Shown here piece by piece: positions 1 to 64,000 of a stretch of DNA of 64,000 nt. The DNA is taken from NCBI GenBank assembly GCA_003153295.1, contig PLXY01000006.1, positions 219,829-283,828 of the forward strand. The letters are read 5' to 3'. This stretch comes from Parachlamydiales bacterium (GTDB taxonomy: Bacteria > Chlamydiota > Chlamydiia > Chlamydiales > Rhabdochlamydiaceae). The translations under genes and the position numbers were made by a program. The first letter of the stretch is position 1. Each line of letters begins with the position of its first letter. The notes beneath the pieces were generated by a model that had not been told where the DNA came from, made no database searches, and worked only from the letters and a program-made list of their open reading frames with translations.

Positions 1-767
1 CGTGAAATCTGCTCAGGAATGAGTTCTGAAAGAGTTGCAGGAAGGACCTCATCGAGAACTTTTCCTTCATGAAGTCGTTTAAAAAAGCTTCCGATATCGA
101 TCGCATTGTAAATTAAACTTCCTATAGCTTGATCGACAAAGAGAGATCTAAAAAGACTGCTCGAAGGAGACCTCCATAAATCCAAAAGAGTGAAAGCAAT
201 CAGACATTGAATAGTTTTAAAAGTATAACTGCCAAGCAGGTCATTTTTATTCCATAAGTTTTCTTTACTTCCATGTAAAAAGATCGCTGAAAATCCCCCT
301 AAAATAGCGCCAGCCAGACCGCCGATAAGACTTCCGGCCTTTGTTCCGAACATTTCTCCTGCTTGTCCCAGCATTTCAGAGGGACTGAAATAGGCTAAAA
401 TGATCATCATGGCAATGCCTAATGCGGCTGCGATGGCAGTACGCATCCAACTGGGATTTGACTGTCCGGCTTGATAAGCTGTTTTTGTGACTATAGCGCC
501 TGCAGCGACCGCCACTCCGTAACCCGTTACCCGTCCTAACTGCTTCATTGCAGTGCCGGCAATTTTACTCACGATTGCGGAACCCACAGCAGCACCTGAG
601 TAATAGCCGACATACTCTGCGATATTTTCTTTCGCGCTATAAGTTAAAGTCCTGCCAATCAAGCTATAGGCGATGTTTTTACACGTGGTAGTTGCCTTTT
701 GTACCATGCCCACGGCTGAAGTTGCTTTTGCCCACCAACTAGAAGAGCGTATTCCTGCAATTGTCAT
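1..767 (-). CDS. hypothetical Gly/Ala-rich multi-pass membrane protein (3' end runs off the window)
   Basis: Absent from the ORF track because it is open to the window edge. The reverse frame from ATG at 767-765 reads MTIAGIRSSSWWAKATSAVGMVQK... with no stop down to base 1. It has several hydrophobic G/A-rich segments (GVAVAAGAIV, AIAAALGIAMMIILAY, LIGGLAGAILGGF). Confidence 0.55.
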   Translation of the reverse strand, partial: MTIAGIRSSSWWAKATSAVGMVQKATTTCKNIAYSLIGRTLTYSAKENIAEYVGYYSGAAVGSAIVSKIAGTAMKQLGRVTGYGVAVAAGAIVTKTAYQAGQSNPSWMRTAIAAALGIAMMIILAYFSPSEMLGQAGEMFGTKAGSLIGGLAGAILGGFSAIFLHGSKENLWNKNDLLGSYTFKTIQCLIAFTLLDLWRSPSSSLFRSLFVDQAIGSLIYNAIDIGSFFKRLHEGKVLDEVLPATLSELIPEQIS

Positions 768-793
768 ATTATCCTTATTATTATAATAACTAG

Positions 794-824
794 TATATCA
801 TATTAAAAATTTTAATATGATATA
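794..824. repeat. perfect 31-bp palindrome in an AT-rich divergent intergenic region
   Basis: TATATCATATTAAAA-A-TTTTAATATGATATA, with 15-bp arms. It lies between the divergent membrane-protein gene and the ATPase gene. Confidence 0.7.
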
Positions 825-932
825 AATCATGTTAATTTAACAAATTAAATAACTGATTATTGTTGAGTTATAAGTATTTGATGGCAAGTTGGTTGCATCT
901 AAATACCTGCTAATATCAGAAGTCGAAGATCC

Positions 933-994
933 GACTTTTCTGCAGTGGAATGCAGAAAAGTCTCGACTTTTTTGCAAAGCAATGCAAAATAGTC
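933..994 (+). promoter_or_regulatory. two tandem 30-bp palindromes immediately upstream of the AAA+ ATPase start codon (candidate operator or 5'-UTR hairpins)
   Basis: GACTTTTCTGCA-N6-TGCAGAAAAGTC (933-962, perfect) is followed 2 nt later by GACTTTTTTGCA-N6-TGCAAAATAGTC (965-994, 1 mismatch). The second palindrome ends 4 nt before the ATG at 999. Confidence 0.5.
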
Positions 995-998
995 AAGT

Positions 999-2120
999 AT
1001 GGATAGAGCTCAAAAAGAGGCAATTTTACGCGATTTATACAAGAAAATGGTTTTTCTCGCGGGTCCGCGCCAGGCTGGAAAAACAACACTTGCTAAGTCG
1101 ATAGCAGAAGATTTCAAATCTTCAGCCTATTTGACCTATGATCGTTTGGAAGATCGAAAAATCATCCTAAATGAGGGGTGGCTCCCTTCCACTGAACTTT
1201 TAATCCTCGATGAAATCCATAAAATGCCAAAGTGGAAAAATTTTCTGAAAGGTGTTTACGATACGAAACCTTCCCATCAAAAAATTCTCGTTACAGGCAG
1301 CGCACGTCTTGAAATTTTTAATCGAGTAGGCGATTCACTTGCAGGCCGCTTTTTCCTTCATCGACTCATGCCGCTATCTCCTCGTGAATGTGATTTAGTC
1401 CATATCCGCTATACACTGGATCGATTTTTAGAAAGAGGTGGTTTTCCAGAGCCCTTTTTAGCTGAAAATCTCATTGATGCCAATCGATGGCGGCTTCAGT
1501 ATGTAGACAGTTTACTTCGTATTGATGTACTGGATTTTGACAATATACAAAATTTAAACGCTATTCGATTGATTTTCGAAATGCTAAGAGAAAGAGTAGG
1601 TTCTCCGATCTCGTATAACTCCATTGCCGAAGATGTTGGGGTATCTCCCAATACGGTAAAGAAATATATTCAAATTCTTGAGGCGCTATATATTGTTTTT
1701 CGAGTCACTCCATTCTCTCATAATATTGCCCGAAGTTTGCTCAAAGAACCTAAAATTTATTTCTTCGATACTGGTCTTGTAAAAGGGGATAATGGAAGTA
1801 TATTTGAGAATTTTGTCGCCACTTGCTTACTCAAGCATGTTTTCGCAAAAATCGATTATAAAGCTGAGAGCTATGATTTGAAATATTTACACACAAAAGA
1901 AAAGCATGAAGTCGATTTTGCTCTTGTCCGGGATAAAAAAATCGAAAGGATGATCGAAGTTAAATACGCAGACCATTCAATCAATCCAAGCCTTCGCTAC
2001 TTCTATGATAAATATCGGATTCCAGCTACTCAAGTTGTCAAAGAACTGAAACGTGAAAAAGTGGAACATGGCATTGAGATTGTGGAGGGGTTGAATTTTC
2101 TTCGAAGTTTGGAATTATAA
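999..2120 (+). CDS. AAA+ ATPase of the COG1373 type (AAA_14 plus DUF4143-like C-terminus with a PD-(D/E)xK-like motif)
   Basis: Walker A LAGPRQAGKTTLAK and Walker B LLILDEIH. An HTH-like segment is present (ISYNSIAEDVGVSPNTVKKYIQILE). The C-terminal HEVDFALV...IEVKY fits a D..ExK nuclease-like signature. Confidence 0.85.
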   Translation: MDRAQKEAILRDLYKKMVFLAGPRQAGKTTLAKSIAEDFKSSAYLTYDRLEDRKIILNEGWLPSTELLILDEIHKMPKWKNFLKGVYDTKPSHQKILVTGSARLEIFNRVGDSLAGRFFLHRLMPLSPRECDLVHIRYTLDRFLERGGFPEPFLAENLIDANRWRLQYVDSLLRIDVLDFDNIQNLNAIRLIFEMLRERVGSPISYNSIAEDVGVSPNTVKKYIQILEALYIVFRVTPFSHNIARSLLKEPKIYFFDTGLVKGDNGSIFENFVATCLLKHVFAKIDYKAESYDLKYLHTKEKHEVDFALVRDKKIERMIEVKYADHSINPSLRYFYDKYRIPATQVVKELKREKVEHGIEIVEGLNFLRSLEL

Positions 2121-2843
2121 AAAGTCTAACAAAAGAGGGCAGTGGTCCGAGACTTCATCCTTTAAAACTTGAAAATGATGAATCTTGATTTCAGGAGAAG
2201 TGAAAATATAGTCAGCGAATTTTTCTTCCTTAGGATACCAGCTTGTCCGAGTTGATGTGATGTTATAGGTCTGAATCAGATTTTCCATTCCAGCTTCGAG
2301 GATTTTGATGCTTGTAGTATCGGGTCTTAAATTAAAATCTCCGCAGAGAATTTTAGGAGAGGGAATGGCATCCATGAACTCTCTAATTCTTTCAGACTGG
2401 ATGATTCTTTCCGGAGCATCTGTTTTACCTTTTCCATTCCATAGCCCATGCACATTCATAATCGTATGGTCTTGACCTTGGATACGGCATTTCACCCACT
2501 GCAAATTTCTCGAATGAGTAGGACCAATTCCTCCATAATGCGGATTGTCAAAAATACCGATCTCGCCTTCTTCCAAAACGTCGATCTCTTTTTTGATCAA
2601 CATTCCGATCCCATAGGCGTTGTCGACAACAGGTCTGAAAAATGCGCGGTGCCCAGGAAGTAATACTTGTAATTCGGAAAAAATATTTAAATAGACCGCT
2701 CTTTTCTCATCTGAGACTCTCCTAGAGGCATTATGATAGACCTCTTGGAAACAAAAGATATCGATGTCTTGATGAGAAGCGATAAATTCTAAGAGGGGAT
2801 CTCGGACATGTCCGCCCCAGATATTGAGCGTGAGGAGCTTCAT
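2115..2843 (-). CDS. endonuclease/exonuclease/phosphatase (EEP) family protein
   Basis: MKLLTLNIWGG..., FCFQEV, GDFNLRPDT and a C-terminal SDHCPLLLDF are classic EEP motifs. The start was chosen at the internal ATG (2843) that overlaps the stop of the upstream small ORF (TAATG). The track ORF extends to 2879. Confidence 0.8.
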   Translation of the reverse strand: MKLLTLNIWGGHVRDPLLEFIASHQDIDIFCFQEVYHNASRRVSDEKRAVYLNIFSELQVLLPGHRAFFRPVVDNAYGIGMLIKKEIDVLEEGEIGIFDNPHYGGIGPTHSRNLQWVKCRIQGQDHTIMNVHGLWNGKGKTDAPERIIQSERIREFMDAIPSPKILCGDFNLRPDTTSIKILEAGMENLIQTYNITSTRTSWYPKEEKFADYIFTSPEIKIHHFQVLKDEVSDHCPLLLDFL

Positions 2844-2992
2844 TACGTTCTGCAACCGCAGGTGGTCTGACATCCGCAATGCTCTTCTGTTTCAAGGCAC
2901 GTCGGTTTGCAGACACAGTCAGGATCCGGACAGCGGGATTTGCATGAAGTCATACTGACCAAGAGGATCAAAGAAAAAATAATCTTTTGCAT
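2843..2992 (-). CDS. candidate small cysteine-rich lipoprotein (49 aa, below the ORF-track cutoff)
   Basis: Hand translation gives MQKIIFSLILLVSMTSCKSRCPDPDCVCKPTCLETEEHCGCQTTCGCRT. It has a signal-peptide-like N-terminus with a lipobox-like MTSC. The predicted 33-aa mature part has 10 Cys, including three CxC pairs. Its stop overlaps the EEP start (TAATG). Confidence 0.4.
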   Translation of the reverse strand: MQKIIFSLILLVSMTSCKSRCPDPDCVCKPTCLETEEHCGCQTTCGCRT

Positions 2993-3067
2993 ATAGATCT
3001 AACCATAAAAGAATGAAGGCATTAATGAAAACTGAAAGTTGTTTTTGTAGAGTCAAAAATAACCTAA

Positions 3068-3098
3068 TTGACCCTCACGTAACGTGATGCTTTATATT
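3068..3098 (+). promoter_or_regulatory. MerR-type promoter with a 19-bp spacer and an embedded palindromic operator
   Basis: TTGACC (3068-3073), a 19-bp spacer containing TCACGT-A-ACGTGA, then TATATT (3093-3098). It sits 46 bp upstream of the MerR gene start. The same architecture recurs at 24591. Confidence 0.55.
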
Positions 3099-3143
3099 GG
3101 GAATATCCTTTAAAATCAAAGGGATATTAGAGGAGTAAAATCG

Positions 3144-3914
3144 ATGGCTTATACGGTTAAAAAATTAGCTAAGATCTCAGGAGTTAGCATCCGGACTCTT
3201 CATTATTATGATGAGATCGGTCTTCTGAAACCCGCTTACCATGGATCCAATGGTTACCGGTTCTATGAAGAAGAGCAACTCTTGATTTTGCAGCAGATCC
3301 TTTTCTTTCGAGAGCTTGGCTTTGAATTGAAACAAATCCAAAAGGTCATCGGAAGAAAGGATTTTGATAAGATCGCAGCTTTAAGTTCTCATCGACAAGT
3401 TTTGCAAAAAAACTTAGTGAGAACCAAAGAGCTGATTAAGACCATCGATAAAACGATAAAACACTTAAAAGGAACACAAAAAATGAAAGAAGAAGATTTA
3501 TACTGTGGTTTCATTACCAAAGAACAGCAAGCCGAATATTTGACATATTTAAAAAACCGGTTCGGGAAAGACCATCCTTACTTTGCCGAAGCGGAAAAAA
3601 ATGTCAAAAATTGGACTAAAGCGGATTTGGAGCATTATAAAAAAGAATCTGATGCTGACATGAAAGCGCTGGCAAAACTCATGGAAAGCCAAGTTTCTCC
3701 TGGTTCTCTAGAAGTGCAAGCACTAGTCAATAAACTGTATCAATGGGTTAAAGGATTCTGGACACCCAATAAGGAGTCTTTTATTGAACTCGGTCAGATG
3801 TATACCGAATTAGAATGGAAAAAGTTCTTTGGAAGGTATGATGACCATCATCCGCGCCTGGCAAAGTTTTTAGCTAGCGGGATGAAGATATTCGCAGAAC
3901 GTGAATTGAATTAA
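3144..3914 (+). CDS. MerR family transcriptional regulator with a TipAS-like C-terminal domain
   Basis: The N-terminus MAYTVKKLAKISGVSIRTLHYYDEIGLLKPAYHGSNGYRFYEEEQL is a canonical MerR HTH. The long C-terminal helical domain resembles TipAL/Mta-type regulators. Confidence 0.9.
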   Translation: MAYTVKKLAKISGVSIRTLHYYDEIGLLKPAYHGSNGYRFYEEEQLLILQQILFFRELGFELKQIQKVIGRKDFDKIAALSSHRQVLQKNLVRTKELIKTIDKTIKHLKGTQKMKEEDLYCGFITKEQQAEYLTYLKNRFGKDHPYFAEAEKNVKNWTKADLEHYKKESDADMKALAKLMESQVSPGSLEVQALVNKLYQWVKGFWTPNKESFIELGQMYTELEWKKFFGRYDDHHPRLAKFLASGMKIFAERELN

Positions 3915-3921
3915 TCCACTT

Positions 3922-3965
3922 GGCAGCTAGCCGCAAGGCCAGCTGCCCTTTTCCCTATTTTTTGG
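3922..3965. terminator. bidirectional rho-independent terminator between convergent genes
   Basis: GGCAGCTAGCC-GCAA-GGCCAGCTGCC (11-bp stem, 1 mismatch) followed by CTTTTCCCTATTTTTT. Confidence 0.65.
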
Positions 3966-3991
3966 AAATGTAAAATTTTGGAAAAGAAAAG

Positions 3992-5320
3992 TCATCTATT
4001 TAGAGGCTTTTGAACTATTTTAAAATAAATATAAGAGACGCTAATTCCCAGACCCACGAGTGTAAAATCTTGGAGGGAAGGAGAAAGAATTCTTTTTTTA
4101 ATCGAGCGAAAAAAGGAAAGAGCAAGCTTCTTCATCTTATGTAAAGTCAGAGTCCAGATCACTTGAATCCTTTTTTTGCTCTCAAATGCCCAAAAGAAAG
4201 TAAAAAAATTAGGATTAGCTCCGTGCTTGATTAACAATTTAATTTTTTCAACAGGAAGATAATCACTGCTTGCGGCCCCATCTATCACTTTCTTATACGC
4301 GAATGGTGAGAAGGCCGCGCGGGGGCTTACACAATAAGACAGATGGATATAGCCGTTTCTCTTTAATAATTCCTCACCAACTTCAAGAGATTTGCTTCTA
4401 TAAGCCCAAATATAGATGGAATTCAAGCCATACTCGTTAGCGTAATTGATCTCAGCTCCTCCATCAATAAACCTTTTAATTTGATTCCATGTCGCCTTTT
4501 CCCAATCTATCTTATGCAAAGCAGTGCGTCCCAAAGAATCAGTACAATCGATATCTGCACCTAGCTCTAGTAGTGCATTAAGCATTGCTTCCGAAGCGTT
4601 GCATATTTCACTTTGCGTATAGATATGGCCCTTAAAAGAAGCCGGAATCTTTGGCCCTTGACCTTCGCAGCGCAAAATTTTAAGCGTGGAAAACTGCTTA
4701 GGATCAATTTGATGAACTGGATGATGGGTATGGTTCTCATGCGTACAGTCACTGAAGTCCGCATGTTGTAAATTAGGACAAAAAGGAAAGTTTATAAATG
4801 ATGTATGAGCGAGGCTTAAGCTGATCAGGGACTTTGTACATGACAGTTCGGGAACAGGAAAAGAACCAATAAAACGAGACAGATCTAATTTTTCTAATTG
4901 AGAAAACCGACAAAGAACTGCGGCTAATTTCGGACGGTCTTCCTCTTTCGCGTAACCATAGCGGTAGCTAAGTTTTTTGAGATTTGCAGGCGCCGCAGCT
5001 AAAATAGAAAGGGCATAGCCCGTGTTAAATAAGCCATCTAAAGAAAGGTGGGTAAGATGATTGAAATCGCCCTCTTGTAAACCTATAACGAGTTTCTTGA
5101 TGTACCGCTCATCCGCATCAGATCCGACAGTAATGCGTAAATGAACGACGCGGCCTCTCCAAGCCTTGTGCCAGGTATTGTTGACGAGTGGGATTGCTTT
5201 TTCAAGAGGGCTAATGAAAGAAAGGATAAGCTTAAACAAATCCGTATAGTAATATTTCTGATTGTTGGGCAGATAAAAAGGTACTATTGTGGAGTGATGT
5301 GGCAGAGCTGTTAATGCCAT
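3992..5320 (-). CDS. eukaryote-like F-box / leucine-rich-repeat / ankyrin-repeat protein with a C-terminal TM segment (candidate effector)
   Basis: The N-terminal LFKLILSFISPLEKAIPLVNNTWHKAW resembles the F-box consensus. LRR-like units are present (LTHLSLDGL, LKKLSY, LEKLDLSRF, LISLSLAHT). ANK-like segments are present (LNALLELGADIDCTDSLGRTALHK, LLIKHGANPN). The hydrophobic C-terminus is FTLVGLGISVSYIYF. Confidence 0.6.
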   Translation of the reverse strand: MALTALPHHSTIVPFYLPNNQKYYYTDLFKLILSFISPLEKAIPLVNNTWHKAWRGRVVHLRITVGSDADERYIKKLVIGLQEGDFNHLTHLSLDGLFNTGYALSILAAAPANLKKLSYRYGYAKEEDRPKLAAVLCRFSQLEKLDLSRFIGSFPVPELSCTKSLISLSLAHTSFINFPFCPNLQHADFSDCTHENHTHHPVHQIDPKQFSTLKILRCEGQGPKIPASFKGHIYTQSEICNASEAMLNALLELGADIDCTDSLGRTALHKIDWEKATWNQIKRFIDGGAEINYANEYGLNSIYIWAYRSKSLEVGEELLKRNGYIHLSYCVSPRAAFSPFAYKKVIDGAASSDYLPVEKIKLLIKHGANPNFFTFFWAFESKKRIQVIWTLTLHKMKKLALSFFRSIKKRILSPSLQDFTLVGLGISVSYIYFKIVQKPLNR

Positions 5321-5350
5321 AGTTTGGCATATTTTATAGTGGAAAAATTC

Positions 5351-6508
5351 TTAAAAAAGAACATCCTTAATTTTCCCCCCCATACCTAGCAGCCTTTCTT
5401 GCGGTTCATTGGAAAATACAAACCGCACGTATTTAGCTGCAGTTTCTCCCCAGCCGATCATAGGTGTGGTGGCGATTTTTGCTTCTTTAAATAACTTTTC
5501 TGTAGCTTCCTGCGATGTCATACCCAATGCCTCTGCATCCATTAATAACGACCATCCTCCATGAGGAGGAATGACCGGAAGCCCTTCTAGCTCCTGCAGC
5601 AAAGTATTGCGTCTTTGCTCCCAGATTTGAAGAGCCTCTTCGAGTCCATCATCTACAGCATTAAGTCCTGCAGCCACTCCTGCCATGCTGATCCCAGTCT
5701 GGCAGACGACATTGGAGATGCTCACGAGTCCAATATCATTCATAATATTCTCGGGTCCGACGACCCAGCCGACACGCCAACCGATCATGCGCAGCTCTTT
5801 AGAAGCGGCTCCGACCGTGATAGTCCGCTCTTTTAGATGAGGTAACGAGGCTGGATGAATCACAGAGCGGCCGTCATAAAGAATCCGTTCCATTGCTGCA
5901 TCATACAAAAGCCAGGCATCTGTTTGATGGATTACCCTTGCGACTGCTTCCCATTCAGTTAGAGTTAGCACATGGCCTGTCGGCATGCCGGGGCTGATGA
6001 CGACCATCTTTGTATGGGGAGAAGCGGCCCGCTCAAGCGCTTCAGTATCTAATCGCCATCCGGCAGATGAGGGGATTAGGGGAACAAAGACGGTTATGCC
6101 TCCAGCCATCCGAATCCGATTAATAATGCCTGCATAGGTCGGGTCGGTGACAATCACTTCATCACCGGGCTCAAGAGTGGCAAGGAGGCAGTTCAAAATG
6201 CCTGACATGCCTCCGGCGGTGATGATGCATTGAGTTTTCCAATTGTATGGAGTGCCGCTGACGCGCGATACCCTTTTTGCGGCGGCTTTTCTTAGCTCAT
6301 CCTGGCCCAAGAAGGGCAAATAACTATTATTCTCATCTAAATCGATTCCTTGGCGTGTTATTTCGATGGCAATTTTCGGCGGAGGGATATCGGTATCGAG
6401 ATTTTCAAGGCGTAAGATTTCGGGATCCTGGGCTGCATCTGCTGCATTTCCCATACGATCGACACCGATACCGGGAACCTGGGCAAGCCTTGATACGCGT
6501 TTGAACAT
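5351..6508 (-). CDS. class I/II PLP-dependent aminotransferase
   Basis: Motifs include NNSYLPFLGQDELR, TAGGMSGI, LLYDAAMERILYDG and the PLP-lysine region GAASKELRMIGWRVGW. The start was chosen at MFKRVS; the track ORF extends to 6541. Confidence 0.85.
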   Translation of the reverse strand: MFKRVSRLAQVPGIGVDRMGNAADAAQDPEILRLENLDTDIPPPKIAIEITRQGIDLDENNSYLPFLGQDELRKAAAKRVSRVSGTPYNWKTQCIITAGGMSGILNCLLATLEPGDEVIVTDPTYAGIINRIRMAGGITVFVPLIPSSAGWRLDTEALERAASPHTKMVVISPGMPTGHVLTLTEWEAVARVIHQTDAWLLYDAAMERILYDGRSVIHPASLPHLKERTITVGAASKELRMIGWRVGWVVGPENIMNDIGLVSISNVVCQTGISMAGVAAGLNAVDDGLEEALQIWEQRRNTLLQELEGLPVIPPHGGWSLLMDAEALGMTSQEATEKLFKEAKIATTPMIGWGETAAKYVRFVFSNEPQERLLGMGGKIKDVLF

Positions 6509-6617
6509 AAACACCTCCAATTTTCCTAAAAACAATAACATTCCATACTTGATTTCGTCAATTTGTAAAAAATAGACATAATGTCTAAACTATGGTAAGA
6601 TATATACAGAGGAAAAT

Positions 6618-7241
6618 ATGAGAAAAAATGAATTTACACAGCTTTGGAAACAGTATGAGCCGTTGATAAAAGCGGTTGTGGAGCTTTTCCATCCTTTCGT
6701 TGAAGCTGCAGTCCATGACCTTGAAAAGGGGAAGGTCGTCGCCATCTATCACAACATCTCCCAAAGAAAAATCGGAGATAAATCTCCTCTCAAAGAACTC
6801 AAAGTAAATACACAGGATTTTCCTGATTATTTTACCCCGTATTACAAAAATAATTGGGACGGACGACCTCTTAAATGCACATCAATTACTCTTCGAGATA
6901 AAAAAGGGAAGGCAGTAGGTCTGATCTGTATCAATGTCGACACGAGCTTTGTCCACGATGCTCATCGTGTGCTAGATGCATTTCTTAAAACGAAAGAGGA
7001 AGCTGAAAATCCCATCGAGATATTTGGAGCCCACTGCGAAGATCAAGCAATGGCCTTTTTACAACAATATCTAGAAGAAAAAAACATCTCTCTGAATTTT
7101 CTCAATCGAGAGCAAAAAAAAGAAGTCGTCCAGCATTTATATCAGAAGGGGATCTTTAATTATAAAAGCGCAGCCCCGTTCATTGCTAAAAAACTCAATA
7201 TTTCCCGCGCCAGCGTCTATAACTACATTAAACAACTCTGA
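6618..7241 (+). CDS. YheO/DauR-like transcriptional regulator (PAS-like domain plus C-terminal HTH)
   Basis: Collinear with E. coli YheO as recalled: YEPLIKAVVELFHPFVEAAVHDL, GLICINVD, HLYQKGIFNYKSAAPFIAKKLNISRASVYNYIKQL. Confidence 0.75.
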   Translation: MRKNEFTQLWKQYEPLIKAVVELFHPFVEAAVHDLEKGKVVAIYHNISQRKIGDKSPLKELKVNTQDFPDYFTPYYKNNWDGRPLKCTSITLRDKKGKAVGLICINVDTSFVHDAHRVLDAFLKTKEEAENPIEIFGAHCEDQAMAFLQQYLEEKNISLNFLNREQKKEVVQHLYQKGIFNYKSAAPFIAKKLNISRASVYNYIKQL

Positions 7242-7247
7242 GGGTTT

Positions 7248-7718
7248 ATGAAAAATTCTTCGCAGCGTATCCAGGACATCTTAAATCAACAGGGACTCGA
7301 TCTAAAAGTGATCGAATTCAAAGAGCTAACGCGGACCTCTCAAGAAGCAGCAACTGCTATCGGTTGCGAAGTGGGACAAATTGCAAAGACACTCATCTTC
7401 AAAACTAAAATTACTGAAAGACCTATTTGTATAATCGTCAGCGGAAAGAATCGAGTCGATGAGAAAAAAATTGTCTATTACATTGGAGAGGAAATAGAAA
7501 AGCCGGATGCAGAATTCGTACTGCAGCATACAGGGTTTGCCATCGGAGGAGTACCTCCTATTGGATATCAGTTCGATCTAAAACCTCTGATCGATGAAGA
7601 TTTAATGGCTTATCCAGAGATATGGGCTGCAGCAGGTACGCCTCATTCTGTTTTCCGGCTGACACCCGAAGATTTGTTAAAGATGACAGAGGGGCAGATT
7701 GTCAATATCCGAAAATAA
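7248..7718 (+). CDS. YbaK/EbsC-type aminoacyl-tRNA editing (deacylase) domain protein
   Basis: TSQEAATAIGCEVGQIAKTLIFKT and GFAIGGVPPIG are typical of the YbaK/ProRS-associated domain. Confidence 0.7.
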   Translation: MKNSSQRIQDILNQQGLDLKVIEFKELTRTSQEAATAIGCEVGQIAKTLIFKTKITERPICIIVSGKNRVDEKKIVYYIGEEIEKPDAEFVLQHTGFAIGGVPPIGYQFDLKPLIDEDLMAYPEIWAAAGTPHSVFRLTPEDLLKMTEGQIVNIRK

Positions 7719-8279
7719 TCAGTGGCGCCAGCAATCGATCAGATGATCATTGACCAATCCGACGGCTTGCATAAAAGCGTAGATGATCGTAGGGCCGACA
7801 AAGGTCATGCCCCGTTTCTTGAGATCTTTGGATAAGGCGTCGCTCTCAGCGGTACTTACAGGAACGTTTTTAAAAGATTTCCATTTGTTTTTCAGCGGTT
7901 TGCCTTTAACAAAGGCCCACACGTATTTGTCAAAGGAACCAAATTCTTCCTGAATTTTTAGAAATACCCGAGCATTCTGACGGGCAGCATAGATCTTCAA
8001 CCGATTCCGAATGATCTCTTCATTATGCCGCTGCTTTTCTAGTTCCTTATCTGTCATTGAAGCGACTTTGACAGGATCGAATCCATGAAAAGCTTTCCGG
8101 TATCCTTGCCGTCTTTTGAGGATAGTCTCCCAACTTAATCCTGCCTGCGCTCCTTCCAGAATCAGCATTTCAAATAGATGCCGATCGTCATGCACAGGAA
8201 TACCCCACTCTTTATCATGATACTCCGCGTAAAACTCTTTACCTGGCTGATCTCCAAAACATCTTTTTCTTTTAGACAT
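7719..8279 (-). CDS. tag: DNA-3-methyladenine glycosylase I
   Basis: YHDKEWGIPVHDDRHLFEMLILEGAQAGLSWETILKRRQGYRKAF, plus a C-terminal HLIDC Zn-snap region. Confidence 0.9.
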   Translation of the reverse strand: MSKRKRCFGDQPGKEFYAEYHDKEWGIPVHDDRHLFEMLILEGAQAGLSWETILKRRQGYRKAFHGFDPVKVASMTDKELEKQRHNEEIIRNRLKIYAARQNARVFLKIQEEFGSFDKYVWAFVKGKPLKNKWKSFKNVPVSTAESDALSKDLKKRGMTFVGPTIIYAFMQAVGLVNDHLIDCWRH

Positions 8280-8519
8280 GCATCCTGCTTTTTTAAGCGT
8301 TCATTATTTACCAATAGGCGATTCTCTGAAAGTCCGTTTACATAACTTATCGTCATCTATTTCGATCAGTATAACGTTATGCCACCAGGAGATATTTAAA
8401 CAAAAATCAGGAAGAGTTTCTAATTGTCGCGCAGCTTGCGCGACAATTGCATAAGCTAGATAGAATGATCTCATGTAAAAGAAGTTAGATCTAGAAAATC
8501 TTTAGCTCTGGTAAAGCAT

Positions 8520-9563
8520 TTAAATTCCTTTTTCATGATTTAGTAACCATTTTTTGCGGGCCACTCCTCCTCCATAACCACAGAGCTGGTTATTGGCCAT
8601 GATCACGCGGTGACAGGGGATGATGATGCAGAGTTGATTGGCTCCATTGGCATTCGCGACTGCTCTAAACGCTGTTGGTTTTCCAATCGCAGCAGCAATG
8701 TCAGAGTAAGACCGTGTTTCTCCAAGAGGGATTTTTTTTAACTCTTCCCATACTTGATTTTGGAAAGGAGTCCCTAGAGAAGCGATGGGCGTTTTAAATT
8801 CCCGCAATTTTCCTTCAAAATACAGTTTTAATTCCTTTTCAATGGAGTTTATCGGAGACGTATGACCCGGAATAATTCTGGCTTTAGTTTTCTGTCGGAG
8901 ACGTTCGACTTCTCGCTCCAGACCACGACGATCTACAAATTCTACGAGATAAAGCGTTTCTTCATCGGCAATTGCAATCATCGGACCTAGAGGAGTATCA
9001 AACCAAGCGGCTTTGAGGATTTTATAAGGACCTTGTTTAGTCGGGGGAGTACCCATGATCCGAGAAAAAGCATCTCTAAACCCGCTGCTAGATTCATATC
9101 CTGTGGAAAGCTGGGCTTCAATCACAGCTTCGCCTGAGCGAATTTGTTTCATAGCTAGGCCCATGCGTCTTGCACGTGCATAAGCAACAAATGTCATCCC
9201 AAATCGCTTTTTGAATTGACGCCGGGCTGTTGAAGCATCGACGGAGAGTTCTTGAAAATCTCTGTCCTTCCACCGTTTTTCAGGATTTGCTTCGACAGCT
9301 TCTACAAGCGTTTGAGTCAGTTTAGAGACTTGGTAAGGGTGTGAGAGGGGACGGCATCTCCGACAAGGCCTAAAGGAGGCTAAAAGGGCTTCTTGAGCGG
9401 TTTTAAAAAATTCACAGTTCTCAAATTTGGGTTTTCGAGCCGGACATGTAGGTCGACAAAAGACGCCGGTGGTTTTGACACCGACAAAGAAAACACCTTC
9501 ATATTCGGTTTTTTTATCTAGCATGGCTTGATAAAATTCTTTTTTGCTTTCGGCTGTGATCAT
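8520..9563 (-). CDS. ada: bifunctional Ada-type regulator / O6-methylguanine-DNA methyltransferase
   Basis: N-terminal Zn methylphosphotriester domain (FFVGVKTTGVFCRPTCPARKPK), a central AraC-type HTH, and a C-terminal MGMT active site IIPCHRVI. Confidence 0.9.
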   Translation of the reverse strand: MITAESKKEFYQAMLDKKTEYEGVFFVGVKTTGVFCRPTCPARKPKFENCEFFKTAQEALLASFRPCRRCRPLSHPYQVSKLTQTLVEAVEANPEKRWKDRDFQELSVDASTARRQFKKRFGMTFVAYARARRMGLAMKQIRSGEAVIEAQLSTGYESSSGFRDAFSRIMGTPPTKQGPYKILKAAWFDTPLGPMIAIADEETLYLVEFVDRRGLEREVERLRQKTKARIIPGHTSPINSIEKELKLYFEGKLREFKTPIASLGTPFQNQVWEELKKIPLGETRSYSDIAAAIGKPTAFRAVANANGANQLCIIIPCHRVIMANNQLCGYGGGVARKKWLLNHEKGI

Positions 9564-9624
9564 AGTTACCTCACTTGATTTTCTTTAGATGATAGTGAGT
9601 CAAAACAATATGCATGGCCGAAAT

Positions 9625-10131
9625 TCAGGCGTTGATTTTTTTTAATATTTCTTTAAATAGAGGATCTTTTAACTCTCTGTATTTAGATCCATCTTCATTG
9701 ACTTCTTCAGCTGCTTTTTTCTTGAGGTCGCTATATTTTTGGGCTTCTTCTGGATGGTTTTTCAGATAGTCCCTGAATGAGAGTAAATTCTTCCACTCCT
9801 GGTTTCCCAAACGCATTAAGTGCACATGGTATCTTCGGATTCCTTCGTCTGAATCTGGCAAATCTATTCTAAAAAAGAGTCTTTCAGGAGTGCTATGTAT
9901 CGGTCTAAATTCATATCCCAGGCTTTGTAGCTTTTTGGATACTGAATCGATCTCTTTTTCAGAAACACCACTGGCGATATCGATGATACCTTTGCCACCC
10001 AAATTTGGAATAGCCGTACTGCCGACATGTTCGATAGTTAAACCTTCAATATGGGAGGTAATTCTTCTTTTTTCTTTTTCAAAAAGGGCGGGAAATTTTT
10101 TATTGTAGGGTTTGAAGACGTATTTTTTCAT
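9625..10131 (-). CDS. GrpB/UPF0157 family protein
   Basis: HVGSTAIPNLGGKGIIDI and RRYHVHL are typical GrpB nucleotidyltransferase-fold motifs. Confidence 0.8.
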   Translation of the reverse strand: MKKYVFKPYNKKFPALFEKEKRRITSHIEGLTIEHVGSTAIPNLGGKGIIDIASGVSEKEIDSVSKKLQSLGYEFRPIHSTPERLFFRIDLPDSDEGIRRYHVHLMRLGNQEWKNLLSFRDYLKNHPEEAQKYSDLKKKAAEEVNEDGSKYRELKDPLFKEILKKINA

Positions 10132-10136
10132 AGCTG

Positions 10137-10676
10137 TTAGGATTTAATGTGACTGATCACAAAATCAGCTCTTTTCTCCACGCTCATTTTTGGCACTTCA
10201 ATTAACTCTCGGCCGTATTCTTGATAGACTTTCACGAGGTTATTATACACCCTGATAACTTCTTCATACAGTTGTTTCCTCTCTGCGTCCGGATGATAAA
10301 TTTCCTTCCAAGGAGGTAGAATAAATATTTTATTATTATAAACGAGATCTTGGACAGCCTTTTGAAGTTCTTCGGAGGAGTTGCTTTGAGTGAAACGGTC
10401 ATAGGCGATTAAATCCAGGATATCCCGATCGAAAAATACGATCTCCTGACTGTGTTCCACGGCTTTATATGTTTCTATAAATCTGGCTAACATGAGTTCC
10501 TTGAAACGTTCGATATTTTTCCACGGGACGCCATTGCCATTTGTTTTTATCTGTTCTTGGATGATCTGCCGTGCAACTTCTTCCACGCAGTGGTAGCCCC
10601 GTTTTTTGAGCTCATGGATTAAAGCAGTCTTCCCAGAACCCGTGGCTCCTGTAATGACAAAAAATCGATTTTTCAA
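10137..10676 (-). CDS. AAA_28/NadR-like P-loop ATPase
   Basis: The P-loop VITGATGSGKTALIHELKKRGY is followed by EEVARQIIQEQ..., as in the small AAA_28 ATPases. Confidence 0.65.
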   Translation of the reverse strand: MKNRFFVITGATGSGKTALIHELKKRGYHCVEEVARQIIQEQIKTNGNGVPWKNIERFKELMLARFIETYKAVEHSQEIVFFDRDILDLIAYDRFTQSNSSEELQKAVQDLVYNNKIFILPPWKEIYHPDAERKQLYEEVIRVYNNLVKVYQEYGRELIEVPKMSVEKRADFVISHIKS

Positions 10677-10805
10677 ATAAGTATCCCCATTCGTAGCATG
10701 TCATGATGATAACATAGCCATCTTTGTTCAGGGGAGCAAGTTCAAAAGCTTACCCCTACTCAACTTATGCTAAAAACAACCAAATATTTTGTTTCGAACT
10801 TCCTA

Positions 10806-10854
10806 TTGACACCTGAATTTACGTTCATGTAATATACCCAATCATTAGGTATAT
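10806..10854 (+). promoter_or_regulatory. sigma70-like promoter with an overlapping inverted repeat (candidate PadR operator)
   Basis: TTGACA (10806-10811), an 18-bp spacer, then TAATAT (10830-10835). The inverted repeat ATATACC-N9-GGTATAT (10832-10854) abuts the ATG at 10855. Confidence 0.4.
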
Positions 10855-11391
10855 ATGGCGAAAACAAATAAGACAAAGTTCGTGATCCTGGGATTTCTTT
10901 TGGATGGCTCCCGTTCAGGATATGAGATCGGCCAGATCATCAAGAAATCGACAAATAACTTTTGGCAAGAATCAGATGCCTCTATCTATCCCGCGCTTAA
11001 ATTGCTCGCCAAAGAGAAAATGGTTTCTTCTGAGACGGCTTATGTCGGTAAAAGAAGGAAAGAGGTTTTCACTATCACTAAAGCAGGCAAAAAAGCCTTT
11101 ATGGAATGGTACAAAAAACCTCCTGAGCAGGATATGCATCGGGAAGAGTTTCTCTTAAAACTCTTTTTTGCGACTGAAACTACAAAAGAAGAAATGGATT
11201 GCCACTGTGAGCAAAAACTCAAAGAACTGAAAGAGACTCAGGAAAAATATAAACAAATCGAGAAGTTTCTAAAAAAAGAGCTTCCTAAAAAGACCTATTG
11301 GTTAAAAACCCTTCAAGTGGGCCTTGCCCATCTAGAAGTCGATATCCATTGGTTACAACAACAAAGGGAAACAAATGCTAAACATCATTAG
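10855..11391 (+). CDS. PadR family transcriptional regulator
   Basis: FVILGFLLDGSRSGYEIGQIIKKSTNNFWQESDASIYPALKLLAKEKMV is a winged-helix PadR signature. Confidence 0.85.
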   Translation: MAKTNKTKFVILGFLLDGSRSGYEIGQIIKKSTNNFWQESDASIYPALKLLAKEKMVSSETAYVGKRRKEVFTITKAGKKAFMEWYKKPPEQDMHREEFLLKLFFATETTKEEMDCHCEQKLKELKETQEKYKQIEKFLKKELPKKTYWLKTLQVGLAHLEVDIHWLQQQRETNAKHH

Positions 11392-11872
11392 TAAGATTCC
11401 TATTTTCGTCGGACCTTTATTTGTCATTTTGCTCCTTGGAGGCCTTAGAGCAAGAAAGACAGGCATGGTTCCTTTAGCCTTATTGCTTGCCATCCCCTCT
11501 GTTTTCTTCACTTGGTCGCTCTTTTCATTCTTTGGCAGGTATACAGATCCGTTATCGATTTTGCTTTGGATCGTCTGTTTAAGTTTGGGGTTTTTTCTCG
11601 GATTTTCTCATATCCACAGAATGGATCTACGATTTGATAAGAAAAAAAGAAAAGTAGAAATGCCGGGGAGCTGGATTCCCTTGATGCTTTCGATGTCGAT
11701 CTTTACCTTAAAATTCTCGATTGGGATGTTGAGGACGGTAGCGCCTCATTTAAATGAATCGATCCTCTTGCTAGGTCTTGAGCTTCTTGCGACGGTGATT
11801 CTTGGTGTTTTTGCGGGAAGGGGAATCGGCTGCCTTGTTCGATATAGAGCTGCTTATGACCCGATTCTTTAA
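11375..11872 (+). CDS. hypothetical 4-5 TM membrane protein co-transcribed with PadR
   Basis: It overlaps the padR 3' end by 17 nt. Hydrophobic helices include IFVGPLFVILLLGGL and LLWIVCLSLGFFLGF. Confidence 0.6.
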   Translation: MLNIISKIPIFVGPLFVILLLGGLRARKTGMVPLALLLAIPSVFFTWSLFSFFGRYTDPLSILLWIVCLSLGFFLGFSHIHRMDLRFDKKKRKVEMPGSWIPLMLSMSIFTLKFSIGMLRTVAPHLNESILLLGLELLATVILGVFAGRGIGCLVRYRAAYDPIL

Positions 11873-12432
11873 AGCTTTTCTGATAAGCGCGTGTGCTCTT
11901 TTATAAGGAGCACACGTATTGACACGGATCCATTTGCTCAGAGGCCACTGCTTTCCTGATGCTAGGGTACACCAAGACCAGACTCCCCATTGATCTAAGT
12001 TGCCTGTTTGAGCTTCTTTTTCAATAATATCGATAATTTGCAGAACAACCTGTGAAACGCTTTATCTTGCTGATCACTATTTTTGTAGCGATATTTTTGA
12101 TGGAAATGGTGAGAGATGCCTTTGTAGTCCCATGTGGAAAATCCGTCACCGGGCATGACGGGCATTTTTCCTTTTAATCCAGCCTCGTACCACCGGATAA
12201 CGCATTTACCCCATCCAATTTGATAAGCAATGAGATCGGAGATAATCTTAAGCTTTCTAGACGACGAGATGAGATTTATCAGACGGTCGTATTCTTTTAG
12301 GATCTCATCGCTGAGGGAATTCATAGTTACCGCTGTTTGACTATTTCTAGAATTTCTTCTTCTATCAATCTTGTTCATAGTGGAAAAAATATTATATTTT
12401 TTTCCGGCTTTATGCAAATGACCTAAATTCAA
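11870..12432 (-). pseudogene. frameshifted ClbS/DfsB (DUF1706) family gene
   Basis: The track ORF carries ISDLIAYQIGWGKCVIRWYEAGLKGK...GFSTWDYKGISHHFHQKY (ClbS-like) but ends prematurely. The downstream sequence in another frame reads VVLQIIDIIEKEAQTGNLDQWGVWSW..WPLSKWIRVNTCAPYKRAHALIRKA, which matches the ClbS C-terminus (..FNTASPYKNA..). The frame switch is near 12045. Confidence 0.55.
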
Positions 12433-12488
12433 ATCATTTTTATCATAGAAGTTGGATGTCTGGCATGTTAAAATAGTTCGAACAATTT

Positions 12489-13052
12489 ATGACTATTATC
12501 AAAACAGACCGATTGATTCTTCGACCCTGGAAAGAAGAGGACATAGAACCTTTTGCGCAGTTAAATGGCGACCCCCATGTGATGAAATACTTTCCCTCTA
12601 CATTGACAAAGGAAGTAAGCGATCAGATGGCAAAAAGAATGCAAAATAAAATAGAGGAAAGGGGTTGGGGATGGTGGGCTGTTTCTGTGCCCGAAGTGGC
12701 AGATTTTATTGGTTTTATCGGCTTGAATAATGTGGATCAGTCTTTCCAGGTTCCTTTTACTCCTGCGATAGAAATCGGATGGAGATTGGCTTCGAATTAT
12801 TGGGGAAAAGGCTATGCGTCCGAAGGAGCTGCAGCCTGTCTCAAGTACGGGTTTGAAGTCCTAAAGTTAGCAGAAATTGTCTCCTTTACCTCTGTCCCCA
12901 ATAACCGTTCAAGAAGAGTCATGGAAAAGATCGGGATGCATCGCGATTCTAAAGATGATTTTGACAATCCGAATCTTGCAGAAAATCACTGGCTTAGAAA
13001 GCACGTTTTATATCGACTGGGGGTAGGGGAATGGCAAAAGCAACTCGCCTAA
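12489..13052 (+). CDS. GNAT N-acetyltransferase (RimJ/RimL-like, Acetyltransf_3)
   Basis: IKTDRLILRPWKEEDIEPFAQLNGDPHVMKYFP and WGKGYASEGAAACLKYGFE. Confidence 0.85.
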   Translation: MTIIKTDRLILRPWKEEDIEPFAQLNGDPHVMKYFPSTLTKEVSDQMAKRMQNKIEERGWGWWAVSVPEVADFIGFIGLNNVDQSFQVPFTPAIEIGWRLASNYWGKGYASEGAAACLKYGFEVLKLAEIVSFTSVPNNRSRRVMEKIGMHRDSKDDFDNPNLAENHWLRKHVLYRLGVGEWQKQLA

Positions 13053-14506
13053 CCTTTCTTTTGCCTATATAAGTTGATAATGATTTGCACGGTATATTGG
13101 TAACAGCTGCTGCAAAATTTATGTCTCAACAGAGGATCGGGATCTAATATCGTTACATGGTTAAGCTTGGAAAATTCAGCTTCGTAATGCTTCATTCTTT
13201 GCTGTGTGTAAACTTCAATTGTCTCAGGGTCTGTCGTATCTAGATTTAAGAGGACGTCGTGCTCCGCTAATTGATGGATCATATCCTGCTGGCTACGCCC
13301 TTTTTTACTGCCAAAATACCTTTGCAAAGCAAGATAGCGGATATTGGGAGATCCCAGACGGCAAACAAAATCAGCAGCACTAGCAAAATTGTGGGAATCA
13401 GGATGGCTTTTTCCTGGATCGATAAACGATCCTCCACCAAAAGTAAAAATGATGAGCTTTTCTCTTTCTTTTTTACTTAGGAGTTCGAGCGCATGCTCGG
13501 TGATAATCGCTCCTTGGCTGTGAGCAAAAATAATAACGGGAGGATGGGCTTCATCTTTTTCCGAGAGGCTGAGGAGATACCGAAAAAATTTAGCCGCCCA
13601 TCGGACAATGGCGGTATTCAGTGTCAATTTTAAGACGACACAGATCAAGGCATCTTTGATGGCTAAAAGAGCCCGGTCGTTGGGCATCGAAAAAACTTGC
13701 TCTCCGTCAGCAGCTTTTGAGATTTTTTCAGCAGATTCTAGAGCTTCTTCTTTCGTGTTGTCGATGCCATTGATAAATCCCCAGATGCACTGGCCCGGTT
13801 TTCTTTCACCGACCGTCCGTATTAAAGTATCAATTTTGCCAGGAGAGGGAAACAGCTTAGAGTCAGGTATTTTTAAGTATTGCATGTAGCCATTGGGCCT
13901 TGAACGCAAATGGATAGCGCCGCTCCGTTCATTGACAATGACGCCGTCTAAACGATGGGATTGCACCCATTCGATGCCTTCTTTCTTAGTAAGAACAATA
14001 TTATCCCCGATGAGATAGGTTTCTTCTTTACCTTTGCCATTTTCAATTTTTGCAATGATTTTTGGCAGAAGGAAAAAAGATTCATTGCCCGTTGTTGCAT
14101 ACCCGCATAGCTTTTCGATGCTGAGAAGCAGGCGCTCTAATTCGGGCTTACTGAGAGATTGGATCTTTGTCTCCGGAGGGATTTGACTTAAAGAAGATAA
14201 TTGGCTGACAAAGAGATCAGGGGTTTCGGATTGATAATGCTCTCCCAGAATTTTTAAAGATGAATTGAAATACTTCTTCGACCGGATCCAGGTTGCCAAT
14301 GCTTTACGGCCTTCTCGGGGATGAGAAAAAATGGCATACCGATCGTAGTTTCCTATCGAACCGAGCTTACGGGGGCCTTGACTGCGGACCAAGCCCGGGT
14401 TATTGATACGCCAGGCTAAACTGCCGCCGGACGCAACGTATTTGTTTCCTGCAGTATCAAAGTAAAAGACGACTTCGTCGCTGAATTTGTAGGCGGTTTT
14501 ATACAT
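13049..14506 (-). CDS. hypothetical protein with a C-terminal alpha/beta-hydrolase (lipase-like) nucleophile elbow
   Basis: PPVIIFAHSQGAIITEHAL fits GxSxG (AHSQG), followed by LIIFTFGGGSF. I do not recognise the N-terminal ~300 aa (WRINNPGLVRS motif). Confidence 0.5.
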   Translation of the reverse strand: MYKTAYKFSDEVVFYFDTAGNKYVASGGSLAWRINNPGLVRSQGPRKLGSIGNYDRYAIFSHPREGRKALATWIRSKKYFNSSLKILGEHYQSETPDLFVSQLSSLSQIPPETKIQSLSKPELERLLLSIEKLCGYATTGNESFFLLPKIIAKIENGKGKEETYLIGDNIVLTKKEGIEWVQSHRLDGVIVNERSGAIHLRSRPNGYMQYLKIPDSKLFPSPGKIDTLIRTVGERKPGQCIWGFINGIDNTKEEALESAEKISKAADGEQVFSMPNDRALLAIKDALICVVLKLTLNTAIVRWAAKFFRYLLSLSEKDEAHPPVIIFAHSQGAIITEHALELLSKKEREKLIIFTFGGGSFIDPGKSHPDSHNFASAADFVCRLGSPNIRYLALQRYFGSKKGRSQQDMIHQLAEHDVLLNLDTTDPETIEVYTQQRMKHYEAEFSKLNHVTILDPDPLLRHKFCSSCYQYTVQIIINLYRQKKG

Positions 14507-14556
14507 GGTAAATTGAAAAAATTATAACTTAAAATAACTCTTTCAATCCACCAAGA

Positions 14557-15393
14557 TCACTTAGCTTTAATGAAGGCGAGCAGATCGGTATTAATCTGAT
14601 CCTTCAGCGTCGAGCACATGCCGTGCGGAGCGCCTTTGTAGATTTTTAATTGCGCATCGGGAATCAGTTTTGATGAGAGCTTAGCTGAAGCTCCGATCGG
14701 TACAATCTGGTCGTCGCTTCCATGAAGGATCAGTGTGGGGATGTCGAATTTTTTGAGATCTTCAGTAAAATCTGTCTCGGAAAAAGCCTTGATGCAATCG
14801 AAGATGCCTTTAAATCCTCCTAGCATACTTTGAAACCAAAATGAATCGCGGAGTCCTTGCGAGACATGAGAGCCGGCTCTATTAGCTCCATAGAACGGTA
14901 AGCTGAGATCTTTAAAGTACTGGGAACGGTCTTTTAGAACCCCCGACCGGATCTGATCGAAGGCCTCCATCGGTAAACCGCCAGGATTGGCTGCTGTTTT
15001 TAGCATGATAGGCGGGACGGCGCCGATCAAAACGGCCTTTGCTACCCGTTTTGTGCCGTGGCGGCCGATATAGCGGGCAACTTCGCCGCCGCCGGTAGAA
15101 TGGCCGATGTGAATCGCATCTTTTAAATCCAGCGCTTCTACGACTTTGGCAAGGTCGTCCGCGTAGGTGTTCATTTCATTTCCATTCCAGGTCTGGCTTG
15201 ATCTTCCATGACTGCGTCGATCATGCGCGATACATCGATAGCCATGAGAAGCTAAAAAAAACATCTGATCTTCCCAGGCATCGGCGGTCAGCGGCCAGCC
15301 ATGGCTAAAGACGATGGGCTGCCCTTTGCCCCAATCTTTGTAATATATGTGGATATCTTTAGAGTTTTCTTTGCCGACCGTAACATAGCTCAT
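14557..15393 (-). CDS. alpha/beta hydrolase, non-heme haloperoxidase/arylesterase type
   Basis: [52 protein letters not shown], nucleophile [20 protein letters not shown]. The start was chosen at MSYVTV; the track ORF extends to 15429. Confidence 0.85.
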
Positions 15394-15459
15394 TTGATTT
15401 TCCTTTTTGATAAAATCCTTTTGTAGCATGGTGAAATTTTAACTTCAAAAGGCAAATTT

Positions 15460-16212
15460 ATGTCTAAAAAACTCGCAGGAAAAGTCGCTATTGTAACGGG
15501 TGCATCCAAGGGAATCGGGGCTTCAATTGCCCTCCATCTCGCAGCAGAAGGTGCTAGCGTAGTTGTTAATTATTCCTCCAGCAAAGAAGGCGCTGAGCGG
15601 ATCGCGAAAGAAATTCAGCAGAAGGGCGGCAAGTCGATGGTCATACAAGCTAATATGACGAATCAGAAAGAGATTCAACATCTCTTTTCTGAAGCTGAGA
15701 AAGCATTTGGCAAGCTTGATATCCTTGTCAACAACGCCGGTATTTACGATTTTACTCCTATCGATGAGTTTACTTCCGAGCATTTCCACAAAATGTTTGA
15801 TCTAAACGTGCTCGGTTTACTTCTTGCCTCCCAAGAAGCTGTGAAGAGATTCGGGACTAAGGGTGGGAGCATTGTGAATATTAGTTCGGTAGTGAGTATT
15901 TACTCAGAACCGGGGTTCTCTATTTACAGCGGTACAAAAGGCGCTGTCGATGCCATTACACGATCGTTAGCTAAAGAGCTGGGTCCACGCAAAATCCGTG
16001 TCAATACGATAAACCCAGGCCTAATAGAGACAGAAGGGACGCATGCCGGAGGCATGGCCGAAGGAGAGTTCCGACGGGAATTTGAAAAGAAAACTTCTCT
16101 TGGCAGAATCGGACAGCCGCAAGACATCGCCCATGCTGCCGTCTTCCTCGCATCGGACGATGCTTCATGGATCACCGGTGAATCGTTATTTATCACCGGC
16201 GGCCATGCCTAG
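15460..16212 (+). CDS. short-chain dehydrogenase/reductase (FabG-like)
   Basis: TGASKGIGASIA, NNAG, and the catalytic YSGTKGA (YxxxK). Confidence 0.9.
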   Translation: MSKKLAGKVAIVTGASKGIGASIALHLAAEGASVVVNYSSSKEGAERIAKEIQQKGGKSMVIQANMTNQKEIQHLFSEAEKAFGKLDILVNNAGIYDFTPIDEFTSEHFHKMFDLNVLGLLLASQEAVKRFGTKGGSIVNISSVVSIYSEPGFSIYSGTKGAVDAITRSLAKELGPRKIRVNTINPGLIETEGTHAGGMAEGEFRREFEKKTSLGRIGQPQDIAHAAVFLASDDASWITGESLFITGGHA

Positions 16213-16251
16213 CATGCTAGCGCAATCGCTGTTTTTAAACGTGACAGCGCA

Positions 16252-16815
16252 CTAGAGTTTAAAAATGGAGAAAATAATTGAGGGGATATCCGCTTCTGAG
16301 CTTGCAACGGGTGTAGAGCTGCGGCTCGTGTAAATAAGACCCAGATCTTTTTGGTTAGCTGCGATCTGAACTCCAATTTTATCTCCTTTATTGCACCAAA
16401 CAATTGTTTGAGAAACAAGGACAGAAGTCGTGGAGGATTGATCAACAGATTGACGGCAACCGGAATTAGGAACAACAGTATCGTTTTGGGTCAACCAGAT
16501 ATCGACAAATCCTTTTGCTTTGCTTCCAGGCAGCGCCCCGACTTGTCCTGCAGCAACGATAAAGTAATAGCCGTTGGAGGAAATTATTAGAGCTTTCTGA
16601 CTGTCTAGCATAAGGGCATTCATATCATCAGTAGGTAAAACAGTATCATTATTCCCCATGGTAATATTGATCAGCGCATTTGGATTAGTGATGGTCTGAT
16701 TTTTTGAACTGGAGAATTGAGCTAGCGGTGTGGCCGCATAGGTCTGAACGCCAAATCCAAGAGCAAGCAAAAATAGAGCTCTTTTAATAGATCGAATAAA
16801 AAGTGTACTTTTCAT
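16252..16815 (-). CDS. secreted hypothetical protein, possibly with a C1q/TNF-like jelly-roll
   Basis: Signal peptide MKSTLFIRSIKRALFLLALGFGVQTYA. The pattern NGYYFIVAAG ... VDIWLTQNDTVV ... VWCNKGDKIGVQI resembles the GxYxF / L.kNG / L..GD.V.vq layout of C1q domains. Confidence 0.5.
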   Translation of the reverse strand: MKSTLFIRSIKRALFLLALGFGVQTYAATPLAQFSSSKNQTITNPNALINITMGNNDTVLPTDDMNALMLDSQKALIISSNGYYFIVAAGQVGALPGSKAKGFVDIWLTQNDTVVPNSGCRQSVDQSSTTSVLVSQTIVWCNKGDKIGVQIAANQKDLGLIYTSRSSTPVASSEADIPSIIFSIFKL

Positions 16816-16916
16816 TTTCTCTTTCCCATGGTTATGATGGATATATTTGTGATTTAACCGTCCACAGAAATAAATTCAACACATATTCCGTCAATAAACC
16901 GAACAGAAAACCCCGC

Positions 16917-17006
16917 TCGGCGAATCCGGCAGCCGCAAGACAGCGCCCATGCTGCTGTCTTTCTCGCATCCTACGACCGTTATTTGTCACTGGCGGCTAT
17001 TTTTAA
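16917..17006 (+). pseudogene. orphan degenerate copy of the SDR gene 3' end
   Basis: GGCGAATCCGGCAGCCGCAAGACAGCGCCCATGCTGCTGTCTTTCTCGCATCCTACGA..CGTTATTTGTCACTGGCGGCTAT aligns to 16102-16212 of the intact SDR gene. It differs by about 10 substitutions and a deletion of about 23 nt. Confidence 0.65.
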
Positions 17007-17797
17007 TCAACGAGAGGAATGACTTTTCTTCTCACATGGGACTTGAAGCTATTCATGCACTCTGTGGCGTAAGGATGTTGAGATTGCAATGCGGAGTTTT
17101 CAATTTCTAAATCTTCCACTTTAATGCCAAATTTTTCTAAGGGATGGGAATTAAATCTTGTAAAATGAGCCGGATTTCCCATCACGATGCAAAAGGGAGG
17201 AACGTCTTTAACGACAATGCTACCCATTCCAACAAAAGCATGCGATCCTATTGTTGTGTACTGATGAGTGCAGCAGGCGAGTCCTAAGACAGCACCTTTT
17301 AAGATATGGCAATGGCCCGAAAGCGAAACCCTGGCACACAGGATAACATCGGATTCAATCAAGCAATCATGGGCAATATAAGTATAGGCCATGATGTAGC
17401 AATCATTTTGAATTTGAGTCTCTAGATCGCCAATTCCGCGCTGTATCACTGAAAATTCACGGATGACATTTCCATTTCCGATGAGGACATGTCCTTTGGG
17501 TGGCTTAGTTTTATGTTCAGGGTCCACGCCAATCATGACTTGATGGCCAATCTGATTATTTGCACCGATCACTAACGGACCTTTCAAATAGGAGCCGGCT
17601 CCAATGATGGTATTAGAGCCAATTTCAATGTCACCCTCCATAATGACCGAAGGATGAATGGAAGCGGAGGAATGTATTTTCGAACTGGAGTCCAAAGCAG
17701 ATCCTTGTAGAGGAATATAGTGTAAAATAATAAAGCCCAGAAGGCCAGCTCGAATTAGACAAATCATAAATTTACTCTTCAAGAGCGGAAGGACCAC
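17003..17797 (-). CDS. LpxA-like hexapeptide-repeat acyltransferase with an N-terminal hydrophobic extension
   Basis: Collinear with UDP-GlcNAc acyltransferase LpxA: IHPSVIMEGDIEIGSNTIIGAG..., a catalytic-His region YIAHDC, VVKDVPPFCIVMGNPA, and a helical C-terminal tail. About 45 extra N-terminal residues include a TM/signal segment (MICLIRAGLLGFIILHYIPL). Confidence 0.7.
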   Translation of the reverse strand: MVLPLLKSKFMICLIRAGLLGFIILHYIPLQGSALDSSSKIHSSASIHPSVIMEGDIEIGSNTIIGAGSYLKGPLVIGANNQIGHQVMIGVDPEHKTKPPKGHVLIGNGNVIREFSVIQRGIGDLETQIQNDCYIMAYTYIAHDCLIESDVILCARVSLSGHCHILKGAVLGLACCTHQYTTIGSHAFVGMGSIVVKDVPPFCIVMGNPAHFTRFNSHPLEKFGIKVEDLEIENSALQSQHPYATECMNSFKSHVRRKVIPLVD

Positions 17798-17907
17798 TTC
17801 TTAACAATTAAGATGAGAACAAACAAAAATTAGTATAGTCATAAAAAATTATCAGTGCTATTCGGGAATTTAAGAATCTCTCTTAATCAAATTTCTAAAG
17901 GAAGACC

Positions 17908-19191
17908 ATGGGAATCGATATCTCTAGAGCAGATGATTTAAATATCTATCGCTCTATTGTGGGTTCGGAAGCCATTGATCAACTTTTTCAGTTAGCAGAT
18001 TATTTAAAAGGCATCAAAATCGTTCATGTCAACTCGACGAGAGAAGGGGGCGGGGTCGCAGAAATTCTCTCGAAGATGGTTCCGTTGACCCAAGCTTTGG
18101 GTCTGGATATTCGATGGGAAGTCATCAATGGAGAAACCGATTTTTTTCAATGCACCAAACTCTTTCATAATTTACTGCAAGGCCAGCATAAAGACTATCC
18201 TTCAAAGGCCCTTCTAAAAACCTATGAAGATACCAATGCTGAGCAAGCAGAAGTGCTAAGAGGGGTTTTAGAAAAAGCTGATATCGTTTTTATCCACGAT
18301 CCTCAACCGTTGCCGCTTTTATCTCATTTTCCTGAGAAGGCAGGAAAATGGGTCTGGCGCTGCCATATCGATCTTTCAGCCCCTTCAGAACAGCTTTGGA
18401 ACTATCTGAAACAATTCATTGAGAATTACGATGCCAGTATTTTTTCATTGGAAAATTTTGCTCAAGCTCTTCCCTACCCGATTTACTTTATTGCTCCTAG
18501 CATTGATCCTTTAAGTGAAAAAAATAGAGAGATAGAACAAGAAGAGATTTTAGAAGTTTTCAAACAATTGGGGATTGATTCCGAGCGGCCTGTCCTGTTG
18601 CAGGTCTCCAGATTTGATCAGTTTAAAGATCCCTTAGGTGTGATCGAAGCTTATCGGATGGCAAAGATAAACCATCCTGCTCTTCAGCTTGTATTAGTTG
18701 GAAGCGGAGCCACCGATGATCCGGAAGGGGAAAAAATGTTCGAAGAAGTCGATAAGGCTGCCAAAGGCGATAGAGATATCCATGTGCTTCTTTTGCCTCC
18801 GACTTCTCACCGGATTATTAACTGTTTGCAGAGAGGATCGACAATCGTCCTCCAAAAATCATTGAAAGAAGGATTTGGCCTCACTGTCACCGAAGCTTTA
18901 TGGAAGAAAAAACCCGTGATCGGAGGAAATGTCGGAGGGATCCGTTTACAGGTGATTGACGGTCAAACCGGTCTTCTTGTGAGTAATTCCGTTGAAGCAG
19001 CAAAGGGGATTAACTTTCTGCTACAAAACCCCGAGATCGCCCAAGAAATGGGAAATAAAGGAAAAGAGCGTGTTTTGCACCATTTTTTAATCACGAGGCA
19101 TTTGAGAGAGTATTTAACCTTGATGGTCACGCTTTTGTTTCCCACTATCCAATTACCTTCTCGATTTCCTAAAATGAATAGTTTCTTATGA
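17908..19191 (+). CDS. GT4 glycosyltransferase, trehalose glycosyltransferring synthase (TreT)-like
   Basis: Collinear with archaeal TreT as recalled: VHVNSTREGGGVAEIL, FFQCTKLFHNLLQG, WVWRCHIDLS, PSIDPLSEKN, VSRFDQFKDP, DDPEG, EGFGLTVTEALWKKKPVIGGNVGGI. Confidence 0.75.
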   Translation: MGIDISRADDLNIYRSIVGSEAIDQLFQLADYLKGIKIVHVNSTREGGGVAEILSKMVPLTQALGLDIRWEVINGETDFFQCTKLFHNLLQGQHKDYPSKALLKTYEDTNAEQAEVLRGVLEKADIVFIHDPQPLPLLSHFPEKAGKWVWRCHIDLSAPSEQLWNYLKQFIENYDASIFSLENFAQALPYPIYFIAPSIDPLSEKNREIEQEEILEVFKQLGIDSERPVLLQVSRFDQFKDPLGVIEAYRMAKINHPALQLVLVGSGATDDPEGEKMFEEVDKAAKGDRDIHVLLLPPTSHRIINCLQRGSTIVLQKSLKEGFGLTVTEALWKKKPVIGGNVGGIRLQVIDGQTGLLVSNSVEAAKGINFLLQNPEIAQEMGNKGKERVLHHFLITRHLREYLTLMVTLLFPTIQLPSRFPKMNSFL

Positions 19192-19439
19192 AACGGATCC
19201 TCATCGGAGATTGCGTCAAAATTCCCGATGGCCGCATGGGCCGTGTACGAGAAAAAAAAGGGAATAAGTACAAAATTAGAGTCCAAAGAAAAACAAGCAA
19301 AACCCATCAGTTTTTGTTTTTTGAGGCTAAAGAGTTAAAATCTGTTGCATGTCCGAAGGGCTGGATGAGTGTAAAAGGATATAATCAATACTTAAAGAAA
19401 ACCCTGGCTAAAATGAAAATACGCTTGAAACGTCGGTAG
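19188..19439 (+). CDS. small basic hypothetical protein (83 aa)
   Basis: Its start overlaps the GT4 stop (ATGA), which suggests translational coupling. I recognise no family. Confidence 0.45.
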   Translation: MKRILIGDCVKIPDGRMGRVREKKGNKYKIRVQRKTSKTHQFLFFEAKELKSVACPKGWMSVKGYNQYLKKTLAKMKIRLKRR

Positions 19440-19494
19440 AATATCTATGCCACAAAAATTGTCTGACTTATGATAATTTGTCCAGTGAGGGATT

Positions 19495-20736
19495 GTGGCA
19501 GAGGATAAGAGTCAAAGACGTCGATTTTGGGTCATTTTATGCATTGTCTTTTTAGGCTTTGTGGGCATCTCAATGCCCTATGTGATCTTTCCAGCTCTTT
19601 TTCTTAATCCTGATTATTCTATCCTGCCTCCTGACTGGGGTCCAACCAGCCAGGCTCTTTTTCTGGGTATTACATTAGCAGCCTACCCTTTAGGCCAATT
19701 CATAGGATCGCCCATCCTAGGAGCCCTATCGGATGAATATGGAAGAAAGTCATTATTATCAGGAAGTTTATTGATCAGTGCTGTCTGCAATCTTTTCACC
19801 GGATTAGCGATTGGCTGGCATCTCTTAGGATTACTCATCGTGAGCCGGTTTCTAGCGGGTTTTATGGAAGGCAACATTGCTATTGCCCGTGCGATGGCGG
19901 CTGATATGAAAAAAATTTCCAAACATGAAGCCTTTGGCAAAATTAATGCTGCCATCTCGATTGCTTATCTTTTGGGGCCCTTGTTAGGAGGAGTGATGGC
20001 AGATAAGAGTTTGCTGGAGAGTTTAACAACATCCACGCCGTTCTATGCTATATGCATTCTCTTTTTTGGTCTTGCGGGACTCTCGGCACTTGTTTTGGAG
20101 AAAACACCCTTGATTGCTCCTATCCAAGTGAGAACTTTCTGGCAGCGCATCAATTTCATTAAGAGGATGGCTGGACTATTCTCTAATAAACGGCTGCAAT
20201 TTTTTATGCTCACCTCCACGGCTTTTACTCTGGCAGTGGATATCTTTTATGAATTTGGACCTGTTTACCTCACACTCAAGTGGTCGCTGGGGCCTGCTCA
20301 GCTCATTTTCTATAACGGAGCTTTATGCCTTGCTCTTGCGATTGGGAATGGCTGCCTGCCTGCTATTTTTTCTTCCCACGTCTCCAAAAGGTTAGCCCTC
20401 ATTTGTTCTATTGGAGGGCTAGCTCTTTTTTTAGCGGGAATTGTTCTGACAAATTCCGTTTTTCTGATGATGATTTTATTTGCCCTATGCGGTTTTGTGA
20501 TTGGACTCACAGTGACTTTACTGACAGTGAAGATCTCCGATTCTGCTGCCGATACTATTCAGGGAGAAGTGATGGGAGTACAGCTTTCTTTACGAGTTTT
20601 GGGAGATGCCATTATCTGCCTATTTGGCAGCGTATTGCTGCTGCTCTCACCCAAACTTATCCTAGCAGTGGCTGCAGCAATGAGCATCGCTGTCATGGTT
20701 TACTTTGCAGTTAAGTCCCGCAGGGAAATTGCATAG
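19495..20736 (+). CDS. MFS transporter (DHA1/tetracycline-efflux-like, 12 TM)
   Basis: The motif-A-like GALSDEYGRKSLL and hydrophobic periodicity throughout. GTG start. Confidence 0.85.
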   Translation: MAEDKSQRRRFWVILCIVFLGFVGISMPYVIFPALFLNPDYSILPPDWGPTSQALFLGITLAAYPLGQFIGSPILGALSDEYGRKSLLSGSLLISAVCNLFTGLAIGWHLLGLLIVSRFLAGFMEGNIAIARAMAADMKKISKHEAFGKINAAISIAYLLGPLLGGVMADKSLLESLTTSTPFYAICILFFGLAGLSALVLEKTPLIAPIQVRTFWQRINFIKRMAGLFSNKRLQFFMLTSTAFTLAVDIFYEFGPVYLTLKWSLGPAQLIFYNGALCLALAIGNGCLPAIFSSHVSKRLALICSIGGLALFLAGIVLTNSVFLMMILFALCGFVIGLTVTLLTVKISDSAADTIQGEVMGVQLSLRVLGDAIICLFGSVLLLLSPKLILAVAAAMSIAVMVYFAVKSRREIA

Positions 20737-20821
20737 TCAAACTTCAATTCTAAAAGAATGGCCAAAATTCTTTTCTTTTTAAAAAGAGCCGGGTATAAAA
20801 GTCCTTTCATGAGGTCAAAAG

Positions 20822-21232
20822 ATGAGAAAATTGTTATTTTTTATCTTGATATTCACTGCTAGTTTGCAAGCTGAAGAAAAACAACTCTCTAGGAGTAATA
20901 TGTCAGGTCATGTTTTTGTGGTTTCTGAATGGTTGCCAAAAGAAAACTGCGAAGAAGAATTATGGAAACATTTTAAAAAGCTCATGGCTTTAACTTTAGA
21001 AAACGAAAGCGGCTGTATCCGAGCACATGCAACTCGACAAATTGCCCACCCCGGTGCGCCAGGAAAAACACAATATACGATTGTACTTCTTCAGGAATAT
21101 GTGGATCTCCATGCATTTGATATCCATTGCAAATCAGACTATGTCGCTAATTATTTTAAGAAATATCTGGAAGATGAAGAAACTTCCCTTGTTAAAGAGT
21201 GGCGTTGTAGACTTTTTAGTGAAGAAGACTAG
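20822..21232 (+). CDS. secreted ABM (antibiotic biosynthesis monooxygenase)-domain protein
   Basis: Signal peptide MRKLLFFILIFTASLQA. The ABM-like layout is VFVVSEWLPKEN..GCIRAHATRQ..IVLLQEYVDLHAFDIHCKSDY. Confidence 0.55.
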   Translation: MRKLLFFILIFTASLQAEEKQLSRSNMSGHVFVVSEWLPKENCEEELWKHFKKLMALTLENESGCIRAHATRQIAHPGAPGKTQYTIVLLQEYVDLHAFDIHCKSDYVANYFKKYLEDEETSLVKEWRCRLFSEED

Positions 21233-21298
21233 ACTTCCGAGTTATACCAGCTCAGCTGTAAATTTGGATTTATACTGATAGTATCTGTCAGTATTCCC

Positions 21299-21375
21299 TC
21301 ACAAAACGTGGTACTTGGCACGTTATTCGTACGAAAAACGTGTTAGTTAACCACTTTATTCGTACCGAAAACGTG
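21299..21375. repeat. three direct AAAACGTG-containing repeats at 32-33 bp spacing, including a 24-bp near-palindrome
   Basis: AAAACGTG occurs at 21303, 21335 and 21368. CACGTTATTCGTACGAAAAACGTG (21319-21342) is palindromic around GTAC with 2 mismatches. TTATTCGTAC(C)GAAAACGTG is repeated at 21356. Confidence 0.6.
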
Positions 21376-21415
21376 AATTGTAAGCATAAGTCATTGAAGA
21401 TAAGGCTATTAAAAT

Positions 21416-21511
21416 AAACTCAGCGAAAAGTCAATATTTTTGCTACTTTTCGCGGGATTGATTAATCAATCTGGCGAAAACTGGTAAAAATATTGACTTT
21501 TCGCTGAGTTT
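21416..21511. repeat. 96-bp long palindrome (26-bp perfect outer arms), MITE/REP-like or regulatory
   Basis: AAACTCAGCGAAAAGTCAATATTTTT (21416-21441) and its exact reverse complement (21486-21511). The imperfectly palindromic interior is centred on GATTGATTAATCAATC. The element ends 32 bp before the ATPase ATG. Confidence 0.8.
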
Positions 21512-21543
21512 GTTGTTATAATTAGCGGAAAGTCGAGGAAGAA

Positions 21544-23001
21544 ATGGACAAGTCAATTATTGGCCGGGATGAAGAGCTTGCCATTCTTCGAGAAATCTAT
21601 GAATCGCCAGAACCCGAGTTTCTTGCGGTTTATGGCAGAAGAAGGATAGGCAAGACCTACTTGATCAGTGAGTTTTTCAAGAATAGAAGTGTTTATTTTG
21701 AAATCACAGGAATGAAAGAAGGCTCTACGCGTGAGCAGCTGTTCCAATTCGCTTATGAATTTGCAAGACAATTCAATGAAGGTAGAAGGATTCCTCCTCC
21801 GGAAAACTGGGCAGAGGCTTTGAATTTATTACACGAAGCTACTGAAAAAGTGGAAAAAGGAAAAAAGATCATCCTTTTCTTCGATGAGGTCCCATGGCTT
21901 GCTTCCCCGCGTTCTAAATTTCTAAATGCCCTAGAGCACTTCTGGAATCGTTATCTATCCCGAAACAAAAATGTGATTTTGATCATTTGTGGGTCATCTG
22001 CATCCTGGATCATTAGAAATATCATTAACAATAAAGGTGGATTGCACGGAAGGGTAACCAGAAAAATGCGCTTACTTCCCTTTGCTCTTTCGGAAACGGA
22101 AAAATATCTCAAATCTCGCCATATCGATTTAGACAGGAAACAGATCATTGATATCTATATGGCAATGGGAGGAGTTCCTAAATACCTTTCCTATATTGGA
22201 AGAGGTAAATCTGCAACCCAGATCATCAATGAAGTCTGTTTCACCCCAAAAGGAGGTCTGTATGATGAATTCGACAATCTCTACAAATCTCTTTTCGATA
22301 ACTACGAGCACCATATTTCCATCGTCAAGGCTCTTTCTAAGGAAAGCGGTGGTTTAACCAAGTCTGAGCTCTTGGATAAGGTAAAAATGTCCTCAGGCGG
22401 AGGTTCCACTAGGATTATTGATGAATTGATCGATGCCGGTTTTCTGATTTTTGTACCATCATTTCACAAAAAGAAAGCCGGAGGTATCTATCGACTTATC
22501 GATGAGTATTCTCTTTTTTATTTAACCTGGATCGCAGAAATTTCTAAGGTTAGCTTAGAAAGTGTCGATCCGGAATTTTGGATAAAAAAATACGATACAG
22601 CTAAATGGTATGCCTGGAGCGGCTGTGCTTTTGAATCTCTTTGCCTCAAGCATATTCAGAAGATCAAAAAAGCCCTGGGAATCTCAGGCATTAGTACTAT
22701 AGAATCCGGTTGGCGCTATATCCCTAAAAAAGCACCCGATCAACAGGGAGCGCAAATAGATCTTGTCATAGATCGAATGGACAAATGTATTAATCTCTGC
22801 GAAATGAAATATAGCGATAGAGAATTTGTTATTGATAAGCTATATGCGGAAAGATTACGCACGAAGAAGAAAGTATTTAAAGAACAGACAGCGACGCCTA
22901 AGACTCTGTTTACGACCATGGTCACAACTTATGGCGTAAAGAAGAACGCACATTATCTTTCGGTGATTGATAGTCAACTGACGATGGATGATCTTTTTTG
23001 A
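21544..23001 (+). CDS. AAA+ ATPase of the COG1672 type (Arch_ATPase plus DUF234-like C-terminus with a PD-(D/E)xK-like motif)
   Basis: Walker A VYGRRRIGKTYL and Walker B ILFFDEVPW. The C-terminal GAQIDLVIDRMDKCINLCEMKY fits D..ExK. It is a full-length paralogue of 33137-34594, with the same 485-aa length and the same MDDLF end. Confidence 0.85.
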   Translation: MDKSIIGRDEELAILREIYESPEPEFLAVYGRRRIGKTYLISEFFKNRSVYFEITGMKEGSTREQLFQFAYEFARQFNEGRRIPPPENWAEALNLLHEATEKVEKGKKIILFFDEVPWLASPRSKFLNALEHFWNRYLSRNKNVILIICGSSASWIIRNIINNKGGLHGRVTRKMRLLPFALSETEKYLKSRHIDLDRKQIIDIYMAMGGVPKYLSYIGRGKSATQIINEVCFTPKGGLYDEFDNLYKSLFDNYEHHISIVKALSKESGGLTKSELLDKVKMSSGGGSTRIIDELIDAGFLIFVPSFHKKKAGGIYRLIDEYSLFYLTWIAEISKVSLESVDPEFWIKKYDTAKWYAWSGCAFESLCLKHIQKIKKALGISGISTIESGWRYIPKKAPDQQGAQIDLVIDRMDKCINLCEMKYSDREFVIDKLYAERLRTKKKVFKEQTATPKTLFTTMVTTYGVKKNAHYLSVIDSQLTMDDLF

Positions 23002-23028
23002 ATGAATTTAATCAAAGAAATAAAACTC

Positions 23029-24399
23029 CTATAAATCTTTCATGTATAGCTCCATTTGGAAGTGAGGCACGGGATGCCAGCTTGCAATAAACTCTCCCAC
23101 GATCTTAAAGCCTGCTTTTTGGTACACATGGATAGCTCGTTTATTGGTCGCTTCCGGGTCTATTAGAATTTTTTTCACATGGGAAAAGTGGCGGATTAAA
23201 AACTCCCGAATCATCGGCACGGCAATTCCTTTTCCTAGATAATTTAGGTCGCAAATGAACAAATCTAAGGTCGTCGCATTATTTCCTTCAGGAGAGGTGA
23301 TCAGAAAAGCAAAAGGGATATCTTTTTCATAACCAATCCAATAAGTTGTGTCGGATTCTCCGTGAAAAAACTTTTCTAAGCCGTTTAAAGTACTTTGAAG
23401 TCCGACTCCATGCATCCATTCTTTGATATGTGGTTGTTCAAACCAACTATGCAGCAGATTTTTTTGAGAGGGTAGAGCAGGTGCAAAGGAAAAAACTAAA
23501 TGGTGACGATCCTCTTCGATAACTTCCTGAATGACATGCCGTGCATTGTTTGCTAATACAGGGTTTGTATTTTTGTAGTAGGGGAGTGCGATGAGTGCGT
23601 TAGACAATGCCCAACCACGGCCTCGTTCCCATGTTGCATCATCGACAGCCAATGCCTGACGAAAGGTATTTCTCATTTCAGCGGGTAAAAGATTCCAGGC
23701 AATAATTAAGTCGCAGGCTGGATCTCCAATACCCATAATGCCAAAATCAATCACAGCACTCAGTCGGTCATTTTGGATGAGGAGATTTCCAGGGGATAGG
23801 TCGCCGTGTATCCAGACAGGTGGTTTCGACCATTGAGGAGCCTGTAAAGCCTTTTCCCAGATGGGGGTTACTGTTTGGACATCAATCATTCCTTCTAATT
23901 GCTGGAGAGCTTGTTGAGTCTCGAGGGCTTTCTCCTCTAAAGGTACTCCACGATTAGAAAGGGGGCCATGGAGTAGATCAACCTTTTGTAAGGCTTGAAT
24001 AAATATCACCAGATCGTGAGTGAGTAGAAGAGGATCAGAAAGATGGCCGACAATGGGATTATGACCTTCCAGCCACTTATAGACAGCCCAAGGCCAAGGA
24101 AAATCTTCTGTAGGAACTCCTTTGCCCAAAGGAGCAGGAATAGAAAATGGCAAGAAAGCTGCAAGTTTGGGGAGCCAGTTGCATTCTTTTTCAATAGTAT
24201 CAACGGCCCACCCAATGCGGGGAAGCCGAACAACCATCTCATCGCCCAGCCGATAAAGAGCATTATCAGTTCCAGCTGACAGAACGGGTTTAAGTGGTAA
24301 TTTTGCCCATGAGGGAAATTGCTTTGCGAGCAGTCGCTGGACAAGGGAGATATCAACTTCAAATTCGTCTGCATGCATTTTAGTCATGAATATCCGCAT
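23029..24399 (-). CDS. fusion protein: N-terminal aminoglycoside-phosphotransferase-family kinase plus C-terminal GNAT (AAC(6')/Acetyltransf_8-like) domain
   Basis: APH motifs include VWIHGDLSPGNLLIQNDRLSAVIDFGIMGIGDPACDL. The C-terminal LLHSWFEQPHIKEWMHG ... NYLGKGIAVPMIREFL ... NKRAIHVYQKAGF is GNAT-like. The true start may be M5 (24387) or M8 (24378). Confidence 0.8.
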   Translation of the reverse strand: MRIFMTKMHADEFEVDISLVQRLLAKQFPSWAKLPLKPVLSAGTDNALYRLGDEMVVRLPRIGWAVDTIEKECNWLPKLAAFLPFSIPAPLGKGVPTEDFPWPWAVYKWLEGHNPIVGHLSDPLLLTHDLVIFIQALQKVDLLHGPLSNRGVPLEEKALETQQALQQLEGMIDVQTVTPIWEKALQAPQWSKPPVWIHGDLSPGNLLIQNDRLSAVIDFGIMGIGDPACDLIIAWNLLPAEMRNTFRQALAVDDATWERGRGWALSNALIALPYYKNTNPVLANNARHVIQEVIEEDRHHLVFSFAPALPSQKNLLHSWFEQPHIKEWMHGVGLQSTLNGLEKFFHGESDTTYWIGYEKDIPFAFLITSPEGNNATTLDLFICDLNYLGKGIAVPMIREFLIRHFSHVKKILIDPEATNKRAIHVYQKAGFKIVGEFIASWHPVPHFQMELYMKDL

Positions 24400-24409
24400 G
24401 TTTTAAAAA

Positions 24410-24490
24410 GCCATTTAGCTGAGTAAAAGGCTCCAAGTCTTCTTCGCGCCATGGACGCAAAATCAATCGTTTTGTTTTAAGAATGGTCAT
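24410..24490 (-). pseudogene. orphan 5' stub of a RimJ/L-type GNAT gene
   Basis: It reads MTILKTKRLILRPWREEDLEPFTQLNG and then diverges. The N-terminus of the intact GNAT at 12489 is MTIIKTDRLILRPWKEEDIEPFAQLNG. The stub runs directly into the start region of the APH-GNAT gene. Confidence 0.6.
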
Positions 24491-24590
24491 AGGTTTCTAA
24501 GGGTTAACAGGAGGCATTTTACTAGTATTTTTTAGAGAAAGCAAGCGGACAGAACAATTTTCATAGCAATATTTTATTTAAAAAAATGCA

Positions 24591-24622
24591 TTGACCCTCA
24601 CGTATACGTCATTCCTTAGAAT
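24591..24622 (+). promoter_or_regulatory. second MerR-type long-spacer promoter, paralogous to 3068-3098
   Basis: TTGACC (24591-24596), a 19-20 bp spacer containing ACGTATACGT, then TAGAAT. The downstream leader ATCCTTTAAAATCAATGGGATATTAAAGG is nearly identical to the leader of the first MerR gene. Confidence 0.5.
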
Positions 24623-24669
24623 AGGGGCATCCTTTAAAATCAATGGGATATTAAAGGGAAAGGAAATCG

Positions 24670-25446
24670 ATGGCTTACACAGTTAAAAAATTAAGCGAAC
24701 TCTCTGGGGTGACGGTACGCGCTCTTCATTTCTATGAAGAAATAGGCCTTCTGAAACCGGCCTACCACGGCTCTAATGGGTACCGGTACTACGAAGAAAA
24801 GCAGCTTTTGGACCTCCAGCAGATCTTGTTTTTTAAGCAGCTGGGTTTTTCTTTGAAACAGATCCAAAAGGTTCTGGGACGAGACGATTTTGACCAGCTT
24901 TCGGCTCTTTATTCTCACAGGAAGTCTTTGAATCAAGAATGGGAAAAAATTGGCCTGCTGCTTAAGACCATCGATAAAACGATCAAACACCTAAAAGGAA
25001 AGAAAAAAATGAAAGACAAAGAAATTTTCGATGGTTTCGACGTCAATTTAGTGACGAAAGCAAAAAAAAGCGATTCCTATTACTCCGCTGAGGAGATCGT
25101 AGGGAAAAGCGTTAAAAACCCAACTAAGAATGTTCAAGATGTTGAAAAAAGAGGGAAAGCTTTCTACGATAATATAACCCAAACGACACACGCTATTTTC
25201 AAAGAGCTTGTTTGTTGCATCGAAAAAGGGCTATACCCTTCTTCGGATGAAGTGCAACGGATCATTAAGAAACATCATGCTTTTGCGGAGCAGATTCATG
25301 ATGCCACTCAAGAAGTATACAAAGCGCTAGCGCAGCTTTATCGGGAACATCCTGAATTCAGAAAGCAATTAGATCCATTTCATCCAGATCTAGCTGCATT
25401 TATGGCCGAAGGTATGAAGGTGTTTGCAATGAAAGAATTAGCTTAA
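24670..25446 (+). CDS. MerR family regulator with a TipAS-like domain (paralogue of 3144-3914)
   Basis: MAYTVKKLSELSGVTVRALHFYEEIGLLKPAYHGSNGYRYYEEKQL. By eye it is roughly 70 percent identical to the first MerR over the first ~120 aa. Confidence 0.9.
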   Translation: MAYTVKKLSELSGVTVRALHFYEEIGLLKPAYHGSNGYRYYEEKQLLDLQQILFFKQLGFSLKQIQKVLGRDDFDQLSALYSHRKSLNQEWEKIGLLLKTIDKTIKHLKGKKKMKDKEIFDGFDVNLVTKAKKSDSYYSAEEIVGKSVKNPTKNVQDVEKRGKAFYDNITQTTHAIFKELVCCIEKGLYPSSDEVQRIIKKHHAFAEQIHDATQEVYKALAQLYREHPEFRKQLDPFHPDLAAFMAEGMKVFAMKELA

Positions 25447-25481
25447 AGTCTTAAAAGAAGGGGCGGCTAGCAATGGCCGCC

Positions 25482-26357
25482 TTATTCAAAAAACGCCTCA
25501 AGAAATCGACGATTAGTTTTATACAAAGCAGCGCTGCTACTTTTCCAGGTTCCTCGCTTCACTGTAAATCCAATGGTAGCAATTGTTCTGCTCAGCCTCA
25601 AGAGAGGCATCAATTCTTTGTAATGAGGCACAGGACGAATAGTGGCATAACCTTCTAAAAAAGATGTTCTGATCGTTGGGTGAGAAGACCATTCTCCGTT
25701 TTCCAGGGGACAAAAATCGTCTTCTGAAAAGCTAGCTCGCGCTGAAGACCAATCAATAATTCCCTGGATCTTACTGTTATTAATGATCAAATTCCCGGGA
25801 CGAAAATCGCGGTGTATAATACAGGGGCCGTCGACTGAATCCAGGAGATGGATATGAGCATTGTAGTAACTACGGCATTGATCAATCAACGTTTGAGGTA
25901 AATGAAGACTGCATTCATCCAACCCTTCTTCAAATTTCAAAGTAAAATGAACTCTCGGATCAGAGGTCAAACTTTCTGGCTGTATGAGGTCTCCATAGCC
26001 CGTCGTACGGTTAAGATGTATTTGCGCAAGTAGAGAACCTATTTCATAAGCTAGAGCATTTGTGAGATCTGTTTTTTTGAGCACTGTCCCTGGTAAACAC
26101 TCCAATAAAAGAGCGCCATGGACATTTGTTGTTGGTTCCACGAGCTGGACGATTCTTGGTACCGGCAATTTATTGGCAAAATATCTTAAGAAATAGACTT
26201 CACGTCGATAGTCATTGGGCCGTTCGCAGATTTTTATAATCAGCTCAACACCATCTGGTTGTGTGATCTTGTAGACAGTAGCAACGATTGCATCCTCATG
26301 TTCAATGCGGGAAAAGGTAGCATTCTGGAGATGAAAATGTTGTCGATAATAATTCAT
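25482..26357 (-). CDS. aminoglycoside/choline-kinase-family phosphotransferase
   Basis: Brenner motif IIHRDFRPGNLIINNSKIQGIIDWSSA. The start was chosen at the internal MNYYRQ to avoid a 49-nt overlap; the track ORF extends to 26414. Confidence 0.8.
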   Translation of the reverse strand: MNYYRQHFHLQNATFSRIEHEDAIVATVYKITQPDGVELIIKICERPNDYRREVYFLRYFANKLPVPRIVQLVEPTTNVHGALLLECLPGTVLKKTDLTNALAYEIGSLLAQIHLNRTTGYGDLIQPESLTSDPRVHFTLKFEEGLDECSLHLPQTLIDQCRSYYNAHIHLLDSVDGPCIIHRDFRPGNLIINNSKIQGIIDWSSARASFSEDDFCPLENGEWSSHPTIRTSFLEGYATIRPVPHYKELMPLLRLSRTIATIGFTVKRGTWKSSSAALYKTNRRFLEAFFE

Positions 26358-26365
26358 TTTTGCCT

Positions 26366-27202
26366 TTAGCAACGGCTTAGGGGTGAAATCATAAACGGCT
26401 TGACTCGAGGCCAATTTCCATGAATTAAGAGGTGGTCCTTGTCATAAAGATAAGGTTCCGCGCTGGCTGCATCTGTTAAACGATCGGGGGAAAAATAGAA
26501 GTAGATGTCATCAATCGGAGCCGGTAAATGATCAAGAATCAACTCAAGGGAAGGAATTTTGCTAGTAATAATGTCATAGAGATGCAAAGTCTTGTCCTCT
26601 ATTACATAAGAAATAAGGCCGTTAAGAGACGGACTGTAGTAAAGCGACCAGAAGGTAGGATAGGTAGCAAAAAGCGTATGAAAAGGAGCAATAGTGCCAT
26701 TGTCTTTCACCCATACATGATTAGACAGAGGTGCGCGATTGCCAAAACAGTCAAGAAAAAGAGGATTATCTTTTGGAGTAGAGAGGGGTATTAAAGATTG
26801 GGAACCTTTGGGTCGTTTACACGACAAATGAAACCTGTATTCCTGAACATTTTGAAAGGAAAGTTTTTCGTAAAATGAGGGAATTTTTGAGAATAGGATC
26901 ACAAATTCATATTCTTTTTGAGCCCATTTTAGAACTTCTTGAATCAATTCCGATGACAAGCCCTGACCGCGATGGGAAGCTTTCGTGCAGATAGCATGAA
27001 GAGCTCCAGTTTTGTGCCATCGGCCTTCGATCAATAGGGGATACTCTAAAAAACCAACATGAGAAAGAATTTTCCCTTTAGCTTCTTTGAAAAATGGCTT
27101 GGATTCCCAAGGAAATCCAACCGTATTGCAACGAATAATGTTGGACTTAAGACCTGGGAAGGATTCTTCAAGTAAATTTAAGTAGGCGTTTTGTTCAGTC
27201 AT
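26366..27202 (-). CDS. GNAT N-acetyltransferase (Eis-like two-domain layout)
   Basis: The acetyl-CoA motif is LHAICTKASHRGQGLSSELIQEVLKWAQ. An additional C-terminal domain of about 150 aa is present. Confidence 0.75.
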   Translation of the reverse strand: MTEQNAYLNLLEESFPGLKSNIIRCNTVGFPWESKPFFKEAKGKILSHVGFLEYPLLIEGRWHKTGALHAICTKASHRGQGLSSELIQEVLKWAQKEYEFVILFSKIPSFYEKLSFQNVQEYRFHLSCKRPKGSQSLIPLSTPKDNPLFLDCFGNRAPLSNHVWVKDNGTIAPFHTLFATYPTFWSLYYSPSLNGLISYVIEDKTLHLYDIITSKIPSLELILDHLPAPIDDIYFYFSPDRLTDAASAEPYLYDKDHLLIHGNWPRVKPFMISPLSRC

Positions 27203-27282
27203 GTCGAGTCATGAATAAGATCAGCGTCGATTATAAGTTTTGAGTCATGCAGTTGTCTAGAGATTTAGCTAGTTAAAAAAAT

Positions 27283-27325
27283 GGGACGGGCTGGGATTAA
27301 ACCACTGACCAACGGGTAATGAGTC
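27283..27325 (-). repeat. degenerate copy of the tRNA(CAU) 3' end (old att-like remnant)
   Basis: GGGACGGGCTGGGATTAAACCACTGACCAACGGGTAATGAGTC matches 37753-37795 at 37 of 43 positions, in the same orientation. Confidence 0.55.
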
Positions 27326-27628
27326 GCTTTTCCTTCCACACACCATCATAAGACAGAACACATAGGAATAGATAAATCAATAGTTTTGGAGCCACCATTT
27401 GTATTGTTTTGTGCCATTTTTGTTTTCCAGTCTAATGCCTAAAATTTGCGTAGAGCCATTGGGGATGATCCTGCTATAAAGAGTTATTCTTGAACGATCC
27501 CTAAGTGCTAACGTAGGGACAATGGATTCTTTTAATAATCGAGGAATGTCGATTACAGAATGTATATTTTGAGGACTGTAAAATTGTTGGGGCTGAGCTC
27601 TTTAATAGGGAAAAATTTGAGAGGCGTA

Positions 27629-28447
27629 ATGAGAATTTTTTTTTATTTTATGATTTTCATTTTGAGCTTATGCAGTTCTAAGGTGTCAGCGGATATAAGA
27701 GCTCTCATCCTGATTGTGGCATCTGATAATGAACCCATCTATGCAGAGTTTCAGAAAATTTGGCGATCATACATGCATTTAGATCCTGAGCATATCGAGG
27801 TGTATTTTGTAAAAGCGGATCCAAATTTATCTTCGAAGGTACAGATAGTCGGTGACACGATTTGGTGCCAAACAACTCAGGAGTATGATGGAATTATTCT
27901 GAAAACTCTTTATGCACTTGAGTCTATGTTACCCGCTGTCCTAAATAGATTCGATTATGTGTTGAGAACAAATTTATCCACATTTTGCATCTTTCCTAGA
28001 TTTTTAGATTATTTAAGAACACTACCTAAAACAGGTTGCTTCAGTGGAACTGGCCTAGACGCGGTCCTTGCTAGTGGAAATGGACTCATTTTCTCTTCCG
28101 ACATAGCTGAATTTTTGGTTGCAAATCAAGACAATGTGCTTAATCATATTCCATCTTATTTAGGGGATGACGGTCTCATCAGCGATTTTTTGTATAGCCG
28201 CGGCATCCGATTGATTCCCCACAAATTTATGTTGTGGGTACCCAATTTCAAAGAGTGGGAGAACATCAAGGTTTCAATCCCATCCAATATTTTCCAAGTG
28301 CGCGTTAGAACAGAAAACCGCATCCCAGATGATCAGATCATTCACTCAGATTTACTGCATATGTTCTATTTATCTAAGCAACTGCTTTTAGACCGACTCT
28401 TGCCTCTGCACAATCTCGGCACCGATCTTAGCCTTATCAGCTCTTGA
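27629..28447 (+). CDS. secreted/membrane-anchored hypothetical protein, weakly glycosyltransferase (Fringe/GT-A)-like
   Basis: N-terminal signal/anchor MRIFFYFMIFILSLCSS. FDYVLRTNLSTF and LGDDGLISDFL loosely recall GT-A galactosyltransferase motifs. The track ORF begins at 27560. Confidence 0.45.
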   Translation: MRIFFYFMIFILSLCSSKVSADIRALILIVASDNEPIYAEFQKIWRSYMHLDPEHIEVYFVKADPNLSSKVQIVGDTIWCQTTQEYDGIILKTLYALESMLPAVLNRFDYVLRTNLSTFCIFPRFLDYLRTLPKTGCFSGTGLDAVLASGNGLIFSSDIAEFLVANQDNVLNHIPSYLGDDGLISDFLYSRGIRLIPHKFMLWVPNFKEWENIKVSIPSNIFQVRVRTENRIPDDQIIHSDLLHMFYLSKQLLLDRLLPLHNLGTDLSLISS

Positions 28448-28737
28448 TTGACTGCTATTGCTGCTTTGACCTGCGCCCTTCGGATAGGGGTCTTGATGTT
28501 CACGAGAAAGGTGGGTTAGTTTTTTGGAATGATTAACGGGGCGGTGGTTTGGGGTTCGTGGAGCCCTATCGTTTTAGTTTTTCAGTAGGTAATGAATTCA
28601 AGCTCAAGCCCTCAAGCCCGAGGGGCCGCCTTCGCCTGAATGGATAGCTACAGCTAAGGTAAATTGCCATGCCTGTGCTGACGGCATTGCGTTGATAATT
28701 TAAGCCTTGCAACATCTTGCAAATCAATTAGTTGCCT

Positions 28738-28860
28738 ATCAACTCAGCGGAATCCCATATTTTTTTATAGATTCTGCAACTTTTAGCATAAAAGTTGCAG
28801 AATCTCACTTTTTTTGACACATTCTGCGAGTTTTATGCTAACAGCTGCAGAATCTTGCTT
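28738..28860. repeat. 50-bp-period tandem hairpin array (copy 1)
   Basis: GC(G/A)GAATC occurs at 28747, 28797 and 28847. (G/C)ATTCTGC occurs at 28770 and 28820. A perfect 17-bp-arm hairpin AGATTCTGCAACTTTTA-GCA-TAAAAGTTGCAGAATCT spans 28769-28805. About 92 bp are roughly 93 percent identical to 33016-33107. Confidence 0.8.
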
Positions 28861-28875
28861 CCCATATCATCAATT

Positions 28876-28926
28876 TGGGGCAGGGTGGGATTGAACCACC
28901 GACCAAAGGGTTATGAGTCCGCCGCT
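28876..28926 (-). repeat. 51-nt near-perfect direct repeat of the tRNA(CAU) 3' half (attR-like island boundary)
   Basis: TGGGGCAGGGTGGGATTGAACCACCGACCAAAGGGTTATGAGTCCGCCGCT equals 37752-37802 with a single C-to-A difference, in the same orientation. Confidence 0.8.
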
Positions 28927-29035
28927 TCATAAGGTTCTTTTCTAAGCAAGGAACTTGCCCATGCCGGTATCATTTGAATCGGTCTTCGCGTCTATTCAAA
29001 GAGGGTCAAGATAAGTTGGCTTATTTGACCTTTGA

Positions 29036-32000
29036 TTAGAAACGGAGGGCGACGACGAATCCAACATCTTGAGCCCAATATCTACTGCCTATTTCAGCAT
29101 CATAATAGATCAAGGCATCCACCATACCACAGGCGCGTTGATAGGTGAGGGCTAGACCTGGAGAGAACAAGTTGCGTTCGAAGTTCCTGCCTTTGCCTAA
29201 GAAGCTGCAGGTAGAGCTCACGAAGTTGGCATGGTAGTTCTTGCTAGAGCCTGGGGTTTGGTTGATGTATGCTAGTTTGAGTGTAGGAGCAAACACCCCT
29301 CTGCAACCACAGTATTTGGTGCTGATTAGAATTCCACCGTCCCCTTGGAAGAGTGTCCCATTTTTGGTCTTCACATGCAGGTCAAGGCTTTTAGCCCCTT
29401 TTTCGGTGTAGCTATCTTCATGCAGCCCTACATAATCTAGATTGATGTAAGGGGTCCATTGAAAGTTGCTTGAGCACACTTGATAGCCCACGCCGAAATT
29501 GGTCAGCCACTCATTCCCGCTGTGATGAGAGTGAGCATGTCTGTTGATCGTTCCGAAGTGGAGATGACGCGTGGTTCTATAGTTATTGTGTGCGCCGAGA
29601 AAAGCCGCGTTGATGTAAAAACCATCGTGATTCCAACGACCGTATAATCCTCCGTAGAAGCTGTTAACGTTAGCTTTGCCGTAAGATTGTTGCCAATGGA
29701 ACATATCGTGGGTATAGCTGAAGGCAGCTCCTAGAACCAAGTGATGAATGCGGTAATCGGCACCGATCGTAGCACCGACAGTGGTGTCGTTATATCCAAA
29801 GAGGTTATGTGATTTGTTTTGATGTTGCCATTGTCCGGTAATATCGCTCCAGAAGCTAATGGTCCTCCCACAGCACCAATCTTCGTTTAATCGAAGCTCT
29901 TGCATGTGTTTGGTATAGGTGGAACGGACGAGGATGGCATCGAGCAGCTGAACCTGAGAAATGTCAGAGAGCTGCGCAGGCCCCATTTGCCCGAAAGCTT
30001 TCTGGATATCGTCGAAACTTAGCCCAATCAATACAGCATTCACAGCAGTTGTATCGGATCCAGCGGGAGCGGTGATATAGCAGCTCGCAGCTTTCTTGGC
30101 GTTGCCTTTGAGGCTGAGAGAATCGAATGGCAAATAAATCAGTTGGACGGTCAAAGGATCATAGATCAAGCTCATGAGAGCGGGGACGGTGCTTGTTAGC
30201 GAAGAGAATGTTCCTGAAACACCCGTGCCAGTGCTGATGATAGTATAGGTGAGTGGAGTTGTGAAGCCAAGGTCATCAGGAGTAACAACGACGCTACCGC
30301 CAATCTGAGCAGATCCGGAAGCGATAATCTGATCGCTACTCCCTGAGGAGTTGACTTCAACATTATAGACACTTGTAGAGCCTAGCAAGAGATCAGTGGT
30401 ATGGACGGTGCCGATGGAATTGCCTGGCGAGATTGTCCCACTGCTACTGATGTTTCCGCTGACTGTGGCGTTGCCCGATAGTGTGCCGGCAGATTCAATA
30501 GACAAATCTCCGACAACGGATCCATTCAGATTAAGAGTTCCCGATTGGACTGTGGTGCCCCCGACATATGTATTATTCCCGTTCAGGCTGACGGTCCCGG
30601 TGCCGGTTGTCAGTAATCCAGGGCTTGAGATGAAAGATCCAGCTCCGCAAATGGGATTAGTAATGGTAAATGTTCCGTTGATCTGTAAGGTTAAGTTGCC
30701 CCCCGATTGGATAAAAATATCATTTCCAAGAGATGATCCGTTTCCTCCATTAAATCCGCTTGTGGCCGTGCCTCCGATCCCAGCAGTCGTCGAGTTACCG
30801 GAAAAATTTGTGCCGTCTTGAATGATGAGAACGGCGCCTGTTTGAATATAGATGGCCCCTCCAAGTCCGGAACCTCCTCCTCCGCCCGCTGACAGTCCTG
30901 CTCCCGAACCGCCGGATCCGCCGAGCCCATTGGGATCTATTCCACCCGTGCTGCCGCCACCTCCTCCCGCTCCAAAACCTCCATTGCCGCCAGTGGTACT
31001 AGAAGAAGCTCCTCCGCCTCCGCCGAGAGATCCCCCATTCCCCCCAGGACCAAGGTATCCGCCGCCGCCGCCGCTTGCCCCATCGCCTGCGCCTCCTCCT
31101 CCGTAACCTCCGCCGGGGCCGCCGACGCCGTAAGTGTTATTTGCACCGAAGCCAAGGCCGCCATGGCCACCTATACCAGGAGGAGGGGCACTAGATCCAG
31201 CGCTACCACCCCCACTAGAACCACCGCCTCCGCCGCCACCTCCACCTTCCGTGGTAGTCCCCGCGCCACCCGGACCACCCGATGTGGCAGGCATAGCTGC
31301 ATTGGAACCTCCAGCTCCCGCTGGGTGAGCGGGAGTGGTGCCGACCCCTGCGCCTCCGCCGCCAGCGCCTCCGTAGTTTTGGAACGTGTTGGGAGAACCC
31401 GCATGGTTTCCCGTTGTGGCTCCAATGGTTCCACCGGCATTGCCACCGCCTCCGCCGCCAGCACCATTAGTTGCGCTTGCTGAACCGCCGCCGCCGCCGC
31501 CGAAGCCTCCACCACCGCCACCGGAGGTGCCAGCGGCGTGGCCAGCTCCCCCAGCGCCGCCGCTGGCTTGGTTGGTATTGAGAGCCACAGTAGAGATAGT
31601 CATGACGGTACCTTCGTGTACGTAGAGAGCGCCGCCCCCGCCAGTGCCTCCGCCTCCGCTGGTGAAGCCAGATCCACCAGGACCACCTTGCGAAAGACCA
31701 TTCTGAATAGTGAGGTCAGAAATAGTTGCCGAGCCTTGGCCCAACGAGAAAACTGGATGAGCACTACCCCCATCGATGGTCACGCCGTAGCCAAGAATAG
31801 TCAGCGTTGATGAATTTTTTCCTATAGCCGGCAGGGGAGTTGATAAGGAGATTGTTTCTCCGGCGATCATTGAGCAGTCGATGATGGTGTCATCTACTAC
31901 GACGTTTTGAAGAGCGAGATTCAGCGAGCCGCTGGTACCGCCATCGTTGTCAGTGACATAAATGGTGGTAGATCCGTAGATCAATGGGTTTTCGATAGTG

Positions 32001-32059
32001 AAAGCAAAGAGAAGCTGCCACAAGAATGCAGGGAACTTTTTCATGGATTTACGAAACAC
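29036..32059 (-). CDS. autotransporter / polymorphic-membrane-protein-like adhesin with an extreme glycine-rich passenger
   Basis: Signal peptide MKKFPAFLWQLLFAFT. Pmp-like GGAI/FxxN elements are present (GGAIYIQTG, NFSGNST). About 270 aa are GGxGG low complexity. The C-terminal beta-barrel domain (..FSYTHD..YGGLYGRW..NFGVGYQV..) ends in the aromatic ALRF. Confidence 0.85.
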   Translation of the reverse strand: MFRKSMKKFPAFLWQLLFAFTIENPLIYGSTTIYVTDNDGGTSGSLNLALQNVVVDDTIIDCSMIAGETISLSTPLPAIGKNSSTLTILGYGVTIDGGSAHPVFSLGQGSATISDLTIQNGLSQGGPGGSGFTSGGGGTGGGGALYVHEGTVMTISTVALNTNQASGGAGGAGHAAGTSGGGGGGFGGGGGGSASATNGAGGGGGGNAGGTIGATTGNHAGSPNTFQNYGGAGGGGAGVGTTPAHPAGAGGSNAAMPATSGGPGGAGTTTEGGGGGGGGGSSGGGSAGSSAPPPGIGGHGGLGFGANNTYGVGGPGGGYGGGGAGDGASGGGGGYLGPGGNGGSLGGGGGASSSTTGGNGGFGAGGGGGSTGGIDPNGLGGSGGSGAGLSAGGGGGSGLGGAIYIQTGAVLIIQDGTNFSGNSTTAGIGGTATSGFNGGNGSSLGNDIFIQSGGNLTLQINGTFTITNPICGAGSFISSPGLLTTGTGTVSLNGNNTYVGGTTVQSGTLNLNGSVVGDLSIESAGTLSGNATVSGNISSSGTISPGNSIGTVHTTDLLLGSTSVYNVEVNSSGSSDQIIASGSAQIGGSVVVTPDDLGFTTPLTYTIISTGTGVSGTFSSLTSTVPALMSLIYDPLTVQLIYLPFDSLSLKGNAKKAASCYITAPAGSDTTAVNAVLIGLSFDDIQKAFGQMGPAQLSDISQVQLLDAILVRSTYTKHMQELRLNEDWCCGRTISFWSDITGQWQHQNKSHNLFGYNDTTVGATIGADYRIHHLVLGAAFSYTHDMFHWQQSYGKANVNSFYGGLYGRWNHDGFYINAAFLGAHNNYRTTRHLHFGTINRHAHSHHSGNEWLTNFGVGYQVCSSNFQWTPYINLDYVGLHEDSYTEKGAKSLDLHVKTKNGTLFQGDGGILISTKYCGCRGVFAPTLKLAYINQTPGSSKNYHANFVSSTCSFLGKGRNFERNLFSPGLALTYQRACGMVDALIYYDAEIGSRYWAQDVGFVVALRF

Positions 32060-32310
32060 AAATGGTCACCAAATTAGTCGCAGAAAAGGGAAAACATTTT
32101 AACTGCACACTAACAAGAGATAACATGAAAAACAATTTTTTTTTAAATACTCTCTTGAATATCAACTCAGCGGAATCTCGGTTTTTTACTTACTTTCCTC
32201 TGGGTTTGAGATCGCATTTTATTTAGACCAGAATGGGGGCTAGTTAAGGATTCTTGAAGATAAAAACATTAGGAAACAAATGAAAGCTTTTCTACATTTG
32301 AATCCTCATA

Positions 32311-32961
32311 ATGGAGGATACAATGAAGCAAGTCATAAAAGGTATGATCTTTCTACTTATGGTATTGGTCTGTCGTCAAGGGGTAGCAAATGGCAACAAA
32401 CAAGAAAAAATCAGTTGGAAGTTATTCCAAGTTGACGAGAGAGCCGTTCTCATCAGTAATGATCATGAGATATGGTTATTACATGGATTACAACCCAATA
32501 AGCTAACCTGGAGTGAATGGGTATGGAGAGAAGATGTACCACAACCGGATGCTTGCTATTTTTTCAATATGGAAAAATGGGAAGAAGGCAAGAAGATCTC
32601 TATTGTTTATTTTCCTTGGCAAGATTGCGCGTGGAAAGACACCTATCGCAATGATGCTTCTTTATTGCAACGCTGTGATTATGTGATCGAAAATGATGCT
32701 TGCAAGACTCGTGTTTTTGCAAAACCAGTTCAGATAGATGAAGTGAAGTCACTGTATGCTAATCTTCGTGAACGTGCGTCCGACCTAGTAAGGAGAGGCT
32801 TTTTCGGGCATGCAGCAGGACTACTTGAACAGGAACTTGTGTTTATCAACTTCAAAGAGAAAGTCTTAACAGAATGTAAAAATAAAATGGAAAGAAAGCC
32901 TTTTGATGGGCAATATACGGCATTTTATGAAAAACATGGACCTTTCGACCAGATAAATTGA
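32311..32961 (+). CDS. secreted hypothetical protein (Trp/Cys-rich)
   Basis: Signal peptide MKQVIKGMIFLLMVLVCRQGVANG. I recognise no family. The start may be at 32323. Confidence 0.5.
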   Translation: MEDTMKQVIKGMIFLLMVLVCRQGVANGNKQEKISWKLFQVDERAVLISNDHEIWLLHGLQPNKLTWSEWVWREDVPQPDACYFFNMEKWEEGKKISIVYFPWQDCAWKDTYRNDASLLQRCDYVIENDACKTRVFAKPVQIDEVKSLYANLRERASDLVRRGFFGHAAGLLEQELVFINFKEKVLTECKNKMERKPFDGQYTAFYEKHGPFDQIN

Positions 32962-32992
32962 AGAAAAAAATTCTGAGTTTTTTGCTTAAGCT

Positions 32993-33124
32993 AGCGGAAT
33001 CTCACACCTTTCCAGAGATTCTGCAACTTTTATGCTAAAAGCTGCAGAATCCCACTTTTTTTGACAGATTCTGCGAGTTTTATGCTAAAAGCTGCAGAAT
33101 CTTGCTTTTAATTCCCGATTCTGC
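32993..33124. repeat. 50-bp-period tandem hairpin array (copy 2), ending 12 nt before the ATPase ATG
   Basis: GC(G/A)GAATC occurs at 32994, 33044 and 33094. GATTCTGC occurs at 33017, 33067 and 33117, with exact 50-bp spacing. The hairpins are AGATTCTGCAACTTTTA-TGC-TAAAAGCTGCAGAATC and ATTCTGCGAGTTTTA..TAAAAGCTGCAGAAT. Confidence 0.8.
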
Positions 33125-33136
33125 GAGATTTAAAGG

Positions 33137-34594
33137 ATGAATACAAAAAATCCGGTTTTTGCCCGAAAGCGGGAACTCAAGATACTCCAACAACTCTATG
33201 ATTCAGGAAAACCTGAATTTCTAGCTATTTATGGCCGCAGGCGGATAGGGAAAACCTTTCTTATTCGGGAGTTTTTCAAACATAAAGGGCTCTATTTTGC
33301 TCTCACAGGAGTCAAAGAGGCCAGTGTGAAAAAGCAGCTCAAAAACTTTACAGCAGAATTTACCAGGGTATTTGGCCGGTCGGAAGATGATGAACCCTTA
33401 AAGAATTGGTTTGAGGCCTTTGCACAATTGAGAAAAGCACTAGAGACAGTGAAAGGACCTGAAAGGATTATCCTCTTTTTTGATGAACTGCCGTGGTTAG
33501 CGACTCCCCGTTCGGGATTTCTTCAAGATCTTGACCATTTCTGGAACCGCTATCTCTCGGAAGATAATCGAGTGGTCCTCGTCGTATGTGGATCAGCAGC
33601 GTCATGGATGATCAGAAAAATCGTCCGTAATAAGGGAGGGCTCTATGGACGTCTGACCGCCCAGATTCGCCTTCTACCCTTCGATCTAAAAGAGACAGAA
33701 GAATATCTGCGACATCAAGGAATGACCTTAAATCGCAAGGCCATTGTCGATATTTACATGGCAATCGGTGGAATTCCTAAGTATCTCAGTTATATCCAAA
33801 AAGGCCAGTCAGCCATGCAAATTGTCGGCCAGCTTTGTTTTGATGGACCTCTTGCAGAGGAGTTTGACGAGCTTTATGCATCCCTTTTTGAGCGCCACCA
33901 TCGTCATGTTAACATCATCAAGGCTCTGGCAGAACATCATGGAGGCTTGATGAAGTCCCAGATTGCTAAAGCAACTGGCCTCTCAACAGGAGGCGGGATG
34001 AATATAGTCTTGGAAGAACTTGAGCAATCGGGATTTATTCTTGCGATCAAAGATTTTGGCAAACAAAAGAAAGAAAGCCGTTATCGCTTGATTGACGAAT
34101 ACTCTTTGTTTTATCTCAAGTGGGGACAAAAAGCTAAAGAAAGTAATTTGAGAACCCAGGATGATATGTTTTGGGTAAATGTCTTCAACAGCCCGCTGGG
34201 TCAGGCCTGGGCAGGTTATGCTTTTGAAATGTTATGCCTTAAACATCTCTCCAAAATTAAAGAAGCTCTGGGCATCGCAGGTGTTTTGACAAATGCTTCA
34301 GGATGGATTTATAGGCCCTCGAAAGAAAGTCATGAAAGAGGGGTGCAAATCGACCTGCTTATCGATCGTGCAGATAACTGCATTAATCTCTGCGAGATTA
34401 AATACCGCAATGAAGAATTCACTATCAACAAAGCCTATGACAAAGAATTGAGAGAAAAAAAGGCTATTTTTCTAACGCAGACCAAAAGTAAAAAAAGCGT
34501 TTTTATCACGCTGATTTCCCCATATGGAGTCAAAAAAAACGTAGGTCATTTTGGGACTGCTGAGGTGACTTTGACCATGGATGATCTTTTTTAA
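33137..34594 (+). CDS. AAA+ ATPase of the COG1672 type (paralogue of 21544-23001)
   Basis: IYGRRRIGKTFL, ILFFDELPW, C-terminal GVQIDLLIDRADNCINLCEIKY. 485 aa, collinear with the paralogue. Confidence 0.85.
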   Translation: MNTKNPVFARKRELKILQQLYDSGKPEFLAIYGRRRIGKTFLIREFFKHKGLYFALTGVKEASVKKQLKNFTAEFTRVFGRSEDDEPLKNWFEAFAQLRKALETVKGPERIILFFDELPWLATPRSGFLQDLDHFWNRYLSEDNRVVLVVCGSAASWMIRKIVRNKGGLYGRLTAQIRLLPFDLKETEEYLRHQGMTLNRKAIVDIYMAIGGIPKYLSYIQKGQSAMQIVGQLCFDGPLAEEFDELYASLFERHHRHVNIIKALAEHHGGLMKSQIAKATGLSTGGGMNIVLEELEQSGFILAIKDFGKQKKESRYRLIDEYSLFYLKWGQKAKESNLRTQDDMFWVNVFNSPLGQAWAGYAFEMLCLKHLSKIKEALGIAGVLTNASGWIYRPSKESHERGVQIDLLIDRADNCINLCEIKYRNEEFTINKAYDKELREKKAIFLTQTKSKKSVFITLISPYGVKKNVGHFGTAEVTLTMDDLF

Positions 34595-34865
34595 TTTCAT
34601 AGATTGATGTCATCGGCTTCCTGTCATCTAACAATCTTTGACCCCATCCACCAATGGAGTTCGATCAGCTCTTGTTGATAGACATCGCTGCTGAATCCAA
34701 ATTGCTTTTAATCAGGCCTAAGGGTTGGGAGTCTGCACTCTAACCAATTTTTAGCAGCCCATCTTAAAATGTTACGTTTGAGCGATTTTATTAAGATGCT
34801 TACTAGTAGGAAAGAATGCAGGAAAAAAACAATAGACTTTGTTAGAGACTTATCCCTCTGCAAAA

Positions 34866-35627
34866 CTACTCTATTGTTTCCTTACTTTTTATTCCTATGC
34901 CTCCAAGAGGATTGCCATAATCTTGGTATGTCGAAAGAAAAAGAAGGTTATATATGACCTTTGCAAGGTAATCAATGTAGAGTTGTACTTCTTCCCATTC
35001 CGGTTGATAAGTTGGATTTTCGAGATCAACGTGAGCTGCAATCTGATCTCTATAAGCGTTTATAATTTTTCTTTTCTCAAACAAAGCATTTTTAATTTCT
35101 ACAAAATTTTCTGGGCGTGGTTGCCCTTGTTCATTTAAACCAAATTTAAAAAATTCTTTTGTAAGTTGTTTGTATCGAATTAAATGAGTAGAGTATAAGT
35201 TTTTGTGAACCGAATTAGTATTATTGGATACCTCTACAAGTTTCTCTAAAGGTGTTTTTTTAAATAGACATGTGTATTTAGAGTTGATTGAATTAATCAG
35301 AGATAAGGTTTTATCTGTGATATCAGAAAGAGAAATGGGAATAAATTTGCATAGATCTTCAAATAGCATCATAAGAGAAATATTTCGCACTGATATATTT
35401 GGTAAGCTTTGTGCGACAATGGCAAGTATTTGAAATTTATGCTTCACTATATCGAGGGGATCCAAAATCTCGATCTTTATTTTATTAGAAAACTCTTCTC
35501 GCAATAAATAATGCACGTCAAGATTGTCTATAATAAATTTGGTATGTTCTTCCTTGAGTAAGGGACGTTTAGATCCGTTGAACAGCCATTCAATCTTTCC
35601 ATTAAGAAATGGGGGTAAAGTTTTCAT
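34866..35627 (-). CDS. hypothetical protein with an Rx5H motif, candidate HEPN (AbiU2/Abi-like) RNase
   Basis: ...EKRKIINAYRDQIAAHVDLENP... fits the HEPN Rx4-6H signature in the R[DN]xxxAH form seen in Abi-type HEPN families. The gene starts 22 nt after the AbiEii stop on the same strand and is AT-rich. Confidence 0.45.
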   Translation of the reverse strand: MKTLPPFLNGKIEWLFNGSKRPLLKEEHTKFIIDNLDVHYLLREEFSNKIKIEILDPLDIVKHKFQILAIVAQSLPNISVRNISLMMLFEDLCKFIPISLSDITDKTLSLINSINSKYTCLFKKTPLEKLVEVSNNTNSVHKNLYSTHLIRYKQLTKEFFKFGLNEQGQPRPENFVEIKNALFEKRKIINAYRDQIAAHVDLENPTYQPEWEEVQLYIDYLAKVIYNLLFLSTYQDYGNPLGGIGIKSKETIE

Positions 35628-35649
35628 TTTTTTAACTCTTATGCTCTCT

Positions 35650-37002
35650 TCAATCGAAGGTATTATAGGGATGTTTTATCTTAGCAACATCAACTATTCT
35701 TTTTCTCATTTTTGGAGGCAATTCTCCTATAGGTTGAAACCAAAAATATAGGGTTCCTACTGCATCTATTCTATTGTTCCAGTCATTAAGAAAATAACCT
35801 GGCACTAGAAAAATCTCACCTAATTGTGCCTTGTCTAATTTTGTGTATGTACGATTGTAATCTTGACTATTATAGGTAACAAATCCTCTCCCAGAGTCTC
35901 CATGAACATAAAACAAAACCACTTCATAAATTTTGTTGTGATCATATTGCGCTTGCCATTTTTTAGAAACTGTCTCGAAAATTAAAGGCTGACATAAGTG
36001 ATCTTCAGAACTATTGAGTTCATTCGCTTCCTGATGAGTTAATTTTACAAGTCGACTTTTATATAACTTAAAATGCCCTAATGTCAGGTAAACATATTGG
36101 GCACAGTTTTGATCCATTGATGGAGCGGTTTCAGAAGTGCACAATTGTGTGTTATATATCAACCACACATTGATTGCAGAAATAACATCCTTGATGGACT
36201 CTGGGAGTAAAGTGGTCATTTGACTACTAGAAAGATCTTGTAGATAGTCCTCCCATAACGGTTGCAGCACACTTATGTATTCATTGTCAAATTGCAACGG
36301 TAATTTCTGAAGTGAAGTTTGTCTATGGTTAAAGACAGTCACTACGACCTTGTCAATATAATTTGTTTTTAAACATCCTTGTAATGAAATAAGCGTATAG
36401 AGATCATGAAAATCCTTCATTCGGGTATTTCCAATGCCACGCTGAATAACAGTTTCAAGTTTCTCTGCAAAAATGAACTCCTTTGGATAAGAAAGTACTT
36501 GAATTTTGCTTTCAAATAAGGGGCCTTTTGAGGTTGATATCAAATCCAGTGAATAATCAATTGCTTCTACTACATCTCCAAAACCCAAATCAATCTGAAG
36601 ATGAGTTTGTGGTCCACCGAGGTTCGCCAATAGTAAGACTCTTATACCATTGTAGGCCATGTGCGGATGCGTAAGTTTGCCAATTTTCACTTTTTCAAAA
36701 ACAAAACCGTCATCAAGATGAATATTGCAAATGTCATCAAATGCAATGCTCAAAAGCTCTTCTGTATTTTTCAGTCTTTCAACTAGAAAGTCTAAATCTT
36801 TTGTTTCTCGTCCTATAGGGATATATCTAGCTAAGAGCGATCCGCCTTTTAAAATGAAGTTTTGCTTGTATTGGGACTGACAAAGACGAGCTAAAAATCT
36901 TTCCAAAATCAAACTATGCCAAATTTCGTCATAAGTCAAGTTACGTGTTCTTGCAACAGCACGTAGACGTTCTTTTATAGATTGCTTTAAAGAATTTTTC
37001 AT
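35650..37002 (-). CDS. AbiEii/AbiGii-family nucleotidyltransferase toxin with an extra C-terminal domain of about 150 aa
   Basis: Pol-beta NTase motifs are FILKGGSLLARYI, TKDLDFLV and RMKDFHDLYTL. At 450 aa it is longer than the roughly 250-330 aa typical of the family. I do not recognise the tail (..VVLFYVHGDSGRGFVTYNSQDYNR..). Confidence 0.8.
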   Translation of the reverse strand: MKNSLKQSIKERLRAVARTRNLTYDEIWHSLILERFLARLCQSQYKQNFILKGGSLLARYIPIGRETKDLDFLVERLKNTEELLSIAFDDICNIHLDDGFVFEKVKIGKLTHPHMAYNGIRVLLLANLGGPQTHLQIDLGFGDVVEAIDYSLDLISTSKGPLFESKIQVLSYPKEFIFAEKLETVIQRGIGNTRMKDFHDLYTLISLQGCLKTNYIDKVVVTVFNHRQTSLQKLPLQFDNEYISVLQPLWEDYLQDLSSSQMTTLLPESIKDVISAINVWLIYNTQLCTSETAPSMDQNCAQYVYLTLGHFKLYKSRLVKLTHQEANELNSSEDHLCQPLIFETVSKKWQAQYDHNKIYEVVLFYVHGDSGRGFVTYNSQDYNRTYTKLDKAQLGEIFLVPGYFLNDWNNRIDAVGTLYFWFQPIGELPPKMRKRIVDVAKIKHPYNTFD

Positions 37003-37595
37003 GTTGTTAGCGCCATTATGTACGGGTGGATATCTACCCGAAGCAACTTAGCATACTTCATAAGCTTATTGAGATTGGGTTTATCAGAGTTTTCTTGATC
37101 TAGATAGGCTTGTAGAGCCTTGATTGCCACCTCACGGCTAAGATAACGAAAGGCATCGACAACTGTTCTTTCTTTATCAAAAATTTTTAGACAATGAGTG
37201 GCTATTTGAATTTTTGTTTGACCTAGATCAATGTTGCGCATTCGAATGATTCGTGTTTTGAATCTTTGAGGACTCTTTAATGCATGTGGAATGGCGATCC
37301 AAAATTCTCTCATTATTTGATCTGTTAGACCATAATAGCAGAGAGCTGAAATTAGACAGATTACACCATTTGGTATGCTCATCGCTATCAAAGCAAGATC
37401 TTCCCACTGAAAAGCGATGTTTATTTTTGCTTGTAAACCCTTATAGACGCCTCGGGCTATCCGTTCTATCATGCCTTTTTTGCAAAAATGAGAAAGCATG
37501 CGGGAAGGAATACCAGCATGTCGCGCCTCAGCAGCAGTGAAAACTGGTGTTTCCACAAAAACTTGAATCAGAGCAGCATATTTGGATGAAGACAT
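36999..37595 (-). CDS. AbiEi-family type IV antitoxin / transcriptional regulator
   Basis: The N-terminal winged-helix segment is VFTAAEARHAGIPSRMLSHFCKKGMIERIARGVYKG. Its stop overlaps the AbiEii start by 4 nt (ATGA-type coupling). Confidence 0.8.
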   Translation of the reverse strand: MSSSKYAALIQVFVETPVFTAAEARHAGIPSRMLSHFCKKGMIERIARGVYKGLQAKINIAFQWEDLALIAMSIPNGVICLISALCYYGLTDQIMREFWIAIPHALKSPQRFKTRIIRMRNIDLGQTKIQIATHCLKIFDKERTVVDAFRYLSREVAIKALQAYLDQENSDKPNLNKLMKYAKLLRVDIHPYIMALTT

Positions 37596-37611
37596 ATCTT
37601 ATATGTAACAT

Positions 37612-37640
37612 AAGCACCCAAAAAAAGCAATTGGGTGCTT
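37612..37640. promoter_or_regulatory. 10-bp-arm inverted repeat upstream of abiEi (candidate autoregulatory operator)
   Basis: AAGCACCCAA-N9-TTGGGTGCTT lies 17 nt upstream of the AbiEi start codon. AbiEi proteins are known to repress their own promoters through inverted repeats. Confidence 0.35.
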
Positions 37641-37751
37641 GAATTACATAATTAGTTCTCTGAACTTGCTGTTTTTGAGCTATTTAAGGGTGATACTACA
37701 AATCAGGACAATCGTTTATTTTCGAAGGGTATTGTTAATAGAAAATAAACT

Positions 37752-37824
37752 TGGGGCAGGGTGGGATTGAACCACCGACCAACGGGTTATGAGTCCGCCG
37801 CTCTAACCACTGAGCTACTGCCCC
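37752..37824 (-). tRNA. tRNA with a CAU anticodon (Met, or Ile2 if lysidine-modified)
   Basis: The reverse complement GGGGCAGTAGCTCAGTGGTTAGAGCGGCGGACTCATAACCCGTTGGTCGGTGGTTCAATCCCACCCTGCCCCA folds as a cloverleaf: a 7-bp acceptor, D-arm GCTC/GAGC, anticodon loop CTCATAA and T-arm GGTGG/CCACC. The body resembles tRNA-Ile2. Confidence 0.9.
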
Positions 37825-37981
37825 TTAATGAGACTTTATCAATCTAATTCAGGTAGGGAAAGAATCATAACGAAGACGATTTGATCAGGCAATGTAAAAA
37901 ATTTTTTGGATTTTATAAGAGAGTCAGCTATAGAGACGTAAAGGGGGCCTTTGCGAAGGCGCCTATCATCTTAGGAGTGAT

Positions 37982-39187
37982 ATGTCTCGAGGCCTCACAA
38001 TTCTCGCTAGTCTTTGTTTCTTAAGCCTCTGGGCCTCAGAGTCTGAAGAAGATGCAATCGTTAAGGTCGATCCGGAGCTCTCTGTCATTAAACGTGGGGA
38101 TAGTTTGCCGGTGGATACCTTCGAGCATGCGACCGATCCTTATTTAGAAGGATACATCCAAGCTTTAATCGACTCGAGCTACTACGAATATAACGTGATC
38201 GTGGTCGTGAAAGACCATCGGGTTACCCTTTACAATCTTCCGAAAAACGACCTGGTGGCTAAGAGTATTATTTCTTACGTGCAAGATCTTCCGGGGGTCA
38301 CTTCTGTTGAAGCTAAAAAAGCATTGACGAAGGAAGAGGTGCAATCGAGAAAGGGGTACACGGAAGCTCCCAGAGTCTCAGGAGTATGGTTCCCGCAGAC
38401 AACGGTATTATTTTTACCTTTGATTGCAGATCCTAGAGAACCAGTTTATTCTGTGAACTGGAGGTGGGGCGACAAAGTTATCGGAAAAAGCACGATAGCT
38501 GTTTCTTTGGGTGATGACTTCCCTATTTTCCGCTGGCATGATGTGTTCAGATGGCATGGGGATCTGCAGATTGGAGTTCAAGCCGGAGTCTGGACCGTCT
38601 TTAATTTTACTGATGTACCAGATCACAAGCATAATATGTGCGAGCTGATGAACACCGACTATTTAGTCGGTATTCCGCTTTCGTATGCCTTTGATAAATG
38701 GTCATTCCGCACAAGGATCTATCACATTTCAGGCCACTTAGGCGATGAGGTGTTATGCCATCGGGACCATTTAGTCAAAGGTCGCAAAAATCCGAGTTTT
38801 GAAGCTTTTGATTGGATATCGTCTTATCAATTTTCCAGTGGATTAAGACTTTACGCAGGTCCGGGAGTTGTCTTTCAGAGCGATGACAGTTTTATCTTAA
38901 AACCTCTGTATGCCATCTGGGGGATGGAAGTTAGGCTTTTGGGACAGAAGCTCAATTATCACAGACTTTTTGGAACTCCTTTCTTTGCAGCGAATATGGA
39001 AAACTGGCAGGAACATCATTGGGATCTCGATCTGACCTTGAAGTTGGGGTATGAGTTCAGTAAATTGCAAGGTGTGGGCCGGAAAATGCGCCTTTATCTG
39101 CAATACCATCAAGGGTACTCTTACGAAGGGCAATTCTTTAAACATCAAGTCAAGTACGGCGAAATCGGATTCTCTTGGGGATTCTAA
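37982..39187 (+). CDS. outer-membrane protein with an N-terminal BON domain and a DUF1207-like beta-barrel
   Basis: Signal peptide MSRGLTILASLCFLSLWA. A BON-like segment is present (YLEGYIQALID...VTLYNLPKNDLVAKSIISYVQDLPGVTSVEA). FLPLIADPREPVYSV is as in DUF1207. The C-terminal residue is F. Confidence 0.6.
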   Translation: MSRGLTILASLCFLSLWASESEEDAIVKVDPELSVIKRGDSLPVDTFEHATDPYLEGYIQALIDSSYYEYNVIVVVKDHRVTLYNLPKNDLVAKSIISYVQDLPGVTSVEAKKALTKEEVQSRKGYTEAPRVSGVWFPQTTVLFLPLIADPREPVYSVNWRWGDKVIGKSTIAVSLGDDFPIFRWHDVFRWHGDLQIGVQAGVWTVFNFTDVPDHKHNMCELMNTDYLVGIPLSYAFDKWSFRTRIYHISGHLGDEVLCHRDHLVKGRKNPSFEAFDWISSYQFSSGLRLYAGPGVVFQSDDSFILKPLYAIWGMEVRLLGQKLNYHRLFGTPFFAANMENWQEHHWDLDLTLKLGYEFSKLQGVGRKMRLYLQYHQGYSYEGQFFKHQVKYGEIGFSWGF

Positions 39188-39332
39188 TGGAAGACCTTCT
39201 TTTTTACGACTTCAGCCAAGATGGATTTTTAGACGGAAATACTCACATGTTCTTGATCGATGGATCTTGGAGCTATCATCATGATGAAGTGGAATTTCGT
39301 GATTGTGAATTAGAACTTCAGAAAAAACAATC

Positions 39333-41459
39333 TCAAGAATAGATCACAAAGCCGTCATCATAGACGGGTCCGTTGATGCCGATTTTTAAGGTTCCGCTGA
39401 AAAACTGCTTATACATTTTTAGACCTTGCGCAGCGCTTTGGACGCAGTAAAAGCAATTGCTGACCCATTCGGAGCCAGAGATAGTACCGGTCTCTAAATT
39501 GCAGCGGAATCTCGAAGAGAGTTTCTTTTTCCAATATTCAGGAGAGCCAAAAAGCAGGACAGGCGTCGGTGCTGCTGCGCCGACTTTGCGGCGGACTTCT
39601 TCGAGGCAGAATTCAAAATCAGTGCCGATGCCTCCCATGAGAAAGATCGGAAAGTCGAGATTGAACTCGGCTTGCCTTTCAACAAGTTTATCCAAACGAT
39701 AGGTCATTTTGGCATCAATGTAGGGGTTTTGTTTTTGTTCGTTGACCACTGCTCCTTTTTCTCCGCGGAAGTCCATGATATTAGCGCAGGAGAGGATGCC
39801 GATTTTTTTTGCGACGCGGTTTCCAAGTCCCATGGAACCCGGCCCTCCGCCGGTGACTAGGGCAATTGGTGTGTCTCGGTTTAAAAGAGGATGATGCATT
39901 TCTTTAGAGAGTTGGACAAGTCCCAAGAGAAGATCGGAAAGCTCTTTTTCAAAAGACCCTTCTGAGAGATTAGAGCCGTAGAGACCAAAAAGGGTCGATT
40001 TCAAAAAGGTTTCGACAGCTTCTGGAGGAACAAACATCCCGGAGTCTTTATGGGGCTTGGGGAAATACTGTAAGATTTTTTGCGTCGCCTCATCGACCCA
40101 GTACGTTGGAATCCCGAACTTGGCCAGATCTAAAAGGAGCGACCGGTCTTCATGAGAAAAATAATCTCCATAAGTCCGGGAAGGATATTTAAAGTAAATT
40201 CCCTTGAGGTTCCGGTGGATTTGGTCGCTGAGCAGCATCTGTTTTAAAAGCGGGGAGGGGAAATAACGGGTCAGCAAGATCCCTTCGCTGGTGATCAGAC
40301 CGTCTTCAATGGCTTTTAAAAAAGGAAAGGAGGGCTGCTGATGGATATATTTTTCAACAGCAACGGCCTGCCGGTCGGGATTGACGACGCCGGGAAATTC
40401 GCTCATGCGGGGCTCTCGGGAGATCCAATCGTTAGGTTTAAGTTGGAGGAGCTGCTCGCCTTTGACAACAAAGACAGCGGTCAAATGATGAAGAGGGGCA
40501 GGAGCTGTGTCAAAAGCATGAAAGACAACTTCAGGATTTTCTAGGCAGGTCTGGAGTTGGTCTCTATCAGCGAAGAAGACGTGCTCGCGATGAGGCTCTA
40601 AGGTGTAAAATTCCAGGGGAATATCGCTCAACTCTTTTTTAGACTCACCATAAAGTTCATAGATGTTTCCTGAGGCTTTTGTATCAGGCTGGAGGACTGA
40701 TGCAGAGGTATGATGGACGCCTTCGGGAAGAAGTTCTTCCACGACGCGAGCATAAACCGTGCGGATATGGAGCGGCAGTGTTTGGACAAGGAGGATTTCA
40801 TCTTTTTTAACAATCCGGGAAGCTCCCGGCTGCCAGATCTGTTGCAGTTGCAAAAGAGATCTGGTCTTGACACGAGGATCATGAAGAGCTTTAGCGAGGA
40901 TCGGAAGAAATCCTGGCATATGTTCATCGTAGAAGACGGCGCCATCGAGCAGGCTCAAAAAGGCGACAGTTCTGCCATCGATTTTTTCTAAAACCAGCTC
41001 ATCGCTGCCTTGAAGGCCTCCCAAAGAAAGAAGAGGAAGTCCATTTCTATCAGCACGACCAAACATGCGGGAAAGATATTCGGGATCCCGGACGCGTCTT
41101 CTGTCATCAGCGGCAAAAAGTTTGCCGATGAAAGCGCCTGGAGATAATAAGGGCAGCATCAATTTTGCCAGTGATCCTATGGCCTCTAAGTGGAGGATAA
41201 TCCGGGCGAAATGGGCGTTAGCATCGAGTTCGATCGATTGGGGAATGGCGTTAAGGCCGAGCTGAGCAAGCGTGCTTTTAAAATTAAATTTTACGAGTTG
41301 AGGATCTATTTTAAAACCGACAAAAGCAGGAGAGATATTTTCAATGAGGACTTCTGCAACCGATTGAGTCGGGCTTGTATTCTGGATTGAACTGATCTTG
41401 CCATCGGGAGTAACTAGGTCAAAATGGTCAGAAAAAAGATAACTTTCCATGAGTTGCAT
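39333..41459 (-). CDS. large protein with a C-terminal LOG/PpnN-like (TIGR00730) nucleotide-nucleosidase domain
   Basis: VTGGGPGSMGLGN and LMGGIGTDFEFCLEE match the LOG-family GGGxGxMG and PGGxGTxxE motifs. I do not recognise the ~500-aa N-terminal region. Confidence 0.6.
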   Translation of the reverse strand: MQLMESYLFSDHFDLVTPDGKISSIQNTSPTQSVAEVLIENISPAFVGFKIDPQLVKFNFKSTLAQLGLNAIPQSIELDANAHFARIILHLEAIGSLAKLMLPLLSPGAFIGKLFAADDRRRVRDPEYLSRMFGRADRNGLPLLSLGGLQGSDELVLEKIDGRTVAFLSLLDGAVFYDEHMPGFLPILAKALHDPRVKTRSLLQLQQIWQPGASRIVKKDEILLVQTLPLHIRTVYARVVEELLPEGVHHTSASVLQPDTKASGNIYELYGESKKELSDIPLEFYTLEPHREHVFFADRDQLQTCLENPEVVFHAFDTAPAPLHHLTAVFVVKGEQLLQLKPNDWISREPRMSEFPGVVNPDRQAVAVEKYIHQQPSFPFLKAIEDGLITSEGILLTRYFPSPLLKQMLLSDQIHRNLKGIYFKYPSRTYGDYFSHEDRSLLLDLAKFGIPTYWVDEATQKILQYFPKPHKDSGMFVPPEAVETFLKSTLFGLYGSNLSEGSFEKELSDLLLGLVQLSKEMHHPLLNRDTPIALVTGGGPGSMGLGNRVAKKIGILSCANIMDFRGEKGAVVNEQKQNPYIDAKMTYRLDKLVERQAEFNLDFPIFLMGGIGTDFEFCLEEVRRKVGAAAPTPVLLFGSPEYWKKKLSSRFRCNLETGTISGSEWVSNCFYCVQSAAQGLKMYKQFFSGTLKIGINGPVYDDGFVIYS

Positions 41460-41513
41460 CCTAGTGGAGAAAGCTCAACTTGTCAAATCTAATGGAATTT
41501 GTGATATAGTGGT

Positions 41514-42386
41514 TTGTTTATGAAACCCAGATCTATTGGAACTCATGATGGAAGCTTTCATGCCGATGAAGTCACGGCATGCGCTCTCCTGCTTGTTTGT
41601 GACTTGGCCGACCGGAACAAAATTACCCGGACGAGAGATCTTTCTATTCTCGATACCTGCGAATATGTCTGCGATGTCGGAGGCGTTTACCAGCCTGAGC
41701 ATAAGCGCTTCGATCATCATCAAGTCGGCTACCAAGGCGATCTGGCCAGTGCGGGCATGGTCCTGCTTTATTTAAAGGACCGCGGTATTATCAATGAAAA
41801 ACTTTATGATTTTCTCAATCGCTCTTTCATCTGGGGCGTCGATGCCCATGACAATGGAAGAGTGACGATCGAGTCTGGGGTTTGTACTTTTTCACAGGTG
41901 ATTTCTAATTTTGTTCCTCCCGACTATGAAGTTGAGGGAGAGGAGATGACAAAGGCGTTTTTTCAAGCGCTGGATTTTGCGCATGGACATATCAAAAGAC
42001 TGTTAGAAAGATACCATTATGTCGAAGAGTGCCGCGAGATGGTCTCTCAAGCGATGAAAGCTGGAAGCCAAGTTCTTTTTTTTGAAAAATCGATGCCCTG
42101 GATGGATGTTTTCTTCGATATGAATGGGGAACGACATCCTGCGCAATTTGTGATTATGCCCTCAGGCACTCATTGGAAACTAAGGGGAATTCCTCCCAAT
42201 TCTAAAGATCGCATGAAAGTCCGGGTTCCTCTTCCTGAATCGTGGGCTGGTCTCATGGACGAAGATTTAAAAAAAGTGACCGGCATTCCAGGTGCAATTT
42301 TTTGTCATAAAGGGAGGTTTATTTCTGTATGGGAAACGAAGGACGATGCACTGAAAGCCCTGAATCTGATATTGAAAAAGAGATGA
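41514..42386 (+). CDS. MYG1/UPF0160 family metal-dependent hydrolase
   Basis: IGTHDGSFHADEVTACALL, RFDHHQ, VDAHDNG. Confidence 0.85.
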   Translation: MFMKPRSIGTHDGSFHADEVTACALLLVCDLADRNKITRTRDLSILDTCEYVCDVGGVYQPEHKRFDHHQVGYQGDLASAGMVLLYLKDRGIINEKLYDFLNRSFIWGVDAHDNGRVTIESGVCTFSQVISNFVPPDYEVEGEEMTKAFFQALDFAHGHIKRLLERYHYVEECREMVSQAMKAGSQVLFFEKSMPWMDVFFDMNGERHPAQFVIMPSGTHWKLRGIPPNSKDRMKVRVPLPESWAGLMDEDLKKVTGIPGAIFCHKGRFISVWETKDDALKALNLILKKR

Positions 42387-42715
42387 CCATTTTTGGGAAG
42401 ATCATTCGCGGGGAGCTGCCTTGCGAGAAAGTGTTCGAAAATGAACGAATCCTTGCGATCAAGGACCGATATCCGACAGCGCCCGTTCATATTTTAATCA
42501 TGCCCAAGAAAGAAATCCCGAACCTCCAAGCGTTGCAGCCGGAAGATCTACCTCTTATTTCAGAGATTATTCTGGTGGCCCAAAAACTTGCTGAAGAATT
42601 TGAGATCACCGATGGTTATCGGCTTTTGACCAATAGCGGTGAAGAAGCTGGTCAAACAATTTTTCACCTCCATTTCCATTTGATCGGAGGGCGCAGACTC
42701 GTGCACCTCGCATGA
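42383..42715 (+). CDS. HIT (histidine triad) family nucleotide hydrolase
   Basis: MTIFGKIIRGELPCEKVFENE... and QTIFHLHFHLIGG. The start overlaps the MYG1 stop (ATGA); the track ORF starts earlier at 42329. Confidence 0.9.
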   Translation: MTIFGKIIRGELPCEKVFENERILAIKDRYPTAPVHILIMPKKEIPNLQALQPEDLPLISEIILVAQKLAEEFEITDGYRLLTNSGEEAGQTIFHLHFHLIGGRRLVHLA

Positions 42716-44415
42716 AATGGAGAGGATATGGATTAGCCCTTCTGTTGCCACTGGCGGTTCAAGCCGGTGAACCTGAGGCGCTCAGGCGCATTTATGCCCA
42801 TCTTTTCGTCCATGATCCACGCTCTGCTGTCAAAGAAGCAGAAAACTTTCTCAAAATCTATCCCAATTCAAAAGAACTTCGCTTAGCCTATCTTCAAGCG
42901 CTGGCAGAAAAAGGAGATGAAACGGCTGTTCTCCAAGAGTGGGTCAAAGGCAAAGATGAACTCCAAAAAGACCGCCATGCGTTGGAAATCCTTGCATGGG
43001 GTGTTTTGAAAAAAGGGGATTTATCTTCTCAGCTTAATATCCATTTGAGCGCTTTGATCGGCGCTTCTTTGACAAGAGATGTCCGCGCAGTGCCTATGCT
43101 CGTCAATGCTCTCCGAGGCACCAATGCGCTTCTCCGTTTAATTTCAGTGAGATTTACGGCTCAATATGGCGACGGCCCTTTGCAAGAAGAGCTCAAACGG
43201 CTGCTCACGGAAGAAAAAGTTTGGTTCGTCCGCTTGGAGGTCATCCGAGCGATCGGCCAGCTGCGCATCACCACGCTACGGGATGACCTCAAAGAAATTA
43301 TCGCCGATCGAAAAACTTTGGTGGAAGAAAAAGCAGAGGCGATCATCGCGCTTGTGCAGATGTACGATGGTGTCAAGGGTGATCATTTACTCGATTTACT
43401 GACAAGCAATCGCGCAGGATTAAGACAGTTGGCCTGCGAGCTGGTGAGTTATTTCGATCTCCATTCCAATGCAAAAGATCTTGTTCCGCTTTTGCAGGAC
43501 GCTTCTCCCGATGTCCGGGCGCATGCTCTTCATACGATTGGGCTGCTCCGGGTGAAAGTCGGAGAGAAAAGACTCCAGGCTTTGATGCAGGACTCTTCTC
43601 CCATGGTCGCTATTACTGCTTGCTGGGTAGCAACGCTGCAGGGGATGGAAGAGGGGATTGAAAAGCTAGGAAAGTGGATGGAAGATATCCATCCTCGCTG
43701 GAGAATGCTGGCTGCGGCAACTTTGAGCAGCTGTGGTAAAAAAGGAATTTCCCTGGCCTTAGAAAAAATGGAAAAAAGCGAAGATCCTTTTGTAAAAGTC
43801 AATTTAGCCCTGGGACTGATTGGACAAAGAGTTGAAGTGCAAAAAGCTTCCGGTGTCATCTATGAGATGTTCGAGAAAGAAAAAAATACCCTCCTGATGT
43901 GGGATGAGAGTTCTCAGGGCAGGATCTTATCTCCCAGCCAGGTGAGTCATATTGAGCAAATCCCGAACTATCCTAAAGTTGTCGATCAAATGGTCCGGCT
44001 CGATCTTTTAAATGTCTTGTGCATCATGCAGCATCCCAAAGCCCAAGAAGCTGTCAAAGGGTATGTTAAAAACGAGTCGTGGGGGATTACTGGAGCTGCT
44101 GTCGCTGTTTTACTCCAAGAGGGTGATGAAGGGGCGATGTCGGTGATCAGCGGCCTTTTAAAAGATGAAGATCCGCAGGTCCGTGTCCAGGCTGCTTTTA
44201 TTTTAGCGATGATGGGCAATGATTCTTCAGCGATCAAAGTTCTACAAGAAGTTTATCCGAAAATGACACGTGAGATCAAAATCCAGATTTTGGAAGCGAT
44301 CGGCCATGTCGGTAACTGGGACTCGATTCCTTTTCTGATCGATATCTTGAGCGAGCCTTTTCAACTTCTCCGTGTGGTCGCAGCTTCGGCAATGATCCAG
44401 TGTCTATACCACTGA
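42712..44415 (+). CDS. secreted HEAT-repeat (PBS-lyase-type) protein
   Basis: Signal peptide MKWRGYGLALLLPLAVQA. Repeated units include SPDVRAHALHTIGLL, DPQVRVQAAFILAMMG and EIKIQILEAIGHVG. The start overlaps the HIT stop. Confidence 0.75.
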   Translation: MKWRGYGLALLLPLAVQAGEPEALRRIYAHLFVHDPRSAVKEAENFLKIYPNSKELRLAYLQALAEKGDETAVLQEWVKGKDELQKDRHALEILAWGVLKKGDLSSQLNIHLSALIGASLTRDVRAVPMLVNALRGTNALLRLISVRFTAQYGDGPLQEELKRLLTEEKVWFVRLEVIRAIGQLRITTLRDDLKEIIADRKTLVEEKAEAIIALVQMYDGVKGDHLLDLLTSNRAGLRQLACELVSYFDLHSNAKDLVPLLQDASPDVRAHALHTIGLLRVKVGEKRLQALMQDSSPMVAITACWVATLQGMEEGIEKLGKWMEDIHPRWRMLAAATLSSCGKKGISLALEKMEKSEDPFVKVNLALGLIGQRVEVQKASGVIYEMFEKEKNTLLMWDESSQGRILSPSQVSHIEQIPNYPKVVDQMVRLDLLNVLCIMQHPKAQEAVKGYVKNESWGITGAAVAVLLQEGDEGAMSVISGLLKDEDPQVRVQAAFILAMMGNDSSAIKVLQEVYPKMTREIKIQILEAIGHVGNWDSIPFLIDILSEPFQLLRVVAASAMIQCLYH

Positions 44416-45717
44416 ATATTCAGGGACTATTTTTTTTGTGCCGACTGTTTTTTCAGTGTTCTGAAAAGACCATTCAAGAGGCCACACTTTTTCTAAAATG
44501 AGAAAATCGCATGCGTCATCAGCAGCAAAAGTAGTTCTTTGAGATTGGTTTGCTATCTTAAACGCAAGGCTGATATCTGGATATTTGGCTGTACTGCAAC
44601 TATCTAAAGCAATCACACAGTTAGGGTCTAAGCCTGAGAATAGGGTGGGAGAAATATCTTCTAAACCGAGCCGTGCAGAGGGATCATTGCTCAGATGCAT
44701 AGAAGAGGGATTACCATGAGCTTGAAGCAAAATTCCCATAACCCGTCCCATCTGCGAAGCGACTTGAATTTCTTTTTGAATGTCCTCGACTTTACAAATC
44801 GTTCGGAATTTGACATCGAATTTCTCGCTTAACCGGAGAATAATAGATTTGATGTGTTTAGGATCTAAAGCTCTCGTACCATAATCAACTTCTGCGCATA
44901 AAATCAAAAATTTCTCCCGAGGCCCATTTCTTTTAAAGTATAAATATTCTTCACCAAAATCGGCGACAGAATCTTCATATTTAGAATATTCCATTTCTTT
45001 ATCTATTTCTGAGGGGTCGATGAGGATGTCAAGGCATTCTCGAGAGCTTTGTATATATCGAAGAAACGAAGTGCTGAAGCTGATAGAAGCCGCGAAATAT
45101 TTCCCTTTGTAGATTTGTCTGCCAGTAAAACAAATCTCTGTTGCAAATTGAAGGTGCAAAAACCAATTAGTCGTGGGAAGACTCTGAAAAATGACAGCAA
45201 GCATGCAGAGGATTGTACTCGCAATATGAGTGCAAAGTTTGATGATTTTGCTTTTTTCATCGATCTTTAACGCGCGAATTTTTTCTGTTGAGATTACCAG
45301 CTCATGCATAAGGGCTGTCAGCTTTATCGCCCAGCTGATCCGGCGGCCTAAAGGAGATGGCGATAAAGACCGGTCAAAGAAATGGGCTGCGGTTGTGCTA
45401 AGAGCTAGCAGACCACAGAATGCCGCATAAGCAGATGTTTTCAACTTTTGGCTATGAAAGACTTTGCTTGCTGATTGAGCAGCCACGATGATCTCGGAAC
45501 ATGTAGAGATGGCAAGCCCTAACTCGTGATTCAAAGTGAGCAACGGCAGGGAAGTCCAAAGATACCGTTTGCATTTTTCTAAGCGTGTCTCAGATTGAGT
45601 GAGGCAGGGTCTGGGTTTAATCCTTTCTTTAAGAAAATCGTATTTGAGCGGTTTACGACCATGATACGCAATAGAAAAAAAAGAATCATAAGTTAATGTA
45701 TTAAAATAAATTGTCAT
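44404..45717 (-). CDS. membrane-anchored hypothetical protein with a C-terminal His/Cys dyad (caspase/CHAT-like fold candidate)
   Basis: The N-terminal half has about 4 hydrophobic helices. The C-terminal half has beta-strand-HG (GILLQAHGNPSS) and beta-strand-DSC (CVIALDSCSTAK), as in caspase-fold proteases. Confidence 0.4.
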   Translation of the reverse strand: MTIYFNTLTYDSFFSIAYHGRKPLKYDFLKERIKPRPCLTQSETRLEKCKRYLWTSLPLLTLNHELGLAISTCSEIIVAAQSASKVFHSQKLKTSAYAAFCGLLALSTTAAHFFDRSLSPSPLGRRISWAIKLTALMHELVISTEKIRALKIDEKSKIIKLCTHIASTILCMLAVIFQSLPTTNWFLHLQFATEICFTGRQIYKGKYFAASISFSTSFLRYIQSSRECLDILIDPSEIDKEMEYSKYEDSVADFGEEYLYFKRNGPREKFLILCAEVDYGTRALDPKHIKSIILRLSEKFDVKFRTICKVEDIQKEIQVASQMGRVMGILLQAHGNPSSMHLSNDPSARLGLEDISPTLFSGLDPNCVIALDSCSTAKYPDISLAFKIANQSQRTTFAADDACDFLILEKVWPLEWSFQNTEKTVGTKKIVPEYSVV

Positions 45718-45869
45718 AATTACACATATAATATCATTTGTTTTTAATTATTAATATTTAAATAATTAGTTTATTATTGTATTTAGTAGCAACGGAGCCT
45801 GTAAAACAGAAGGGGCTGTTCAAAATGTTGCTTAACGACTATTTTCATCCTTAAAAAGGGTAGAGTGTT

Positions 45870-47060
45870 ATGTCATCCTTAGATCAAAAAGTCCACGACG
45901 TTCAAAAAATTCTTGCTGAGAAAAACATCGATGGATGGCTGCTGTATGATTTTCACCACAGTAATCGTCTGGCTTGCGATTTTTTAGGCATCACACCTGA
46001 GACGATGCTTACCCGCAGGTATTGTTACTGGATCCCGCAAAAGGGGGAGCCGGTAGGCATTGTGCATAATGTCGAGACGCATGTCCTTGCCCATACCCCC
46101 GGAAAAAAACTTCCGTATTCTGCTTGGAAGCTTTTCGAGGCCCATTTGAAAGAGATCCTTAAAGGCAAAAAAACCATTGCGATGGAATATTCGCCTCGTT
46201 GCGCGATTCCGACAGCTTCCCGCGTTGATGGGGGCATCCTCGATCTCGTCCGCGAGCAAGGCGTTAAAGTCGTCAGCTCCGCTTCTTTTCTCCAATACTT
46301 CACCTGCGTTTGGAGCAAGGAGCAATATGACCTCCACAAAGAAGCCGCTGATGTTTTGGATAAAGCCGCTGCAAGCGCCTGGGATTTTGTTGCCGAGCAT
46401 TTGAAAAACAACAAACCCCTCAATGAATACGATGTTCAGCAATATATCTTAAGTGAGATGCACAAGAATAAATGCATCATGGACGGAGCTCCTATCTGCG
46501 GAGTCAATCAAAATAGCGCCAATCCCCATTATAATGCTGAGAAGAACAAATCGAGTCCGATCAAGAAAGGGGACTTTATCTTGATCGATCTCTGGTGCAA
46601 AAGGGATTTACCTCAAGCTGTCTATGCAGATATCACGCGGGTGGCTGTCGCAGGAACTCCGACGGAGCGCCATCAAGAGATTTTCCATTTAGTGAGAAAA
46701 GCTCAAAAAGCAGGAACTGATTTTGTGAAAGATAGAGTCGAAAAGAAAAAAGACGTCAAAGGTTGCGAAGTCGATGAAGTTTGTCGTCAGGTAATCATCG
46801 ATGCCGGTTATGAAGAGTATTTCACTCATCGCACAGGACATAATATCCACACGGAAGATCATGGTCCGGGGGCTAATATCGATGGGTTTGAGACGCTCGA
46901 TGAAAGGCTGTTAATTCCAAAAACTTGTTTTTCGATCGAACCGGGAGTCTATCTGCCGAAGGAATTTGGCGTGAGGTTGGAATACGATGTCTATATCCAT
47001 GAGAATCATACCATCGAAGTTACTGGTGGGATTGAAGATCAACTCGTCCAATTACTTTAA
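45870..47060 (+). CDS. M24 family Xaa-Pro peptidase
   Basis: FILIDLW..YADITR, HRTGHNIH, FSIEPGVY, LEYDV metal-ligand motifs. Confidence 0.85.
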   Translation: MSSLDQKVHDVQKILAEKNIDGWLLYDFHHSNRLACDFLGITPETMLTRRYCYWIPQKGEPVGIVHNVETHVLAHTPGKKLPYSAWKLFEAHLKEILKGKKTIAMEYSPRCAIPTASRVDGGILDLVREQGVKVVSSASFLQYFTCVWSKEQYDLHKEAADVLDKAAASAWDFVAEHLKNNKPLNEYDVQQYILSEMHKNKCIMDGAPICGVNQNSANPHYNAEKNKSSPIKKGDFILIDLWCKRDLPQAVYADITRVAVAGTPTERHQEIFHLVRKAQKAGTDFVKDRVEKKKDVKGCEVDEVCRQVIIDAGYEEYFTHRTGHNIHTEDHGPGANIDGFETLDERLLIPKTCFSIEPGVYLPKEFGVRLEYDVYIHENHTIEVTGGIEDQLVQLL

Positions 47061-47064
47061 AAAA

Positions 47065-47670
47065 TTATTTAGTTACAGAGATCCCCATGATTGGAAGGGG
47101 AATGGTTGCTAGATAGTGAGCAAAAGGAAGAAGAGGAATAGATTTTCCCTTTATGGGGATAATGAGTTTTTTGACTATACAGTAATTGATTGCATAAATG
47201 CCCAGCGCGAGAAATGCCGAGGTCTTATAATGCACCTTAAACCCCATATATAGGGCTAAACCCATTCCCATTAGATAACTGAGAACAAATGCAACGCATT
47301 TGTCAGAAGATTTTAAGGGCGGAAGCATTTCTCTAATTTTGTTTCGTACAGCTTTTTTTTGTTCAAGATCCGACAGTTTTTCCAATTCTTTGTAGTTGGG
47401 CATTCTCATCTGATCTGGAGATAGCTTTTTAAGAAAAGTTGTACTCCTCTCTATTTTGATCATCGTGATAAGAAAAACTTCAACGAACTGGGATGTATAC
47501 AAAATAAATAGACTTCTAGGATCTCCTTTAGAGGCAGCCAAAGTGATAATAGTCGATCCGATGATTGAAACGACCGCGTCTCGCGTCGTTCCTTCTTCTA
47601 TGTAAGGATAGATATTTTCTAAATAAGTATCAGTTTTCTCAAAAAGATTTCTGAAACTGATGGTTGTCAT
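47065..47670 (-). CDS. hypothetical membrane protein
   Basis: 201-aa ORF with hydrophobic segments at both ends. I recognise no family. Confidence 0.5.
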   Translation of the reverse strand: MTTISFRNLFEKTDTYLENIYPYIEEGTTRDAVVSIIGSTIITLAASKGDPRSLFILYTSQFVEVFLITMIKIERSTTFLKKLSPDQMRMPNYKELEKLSDLEQKKAVRNKIREMLPPLKSSDKCVAFVLSYLMGMGLALYMGFKVHYKTSAFLALGIYAINYCIVKKLIIPIKGKSIPLLPFAHYLATIPLPIMGISVTK

Positions 47671-47743
47671 GAATCTCGTTATTTAAAGATCTAAATTTTA
47701 GATTGTTAACCCTAAATAATACAATCAAATATTATCTGGAGCT

Positions 47744-48106
47744 TTATGTTTTCAAAACCATCGTAGGAAGGCTGGTGATAAAGGCGATCAATACGGTTCT
47801 AGGATGAATGCCGGTATTCATTCTAGTTTGTAAGTAAATGAGTCCACTCCAGCTGGCTATTGAGGCGGCGAGTTTGATATCCCACCTCAAGGGTTCAGGA
47901 GGTTTGCCCCCTACCCGGCAAAAATGATCAGCGGTTTTTTTTAAAAAAATCAAAATAATGGTTTCGATGCTTTTGGCAACGAAGACCAAGCCGGCGACTT
48001 TAAGAGCGGCAGTTATGGAGTGGCGTGGATGATTGAGCAGACTGAAGCTTGTTGAAACAAATAGATTGAGTGAGAGTTCTTGAAAAGCTGCCGCGTAAAA
48101 TCCCAT
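47744..48106 (-). CDS. hypothetical membrane protein translationally coupled to sufE
   Basis: 120 aa with 3-4 hydrophobic helices. Its ATG overlaps the sufE TAA (TAATG). Confidence 0.5.
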   Translation of the reverse strand: MGFYAAAFQELSLNLFVSTSFSLLNHPRHSITAALKVAGLVFVAKSIETIILIFLKKTADHFCRVGGKPPEPLRWDIKLAASIASWSGLIYLQTRMNTGIHPRTVLIAFITSLPTMVLKT

Positions 48107-48528
48107 TAAACTAAATGTTTTAGCGCTTCTTGTCTCATTTTGTGATAGAGGCTGGCAAGGCCATTAGAGCGGGTAGGGGAGAGGGCATTGTGGAGTCCTA
48201 TCTCTTGGATGAAGGCAGGAGGGCAATTTGCGACAGTGTCAGGGGTTTCTCCGGAGTAGACATAAATAAGGAGGGCGGCCAGTCCTTTAGAGATGAGGGC
48301 TTCAGAATCGGCATTTAAAAAAAGAAGATTATTTTGGAGTGTGGCCTCCAAGTACATCACGCTTTGACAGCCGGGGACAAGATTAGCGGGTAGACGGGCA
48401 TCGGGATTGAAGGCAGGAAGTTGACGGCCGAGCTCAATAATTTTTTGATATCGCGCTTCAGGTGTTAAGCAGGCTGCAAAAATTGATTTGATGGCTGCTT
48501 GTTTTTGAAGGCAAGATTCGAAAGTCAT
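48106..48528 (-). CDS. sufE: cysteine desulfuration protein SufE
   Basis: The active-site region NLVPGCQSVMYL and overall SufE length. Confidence 0.85.
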   Translation of the reverse strand: MTFESCLQKQAAIKSIFAACLTPEARYQKIIELGRQLPAFNPDARLPANLVPGCQSVMYLEATLQNNLLFLNADSEALISKGLAALLIYVYSGETPDTVANCPPAFIQEIGLHNALSPTRSNGLASLYHKMRQEALKHLV

Positions 48529-48695
48529 GGTTAGATTATATCAAAAATATCATCTATAGAGGTAGTAGCAAAATCTTTTTGGAGTCTAAAGGTTAAAAAA
48601 GATTTTGCAACTCCTTCAGAAATAAAGCTTCTTTGCGTTTATTTGACGATTTGCTAAGATTGTTCCATTCACGCATTTTTTTAATCCTTATAACT

Positions 48696-48914
48696 ATGCC
48701 TAAAGAAGATACGATAAAAATTGACGGAACGGTGGAAGAGCTTCTTCCAAACATGCACTTTCGCGTTGTATTACAGAACGGAATGAAGGTGATCGCTCAT
48801 TTATGTGGAAAGATGAGAATGCGAAATATCCGTGTTTTGGTCGGAGATACAGTGACAGTTGAAATGTCGCCTTATGATTTGACAAAAGCACGCATTATTT
48901 ACCGAATGAAATAG
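48696..48914 (+). CDS. infA: translation initiation factor IF-1
   Basis: [70 protein letters not shown]. The track ORF starts upstream at 48633. Confidence 0.95.
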
Positions 48915-49151
48915 AGGTTTCAAGAGTTTTTTCGAAAGGGAAAACAAAGCTGGACCAAAGTGGGACCCAAAGTGGGCTAGGGCTGCCGTTTTTAAATTTC
49001 TTAACAGGGAAATTTTGGAACGTAAGCCCTGGATGGACACTTAACTCTTGAATTTATTTACTTTGCAGAGTAACCTTGGTGCCTTTACTTGCGGGAAAAG
49101 GGTTAGACCTTCCTGTAAATAGGAAGCCTCAGATGAGGCGTTCCTTGAAGG

Positions 49152-49223
49152 GCCCAGGTAGCTCAGTGGTAGAGCACTTGCATGGTAAGCAAAAGGTCGT
49201 AGGTTCGATTCCTATTCTGGGCA
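49152..49223 (+). tRNA. tRNA-Thr (GGU)
   Basis: GCCCAGGTAGCTCAGTGGTAGAGCACTTGCATGGTAAGCAAAAGGTCGTAGGTTCGATTCCTATTCTGGGCA folds as a cloverleaf with anticodon loop ATGGTAA. The position upstream of tuf is conserved in bacteria. Confidence 0.9.
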
Positions 49224-49246
49224 AAAAGAATTAAACGGAGGAAATA

Positions 49247-50431
49247 ATGGCTAAGGAAACATTTCAAAGAACGAAGCCACACGTCAATATCGGTACGATT
49301 GGTCACGTCGATCATGGTAAAACATCGCTAACCGCTGCTATTACAAAAGTTTTAGCAGAAAAAGGAAAAGCAAAATACCGCGACTACGCTTCAATTGATA
49401 ATACACCGGAAGAAAAAGCGCGTGGTATTACAATTAACGCAACACACGTTGAATACGAAACAGATAAACGTCACTATGCTCACGTCGACTGCCCTGGTCA
49501 CGCTGACTACGTTAAAAACATGATCACCGGTGCTGCTCAGATGGACGGAGCTATTCTCGTCGTCGCAGCGACCGATGGTGCTATGCCTCAAACAAAAGAG
49601 CACATCTTGCTCGCTCACCAAGTCGGTGTTCCTGCGATTGTCGTGTTCCTCAATAAGATGGACATGATTGGCAAAGGCGACGAAGAATTGGTCGACCTCG
49701 TTGAGATGGAATTGATTGAGCTCCTCGAATCTAAAGGATACAAAGACGTTCCTATCATTCGCGGTTCTGCTCTCAAGGCCCTTGAAGGCGATGCTGAGTA
49801 CGTCAAAGCTATTCACAAACTGATGGACGCTGTGGATGAAAAAATCCCAACTCCACAACGTGAAACTGATAAACCGTTCCTCATGCCGATTGAAGACGTG
49901 TTCTCCATTTCCGGTCGTGGAACTGTTGCAACAGGACGTATTGAGCGCGGTATTGTAAAAGTTAACGACAAACTCCAACTCGTCGGTCTGCGTGATACAC
50001 GTGAAACCGTTGTGACTGGAATTGAAATGTTCAACAAGCTCCTCGACGAAGGTCGTGCTGGCGAAAACGTCGGTATTCTTCTCCGTGGTCTTGAGAAAAA
50101 CGATATCGAGCGTGGAATGGTCCTTTCTGCTCCTAATACTTGCAAGCCTCACAAGAAATTCAAAGGCGCTGTTTACGTTCTTACAAAAGAAGAAGGCGGA
50201 CGTCATAAGCCGTTCTTCAGTAAATACCGTCCTCAGTTCTACTTCCGTACAACGGACGTAACTGGTGAAGTGACGCTTCCTGAAGGAACAGAGATGGTGA
50301 TGCCAGGCGATAACATTGAAATCTCTGCTGAGCTCATCGTTCCAATTGCAATGGAAGAAGGAATGCGTTTTGCGATCCGTGAAGGCGGACGTACAATTGG
50401 TGCGGGAACAATCAGTAAGATTCTCGACTAA
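49247..50431 (+). CDS. tuf: elongation factor Tu
   Basis: [23 protein letters not shown] motifs. 394 aa. Confidence 0.98.
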
Positions 50432-50489
50432 GAAAGATTTGGGAGAGAGCTGCTTGCAGCTCTCTCGGGGTTTAATAGACCCCTTCGGA

Positions 50490-50562
50490 GGGTGTGTAGC
50501 TCAGCTGGTAGAGCAGCGATCTCCAAAGTCGCGGGCCGGGGGTTCGAGTCCCTCCGCACTCG
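50490..50562 (+). tRNA. tRNA-Trp (CCA)
   Basis: GGGTGTGTAGCTCAGCTGGTAGAGCAGCGATCTCCAAAGTCGCGGGCCGGGGGTTCGAGTCCCTCCGCACTCG, with anticodon loop CTCCAAA. It occupies the canonical position before secE-nusG. Confidence 0.9.
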
Positions 50563-50600
50563 ATAATTAAAAAGATCTGGGATCAGATCGAAGAAAGGTT

Positions 50601-50858
50601 GTGATGGGAGTACAGGTGGAGCCATTGTCGTCTCGGACAGAAACTAAGCCGTCCCGAGCTTCAAAGACAAGTTACATCAGCGAGCTCAAAGAAGAGCTCA
50701 AGAAAGTAACTTGGACGAGCAAAGATGAACTTATCCTGTTCACTAAGATCGTCGTGGGGGCTACCTTTGCCCTGGGCTTAGGAATTTACGGCGTCGACCT
50801 CTTGATTAAAGGGGTTTTAAATGGTTTTGGAGCTCTTGTCCACCTCATTTTTGGGTAA
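50601..50858 (+). CDS. secE: preprotein translocase subunit SecE
   Basis: ELKKVTWTSKDELILFTKIVVGATFALGLGIYGVDLLI is a single-TM SecE signature. The start is GTG at 50601 or ATG at 50604. Confidence 0.85.
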   Translation: MMGVQVEPLSSRTETKPSRASKTSYISELKEELKKVTWTSKDELILFTKIVVGATFALGLGIYGVDLLIKGVLNGFGALVHLIFG

Positions 50859-50864
50859 AAAAAC

Positions 50865-51410
50865 ATGCATAAGTGGTACGTAGTACAGTGTATTTCGAGT
50901 CAGGAAAAGAGAGTTAAGAAAGCTCTCGAAGAGAATCGCGAATCCAAAGGGATGGCCGAGCTCATTTCTGAAGTTTTAGTTCCCACGGAGAATGTCGCGG
51001 AAGTGAAACGCGGACAGCAGCGTGTGAGCGAAAAGAGAATGTGGCCAGGCTACATCTTAGTGAAGATGGAGCTGACCGATGACGCTTGGATGTTTGTTAA
51101 AAACACCAATGGCGTGATCGATTTTCTCGGCGGCGAAAAACCGCTTCCTCTGCCGCAGCATGAGATCGATACGATCCTTTCTGACATTGAAACGAAGAAA
51201 CAAGGTGTGGTCCACAAACACAATATCCAAAGCGGCGACAAAGTCAAAATCAACGATGGTGTGTTTGTTAACTTTATCGGAACTGTACAAGAAGTCTTCC
51301 ACGAGAAAGGACGCCTGAGCGTTTTAGTCTCTATTTTCGGGCGAGAGACCCGTGTGGACGACCTAGAGTTCTGGCAAGTGGAACTCGTCACTCAAGAAGC
51401 TGAAACATAA
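50865..51410 (+). CDS. nusG: transcription termination/antitermination factor NusG
   Basis: The NGN domain begins WYVVQCISSQEKRVKKAL. The KOW motif is GDKVKINDGVFVNFIGTVQEV. Confidence 0.95.
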   Translation: MHKWYVVQCISSQEKRVKKALEENRESKGMAELISEVLVPTENVAEVKRGQQRVSEKRMWPGYILVKMELTDDAWMFVKNTNGVIDFLGGEKPLPLPQHEIDTILSDIETKKQGVVHKHNIQSGDKVKINDGVFVNFIGTVQEVFHEKGRLSVLVSIFGRETRVDDLEFWQVELVTQEAET

Positions 51411-51421
51411 AAGAGTAAACT

Positions 51422-51850
51422 ATGGCAAAAAAACTTGTAAAAACAATTAAGTTGCAAATTCCTGCAGGGAAAGCTAATCCTGCGCCGCCGATCGGTCCTG
51501 CCCTCGGTGCCGCCCAGGTTAATATCATGGCTTTCTGCAAAGAATTCAACGCGAAGACTCAGAACCAAGCAGGGGATATACTTCCTGTTGTGATTTCTGT
51601 TTTTTCTGACAAATCGTTCACGTTCATCACAAAGAACCCTCCTGTTTCCCGCATGATCTTAAAAGAAGTGGGAATCGAGTCGGGATCTAAAGTGCCGAAC
51701 CGCGACAAAGTCGGAAAAATGACAAAGACCCAAGTCAAGAAGATCGCTACTCAGAAGAGGGCCGACATGCGCGTGAACTCTGATGAAGCCGCGATGCGAC
51801 TTGTCGAAGGAACTGCCCGTTCTATGGGTGTGGATATTATAGAAGGATAA
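51422..51850 (+). CDS. rplK: 50S ribosomal protein L11
   Basis: [35 protein letters not shown]. Confidence 0.97.
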
Positions 51851-51889
51851 ACTAGCTTGCATACAGCAAGCTAAGTGTGAAGGATAAAT

Positions 51890-52585
51890 ATGAAAAGTAA
51901 ACGCTTTCGGGAGATAGCTAAATCCGTCGATACACAAAAAGTGTATAAAATCGAAGAAGCTATCGCTATTTTGCAAAAATGTCCGCCGGTCAAGTTTGAC
52001 CAATCGGTGGACGTGGCGCTGAAGACTGGCATCGATCTCCAGAAATCAGACCAGCAAGTGCGCGGCGTTGTCTCATTACCGAATGGGACAGGCAAAAAGT
52101 CAGTGATTGTCGTTTTCGCCAAAGGCGACAAAGTAAAAGAAGCCCTCGAGGCTGGAGCTGACTTTGCTGGAACTGAAGAACTCCTTGAGAAAATCAAAGG
52201 GGGCTGGACAGATTTTGATGCCGTCATCTCTACGCCTGAAATGATGCGTGATGTCGGTAAACTCGGTAAAGTTTTGGGACCTAGAGGCCTGATGCCTACT
52301 CCTAAAGCTGGAACTGTCACCAACGATATCGCGACTGCCGTCCGTGAAATTAAAGCGGGCCGAATTGAATTCAAGAACGACAAGCACGGAGTCGTCAGCA
52401 ACGCTGTTGGAAAGCTCTCTTTTTCTAAAGATAAACTCGCAGAAAATATTAGAACTTTCATCGCCGCGGTTAGCAAAGCTAAACCCGCAGGAACAAAAGG
52501 ACATTATATGGTTTCTTTGTCCCTTTCTTCGACCATGGGTCCCGGCTTGAAAGTCGACATGAGCGGAATGACGGTGGAGGCGTAA
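51890..52585 (+). CDS. rplA: 50S ribosomal protein L1
   Basis: [34 protein letters not shown] ... [16 protein letters not shown]. Confidence 0.97.
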
Positions 52586-52589
52586 ATAT

Positions 52590-53099
52590 ATGAGACCGGA
52601 AAAACAACTCCTGCTCGATGACATTAAAGGAAAGATCAATCATGCGAAAGGGTTTCTACTTACCCGCTATAGCAAGATGGATCCAAACCTGGCCTCCCAA
52701 TTTCGTACAGCCTTGCACCAGACAGGCGGCGATTTTGAGGTCATCCGTAAAAGGATTCTATTAAAAGCTGCAGAAGCAGCTGGATGCACAATTGACCGCA
52801 CGCTGTTGGATGGTCATATCGGCGTAATTTTCGCCGATGACGACTTATTCCAAACTACAAAAGCCGTCTTCAAATTCAAAACTGAAAATGAAGAGGTTTT
52901 AGACATCATCGGTGGCCGCTTTGAAGGCAAACTCTATTCTGCTAAAGATATGGAAGCCATTTCAAAACTGCCGTCCAAGCCAGAAATGCAAGCACAGTTC
53001 CTAGGACTCCTAGAAGCTGTACCTTCGCAACTGCTTGCAGTCATCGATGCTCTTCTGACCAGCGTCGGATTCTGTTTAGATAACAAAAGTAAAACATAA
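52590..53099 (+). CDS. rplJ: 50S ribosomal protein L10
   Basis: The position between rplA and rplL, its size, and FEVIRKRILLKAAE-type L10 features. Confidence 0.9.
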   Translation: MRPEKQLLLDDIKGKINHAKGFLLTRYSKMDPNLASQFRTALHQTGGDFEVIRKRILLKAAEAAGCTIDRTLLDGHIGVIFADDDLFQTTKAVFKFKTENEEVLDIIGGRFEGKLYSAKDMEAISKLPSKPEMQAQFLGLLEAVPSQLLAVIDALLTSVGFCLDNKSKT

Positions 53100-53111
53100 A
53101 GAGGTATTATC

Positions 53112-53501
53112 GTGAGTAAATCATTAGAACAAATCGTTGACGACTTAAGCGCCCTCAGCGTTCTTGACATGTCAAAGTTGAAAACTTTACTGGAAGACAA
53201 ATGGGGTGTTAAAGCCGCTGCTGCAGCTCCTGCCATGATGGCTGCTGCTCCATCTGCTGCCGCTCCAGCTGCTGCTGAAGCAACAGAATTCGAAGTTACT
53301 TTAGGGAAAGGTCCTGACGACAAGAAAATCGGCGTTATTAAAGCTGTCCGAGAAATCACAGGACTTGGATTGAAAGAAGCGAAAGACATCGTGGACGGAG
53401 CTCCTAAAGTCTTGAAGCCTTCTTGCAGTAAAACCGAAGCTGATGAGATCGCTAAAAAGATCACAGCAGCTGGCGGCCAAGTGACTGTTAAAGGTCTCTA
53501 A
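53112..53501 (+). CDS. rplL: 50S ribosomal protein L7/L12
   Basis: An Ala-rich hinge ([22 protein letters not shown]) and the C-terminal domain [29 protein letters not shown] start. Confidence 0.95.
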
Positions 53502-53524
53502 GGTTAAAAAGCCTGTTTTGATGA

Positions 53525-53565
53525 AGCAGAAGCTCGTTTTTGAGGGCTTCTGCTCTTTCTATTTA
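53525..53565 (+). terminator. rplL-rpoB intergenic attenuator hairpin
   Basis: AGCAGAAGC-N12-GCTTCTGCT followed by CTTTCTATTT. It is analogous to the partial terminator between rplL and rpoB in other bacteria. Confidence 0.5.
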
Positions 53566-53638
53566 GCCTTTGGTGTAGCCCTTAAGTAAAGACATTAGAT
53601 TAATGATTTTACTTAACGATTACAAGGAGCTATAGGCG

Positions 53639-56600
53639 ATGCTCAAACAAGCACCGGAACGGGTCAGTTTTCGAGAGAAGGAAGAGATCATAGATCTTCC
53701 GAACCTCATTGAAATTCAATTGAAGTCCTACCGTGAGTTTTTGCAAGTGGATGTTTTGCCCCATGAGCGGCAAAACGCAGGACTGCAAGAGGTTTTCAGC
53801 GAGATATTTCCTATTAAATCATACGACGATAAAGTTATTCTTGAATATCTCTCCTATAACCTAGGAGTTCCTAAGTATACCCCTGAAGAATGCATCCGCC
53901 GTGGAATTACCTATAACGTCACCCTCAAAGTGAAGTTCCGCCTAACGGACGAAACAGGGATTAAAGAAGAAGAAGTCTACATGGGAACCATCCCTGTGAT
54001 GACGGAGAAAGGGACGTTTGTTGTTAACGGCGCCGAGCGCGTGATCGTTTCTCAGCTCCACCGTTCACCTGGTATCTCCTTTGAGCAAGAGCGGCACCCT
54101 AAAGGGATCGTTCTTTACTCGTTCCGCATTATTCCTTATCGCGGAAGCTGGCTAGAAGCTTCTTTTGATACGAGCGACATGATTTATATCTATGTCGACC
54201 GGAAAAAACGACGTCGCAAAATTCTCGCGACTTCCTTCATCCGGACCTTGGGCTATTCCACCGATGCCGACATCCTTGAAGAGTTCTTCTCGACGCTCCG
54301 CGTCAAGATCAAGTCTGAAAAAGATTTCACTAAGCTCGTTGGAAAAATCTTAGCGGAAGATGTCGTCGATGCAGACAATGGCGTGATCTTTGGAAAAGCA
54401 GCTGAAAAACTCACGACCGCTATGCTTAAGCGCATGGTCGATGCGGGAGTTTCAGCGATCAAGATTGCTGAAGATGCCGACGAAACATCGCCGATCATTA
54501 AAATGCTCGCGAAAGATCCGTCTGATTCTTACGAATCGGCCTTGAAAGACTTCTACCGTAAAATCCGTCCCGGCGAACCCGCAACGCTCTCTAATGCCCG
54601 TTCGACGATGATGCGCCTTTTCTTCGATCCGAAACGTTACAACCTCGGAAGAGTCGGCCGTTATAAATTGAACCGTAAACTCTCTTTCTCGATCGCTGAC
54701 GATGTTTTAAACAACGTCACGCTCCGCAAAGAAGACGTCATCGGTGCGTTGAAATACCTCATTAAGCTCAAGCGGGGAGAAAGCGATGCTGCTGTCGATG
54801 ATATCGATCATCTAGGCAATAGACGCGTCCGCTCTGTCGGCGAACTCGTGCAAAACCAGTGTCGCATCGGCCTGGCCCGCATGGAAAAAATCATCAAAGA
54901 AAGAATCAACTTATTTGACTTCTCTGCTGATACGCTGACTCCGGGTAAAGTTATTTCTGCGAAAGGTCTTGCAGGAGTCTTAAAAGACTTCTTCGGCCGT
55001 TCACAGCTGTCTCAGTTCATGGATCAAACGAACCCTGTCGCAGAGTTGACTCACAAACGACGTCTCTCTTCTCTCGGGCCTGGCGGATTAAACCGCGAAC
55101 GCGCTGGATTTGAAGTCCGTGACGTTCATCCAAGCCACTATGGCCGTATCTGTCCGATTGAAACTCCTGAAGGTCCGAACATCGGTTTGATCACATCACT
55201 AGCTACCTTTGCTAAGATCAACGAGCTCGGCTTTATTGAAACACCTTACCGTATCGTACGGGACGGCGTTGTCACAGACGAGATCGAGTACATGACAGCC
55301 GACCAAGAAGAAACATGCGTCATTGCGCAGGCGTCTGCTCCTCTAGATGAGTTCAACATGTTCGTTGAGCCTACATGCTGGGCGCGTCATAAAGGTGAAT
55401 CTGACAAAATTGAGACTAGCAAGATCACCCACATGGACGTTTCGTCCAAGCAGCTCGTTTCCATCGTCACGGGACTCATTCCGTTCTTAGAGCACGATGA
55501 TGCGAACCGCGCTTTGATGGGATCGAACATGCAACGCCAAGGCGTGCCGCTCCTCCGTACCGAAGCTCCGATTGTCGGAACCGGTTTAGAAAGACGGACT
55601 GCGAAAGACTCCGGCGCTGTTGTGATTGCTGAAGAAGACGGCACTGTCGAAAACGTCGATGGATTTAAAATCGTCGTTGCCGCCAAGTCGAATCCTCTCA
55701 ATAAAAAGACCTATACTCTGAAGAAGTTCATGCGCTCGAACGCAGGTACATGCCTTAACCAAACTCCGATGTGCAACGTCGGCGACAAAGTTAAAGCAGG
55801 CGATATCATTGCGGACGGCTCTTCGACCGACAAAGGCGAAGTGGCGCTGGGTAAAAACGTGCTCGTCGCGTTCATGCCTTGGTGCGGCTACAACTACGAA
55901 GATGCGATCATCATCTCTGAAAAACTCCTCCGGGAAGACACCTATACGTCGATCTATCTCGAAGAGTTTGAATTGACAGCCCGCGACACAAAGTTGGGTA
56001 AAGAAGAGATCACTCGCGATATTCCTAACGTCTCGGAAGAAGCTCTAGCTAACCTCGGCGAAGATGGCATTATCCGCATCGGCGCAGAAGTGAAGCCGGG
56101 CGATATCCTGGTGGGTAAAATCACACCTAAATCTGAAACTGAACTTGCTCCGGAAGAAAGACTTCTCCGCGCGATCTTCGGTGAAAAAGCTGCAGACGTG
56201 AAAGACGCCTCTTTAACAGCGCCTCCGGGAACCGAAGGTGTTGTGATGGATGTTAAAGTCTTCAGCCGCCGCGACCGTCTCTCTAAAACAGATGACGAGC
56301 TCGTAGAAGAAGCAAGCCGTATTAAAGATATCCACCAAGAATACAAGAATAAAGAAGGCGAGCTCGTGATGGAGCTCCATGAAAAACTCGGCGCTCTTCT
56401 CCTAGGAGAAAAGGCACCCGGACCCATCATGCACCGTAAGTCGGGCGATATTCTCATCAAAGAAGCGGACACGATCACGCAAGATATGCTCGAGAACCTC
56501 GAATCGGAAAAAGCGGAAGACCTCCTCCTTTCCGACCATGAAGTCTATGCGACACTCAAGCAGATTCTCCGTGAATACGACCTCGCGATGGAGACGCTCC

Positions 56601-57403
56601 AAACACAGTACAAAACTGAAATTGAGCACATGAAGAAAGGGGACACTGAACTCGATCCCGGTGTTATCCGCCAAGTCAAAGTCTATGTTGCCACTAAGCG
56701 TAAACTGCAAGTGGGCGATAAGATGGCAGGCCGCCACGGTAACAAGGGCGTCGTTTCTAAAATCGTTCCTGAAGGCGACATGCCGTACCTCAACGACGGT
56801 ACTGCAATTGAAATCATCTTAAACCCTCTCGGCGTACCATCCCGTATGAACATGGGACAGCTCCTCGAGACGCACCTCGGCTATGCTGCTAGAAAAGCAG
56901 GCATTTATGTTAAAACGCCGGTGTTCGAAGGGTTTCCTGAGTCTCGTATTTGGGAGATGATGAAGGACGTCGGCCTTCCAGAAGATGGAAAGAGCTGGCT
57001 CTATGACGGACGCAGCGGAGAGCGTTTCGACAACCGCGTTGTCGTCGGCTACATCTACATGCTCAAATTGAGCCACTTGGTGGCAGATAAGATCCACGCC
57101 CGTGCGATCGGACCTTACTCACTTGTGACCCAGCAGCCTCTCGGCGGTAAGGCACAGATGGGCGGTCAGCGCTTCGGGGAGATGGAAGTATGGGCGCTCG
57201 AAGCTTATGGAGCTGCCCACCTCCTCCAAGAGATGCTCACTGTTAAATCAGACGATGTCACAGGACGTACCCGTATCTACGAATCGATTGTTAAAGGGGA
57301 TAACGTTCTGACAGCAGGCACACCGGAATCGTTCAACGTGCTTGTTAAAGAAATGCAAGGTCTTTGCCTAGATGTGCGCACTGAACGCGCAACTCAAGAA
57401 TAA
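53639..57403 (+). CDS. rpoB: DNA-directed RNA polymerase subunit beta
   Basis: 1254 aa. The N-terminus resembles chlamydial RpoB. Conserved [24 protein letters not shown] and [11 protein letters not shown]. Confidence 0.98.
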
Positions 57404-57415
57404 GGGAGAAAAGGA

Positions 57416-60400
57416 ATGGAAGGTTTTCAAGAATCGCAATTTGATAAACTGACGATCAAAATTGCCTCGGAAGATGTCATCCGCAACGAATGGTCGCGCG
57501 GCGAGATCAAAAAACCCGAGACGATCAACTATCGTACCTTTAAACCCGAAAAAGGAGGTCTTTTCTGTGAAAAGATCTTCGGACCGACCCGCGATTGGGA
57601 ATGCGCCTGCGGTAAATACAAGAAGATCAAGCACAAAGGGATCGTCTGCGACCGCTGCGGAGTTGAAGTCACTCTCTCCAAAGTCCGCCGCGAAAGAATG
57701 GCCCACATCGACCTGGCCGTTCCTGTCGTCCATATTTGGTTCTTTAAAACGATGCCTTCGCGCATTGGTAATATCCTCGGCATGTCGACCAACGACCTCG
57801 AACGGGTGATCTATTATGAAGATTTTGTCGTTATCGATTCCGGCCGCACAACCCTCGAAAAAAAACAACTGCTCAGCGACTCCGAGTTCCGCGAAGCCCA
57901 AGAGAAATGGGGCCCTGATAGCTTTCTTGCCCGCATGGGCGGCGACGCCATCCGCGAGCTTCTTGAAAAAGAAGACCTCCAAGCCCTCGTTCTCGACCTG
58001 AAGGACAAGCTCCGCAAGACCAAGTCGCAACAAGCGCGGATGAAGCTCGCTAAACGTCTGAAGATCATCGAAGGTTTTGTCTCGTCTCCGAACAAAGCCG
58101 ACTGGATGGTCATGTCGTGCGTTCCTGTCATCCCGCCCGAACTCCGACCGCTTGTTCCTTTAGATGGTGGCCGCTTCGCGACTTCCGACTTGAACGACCT
58201 CTACCGACGTGTGATCAACCGTAATAACCGTCTCAAAGCGATCTTAAAGCTCAAGACTCCTGATGTCATCATCCGGAACGAAAAGCGGATGTTACAAGAA
58301 GCTGTCGATGCTCTCTTTGACAACGGCCGCCACGGCCATCCTGTCATGGGCGCCGGCAACCGTCCTCTAAAGTCGCTTTCTGAGATGTTGAAAGGAAAAC
58401 AAGGCCGCTTCCGTCAAAACCTTCTCGGTAAACGGGTTGACTATTCTGGCCGTTCGGTGATCGTCGTTGGTCCTGAGCTCCGTTTCAATCAGTGCGGTCT
58501 CCCTAAACAGATGGCCCTCGAGCTTTTTGAGCCTTTCATTGTTAAACGGCTTAAAGACCTCGGTTACGTCTATACGATCCGCTCTGCGAAGAAAATGATC
58601 CAGCGGCAAGCGCCTGAAGTGTGGGATGTTCTCGATGAGATCATCAAAGGCCACCCGGTCCTGCTGAACCGCGCTCCGACTCTTCACAGACTCGGTATCC
58701 AAGCATTTGAGCCGACCCTTATTGAAGGTAAAGCGATCCGGATCCATCCGCTCGTCTGTACCGCCTTCAACGCCGACTTTGACGGTGACCAAATGGCCGT
58801 CCACGTCCCGCTTTCAGTCGAAGCTCAGATCGAAGCTAAAACCCTCATGATGGCGCCGGATAATATCTTCCTGCCCTCTTCAGGAAAACCGGTGACTGTA
58901 CCTTCTCAAGATATGATCTTGGGACTGTATTACGTCATGCACGACCCTCTCTATAATCCGGAAGATCACGGCAAGAAGATGAAAATCTTCGGCAATAAAG
59001 AAGAGGTCTTGATGGCTCTTTATGCCGGCGGAAGCTTCAACTGGTTCGAACACTCTCATAATAAAGAATCTACCAGCGGACGGCGCGATGAGCTCGGACG
59101 GGGGATTCATATCCATGAGAAGATCAAACTCAGGCTCGATAGCGGTATCATTGAAACGACACCCGGCCGTGTTGTCTTCAACACGATCGTGCCTAAAGAG
59201 CTCGGTTTCCAAAACTATTCTCTCCGTAAGAAAAAACTCTCGGAACTCATCCTGGAGACCTATAAACGGGTCGGCCTAGAAGCAACCGTGAAGTTCCTCG
59301 ACAACTTGAAAAACCTCGGATTTGCCGAAGCGACGAAAGCCGCTCTCTCCATGGGCGTTAAAGACGTTCGTATTCCTGCAAATAAAGCCAAGGTTCTCGA
59401 ACAAGCCTACGTTCGTATCGAAGTCGTCCGCAAGCAGTACGAAGATGGTATCATCACCGACGGCGAGCGTAAGTCTAAGATCATTAGCATCTGGACTGAA
59501 GTGACAGATTCGCTTTCGGAAGAGCTCTTTAAACTGATCAGCCATCCGGAAGACCATGTGCTCAATCCTCTCTTCTTGATGATGGATTCAGGAGCTCGCG
59601 GTAACAAATCTCAGGTTAAACAGTTAGGAGCCCTCCGCGGTCTGATGGCGAAGCCCTCCGGCGAGATTATCGAATCTCCTATTACTGCCAACTTCCGTGA
59701 AGGATTGTCGGTTCTAGAGTACTTCATCTCGTCTCACGGTGCCCGTAAAGGTCTTGCCGATACAGCCCTTAAAACTGCCGACTCCGGTTATTTAACACGC
59801 CGGCTTGTCGACGTTTCTCAAGACGTGATTGTCTCTGAGCAAGATTGCGGTACTCTCAATGGCATTGAAGTCAGTGCGATCAAACAAGGCCAGGAAGAAC
59901 TCTTGCCCTTACGTGATCGTATCTTTGGCCGTGCCACTTGCGACGATCTATATCTCCCTGGCGACCAGACAAAACTCCTCGCGAAATCGGGAGATTTCAT
60001 TACCATTAAACAAGCGGAAGCTATCGACGATGCCGGTATCGACACCGTCAAGATCCGTTCACCGCTGACCTGCGAATCGAGACGCGGCATTTGCGTTAAA
60101 TGCTACGGTATCAACCTCGCCAACGGCACTTTAGTCGGCCTCGGCGAAGCCGTCGGTATTATCGCTGCTCAGTCGATCGGGGAACCTGGAACTCAGCTCA
60201 CGATGAGAACGTTCCACTTGGGCGGTATTGCGTCTGCTGCGCTCAGCCCTGAACTCGTATCGGAAGTCGAAGGTATCCTCGTTTACGAGAATATCCGTAC
60301 TGTCCAAAACGAAGAAGGCGTGTGGATTGCCCTCAATAAAAACGGTCTCCTCCACATCCTTCGCGATGAAGGAAGATCGTTAGAAGAGTGCAAAAAACTC

Positions 60401-61582
60401 CTCGCGACCAAATCGATCGAGCCTCTCCAAACTTTCAACATCGAACTGGGAACTCATATCCTCCTGGCCGACGGATCGAAAGTCAAGAAACGGACTAAGA
60501 TCGCCGTTTGGGAACAGCATAATATCCCGATCATTTGCGAAAGACCCGGCTACGTTAAATATGAAGACCTCGTGGAAGGGATTTCTACCCAGCGCGAAGT
60601 CAACAAACAGACAGGCCAGACCGAGTTGATCGTGAAACAGCATCGTGGAGAACTCCATCCGCAGATCATGATCTACTCCGATAAAGACTTTGAAGAGCTG
60701 ATTGGTACCTACGCCATCCCTTCTGGAGCCTTTATTTCGGTCCAAGAGAAACAATACGTGGCAGCTGGAACGCTTCTGGCTCGTCTTCCTCGCGGCGCGA
60801 TCAAGACGAAGGACATCACTGGCGGTCTTCCTCGCGTGGCCGAGCTTTTCGAAGCTCGCCGTCCGAAAGATGCCGCTGAAATTGCGAAAATCGACGGTGT
60901 TGTCGACTTCCGCGGCGTTCAGAAGAACAAGCGTATCGTGGTTGTCCGCGACGATGAGTCCGGCATGGAAGAGGAACACCTCATCCCTCTGACAAAACAC
61001 TTAATCGTCCAAAAAGGCGACATGGTGATGAAAGGGCAGCAGTTGACCGACGGCCTCGTGGTTCCGCAAGAGATCCTCGAAGTCTGCGGCGTCCGCGAAC
61101 TGCAACGTTATCTCGTGAACCAAGTCCAAGAAGTCTACCGCTTACAAGGGGTGGACATCAATGACAAGCACATCGAGATTATCGTCCGTCAGATGCTCCA
61201 GAAAGTGCGTATCACCGATACCGGCGACACGACCTTCCTTTACGGAGAAGATATCGACCGCAAGCAATTCCATAACCAGAACCGCAAAGTTATCGATGAG
61301 GGCGGCAAGCCTGCTCAAGCGACACCTGTGCTCCTCGGGATCACCAAAGCGTCCTTGACGACCGATTCGTTCGTCTCAGCCGCTTCGTTCCAAGAGACCA
61401 CCCGCGTCTTGACAGATGCTGCTTCTGAAGGTAAGACCGACTACCTCCTCGACTTCAAGTCGAACTTAATCATGGGACACATGATCCCTGGCGGTACCGG
61501 CTTCCTCGAATTCAACAAGCGTATTAAGAAATACCTCGATGAAAGCGAAGAAGACGTCTTAGCTTTTGCCTTTGCAGACTGA
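57416..61582 (+). CDS. rpoC: DNA-directed RNA polymerase subunit beta'
   Basis: 1388 aa. Zn finger [20 protein letters not shown] and catalytic [12 protein letters not shown]. Confidence 0.98.
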
Positions 61583-61605
61583 TTTTCTTAAAAGATGAAA
61601 ATAAA

Positions 61606-61638
61606 AGAGATGCTGGAGAAATCCAGCATCTCTTTTTT
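61606..61638 (+). terminator. rho-independent terminator of the rpoBC operon
   Basis: AGAGATGCTGGA-GAAA-TCCAGCATCTCT (12-bp perfect stem) followed by TTTTTT. Confidence 0.85.
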
Positions 61639-61828
61639 ATTTAGCTAAGGACTTCATTGGCTAATCTAGGAATTTTATTAACAACCTTACTATCAAGAAT
61701 TTAAGTGCATTAAAATAAGAAAAGTGAATTTACTGATCGCGTGATCGAATAAGAATTCTTCTCCGATATTATCGACTTCAGTCAGTTTCTAACGTAAAGT
61801 TAATGGATGGGGCTTTTGTTATCAGAGA

Positions 61829-64000
61829 TCATTCTTTTAATCCTAAGATATGCCTATTAACCCAATCTGCTAAATCCTCTGCTACACCTCTACTGATTTC
61901 GTCATGATCAGGAAGCGAGAAGGTTATTTTGGTATTGGGATGTCCTAGTATAATATGGCTGCCATCGGCTGTTCGTATGACATAGACTCCCATCTTTTTA
62001 AGTCTTGTCCGAATAATGCGGGTTTTTTCTCCACGCCTAATTTTAAACTTATCAAGCTCACTTAACATCTGGAGCGTTTCAATGCTCTCTTTGCTTTCAT
62101 TGAGTTGGATCGGAGGGATGACTGCTGTTTTATTTTCTTCGAGAGATAGATCTATGGATACTAAGAGCGATAAAATATCTTCTACCTTTTCTGGAGCTGG
62201 TTGTATCGGCTCGGTTTTTTGTTGTTGAATACGAGCATCGATTAAGTTTTCTAATTGTGACAGTTGAAGGAATTGAGCTAACTCTTGAGGAAGAAGATGC
62301 AACCCTTTTTCCCAGGCTTGAGAGCCTTCGATCGGTGCAAGCAGTACAACATGAATATCTCTTAAAAGCATGAATAAGTCGAGATAAGGCTTGAATCGGA
62401 AAAGACACAGGGCTTTGAGGATAGGCATCATGTCTTCTTTTTTTTCTGAAAGCATTGAAGCATCCACACTTTTAAGGGCGTTTTCAAAACGCTGAAGAAT
62501 GATTTTCTGTCCTTTTTCAAACGCAGGTAATGCTTTTGTTGCAGCAAAGATGACCGCTTCTTTGAAAGGATAAAGAGATTCCGTTAATGGAATTGAAATC
62601 AAGTTCAAGGGTCCTTTTATCATGGATAATATCTCAACCAGGAGTTGGCAAATATTAGAAGGAGGCAAATGGCGCCGAATTTGTTGATCAAATTCTCGAT
62701 GTATTTTTGTCAGATCCGAGAAAAAACCATTCATAAGCGTATGTAAGGCTCCTTGCGCAAACGGCTCTAGATGAAGTGAAAAAGATGAACGGTCTTCTTT
62801 GACAACAAAGACTTTTTTAAAATTTTCATCAATACGGTTAAGTAATTCTTCAAAGCTACAAAATTGTGGTAGTAAATTTTTACAGATGCCGCCTTCAAAA
62901 AGTCGAAGGATATCTGGGAGTTCTTTTGCTCCTACATTGCAACAGGAGGCTGCATCAGTCACCCAATCCGCCACCGGCATGGATATTTGAGATGGATCAA
63001 ATTTTGTCCCTAAAACTTCTTCACATGTTTTCCAGGTGAGCATTCTAGTAGGAATTTGAAAACATAAACTTAGAATTTTCCAATGAAAATTAAACAATTC
63101 AATCGAAAGCTTTTGGATCTGTCGCCGATATTCTTGGGCTGATTCAGCATTAATCTTATCTTCCGGCGGCGAGGGAGGAATAGAAAGAACAGAACTATGA
63201 ATAGTAGAAACCCATCGTCTTAAATTGACTTCGGTCCAAGCCGTACTGACCATCCTAATGTAGGTGTTGACTTGTTTGATATCTTCAATGGGATTTCGAT
63301 GAATCGGTGACTTTGGTAAGCAAGCTCCTAATTCATAGCGGAAAAAATACTGCTGGTAATAAGGATCTCCCCATATTTCGATGCCGATATCCAATGCCCG
63401 GAGGATATACGTATATTTTTCTTCCGCCTCCGTTTTTTTAGGTGGCGCTTGATTTTTTCGATGGTTTTTTTTATGACGCACCGCTTGTATTGCAGAGACT
63501 TCCTGCGTCTGTAAAAGGGCAAGTTCTTCGCGTAAATCTCGTATTTTTGGTAAGTTGAAACTAAATCGAGATACCCAATAAGCCAGTGAATTATCAATCA
63601 AAAAGAATTTCATCTTCAGGTGCCGCTGTTCATAAATGACAGAAAATAGGAGAACAATAGCTGCTAGATCTCGTTTAATTTTCTGTAGACCTGCAAGAGA
63701 TTTGTTTGGATTTGCAATGGCAATCAGCTCTTCAAGCTTGTTGAAGATATCTACACTCCATAACTGATAGAGTACCATCTTATCATCCAAACACCATGAA
63801 TGCCGGATTTCTTTAAAATATTCCATACAGTGAGGTGGCAAAACCTGTTCCGGAGGCACCACAGGCCAATCGCCAAAAAATGTTTGGGATATATACGTTC
63901 TAACTTTGCTCTCTTCTTCTGGAGATTTAGTAGATTTCAATAAATAATCGAGCACAATTTTTTCAATACGGGAACATTCTGCTTCGAGACGTGCATACTG
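61829..64000 (-). CDS. large hypothetical protein with a C-terminal HicA/YcfA-like domain (5' end probably beyond the window)
   Basis: The C-terminus LKKMGVYVIRTADGSHIILGHPNTKITFSLPDHDEISRGVAEDLADWV matches the HicA layout (k.G...r..GSH....hp....t.P.H..l..G). The track start at 63955 is a GTG, and the frame stays open to base 64000. Confidence 0.6.
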   Translation of the reverse strand, partial: QYARLEAECSRIEKIVLDYLLKSTKSPEEESKVRTYISQTFFGDWPVVPPEQVLPPHCMEYFKEIRHSWCLDDKMVLYQLWSVDIFNKLEELIAIANPNKSLAGLQKIKRDLAAIVLLFSVIYEQRHLKMKFFLIDNSLAYWVSRFSFNLPKIRDLREELALLQTQEVSAIQAVRHKKNHRKNQAPPKKTEAEEKYTYILRALDIGIEIWGDPYYQQYFFRYELGACLPKSPIHRNPIEDIKQVNTYIRMVSTAWTEVNLRRWVSTIHSSVLSIPPSPPEDKINAESAQEYRRQIQKLSIELFNFHWKILSLCFQIPTRMLTWKTCEEVLGTKFDPSQISMPVADWVTDAASCCNVGAKELPDILRLFEGGICKNLLPQFCSFEELLNRIDENFKKVFVVKEDRSSFSLHLEPFAQGALHTLMNGFFSDLTKIHREFDQQIRRHLPPSNICQLLVEILSMIKGPLNLISIPLTESLYPFKEAVIFAATKALPAFEKGQKIILQRFENALKSVDASMLSEKKEDMMPILKALCLFRFKPYLDLFMLLRDIHVVLLAPIEGSQAWEKGLHLLPQELAQFLQLSQLENLIDARIQQQKTEPIQPAPEKVEDILSLLVSIDLSLEENKTAVIPPIQLNESKESIETLQMLSELDKFKIRRGEKTRIIRTRLKKMGVYVIRTADGSHIILGHPNTKITFSLPDHDEISRGVAEDLADWVNRHILGLKE

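Follow-up and report, generated by a model that had tools for sequence, protein, structure and literature searches.

Probable remains of a tandem array of integrative islands behind a tRNA(CAU) gene in an environmental chlamydia

In Nucleic Acids Research in 2002, K. P. Williams reportedly defined sublocation classes of the islands and prophages that target tRNA and tmRNA genes with tyrosine integrases. At ssrA of Dehalococcoides, several same-orientation repeats of the 3' end of this essential single-copy RNA gene lie within ~100 kb downstream, and the islands are strain-specific, some of them having no integration module and being thought either fixed or cis-mobilisable (PMC3146451). Among the tycheposons of Prochlorococcus, newcomers push older elements deeper into the island, and the islands of this genus contain scattered degenerate integrases and partial tRNAs (bioRxiv 10.1101/2020.12.28.424599). 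Within the chlamydiae, Protochlamydia amoebophila is credited, in a second-hand summary, with a 100-kb genomic island bearing an F-like conjugation system (PMC2878342, citing Greub et al., 2004). We analysed a 64,000-nucleotide stretch of a chlamydial contig (the window), in which the region behind a tRNA(CAU) gene is very probably a decayed tandem array of integrative islands (Table 1).

Table 1. Features of the window around and behind the tRNA(CAU) gene
Feature	Position	Strand	Basis or remark
Rest of variable zone behind the tRNA	1-27281	.	APH/GNAT/TipA-MerR genes, PDC-S27 paralogue, Ada/Tag repair, MFS transporter, others
44-nt att scar	27282-27325	-	tRNA positions 30-73, 38/44 identical; BLAST
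295-aa gene	27560-28447	+	sole intact gene between the two scars
DUF1016/YhcG PDDEXK nuclease pseudogene piece	28394-28554	-	residues 3-58, in-frame stop and frameshift; tblastn
Left hairpin-repeat block	28746-28860	.	8 nt from the 51-nt scar
51-nt att scar	28876-28926	-	tRNA positions 23-73, 50/51 identical; BLAST
GrpB-GNAT relic	28942-28983	-	last 13 codons and stop of fusion gene; tblastn, 11/13 identical
Autotransporter, 1007 aa	29036-32059	-	glycine-rich, GC-rich passenger domain; PF03797 E 1.4e-44; TIGR01414
216-aa gene, function without assignment	32311-32961	+	84% identical homologue in L113
Right hairpin-repeat block	32993-33157	.	88% identical to left block
ATPase_2/DUF234 ATPase	33137-34594	+	PADLOC candidate defence family PDC-S27, E 1.6e-182
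Second DUF1016 nuclease pseudogene piece	34612-34677	-	residues 38-59, with stop
Candidate third tRNA-like remnant	34721-34760	-	strongly decayed, at GC break; local alignment
253-aa gene	34866-35627	-	third in line with AbiE pair; homologues beside integrases
AbiEii nucleotidyltransferase toxin	35650-37002	-	PF08843 E 8e-34; PADLOC AbiEii E 1.1e-67
AbiEi antitoxin/regulator	36999-37595	-	PF13338; PADLOC AbiEi E 7.5e-86
Intact tRNA(CAU), attachment target	37752-37824	-	ARAGORN and Rfam (69.6 bits)
DUF1207 gene, conserved core flank	37982-39187	+	divergent from tRNA(CAU); junction kept in relatives

ARAGORN and Rfam agreed on a single tRNA(CAU) at this position. Its probable identity, by elimination, is tRNA-Ile2, the isoleucine tRNA modified with lysidine, because the two other CAU tRNAs of the genome resemble initiator and elongator Met tRNAs and TilS is encoded in the genome. 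The host is an uncultured environmental chlamydia, and the tRNA(CAU) gene is essential. Its junction with the DUF1207 gene was kept in all 11 relative loci examined. The earlier note had described this intact minus-strand gene and a 51-nt copy with one mismatch in the same orientation, which ARAGORN, Rfam and BLAST confirmed; its second copy does have six mismatches, but covers 44 nt and not 43, the identities being those listed in Table 1. When the tRNA was searched with BLAST against the whole 2.26-Mb genome, the 51-nt copy matched with an E value of 8.5e-21, the similarity extending to 28869. Both copies lie on the strand of the tRNA. In the 44-nt copy the T-stem pairs are broken and it is therefore decayed. 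The copies show graded decay. Elsewhere in the genome BLAST found only one copy, a 45-nt fragment on a different contig (C9:143252-143296), so that this is not a dispersed repeat of the kind that the earlier note had named as a possible refutation, and the DNA flanking the tRNA and the two copies is mutually unrelated, so that they are not segmental duplications. The nucleotide flanks of the 44-nt copy had no match among the fetched loci, and positions 1-27281 contained no recognisable att scar. The candidate third remnant, the top non-scar match in 57 kb, reached a local alignment score of 25-26 (shuffled sequences: mean 12.9, SD 2.1, maximum 23) and includes D-loop bases outside the att block.

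A Pfam search of the genome with PF00589 placed no tyrosine integrase inside the window, and tblastn with the cognate integrase of a relative found neither gene nor remnant there, in agreement with the earlier view that the islands show no integrase. The genome-wide hunt for an integrase of this tRNA specificity, which that note had proposed, showed the cognate type to be absent; the closest integrases share only 52% and 47% identity with it and serve islands of their own at tRNA-Leu(UAA) and tmRNA, also with repeated att scars. The islets of the window are therefore immobilised and cannot move unaided. In G016, a genome of the same genus, a 352-aa tyrosine integrase starts ~180 nt from tRNA(CAU) on the same strand, and a fragment of tRNA positions 24-73 closes a 17-kb island that carries a second integrase, AbiE, a TOTE primase-helicase and a TLC transporter. 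The AbiEi gene of the window occupies the place where relatives have the integrase. Integrase loci were also fetched from public chlamydial genomes; in 14 of them the full tRNA(CAU) ends ~165 nt upstream of the integrase, and in 12 others only a 3' tRNA fragment stands at the equivalent place. In two complete chlamydial chromosomes the tRNA is accompanied by 5 fragments over 111 kb (G031) and by 6 over 106 kb (G032), and among 19 species of the genus at least 7 have such fragments. The fragments of the relatives start at roughly tRNA positions 24-30, compared with 23 and 30 in the window. Because the integrase adjoins the tRNA in relatives and the fragments share an approximate start position, tRNA(CAU) is an integration hot spot throughout the genus and beyond. 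Between genomes the integrase shows 82-93% identity where the adjoining DUF1207 core gene shows only 40-68%, and this higher conservation points to its horizontal spread. Since no integrase, excisionase or circular form of the window's own elements was observed, we infer integration at this locus from its scars together with the relatives' integrase loci, which support the earlier proposal of site-specific integration, more than once, into the 3' part of the tRNA gene; the reading of the partial copies as att scars is supported accordingly.

The earlier description of the cargo held for the Abi/TA module (AbiEi and AbiEii) and for the ATPase (ATPase_2/DUF234), but not for a Pmp-like protein, since the search of the autotransporter found no Chlamydia Pmp repeat, only its beta-barrel domain matching Pfam. 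About a dozen distant paralogues of it are present in the genome. The PDC-S27 ATPase has a 52% identical paralogue outside the scars, at 21544-23001. Homologues of the 253-aa gene, 72-74% identical, directly adjoin intB-type integrases in other chlamydial islands, and one of them matches HEPN_AbiU2 weakly (E 0.003). The 295-aa gene had no Pfam, NCBIfam or PADLOC match and is patchily distributed: 12 of 150 other genomes in the order have it, and it was not found in any of 6 sampled from its own family. Both DUF1016 pieces were recognised with an intact gene (Pfam YhcG_C and DUF1016_N) that is cargo of an integrase-bearing island in L055.

The variable zone behind the tRNA continues past the oldest repeat and measures ~40 kb in all, up to a conserved backbone at about 199-217.8 kb of C10, and the scarred 10.5 kb is its tRNA-proximal, still recognisable part. 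The distance from backbone to tRNA is 39.8 kb here versus 8.4 kb in G002 and 10.3 kb in G006, both of which have no tRNA fragments. Several genes in 1-27281 have homologues less than 3 kb from island integrases elsewhere; in L042 and L043 the gene directly after the integrase is homologous to the APH gene at 25482-26414. The GC content of 1-27281 is 0.416 versus 0.459 in the core. The compositional break expected at the proposed boundaries was found at the tRNA, where the adjoining AbiE block has a GC content of 0.352 against 0.459 in the core flank, but no clear GC break was seen at the two inner scars.

A further comparison was with L113, a metagenome contig of a close relative with an identical 73-nt tRNA and an 83% identical DUF1207 protein. 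There the tRNA is followed, in this order, by one GrpB-GNAT gene, the orthologue of the 51-nt scar and a hairpin block, and the 8.8-kb cargo is absent. The orthologous scar (1813-1863) has the same start position and lies only 1.1 kb from the tRNA, and the islet between them holds one intact 310-aa GrpB-GNAT gene. The junction of hairpin block and fragment is common to both organisms, and their nucleotides align without interruption through the hairpin repeat, the scar and the relic until homology stops at 28984, which is a breakpoint and not an att site. Since it has this orthologue in L113, the 51-nt scar appears to predate the split of the organisms. It differs from its tRNA by 1 nt, whereas the L113 orthologue differs from its own by 6; gene conversion or more recent recombination at the scar could account for this. 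A relative lacking the 8.8-kb cargo was found, but the exact empty site that the earlier note had proposed to look for, in which the tRNA is directly followed by the 27.2-kb flank, was not among the relatives examined. The left hairpin block recurred, in the genome and the fetched loci, only as the right block and in L113; the right block immediately precedes the PDC-S27 ATPase gene, whose start it overlaps.

These hairpin blocks, which are 115-nt direct repeats of 88% identity bracketing 28746-33157, raise the alternative, in our judgement unlikely, that everything from the left block through scar, relic, autotransporter and 216-aa gene to the right block arose without an integrase. The segment would have been duplicated in tandem, or a circular or sister copy would have recombined homologously at the hairpin block, and the position of the 51-nt scar would result from this event, not from integrations that followed one another in order. 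The junction of autotransporter and relic is the expected product of tandem duplication, and circular permutation yields the L113 order, in which the homologue of the 216-aa gene stands on the outer side of the fragment and is followed by the hairpin block, the fragment and the GrpB-GNAT end. However, the L113 sequence to the left of that homologue is not an autotransporter, the duplicate would need additional replacements on either side, and the same junction results more simply from a single integration and then a single deletion. Integrase-made scars would still be needed in the first place.

It is distinctly unlikely that the segments, although devoid of an integrase, are still mobile as cis-mobilisable elements excised in trans by an incoming island of the same family. 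Mobilisation in trans has been proposed for cis-mobilisable elements generally. Such excision would use the 3' part of the tRNA and the 98% identical 51-nt scar, an att pair that is nearly intact (50/51), and cognate integrases circulate widely among chlamydiae; against this stand a genome without a cognate integrase and a scar that appears old. The same status has been proposed for Dehalococcoides tandem islands without an integrase (PMC3146451).

The earlier note had divided the region cleanly into one young island at 28927-37751, with the 51-nt copy as its own attR, and one older remnant at 27326-28875. The positions of the copies and their decay (1 versus 6 mismatches) fit this scheme, and the tRNA and the 51-nt scar share a T-stem variant (GGTGG/CCACC) not seen in the other members of the genus. 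Nevertheless, we had to abandon it as very unlikely, because the L113 orthologue of the scar bounds a different islet, whose gene left its relic inside the supposed young island next to the non-att breakpoint, and because the 8.8 kb is made up of three blocks that differ in composition (0.53, 0.40 and 0.35 GC), includes the second DUF1016 piece and holds the 216-aa gene, whose homologue in L113 stands on the fragment's other side. That the copies are decayed tRNA pseudogenes or dispersed repeats unrelated to integration is scarcely credible, as nothing but the similarity itself favours it and it is contradicted by there being only four genomic copies, by the common start of the partial ones at tRNA positions 23-30 without the 5' part, and by 12 loci of other genomes in which the same truncation point adjoins an integrase.

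We thus return to the decayed tandem array, whose mechanism we infer from the anatomy of the locus and established knowledge of tRNA-targeting tyrosine integrases. An island integrase would recombine the tRNA gene with an attP that duplicates about 46-51 nt of the tRNA, from its anticodon stem to its 3' end, so that an intact tRNA would be rebuilt from the island's copy and the displaced 3' part would become a direct repeat at the far end. Each newcomer would push older islands outward. The integrase genes would later have been lost, leaving the two scars, and the material between them would have been reshaped by deletion or replacement, as is suggested by the breakpoint at 28984 that truncates the GrpB-GNAT gene, the DUF1016 pseudogene pieces and the duplicated hairpin block; the breakpoint and the hairpin duplication imply at least one step that was not att-mediated. 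The present cargo is a fixed mosaic of AbiE and its third gene, the PDC-S27 ATPase, the autotransporter and two genes without assigned function. This is a known and well-understood route by which bacteria gather accessory and defence genes, and the instance is real.

Compared with known systems, the P. amoebophila island, as summarised in the citing article, is likewise a chlamydial genomic island but carries conjugation genes, none of which were seen in the window or in the 17-kb island of G016. Cis-mobilisable elements (CIMEs), known together with accretion among integrative mobilisable elements, are also flanked by att sites and encode neither integration nor transfer functions, whereas the inner att scar of the window appears ancient. 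As in the Prochlorococcus tycheposons, newcomers would displace older elements and partial tRNAs lie scattered, although integrase family and host are different. The Dehalococcoides ssrA locus shares the multiple same-orientation 3'-end repeats and the islands without an integration module; it differs in its tmRNA target, 20-bp repeat, serine recombinase and reductive dehalogenase cargo, compared with a tRNA, a 46-51-nt repeat, a tyrosine integrase and defence and accessory genes here. The copies in the window have lost the integrase and their content is partly replaced, unlike tRNA- and tmRNA-targeting islands in general. With these islands the locus shares an intact tRNA at one end, a direct repeat from anticodon stem to 3' end at the other and, in its relatives, an integrase adjoining the tRNA on the same strand, and its pattern is that of the anticodon-arm crossover type.

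A BLAST search with the 73-nt tRNA(CAU) as query against the organism's whole genome (2.26 Mb in 12 contigs; the window is C10:219829-283828), together with a formal alignment of the three copies, bore out the coordinates and mismatch counts of an earlier note on this DNA. One end of the putative island array is formed by the intact tRNA gene, recognized by both ARAGORN and Rfam, and direct repeats of its 3' segment, in the same orientation as the tRNA, are present at the far end. At least two same-orientation att copies, of which two are certain (the scars frag2 and frag3), are thus located downstream of a single target gene. Because similarity extends no more than approximately 7 nt past the tRNA 3' end and ceases where the copies are truncated, frag2 and frag3 are not segmental duplications. 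The objection raised in the earlier note, that the repeat might belong to a dispersed family, was contradicted by the detection of just one further partial copy in the genome, on another contig (C9:143252-143296). This copy is an orphan 45-nt 3' fragment beside tRNA-Thr(CGU), and it has the T-arm variant of integrase-bearing islands in other chlamydiae (AAGTCCAGGTTGCCCCA), not that of the host. A Smith-Waterman scan (57 kb) detected no further att scars above noise left of 27282, and a weak tRNA-like match near 8.5 kb was rejected because it lies within an Ada/MGMT coding region. A candidate third remnant, a tRNA-like stretch at a GC break (34721-34760), scored only marginally above shuffled sequence and takes in D-loop bases outside the att block.

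Features of the tRNA(CAU) locus and of the neighboring variable DNA (window coordinates)
Feature	Position	Strand	Evidence or remarks
tRNA(CAU), intact	37752-37824	-	ARAGORN; Rfam 69.6 bits
frag2, tRNA positions 23-73	28876-28926	-	50/51 identical, 51 nt, 98%, E 8.5e-21
frag3, tRNA positions 30-73	27282-27325	-	38/44 identical, 44 nt, 86%
AbiEi, nearest the tRNA	36999-37595		Pfam and PADLOC
AbiEii	35650-37002		Pfam and PADLOC
253-aa gene	34866-35627
ATPase_2/DUF234 ATPase	33137-34594		match to PADLOC candidate defence family PDC-S27
216-aa gene	32311-32961		no assigned function
Autotransporter, 1007 aa	29036-32059		beta-barrel domain match PF03797
295-aa gene, beyond frag2	27560-28447		no assigned function
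DUF1016/YhcG PDDEXK nuclease gene pieces	28394-28554 and 34612-34677		intact form is island cargo elsewhere
Third DUF1016 nuclease pseudogene piece	8361-8498	-	residues 83-128, 76% identical to the gene of integrase locus L055; in the variable zone on the left, beside the gene for Tag glycosylase

Three CAU tRNAs are encoded in the genome. One has the three G-C anticodon-stem pairs of the initiator, another is elongator-Met-like, and the third is the tRNA at the island array. The genome also encodes the lysidine synthetase TilS (166.8 bits; cut-off, 93.6), while ARAGORN found no tRNA-Ile(UAU) in it. By elimination, the target is probably tRNA-Ile2, the product of a single-copy essential gene.

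The organism is a member of a genus of uncultured environmental Chlamydiota, and the same tRNA serves as a target in its relatives. In 11 of 11 relative loci, the tRNA gene is next to, and divergent from, the same DUF1207 gene of the core flank, and the DNA beyond the tRNA 3' end is different in every species, that is, a conserved site shows presence/absence variation. At least 7 of the 19 species of the genus carry 3' fragments of tRNA(CAU). In the relative G016, a 352-aa tyrosine integrase is encoded on the tRNA strand, starting approximately 180 nt past the tRNA, and a tRNA fragment (positions 24-73) bounds an island of 17 kb that also encodes a second integrase, AbiE, a TOTE-type primase-helicase, an FRG-domain protein, and a TLC transporter. 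When public genomes were searched with an alignment of the G016 integrase and its relatives, many chlamydial homologues were obtained with 81-92% identity to the G016 enzyme. A full tRNA(CAU) ends approximately 165 nt upstream of the integrase in 14 loci, and in 12 loci a 3' tRNA fragment alone occupies the same place relative to the integrase, as inner members of arrays. Two complete chlamydial MAG chromosomes illustrate the size of such arrays: in G031 (OY970323.1, 858783-970107) the tRNA is followed by five same-strand fragments over 111 kb, and in G032 (OY970364.1, 165062-271653) by six over 106 kb, each with several integrases. Genomes whose adjoining DUF1207 genes are only 40-68% identical have integrases with 82-93% identity, and this large difference argues for horizontal spread of the integrase. 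The identity block of the tRNA copies extends from the anticodon stem to the 3' end, a pattern that is reportedly (Williams, in 2002) that of integrases crossing over in the anticodon arm. Taken together, the scars in the window and the integrases beside the tRNA in relatives uphold the core interpretation of the earlier note, serial integration at the 3' end of tRNA(CAU).

An integrase inside the element beside the tRNA, as found in G016 and the 14 further loci, is absent from the window. No tyrosine recombinase gene was detected there, the four of the genome being located elsewhere, and a tblastn search of the genome with the two G016 integrases detected no integrase remnants in the window, in agreement with the earlier statement that no integrase is visible. 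The nearest integrases of the genome share 52% and 47% identity with the cognate type (that adjoining tRNA(CAU) in relatives) and are part of other islands with their own repeated scars. Since no cognate integrase was found in the genome, it is reasonable to read the tRNA(CAU) elements as immobilised, as had been suggested. Their flanking pair of predicted att sites, the 3' part of the tRNA and frag2, remains nearly identical (a single mismatch) with no integrase of its own.

Serial accretion appears elsewhere in this genome. At tRNA-Leu(UAA) (C12:80796-93600), a 57-nt perfect repeat lies 9.6 kb from the tRNA and a 33-nt copy 3 kb beyond it (C12:90457 and C12:93568), with an integrase at C12:82687-83781. 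At the tmRNA gene (C10:162150-173519), two 3' fragments lie 10-11 kb away (C10:162150 and C10:163134), an integrase is encoded at C10:165219-166289, and a DUF1016 pseudogene is located just past the last fragment. Smaller islets are present at tRNA-Tyr, tRNA-Phe, and tRNA-Leu(CAA). At the first of these (C10:66604-68943), a 2.2-kb islet separates tRNA-Tyr from a 50-nt repeat of the tRNA 3' end and consists mainly of an intact gene for a DUF1016/YhcG PDDEXK nuclease. Because scars are repeated at tRNA-Leu(UAA) and tmRNA and accompanied by the smaller islets, serial accretion is a habit of this genome.

The cargo between the tRNA and the oldest scar starts with AbiEi and AbiEii, which are adjacent with a 4-nt overlap (36999-37002), the gene arrangement predicted for an AbiE type IV toxin-antitoxin/abortive-infection module. 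The autotransporter had been described as Pmp-like, but this label is unsupported because only the PF03797 beta-domain was reported at E<=0.01, and the passenger domain gave no match to the Pmp repeat motif (Pfam Chlam_PMP). Homologues of the 253-aa gene with 72-74% identity are found in three integrase loci of other chlamydial islands (L060, L064, and L065; approximately 2050-2825), where they are divergent from and adjoin a second integrase type, approximately 56% identical to the tRNA-adjacent type; one of these homologues gave a weak HEPN_AbiU2 match. The PDC-S27-type ATPase has approximately seven paralogues in the genome (in the window and on C7, C5, C8, and C10), and the two window copies, 21544-23001 and 33137-34594, share 52% identity, with a separate long palindromic hairpin block ahead of each.

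The earlier note had divided this DNA into a young 8.8-kb island and an old 1.5-kb remnant. This division was examined with L113, a metagenome contig of a close relative, which was the sole contig matched in an exact-pattern scan of metagenome contigs with the window's species-specific tRNA 3' half; the comparison covers 5.8 kb of its 28.9 kb. The tRNA is identical to that of the window (73/73), and the DUF1207 protein is 83% identical. In L113, the tRNA is followed by an intact 310-aa GrpB-GNAT gene, a fragment, a hairpin block of the D2 type, and a homologue of the 216-aa gene, and the 8.8-kb segment is absent behind the tRNA. The fragment starts at tRNA position 23, as frag2 does, is 45/51 identical to the tRNA, and is abutted by the hairpin block just as frag2 is in the window. 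The nucleotide alignment of the window and L113 is unbroken over 28707-28983, after which homology ends, and the C-terminal 13 residues of the GrpB-GNAT protein are still encoded at window positions 28942-28983 (11/13 identical to L113). The 216-aa gene of the window and its L113 homologue are on different sides of the fragment. The L113 order, the contiguous alignment, and the 13-residue relic together indicate that frag2 is older than the window/L113 split and first bounded a 1.1-kb islet and that the present 8.8 kb is a later arrival, installed by events that destroyed the GrpB-GNAT gene at 28984, a non-att breakpoint. The motif AAAACGTG occurs several times in intergenic DNA of L113 (1480-1570 and 2870-2900), on both sides of the islet.

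How the 8.8 kb arrived can be explained in two ways. A related island may have integrated, followed by a deletion, or a tandem duplication or homologous insertion may have occurred at the hairpin block. The D2 block is present twice in the window (28746-28860 and 32993-33157; 88% identical), and apart from these sites and L113 it was found nowhere in the genome, the relatives' loci, or the integrase loci. An exact empty site, in which attB is joined directly to the outer flank, was found in neither the relatives nor the metagenome contigs. Nucleotide comparison of the flanks of the three copies with the relatives' and integrase loci gave the DUF1016 pseudogene as the sole match, an exact 33-nt flank pattern had no match in the metagenome contigs, and no same-species assemblies were found through the DUF1207 protein of the window or through the homologue of the 216-aa gene in L113.

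The 8.8 kb is itself heterogeneous, with GC contents of 0.53 in the autotransporter, 0.40 in the middle, and 0.35 in the AbiE module, and these blocks and the DUF1016 pieces are signs of mosaicism and decay. Integration scars at the tRNA stand, but the L113 order, the 28984 breakpoint, and the mosaic speak against two tidy islands; the fine structure is that of a reshaped mosaic. Variable DNA also extends beyond the oldest scar. The conserved backbone past it (C10, approximately 199-217.8 kb) has the same orientation in the relatives G002 and G006 and in the window, and its distance from the tRNA is 8.4, 10.3, and 39.8 kb, respectively. The zone left of the oldest scar has a GC content of 0.416 versus 0.459 in the core, carries accessory-type genes, and includes several genes, among them APH (25482-26414), with homologues less than 3 kb from island integrases in other chlamydiae. 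On these grounds, the APH/GNAT cluster, which lies outside the oldest repeat, probably derives from older islands with scars that are now eroded. In the integrase loci L042 and L043 of two other chlamydial genomes (4120-4990), an APH-family kinase homologue (54% identical to 25482-26414) is the first gene after a tRNA(CAU)-specific integrase.

Obligate intracellular chlamydiae are commonly viewed as exchanging few genes. One integrase lineage, together with one tRNA, seems to shape large arrays of islands across environmental chlamydiae. Tentatively, and with a little less than an even chance of being right, the sequence comparisons suggest that tRNA(CAU), probably tRNA-Ile2, may be a landing pad shared by environmental Chlamydiota across the whole phylum, used by a single integrase lineage far more conserved than the core flank, bearing in complete chromosomes defence/accessory arrays of more than 100 kb, and including in the window islets that would be remobilisable in trans. 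If true, this reading would imply active, recent island traffic among divergent obligate intracellular bacteria, and newcomers could still remobilise the integrase-less islets of the window in trans. For this genome, the decayed array itself explains the origin of AbiE, the PDC-S27 ATPase, the autotransporter, and probably the APH/GNAT cluster, as well as the fixed place of the block. Because one conserved integrase lineage is found at the same essential tRNA in many genomes, with arrays of up to 111 kb, the locus would be a handy marker for horizontal transfer and defence-gene turnover across the phylum.

In the literature searched, islands at tRNA(CAU) of chlamydiae were the subject of no paper. 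The principle, tandem accretion at a tRNA gene with later decay, is already textbook, and the ssrA islands of Dehalococcoides likewise arose by tandem accretion at a tRNA/tmRNA gene followed by decay (PMC3146451). Among the closest known cases are also the tycheposons of Prochlorococcus (bioRxiv 10.1101/2020.12.28.424599) and cis-mobilisable elements (PMC5704250).

Follow-up and report, generated by a model that had tools for sequence, protein, structure and literature searches.

AbiE is a toxin-antitoxin system of type IV, recently proposed as type VII. In Streptococcus agalactiae AbiE, lactococcal AbiE and AbiG, and MenAT of M. tuberculosis, the genes are bicistronic and overlapping, with the antitoxin first. 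The locus studied here begins in the same way. It lies in a window of 64,000 nucleotides, the whole stretch of DNA analysed, from an environmental chlamydia among the Simkania/Parachlamydiales relatives. Three genes follow one another on the reverse strand: abiEi (36999-37595; 198 aa), coding for an AbiEi_4-type antitoxin and predicted autorepressor, abiEii (35650-37002; 450 aa), and a third ORF (34866-35627; 253 aa), referred to below as the HEPN gene. According to the ORF list, abiEi and abiEii share 4 nt as an ATGA overlap (36999-37002), and a spacer of 22 nt (35628-35649) separates abiEii from the HEPN gene. This layout and the associated motifs, described in an earlier note on the same DNA, were all confirmed in the sequence. 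Our results make it likely that the locus consists of two independent defence cassettes, which a recent rearrangement has set head to tail in a decaying, integrase-less tRNA-Met island.

The database matches indicate that the first two genes are a canonical AbiEi/AbiEii pair, as had been claimed. AbiEi matched Pfam AbiEi_4 (residues 17-51, E 2.7e-10), AbiEi_1 weakly (residues 80-183), and the PADLOC AbiEi model PDLC02254 along its whole length (residues 5-198, E 7.5e-86), as expected of an AbiEi antitoxin that joins a winged-helix DNA-binding domain at its N-terminus to an antitoxin domain at its C-terminus. Its orthologues in loci L008 and L012 (78-81% identity) are also located before genes for AbiEii with the C-terminal domain (CTD) discussed below. 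The N-terminal part of AbiEii (residues 1-284; 36151-37002, reverse strand) is a DUF1814 nucleotidyltransferase (NTase) toxin domain, matched by Pfam AbiEii PF08843 (residues 35-263, E 8e-34), the PADLOC AbiEii model (residues 2-281, E 1.1e-67), and the PDB sequence of AbiGII, 9hlo_B (E 8e-21). The motifs KGGS, KDLDF, and KDFHDLY are present in the 450-aa protein, and KGGS, DLDF, DLGFGD, and KDFHD are conserved in the alignment of AbiEii homologues. The protein shares the G[GS], DxD, and KDFHD motifs with the AbiE toxins.

Further likenesses to AbiE are the inverted repeat in the presumed promoter region and the location in a mobile island. The operator of S. agalactiae AbiE reportedly consists of two 23-bp inverted repeats, whereas the operator candidate of the window comprises one palindrome, whose arms are 17 nt long. 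It was found by repeat search just upstream of abiEi, where it probably overlaps the promoter, with a core of perfect 10-bp arms (37612-37621 and 37631-37640) that extends to 37602-37650 at 85%. The arms read TGTAAyNCAAGyACCCA and are complementary at 15 of 17 positions in the window, L008, and L012. In these three loci the distance from the palindrome to the ATG is nearly fixed (L008 has 11 nt more, with a short duplication), and the DNA further upstream is unrelated. Because the palindrome is kept in two other loci, it is not a chance match, and this conservation agrees with the operator position that had been assigned to the inverted repeat at 37612-37640. By its place upstream of abiEi, it is a candidate AbiEi operator. 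The AbiE mechanism has been reported in several studies, in which the operator is described only as 'inverted repeats' (PMC3985639; PMC7319586; PMC7450476; bioRxiv 10.64898/2026.01.19.700257). From what is known of the family, AbiEi would repress its own promoter via the conserved palindrome and neutralise AbiEii, and released AbiEii would act as a DUF1814 nucleotidyltransferase that adds nucleotides to tRNA and blocks translation. The first cassette (35650-37650) is probably a self-contained AbiE toxin-antitoxin or abortive-infection pair.

The toxin differs from AbiE in its size, with an orphan CTD of about 165 aa added to the approximately 290 aa found in nearly all homologues. The CTD (residues 285-450 plus the stop codon; 35650-36150, reverse strand) is without a family match; residues from about 285 to 450 lie outside both the Pfam and the PADLOC matches, and most close AbiEii homologues (280-305 aa) end in ...NTQLC exactly at the domain junction. 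The domain had no sequence match in Pfam, PHROG, or PDB. Its AF2 model was mostly beta (pLDDT 71.6), and Foldseek searches with it against PDB and BFVD returned nothing below E 0.5. The earlier note had called the extension unrecognised, and it is indeed rare and no annotated common variant, since of the 120 best AbiEii matches only about 7 homologues carry it, three of these at full length. The CTD homologues found were only P0056, P0058, P0095, P0059, and P0016-18; a word-based search with the CTD alone gave 3 fragments only, whereas P0056, P0058, and P0095 came up solely with the full-length query. The CTD alignment has 25 invariant columns, including GYFL.DWNNR and WFQP. The sequence HGDSGR was considered as a serine-protease-like GDSGG catalytic motif and was rejected, since it is absent as a conserved feature in P0095. 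Identity to the window protein was lower in the CTD than in the NTase domain in both L013 (32% vs 62%) and L012 (62% vs 76%), indicating that the CTD diverges faster. The closest NTase relative, P0062 (81% identity), has no CTD, and the sister protein P0096, of the same clade, has ankyrin repeats in its place. Taken together, the CTD is a real, rare, lineage-restricted, fast-evolving, and beta-rich domain, most likely added to the toxin for sensing a trigger or binding a target. More speculatively, and with low confidence, it may be a new sensor or target-recognition module that ties the toxin, a DUF1814 protein, to one particular trigger or substrate. If so, CTD swapping, as with the ankyrin repeats of P0096, would be a way of retargeting AbiE systems. 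This rare AbiEii variant with its faster-evolving CTD may shed light on what triggers DUF1814 toxins or directs them to their targets.

The product of the third gene resembles AbiU2 (AbiUii; Pfam PF18734; PMC3710099, Anantharaman et al. 2013) in its low-confidence all-alpha model, its length within about 200-260 aa, its R-[DN]-x3-A-H motif, and the location of its gene among defence and mobile-element genes. It holds YRDQIAAHVD, in which R193-x5-H199 fits Rx4-6H. In an alignment of 30 sequences (13-30% identity), H199 of the YRDxxAAH motif is invariant and R193 and D194 are at least 90% conserved; these three are the sole nearly invariant core residues of the family, which is rare, with 38 cluster representatives among 1.84 billion. 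The window protein itself had no Pfam match, and searches of Pfam, PADLOC, NCBIfam, PHROGs, and PDB sequences returned nothing usable for it. PF18734 was matched by 18 of the 30 family members (best E 1.3e-13), and when 13 members were scanned against Pfam at E<=10, HEPN_AbiU2 was the only HEPN family returned. Together with its relatives in Chlamydiota, the window protein forms a rare divergent branch that stays slightly under the PF18734 threshold (15-24.7 bits for the close relatives, against 26.8), whereas P0053 (28.7 bits) and P0055 (51.3 bits) of the same family exceed it. In addition, the profile of the family alignment retrieved P0055 at 8.9e-4 among 1.84 billion proteins, and hhalign against P0055 reached a probability of 87.7% (E 3.4e-6). 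The AF2 model of the window protein was all-alpha (pLDDT 59.7), and Foldseek against PDB gave generic helical bundles only (best E 0.32); this low-confidence model speaks neither for nor against HEPN. The conserved R, D, and H and the PF18734 matches among relatives identify the third gene, by sequence, as coding for a divergent AbiU2-family HEPN protein of a rare branch. The HEPN assignment made before thus stands, and AbiU2 was the family proposed for testing. The protein is predicted to be a metal-independent RNase. In Lactococcus, resistance is conferred by AbiUi on its own and is lowered by AbiUii (PMC13064643); the resistance determinant there is thus not AbiUii, which leaves the reference member without a proven effector role.

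The window also resembles the type VII MNT-HEPN (MntA/HepT) systems, in that an NTase gene lies upstream of an Rx4-6H HEPN gene on one strand. The earlier note had read the locus as a candidate hybrid AbiE/MNT-HEPN three-component system. In such a system AbiEi would regulate transcription, and the extended AbiEii would control the HEPN RNase as in MntA-HepT or both toxins would act together. The common strand, the 4-nt overlap, the 22-nt gap, and the intact HEPN motif are consistent with this, and the extra domain of AbiEii could serve as an adaptor. No terminator was predicted in the spacer, and none of the sigma-70-type promoter matches ended in the 190 nt or so before the HEPN start, so co-transcription of all three genes is likely. 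The sites in the promoter and terminator scan were no commoner than expected by chance, and none defined transcription units. A TATAAT in the 3' end of abiEii, 31-36 nt before the HEPN start, was rejected as a -10 element because it has no -35 element at the proper distance.

However, the protein families are not those of MNT-HEPN. The NTase of the window, a DUF1814 toxin of 450 aa, has an antitoxin of its own and is not itself a small MNT antitoxin (no MNT family match at E<=1 in Pfam), and the HEPN protein is of the AbiU2 family, not HepT/DUF86, a HEPN type distinct from AbiU2. The pairing was also conserved in no other locus examined. In a small and narrow comparison set, all from Chlamydiota, AbiEi_4/AbiEii (PF08843) was upstream of the HEPN gene in none of the other HEPN loci, about 17 distinct ones, and the HEPN gene was beside AbiEi/AbiEii-CTD in 0 of 3 other AbiEii-CTD loci (L008, L012, L013). 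Co-occurrence of the third gene with AbiEii homologues, which had been set as a test, was thus not observed; the CTD and the HEPN gene each occur in the absence of the other. The gene following AbiEi_4 and AbiEii-CTD is PMP-like in L008, a metallophosphoesterase in L012, and a convergent ABC transporter in L013. The 179-aa ORF after AbiEii-CTD in L012 is unrelated to the HEPN protein (hhalign probability 0.3%); GDxxLGD/GNHD motifs are present in it, and it shares 60-67% identity with genes that carry a Metallophos_2 flag. A metagenome scan with the HEPN family for more contexts gave 3 loci, one located on the contig of L003 and the other two 1.3-1.7 kb long, and searches of viral contigs and of plasmids for such contexts gave none. 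Distant cluster members were singletons on contigs mostly shorter than 8 kb, and their alignment was too divergent for a pattern search.

The nucleotide comparisons agree with these neighbourhoods. Homology of the AbiE cassette to L008 spans 35650-37648, and that of the HEPN cassette to 10 loci starts at 35627-35641. Homology thus breaks within the 22-nt spacer, indicating a recombination junction there. Together with the nonsense codon of the HEPN copy described below, the unique gene order, the junction, and the families involved make a three-component system very unlikely, and the window thus probably holds no new composite system. As far as sequence can tell, the HEPN gene might still interact functionally with AbiE in this genome. 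Tight same-strand spacing can be a recent accident, and homology breakpoints and neighbourhood surveys expose such cases.

Under the two-cassette explanation, the second cassette (34842-35641) would be a solo AbiU2-family HEPN gene. In other loci this gene has different neighbours. A divergent integrase adjoins it in L003/4, L005, L014, L015, L017, L018, and L022, and in 10 or more of the loci fetched, 8 of them distinct, it lies tail-to-tail with an NTP_transf_8 and AbiEi_2 pair, at distances from a 4-nt overlap to about 50 nt (L001/2, L005, L006/7, L014, L015, L016, L019, L020). The convergent pair is also found in L009, one gene away from the HEPN gene. The window keeps a trace of this neighbour in a stump of about 50 nt of the NTP_transf_8 3' end (34790-34841, forward strand), recognised by blastn and alignment as the former convergent neighbour. 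Blastn homology to L001 continues to 34777, and in the alignment with L001, L005, L015, and L019 similarity past the ancestral stop fades by about 34790; tblastn of the window found no intact NTP_transf_8 or AbiEi_2. An AbiE-like NTase pair adjoins the HEPN gene in 8 of the about 17 other distinct contexts and in the window, which could be more than island hitch-hiking. A looser partnership might be suggested, in which AbiU2-like HEPN proteins work beside AbiE-like NTase pairs and the window has swapped its lost pair for an analogous one. However, the convergent orientation excludes co-transcription, and the NTP_transf_8 pairs are 85-90% identical (65-71% for L009), so that most of these contexts probably go back to a single cassette in an ancestor. 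Moreover, a convergent Metallophos_2 gene takes the place of the pair in four distinct contexts (L003/4, L017, L018, L021), and L010 and L011 have neither. We regard this partnership as improbable, and the functional partnership of AbiU2-like HEPN proteins with AbiE-like NTase pairs as a less likely reading than the sensor role of the CTD.

The HEPN gene of the window shows signs of decay. A TGG>TAG nonsense codon at 34866-34868 removes 8 residues in comparison with 8 relatives; the end of the gene in the window is ETIE*FCRGISL*, against ETIEWFCKGISL* in relatives (asterisks mark stops). Alignment with relatives places the former last 7 codons and the ancestral TAA stop, now untranslated, at 34842-34865 on the reverse strand. 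Of the 11 relatives that reach the C-terminus in the family alignment, 9 conserve the lost tail WFCKGISL, and the window lacks the native intergenic region between integrase and HEPN gene that 7 loci have conserved. With the integrase and the neighbouring pair lost from the island as well, the gene may be a promoterless, C-terminally truncated, and non-functional relic on its way to being lost, leaving the AbiE pair alone active. Nevertheless, the remaining 253 codons are open without a frameshift (64-74% identity to near-full-length relatives, 55% to P0011), the catalytic R, D, and H are intact, and in the low-confidence model the last predicted helix (211-233) ends before the missing tail. 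Read-through from the abiE promoter, probably the source of any expression of the gene, could also still supply the protein. We therefore consider a relic possible and somewhat doubtful; in two independent cassettes, the HEPN protein would act, or would have acted, independently of AbiE.

The location of the cassettes resembles that of defence islands that target tRNA genes. The tRNA-Met (CAT) gene (37752-37824, reverse strand; ARAGORN), 156 nt upstream of abiEi, is the integration target and right end of the island, and a direct repeat of its 3' 52 nt at 28875-28926 (98% identity; blastn-short and alignment) is the other att end. Between these repeats lies an island of about 8.8 kb (28927-37750) with an AT-rich cargo of unrelated defence genes (AbiE, HEPN, PDC-S27). 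GC contents of 0.32 (HEPN gene), 0.35 (abiEii), and 0.395 (abiEi), against 0.436 in the window and 0.45-0.47 in flanking genes, bear out the proposed AT-rich island at a tRNA gene. Relatives keep a tyrosine integrase beside the HEPN gene, whereas no integrase was found within the window island. The PADLOC run on the window that the earlier note had suggested detected AbiEi, AbiEii, and PDC-S27, and gave nothing usable for the 253-aa protein. PDC-S27 is a candidate defence ATPase (33137-34594, forward strand; PADLOC PDLC04984, E 1.6e-182; Pfam ATPase_2, E 2.5e-21) and the convergent neighbour in the same island. The window is accordingly best annotated with an AbiE system, a PDC-S27 gene, and a solo AbiU2-like HEPN gene that may be decaying. 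A tRNA-Met gene also adjoins HEPN loci L001, L006, L014, L018, and L019, and environmental chlamydiae reshuffle a limited set of defence cassettes (AbiE-CTD, HEPN, NTP_transf_8/AbiEi_2, Metallophos_2) at this hotspot. The window island also differs from other such islands in holding an autotransporter gene. A degenerate third copy of the tRNA-Met repeat lies at 27292-27325.

The three AT-rich genes described in the earlier note lie on the minus strand in the order abiEi (36999-37595, 198 aa), abiEii (35650-37002, 450 aa), and a third ORF, the HEPN gene (34866-35627, 253 aa). Their coordinates, the 4-nt overlap between abiEi and abiEii, and the 22-nt spacer between abiEii and the HEPN gene were all reproduced in our analysis. 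The GC contents of the three genes (0.395, 0.35, and 0.32, respectively) are below the window average of 0.436, and the adjacent tRNA proved to be a tRNA-Met (CAT) at 37752-37824, on the same strand. The inverted repeat with perfect 10-bp arms at 37612-37640 was also recovered, and its extended limits are 37602-37650.

The first two genes, which the earlier note had recognised as abiEi and abiEii, are a canonical AbiE pair. AbiEi matched the Pfam family AbiEi_4 (2.7e-10) and, over its full length, the PADLOC AbiEi model (7.5e-86). The 450-aa AbiEii matched Pfam AbiEii (PF08843; 8e-34, residues 35-263), PADLOC AbiEii (1.1e-67, residues 2-281), and the solved AbiGII structure 9hlo_B (8e-21). The palindrome 5' of abiEi is kept in the related loci L008 and L012, which are both of the other loci having the orthologous pair with intact upstream sequence. 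Its 17-nt arms (TGTAAyNCAAGyACCCA) are complementary at 15 of 17 positions in the window, L008, and L012 alike. In L012 the palindrome is as far from the ATG as in the window; in L008, where there is a short duplication, the distance is 11 nt greater. Beyond the palindrome, the upstream sequences of the three loci are unrelated. Autoregulatory inverted repeats have been described for AbiEi (PMC3985639; PMC7319586). The conserved palindrome, which had been assigned to the AbiEi operator position, fits such repeats and is a candidate operator that AbiEi may bind. By analogy with the family, AbiEi would repress transcription via the palindrome and neutralise AbiEii, and AbiEii would add nucleotides to tRNA, leading to translation arrest (PMC7450476; PMC3985639; bioRxiv 10.64898/2026.01.19.700257). 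The window pair belongs to this known family, and its one new feature is the orphan C-terminal domain (CTD) of the toxin.

The C-terminal extension of AbiEii (residues 285-450) is real and rare. Nearly all of the best 120 AbiEii homologues are 280-305 aa in length and end in ...NTQLC, exactly at the start of the extension. Among these homologues and the proteins from a CTD search, the carriers were P0056 and P0058 (454 aa), P0095 (447 aa), and the partial sequences P0059 and P0016-18, with P0016 being the tail end of a copy in L008 that is frameshifted. The extension had no sequence match in Pfam, PHROG, or the PDB. Its AF2 model, built from 8 sequences, is mostly beta and of moderate confidence (pLDDT 71.6, pTM 0.65), and Foldseek searches against the PDB and BFVD gave nothing under E 0.5. 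The description of an unrecognised domain, put at about 150 aa in the earlier note, holds. The CTD has diverged more rapidly than the NTase domain (32% vs 62% identity in L013; 62% vs 76% in L012). The nearest relative of the NTase domain, P0062 (81% identical), has no CTD, and in the sister AbiEii protein P0096 (426 aa) C-terminal ankyrin repeats replace the orphan domain. The CTD might be an accessory module that can be swapped and serves, speculatively, in sensing, target binding, or specificity; that it is a module of a new kind, which retargets DUF1814 toxins or senses on their behalf, is a tentative and rather unlikely suggestion.

Comparison across homologues supports the assignment of the third gene product, which contains YRDQIAAHVD, as a divergent member of the AbiU2 family of HEPN proteins, in agreement with the initial reading of this motif. 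Direct family scans of the 253-aa protein itself (Pfam, PADLOC, and others) matched nothing. The family is tiny, with 15 proteins in an index of 5.8 billion sequences; 38 cluster representatives out of 1.84 billion were retrieved with a profile. In a 30-member alignment (13-30% identity), H199 is the sole invariant residue, and beyond it a conservation of at least 90% is reached by R193, D194, F160, and P170 alone; R193, D194, and H199 form the R-D-x3-A-H version of the HEPN motif. Pfam HEPN_AbiU2 was matched by 18 of the 30 members. The close relatives fall just under its threshold (best 24.7 vs 26.8 bits), P0053 (28.7 bits) and P0055 (51.3 bits, 1.3e-13) are above it, and hhalign aligned the close family with P0055 in the motif region (probability 87.7%, E 3.4e-6). 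The structure model is all-alpha but, at a pLDDT of 59.7, too uncertain for a fold match, so the HEPN assignment has the backing of sequence comparison but not of structure. AbiU2 was placed in the HEPN superfamily by Anantharaman et al. (PMC3710099), and in Lactococcus resistance is conferred by AbiUi alone and lowered by AbiUii (PMC13064643). As a member of this family, the HEPN protein would be an RNase. In P0030 (557 aa), an FRG-like domain (sub-threshold, 20.1 vs 25 bits) precedes an AbiU2-like HEPN domain.

The trio is not conserved as a unit. A total of 25 related loci were collected, and the relevant proteins were mapped by tblastn onto L001-L022; outside this mapping were L023, which shares a contig with L003, and two loci of only 1.3-1.7 kb, L024 and L025. 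With L001/2, L003/4, and L006/7 each counted as one context and L022, cut within the HEPN gene, left out, about 17 distinct HEPN contexts resulted. The HEPN gene is divergent from a tyrosine integrase in L003/4, L005, L014, L015, L017, L018, and L022, and lies straight after tRNA-Met in L001 and L006. It is followed by a convergent NTP_transf_8 and AbiEi_2 pair in L001/2, L005, L006/7, L009, L014, L015, L016, L019, and L020, by a convergent Metallophos_2 gene in L003/4, L017, L018, and L021, and by neither in L010 and L011. AbiEi_4/AbiEii was upstream of the HEPN gene in none of the approximately 17 other distinct contexts. Likewise, the HEPN gene did not follow AbiEi_4 and AbiEii-CTD in any of the three other loci with that pair, where the next gene is PMP-like in L008, encodes a metallophosphoesterase in L012, and is a convergent ABC transporter gene in L013. 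The tail-to-tail recurrence of the NTP_transf_8 pair might point to a looser HEPN-NTase partnership, but such a partnership is improbable, since these pairs are mostly 85-90% identical and represent largely one lineage, and Metallophos_2 takes their place elsewhere.

The Metallophos_2 phosphoesterase (~170-180 aa; 7377-7916 in L012, 10805-11317 in L003, and also in L017, L018, and L021) accompanies either cassette. In L012 it follows AbiEii-CTD in the same orientation, starting 12 nt downstream, and in four other contexts it converges on the HEPN gene. Auto-phosphorylation has been reported to inactivate AbiEii, and a phosphatase to restore its activity (bioRxiv 10.64898/2026.01.19.700257), which may make the arrangement in L012 noteworthy. 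The HEPN gene of L003 is within an integrative element that has tRNA-Met-derived repeats on both sides (438-484 and 16041-16090) and carries RepB-primase and DUF3987 genes; that of L006, at 6953-7837, is split by an IS insertion (DDE transposase).

The AbiE cassette is homologous to L008 at the nucleotide level over 35650-37648, and the nucleotide homology that the HEPN cassette shares with ten loci begins at 35627-35641, which places a junction inside the 22-nt spacer. With this junction, and with a triad that among the loci compared is unique to the window, the hybrid AbiE/MNT-HEPN three-component system of the earlier note is very improbable; the locus also showed none of the three defining features of MNT-HEPN systems that were tested. 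We favour two separate cassettes joined by rearrangement. The int-HEPN intergenic region of ~160 nt, common to seven relatives, is wholly missing from the window. At the 3' end of the HEPN gene, the window reads ETIE-TAG-FCRGISL-TAA; all eight aligned relatives have TGG (Trp) at the TAG codon, and most of them read ETIEWFCKGISL-TAA. This TGG>TAG nonsense codon (34866-34868) costs the protein 8 residues vs the eight relatives, and the ancestral TAA is still in frame at 34842-34844. Conceivably the window HEPN copy is a dead relic, a doubtful reading that would be compatible with the two-cassette model. Past the old stop, a stump of ~50 nt remains of the NTP_transf_8 3' end (about 34790-34841), a gene that in the relatives is intact, paired with AbiEi_2, and convergent to the HEPN gene. 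The island (28927-37750) ends at tRNA-Met and at a 52-nt copy of the tRNA 3' end (28875-28926, 98% identical), and tblastn mapping found no integrase in it. In the simplest history, an ancestral tRNA-Met island [int <- -> HEPN -> <- NTP_transf_8/AbiEi_2] would have had its integrase side replaced by the AbiE cassette and its NTase pair lost on the other side, and would now be eroding. No terminator was predicted between the three genes and no native promoter is left, so the HEPN gene is probably expressed only by read-through.

A further copy of the tRNA-Met 3' end (37751-37802) lies at 27292-27325 (34 nt, 91%), in direct orientation like the 52-nt copy. These two extra copies suggest that tandem islands accreted at tRNA-Met, the inner one being 28927-37750. 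A perfect 10-bp AT-rich hairpin at 37714-37750 (GTTTATTTTC / GAAAATAAAC, 17-nt loop) starts 2 nt past the tRNA 3' end and may act as the terminator of the tRNA gene or belong to the att core. Two paralogues of the candidate-defence ATPase PDC-S27, 52% identical, were found, one inside the island (33137-34594; PADLOC 1.6e-182) and one ~6 kb past the outer att copy (21544-23001; 2.2e-190). The att-bounded island also holds, beside the AT-rich defence genes, a 1007-aa autotransporter on the minus strand (29036-32059; Pfam beta-domain 1.4e-44), whose passenger region is extremely Gly-rich with GC up to 0.67. Just outside the islands, a cluster of an APH phosphotransferase, an APH-GNAT fusion, a GNAT, and a MerR/TipAS regulator (23029-27202) looks like antibiotic-modifying cargo. 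A 216-aa ORF (32311-32961, plus strand) had no match in Pfam, PADLOC, or PHROG. A 708-aa ORF (39333-41459, minus strand), without a Pfam match, is partly kept in L001, with 71% nucleotide identity over 467 nt.
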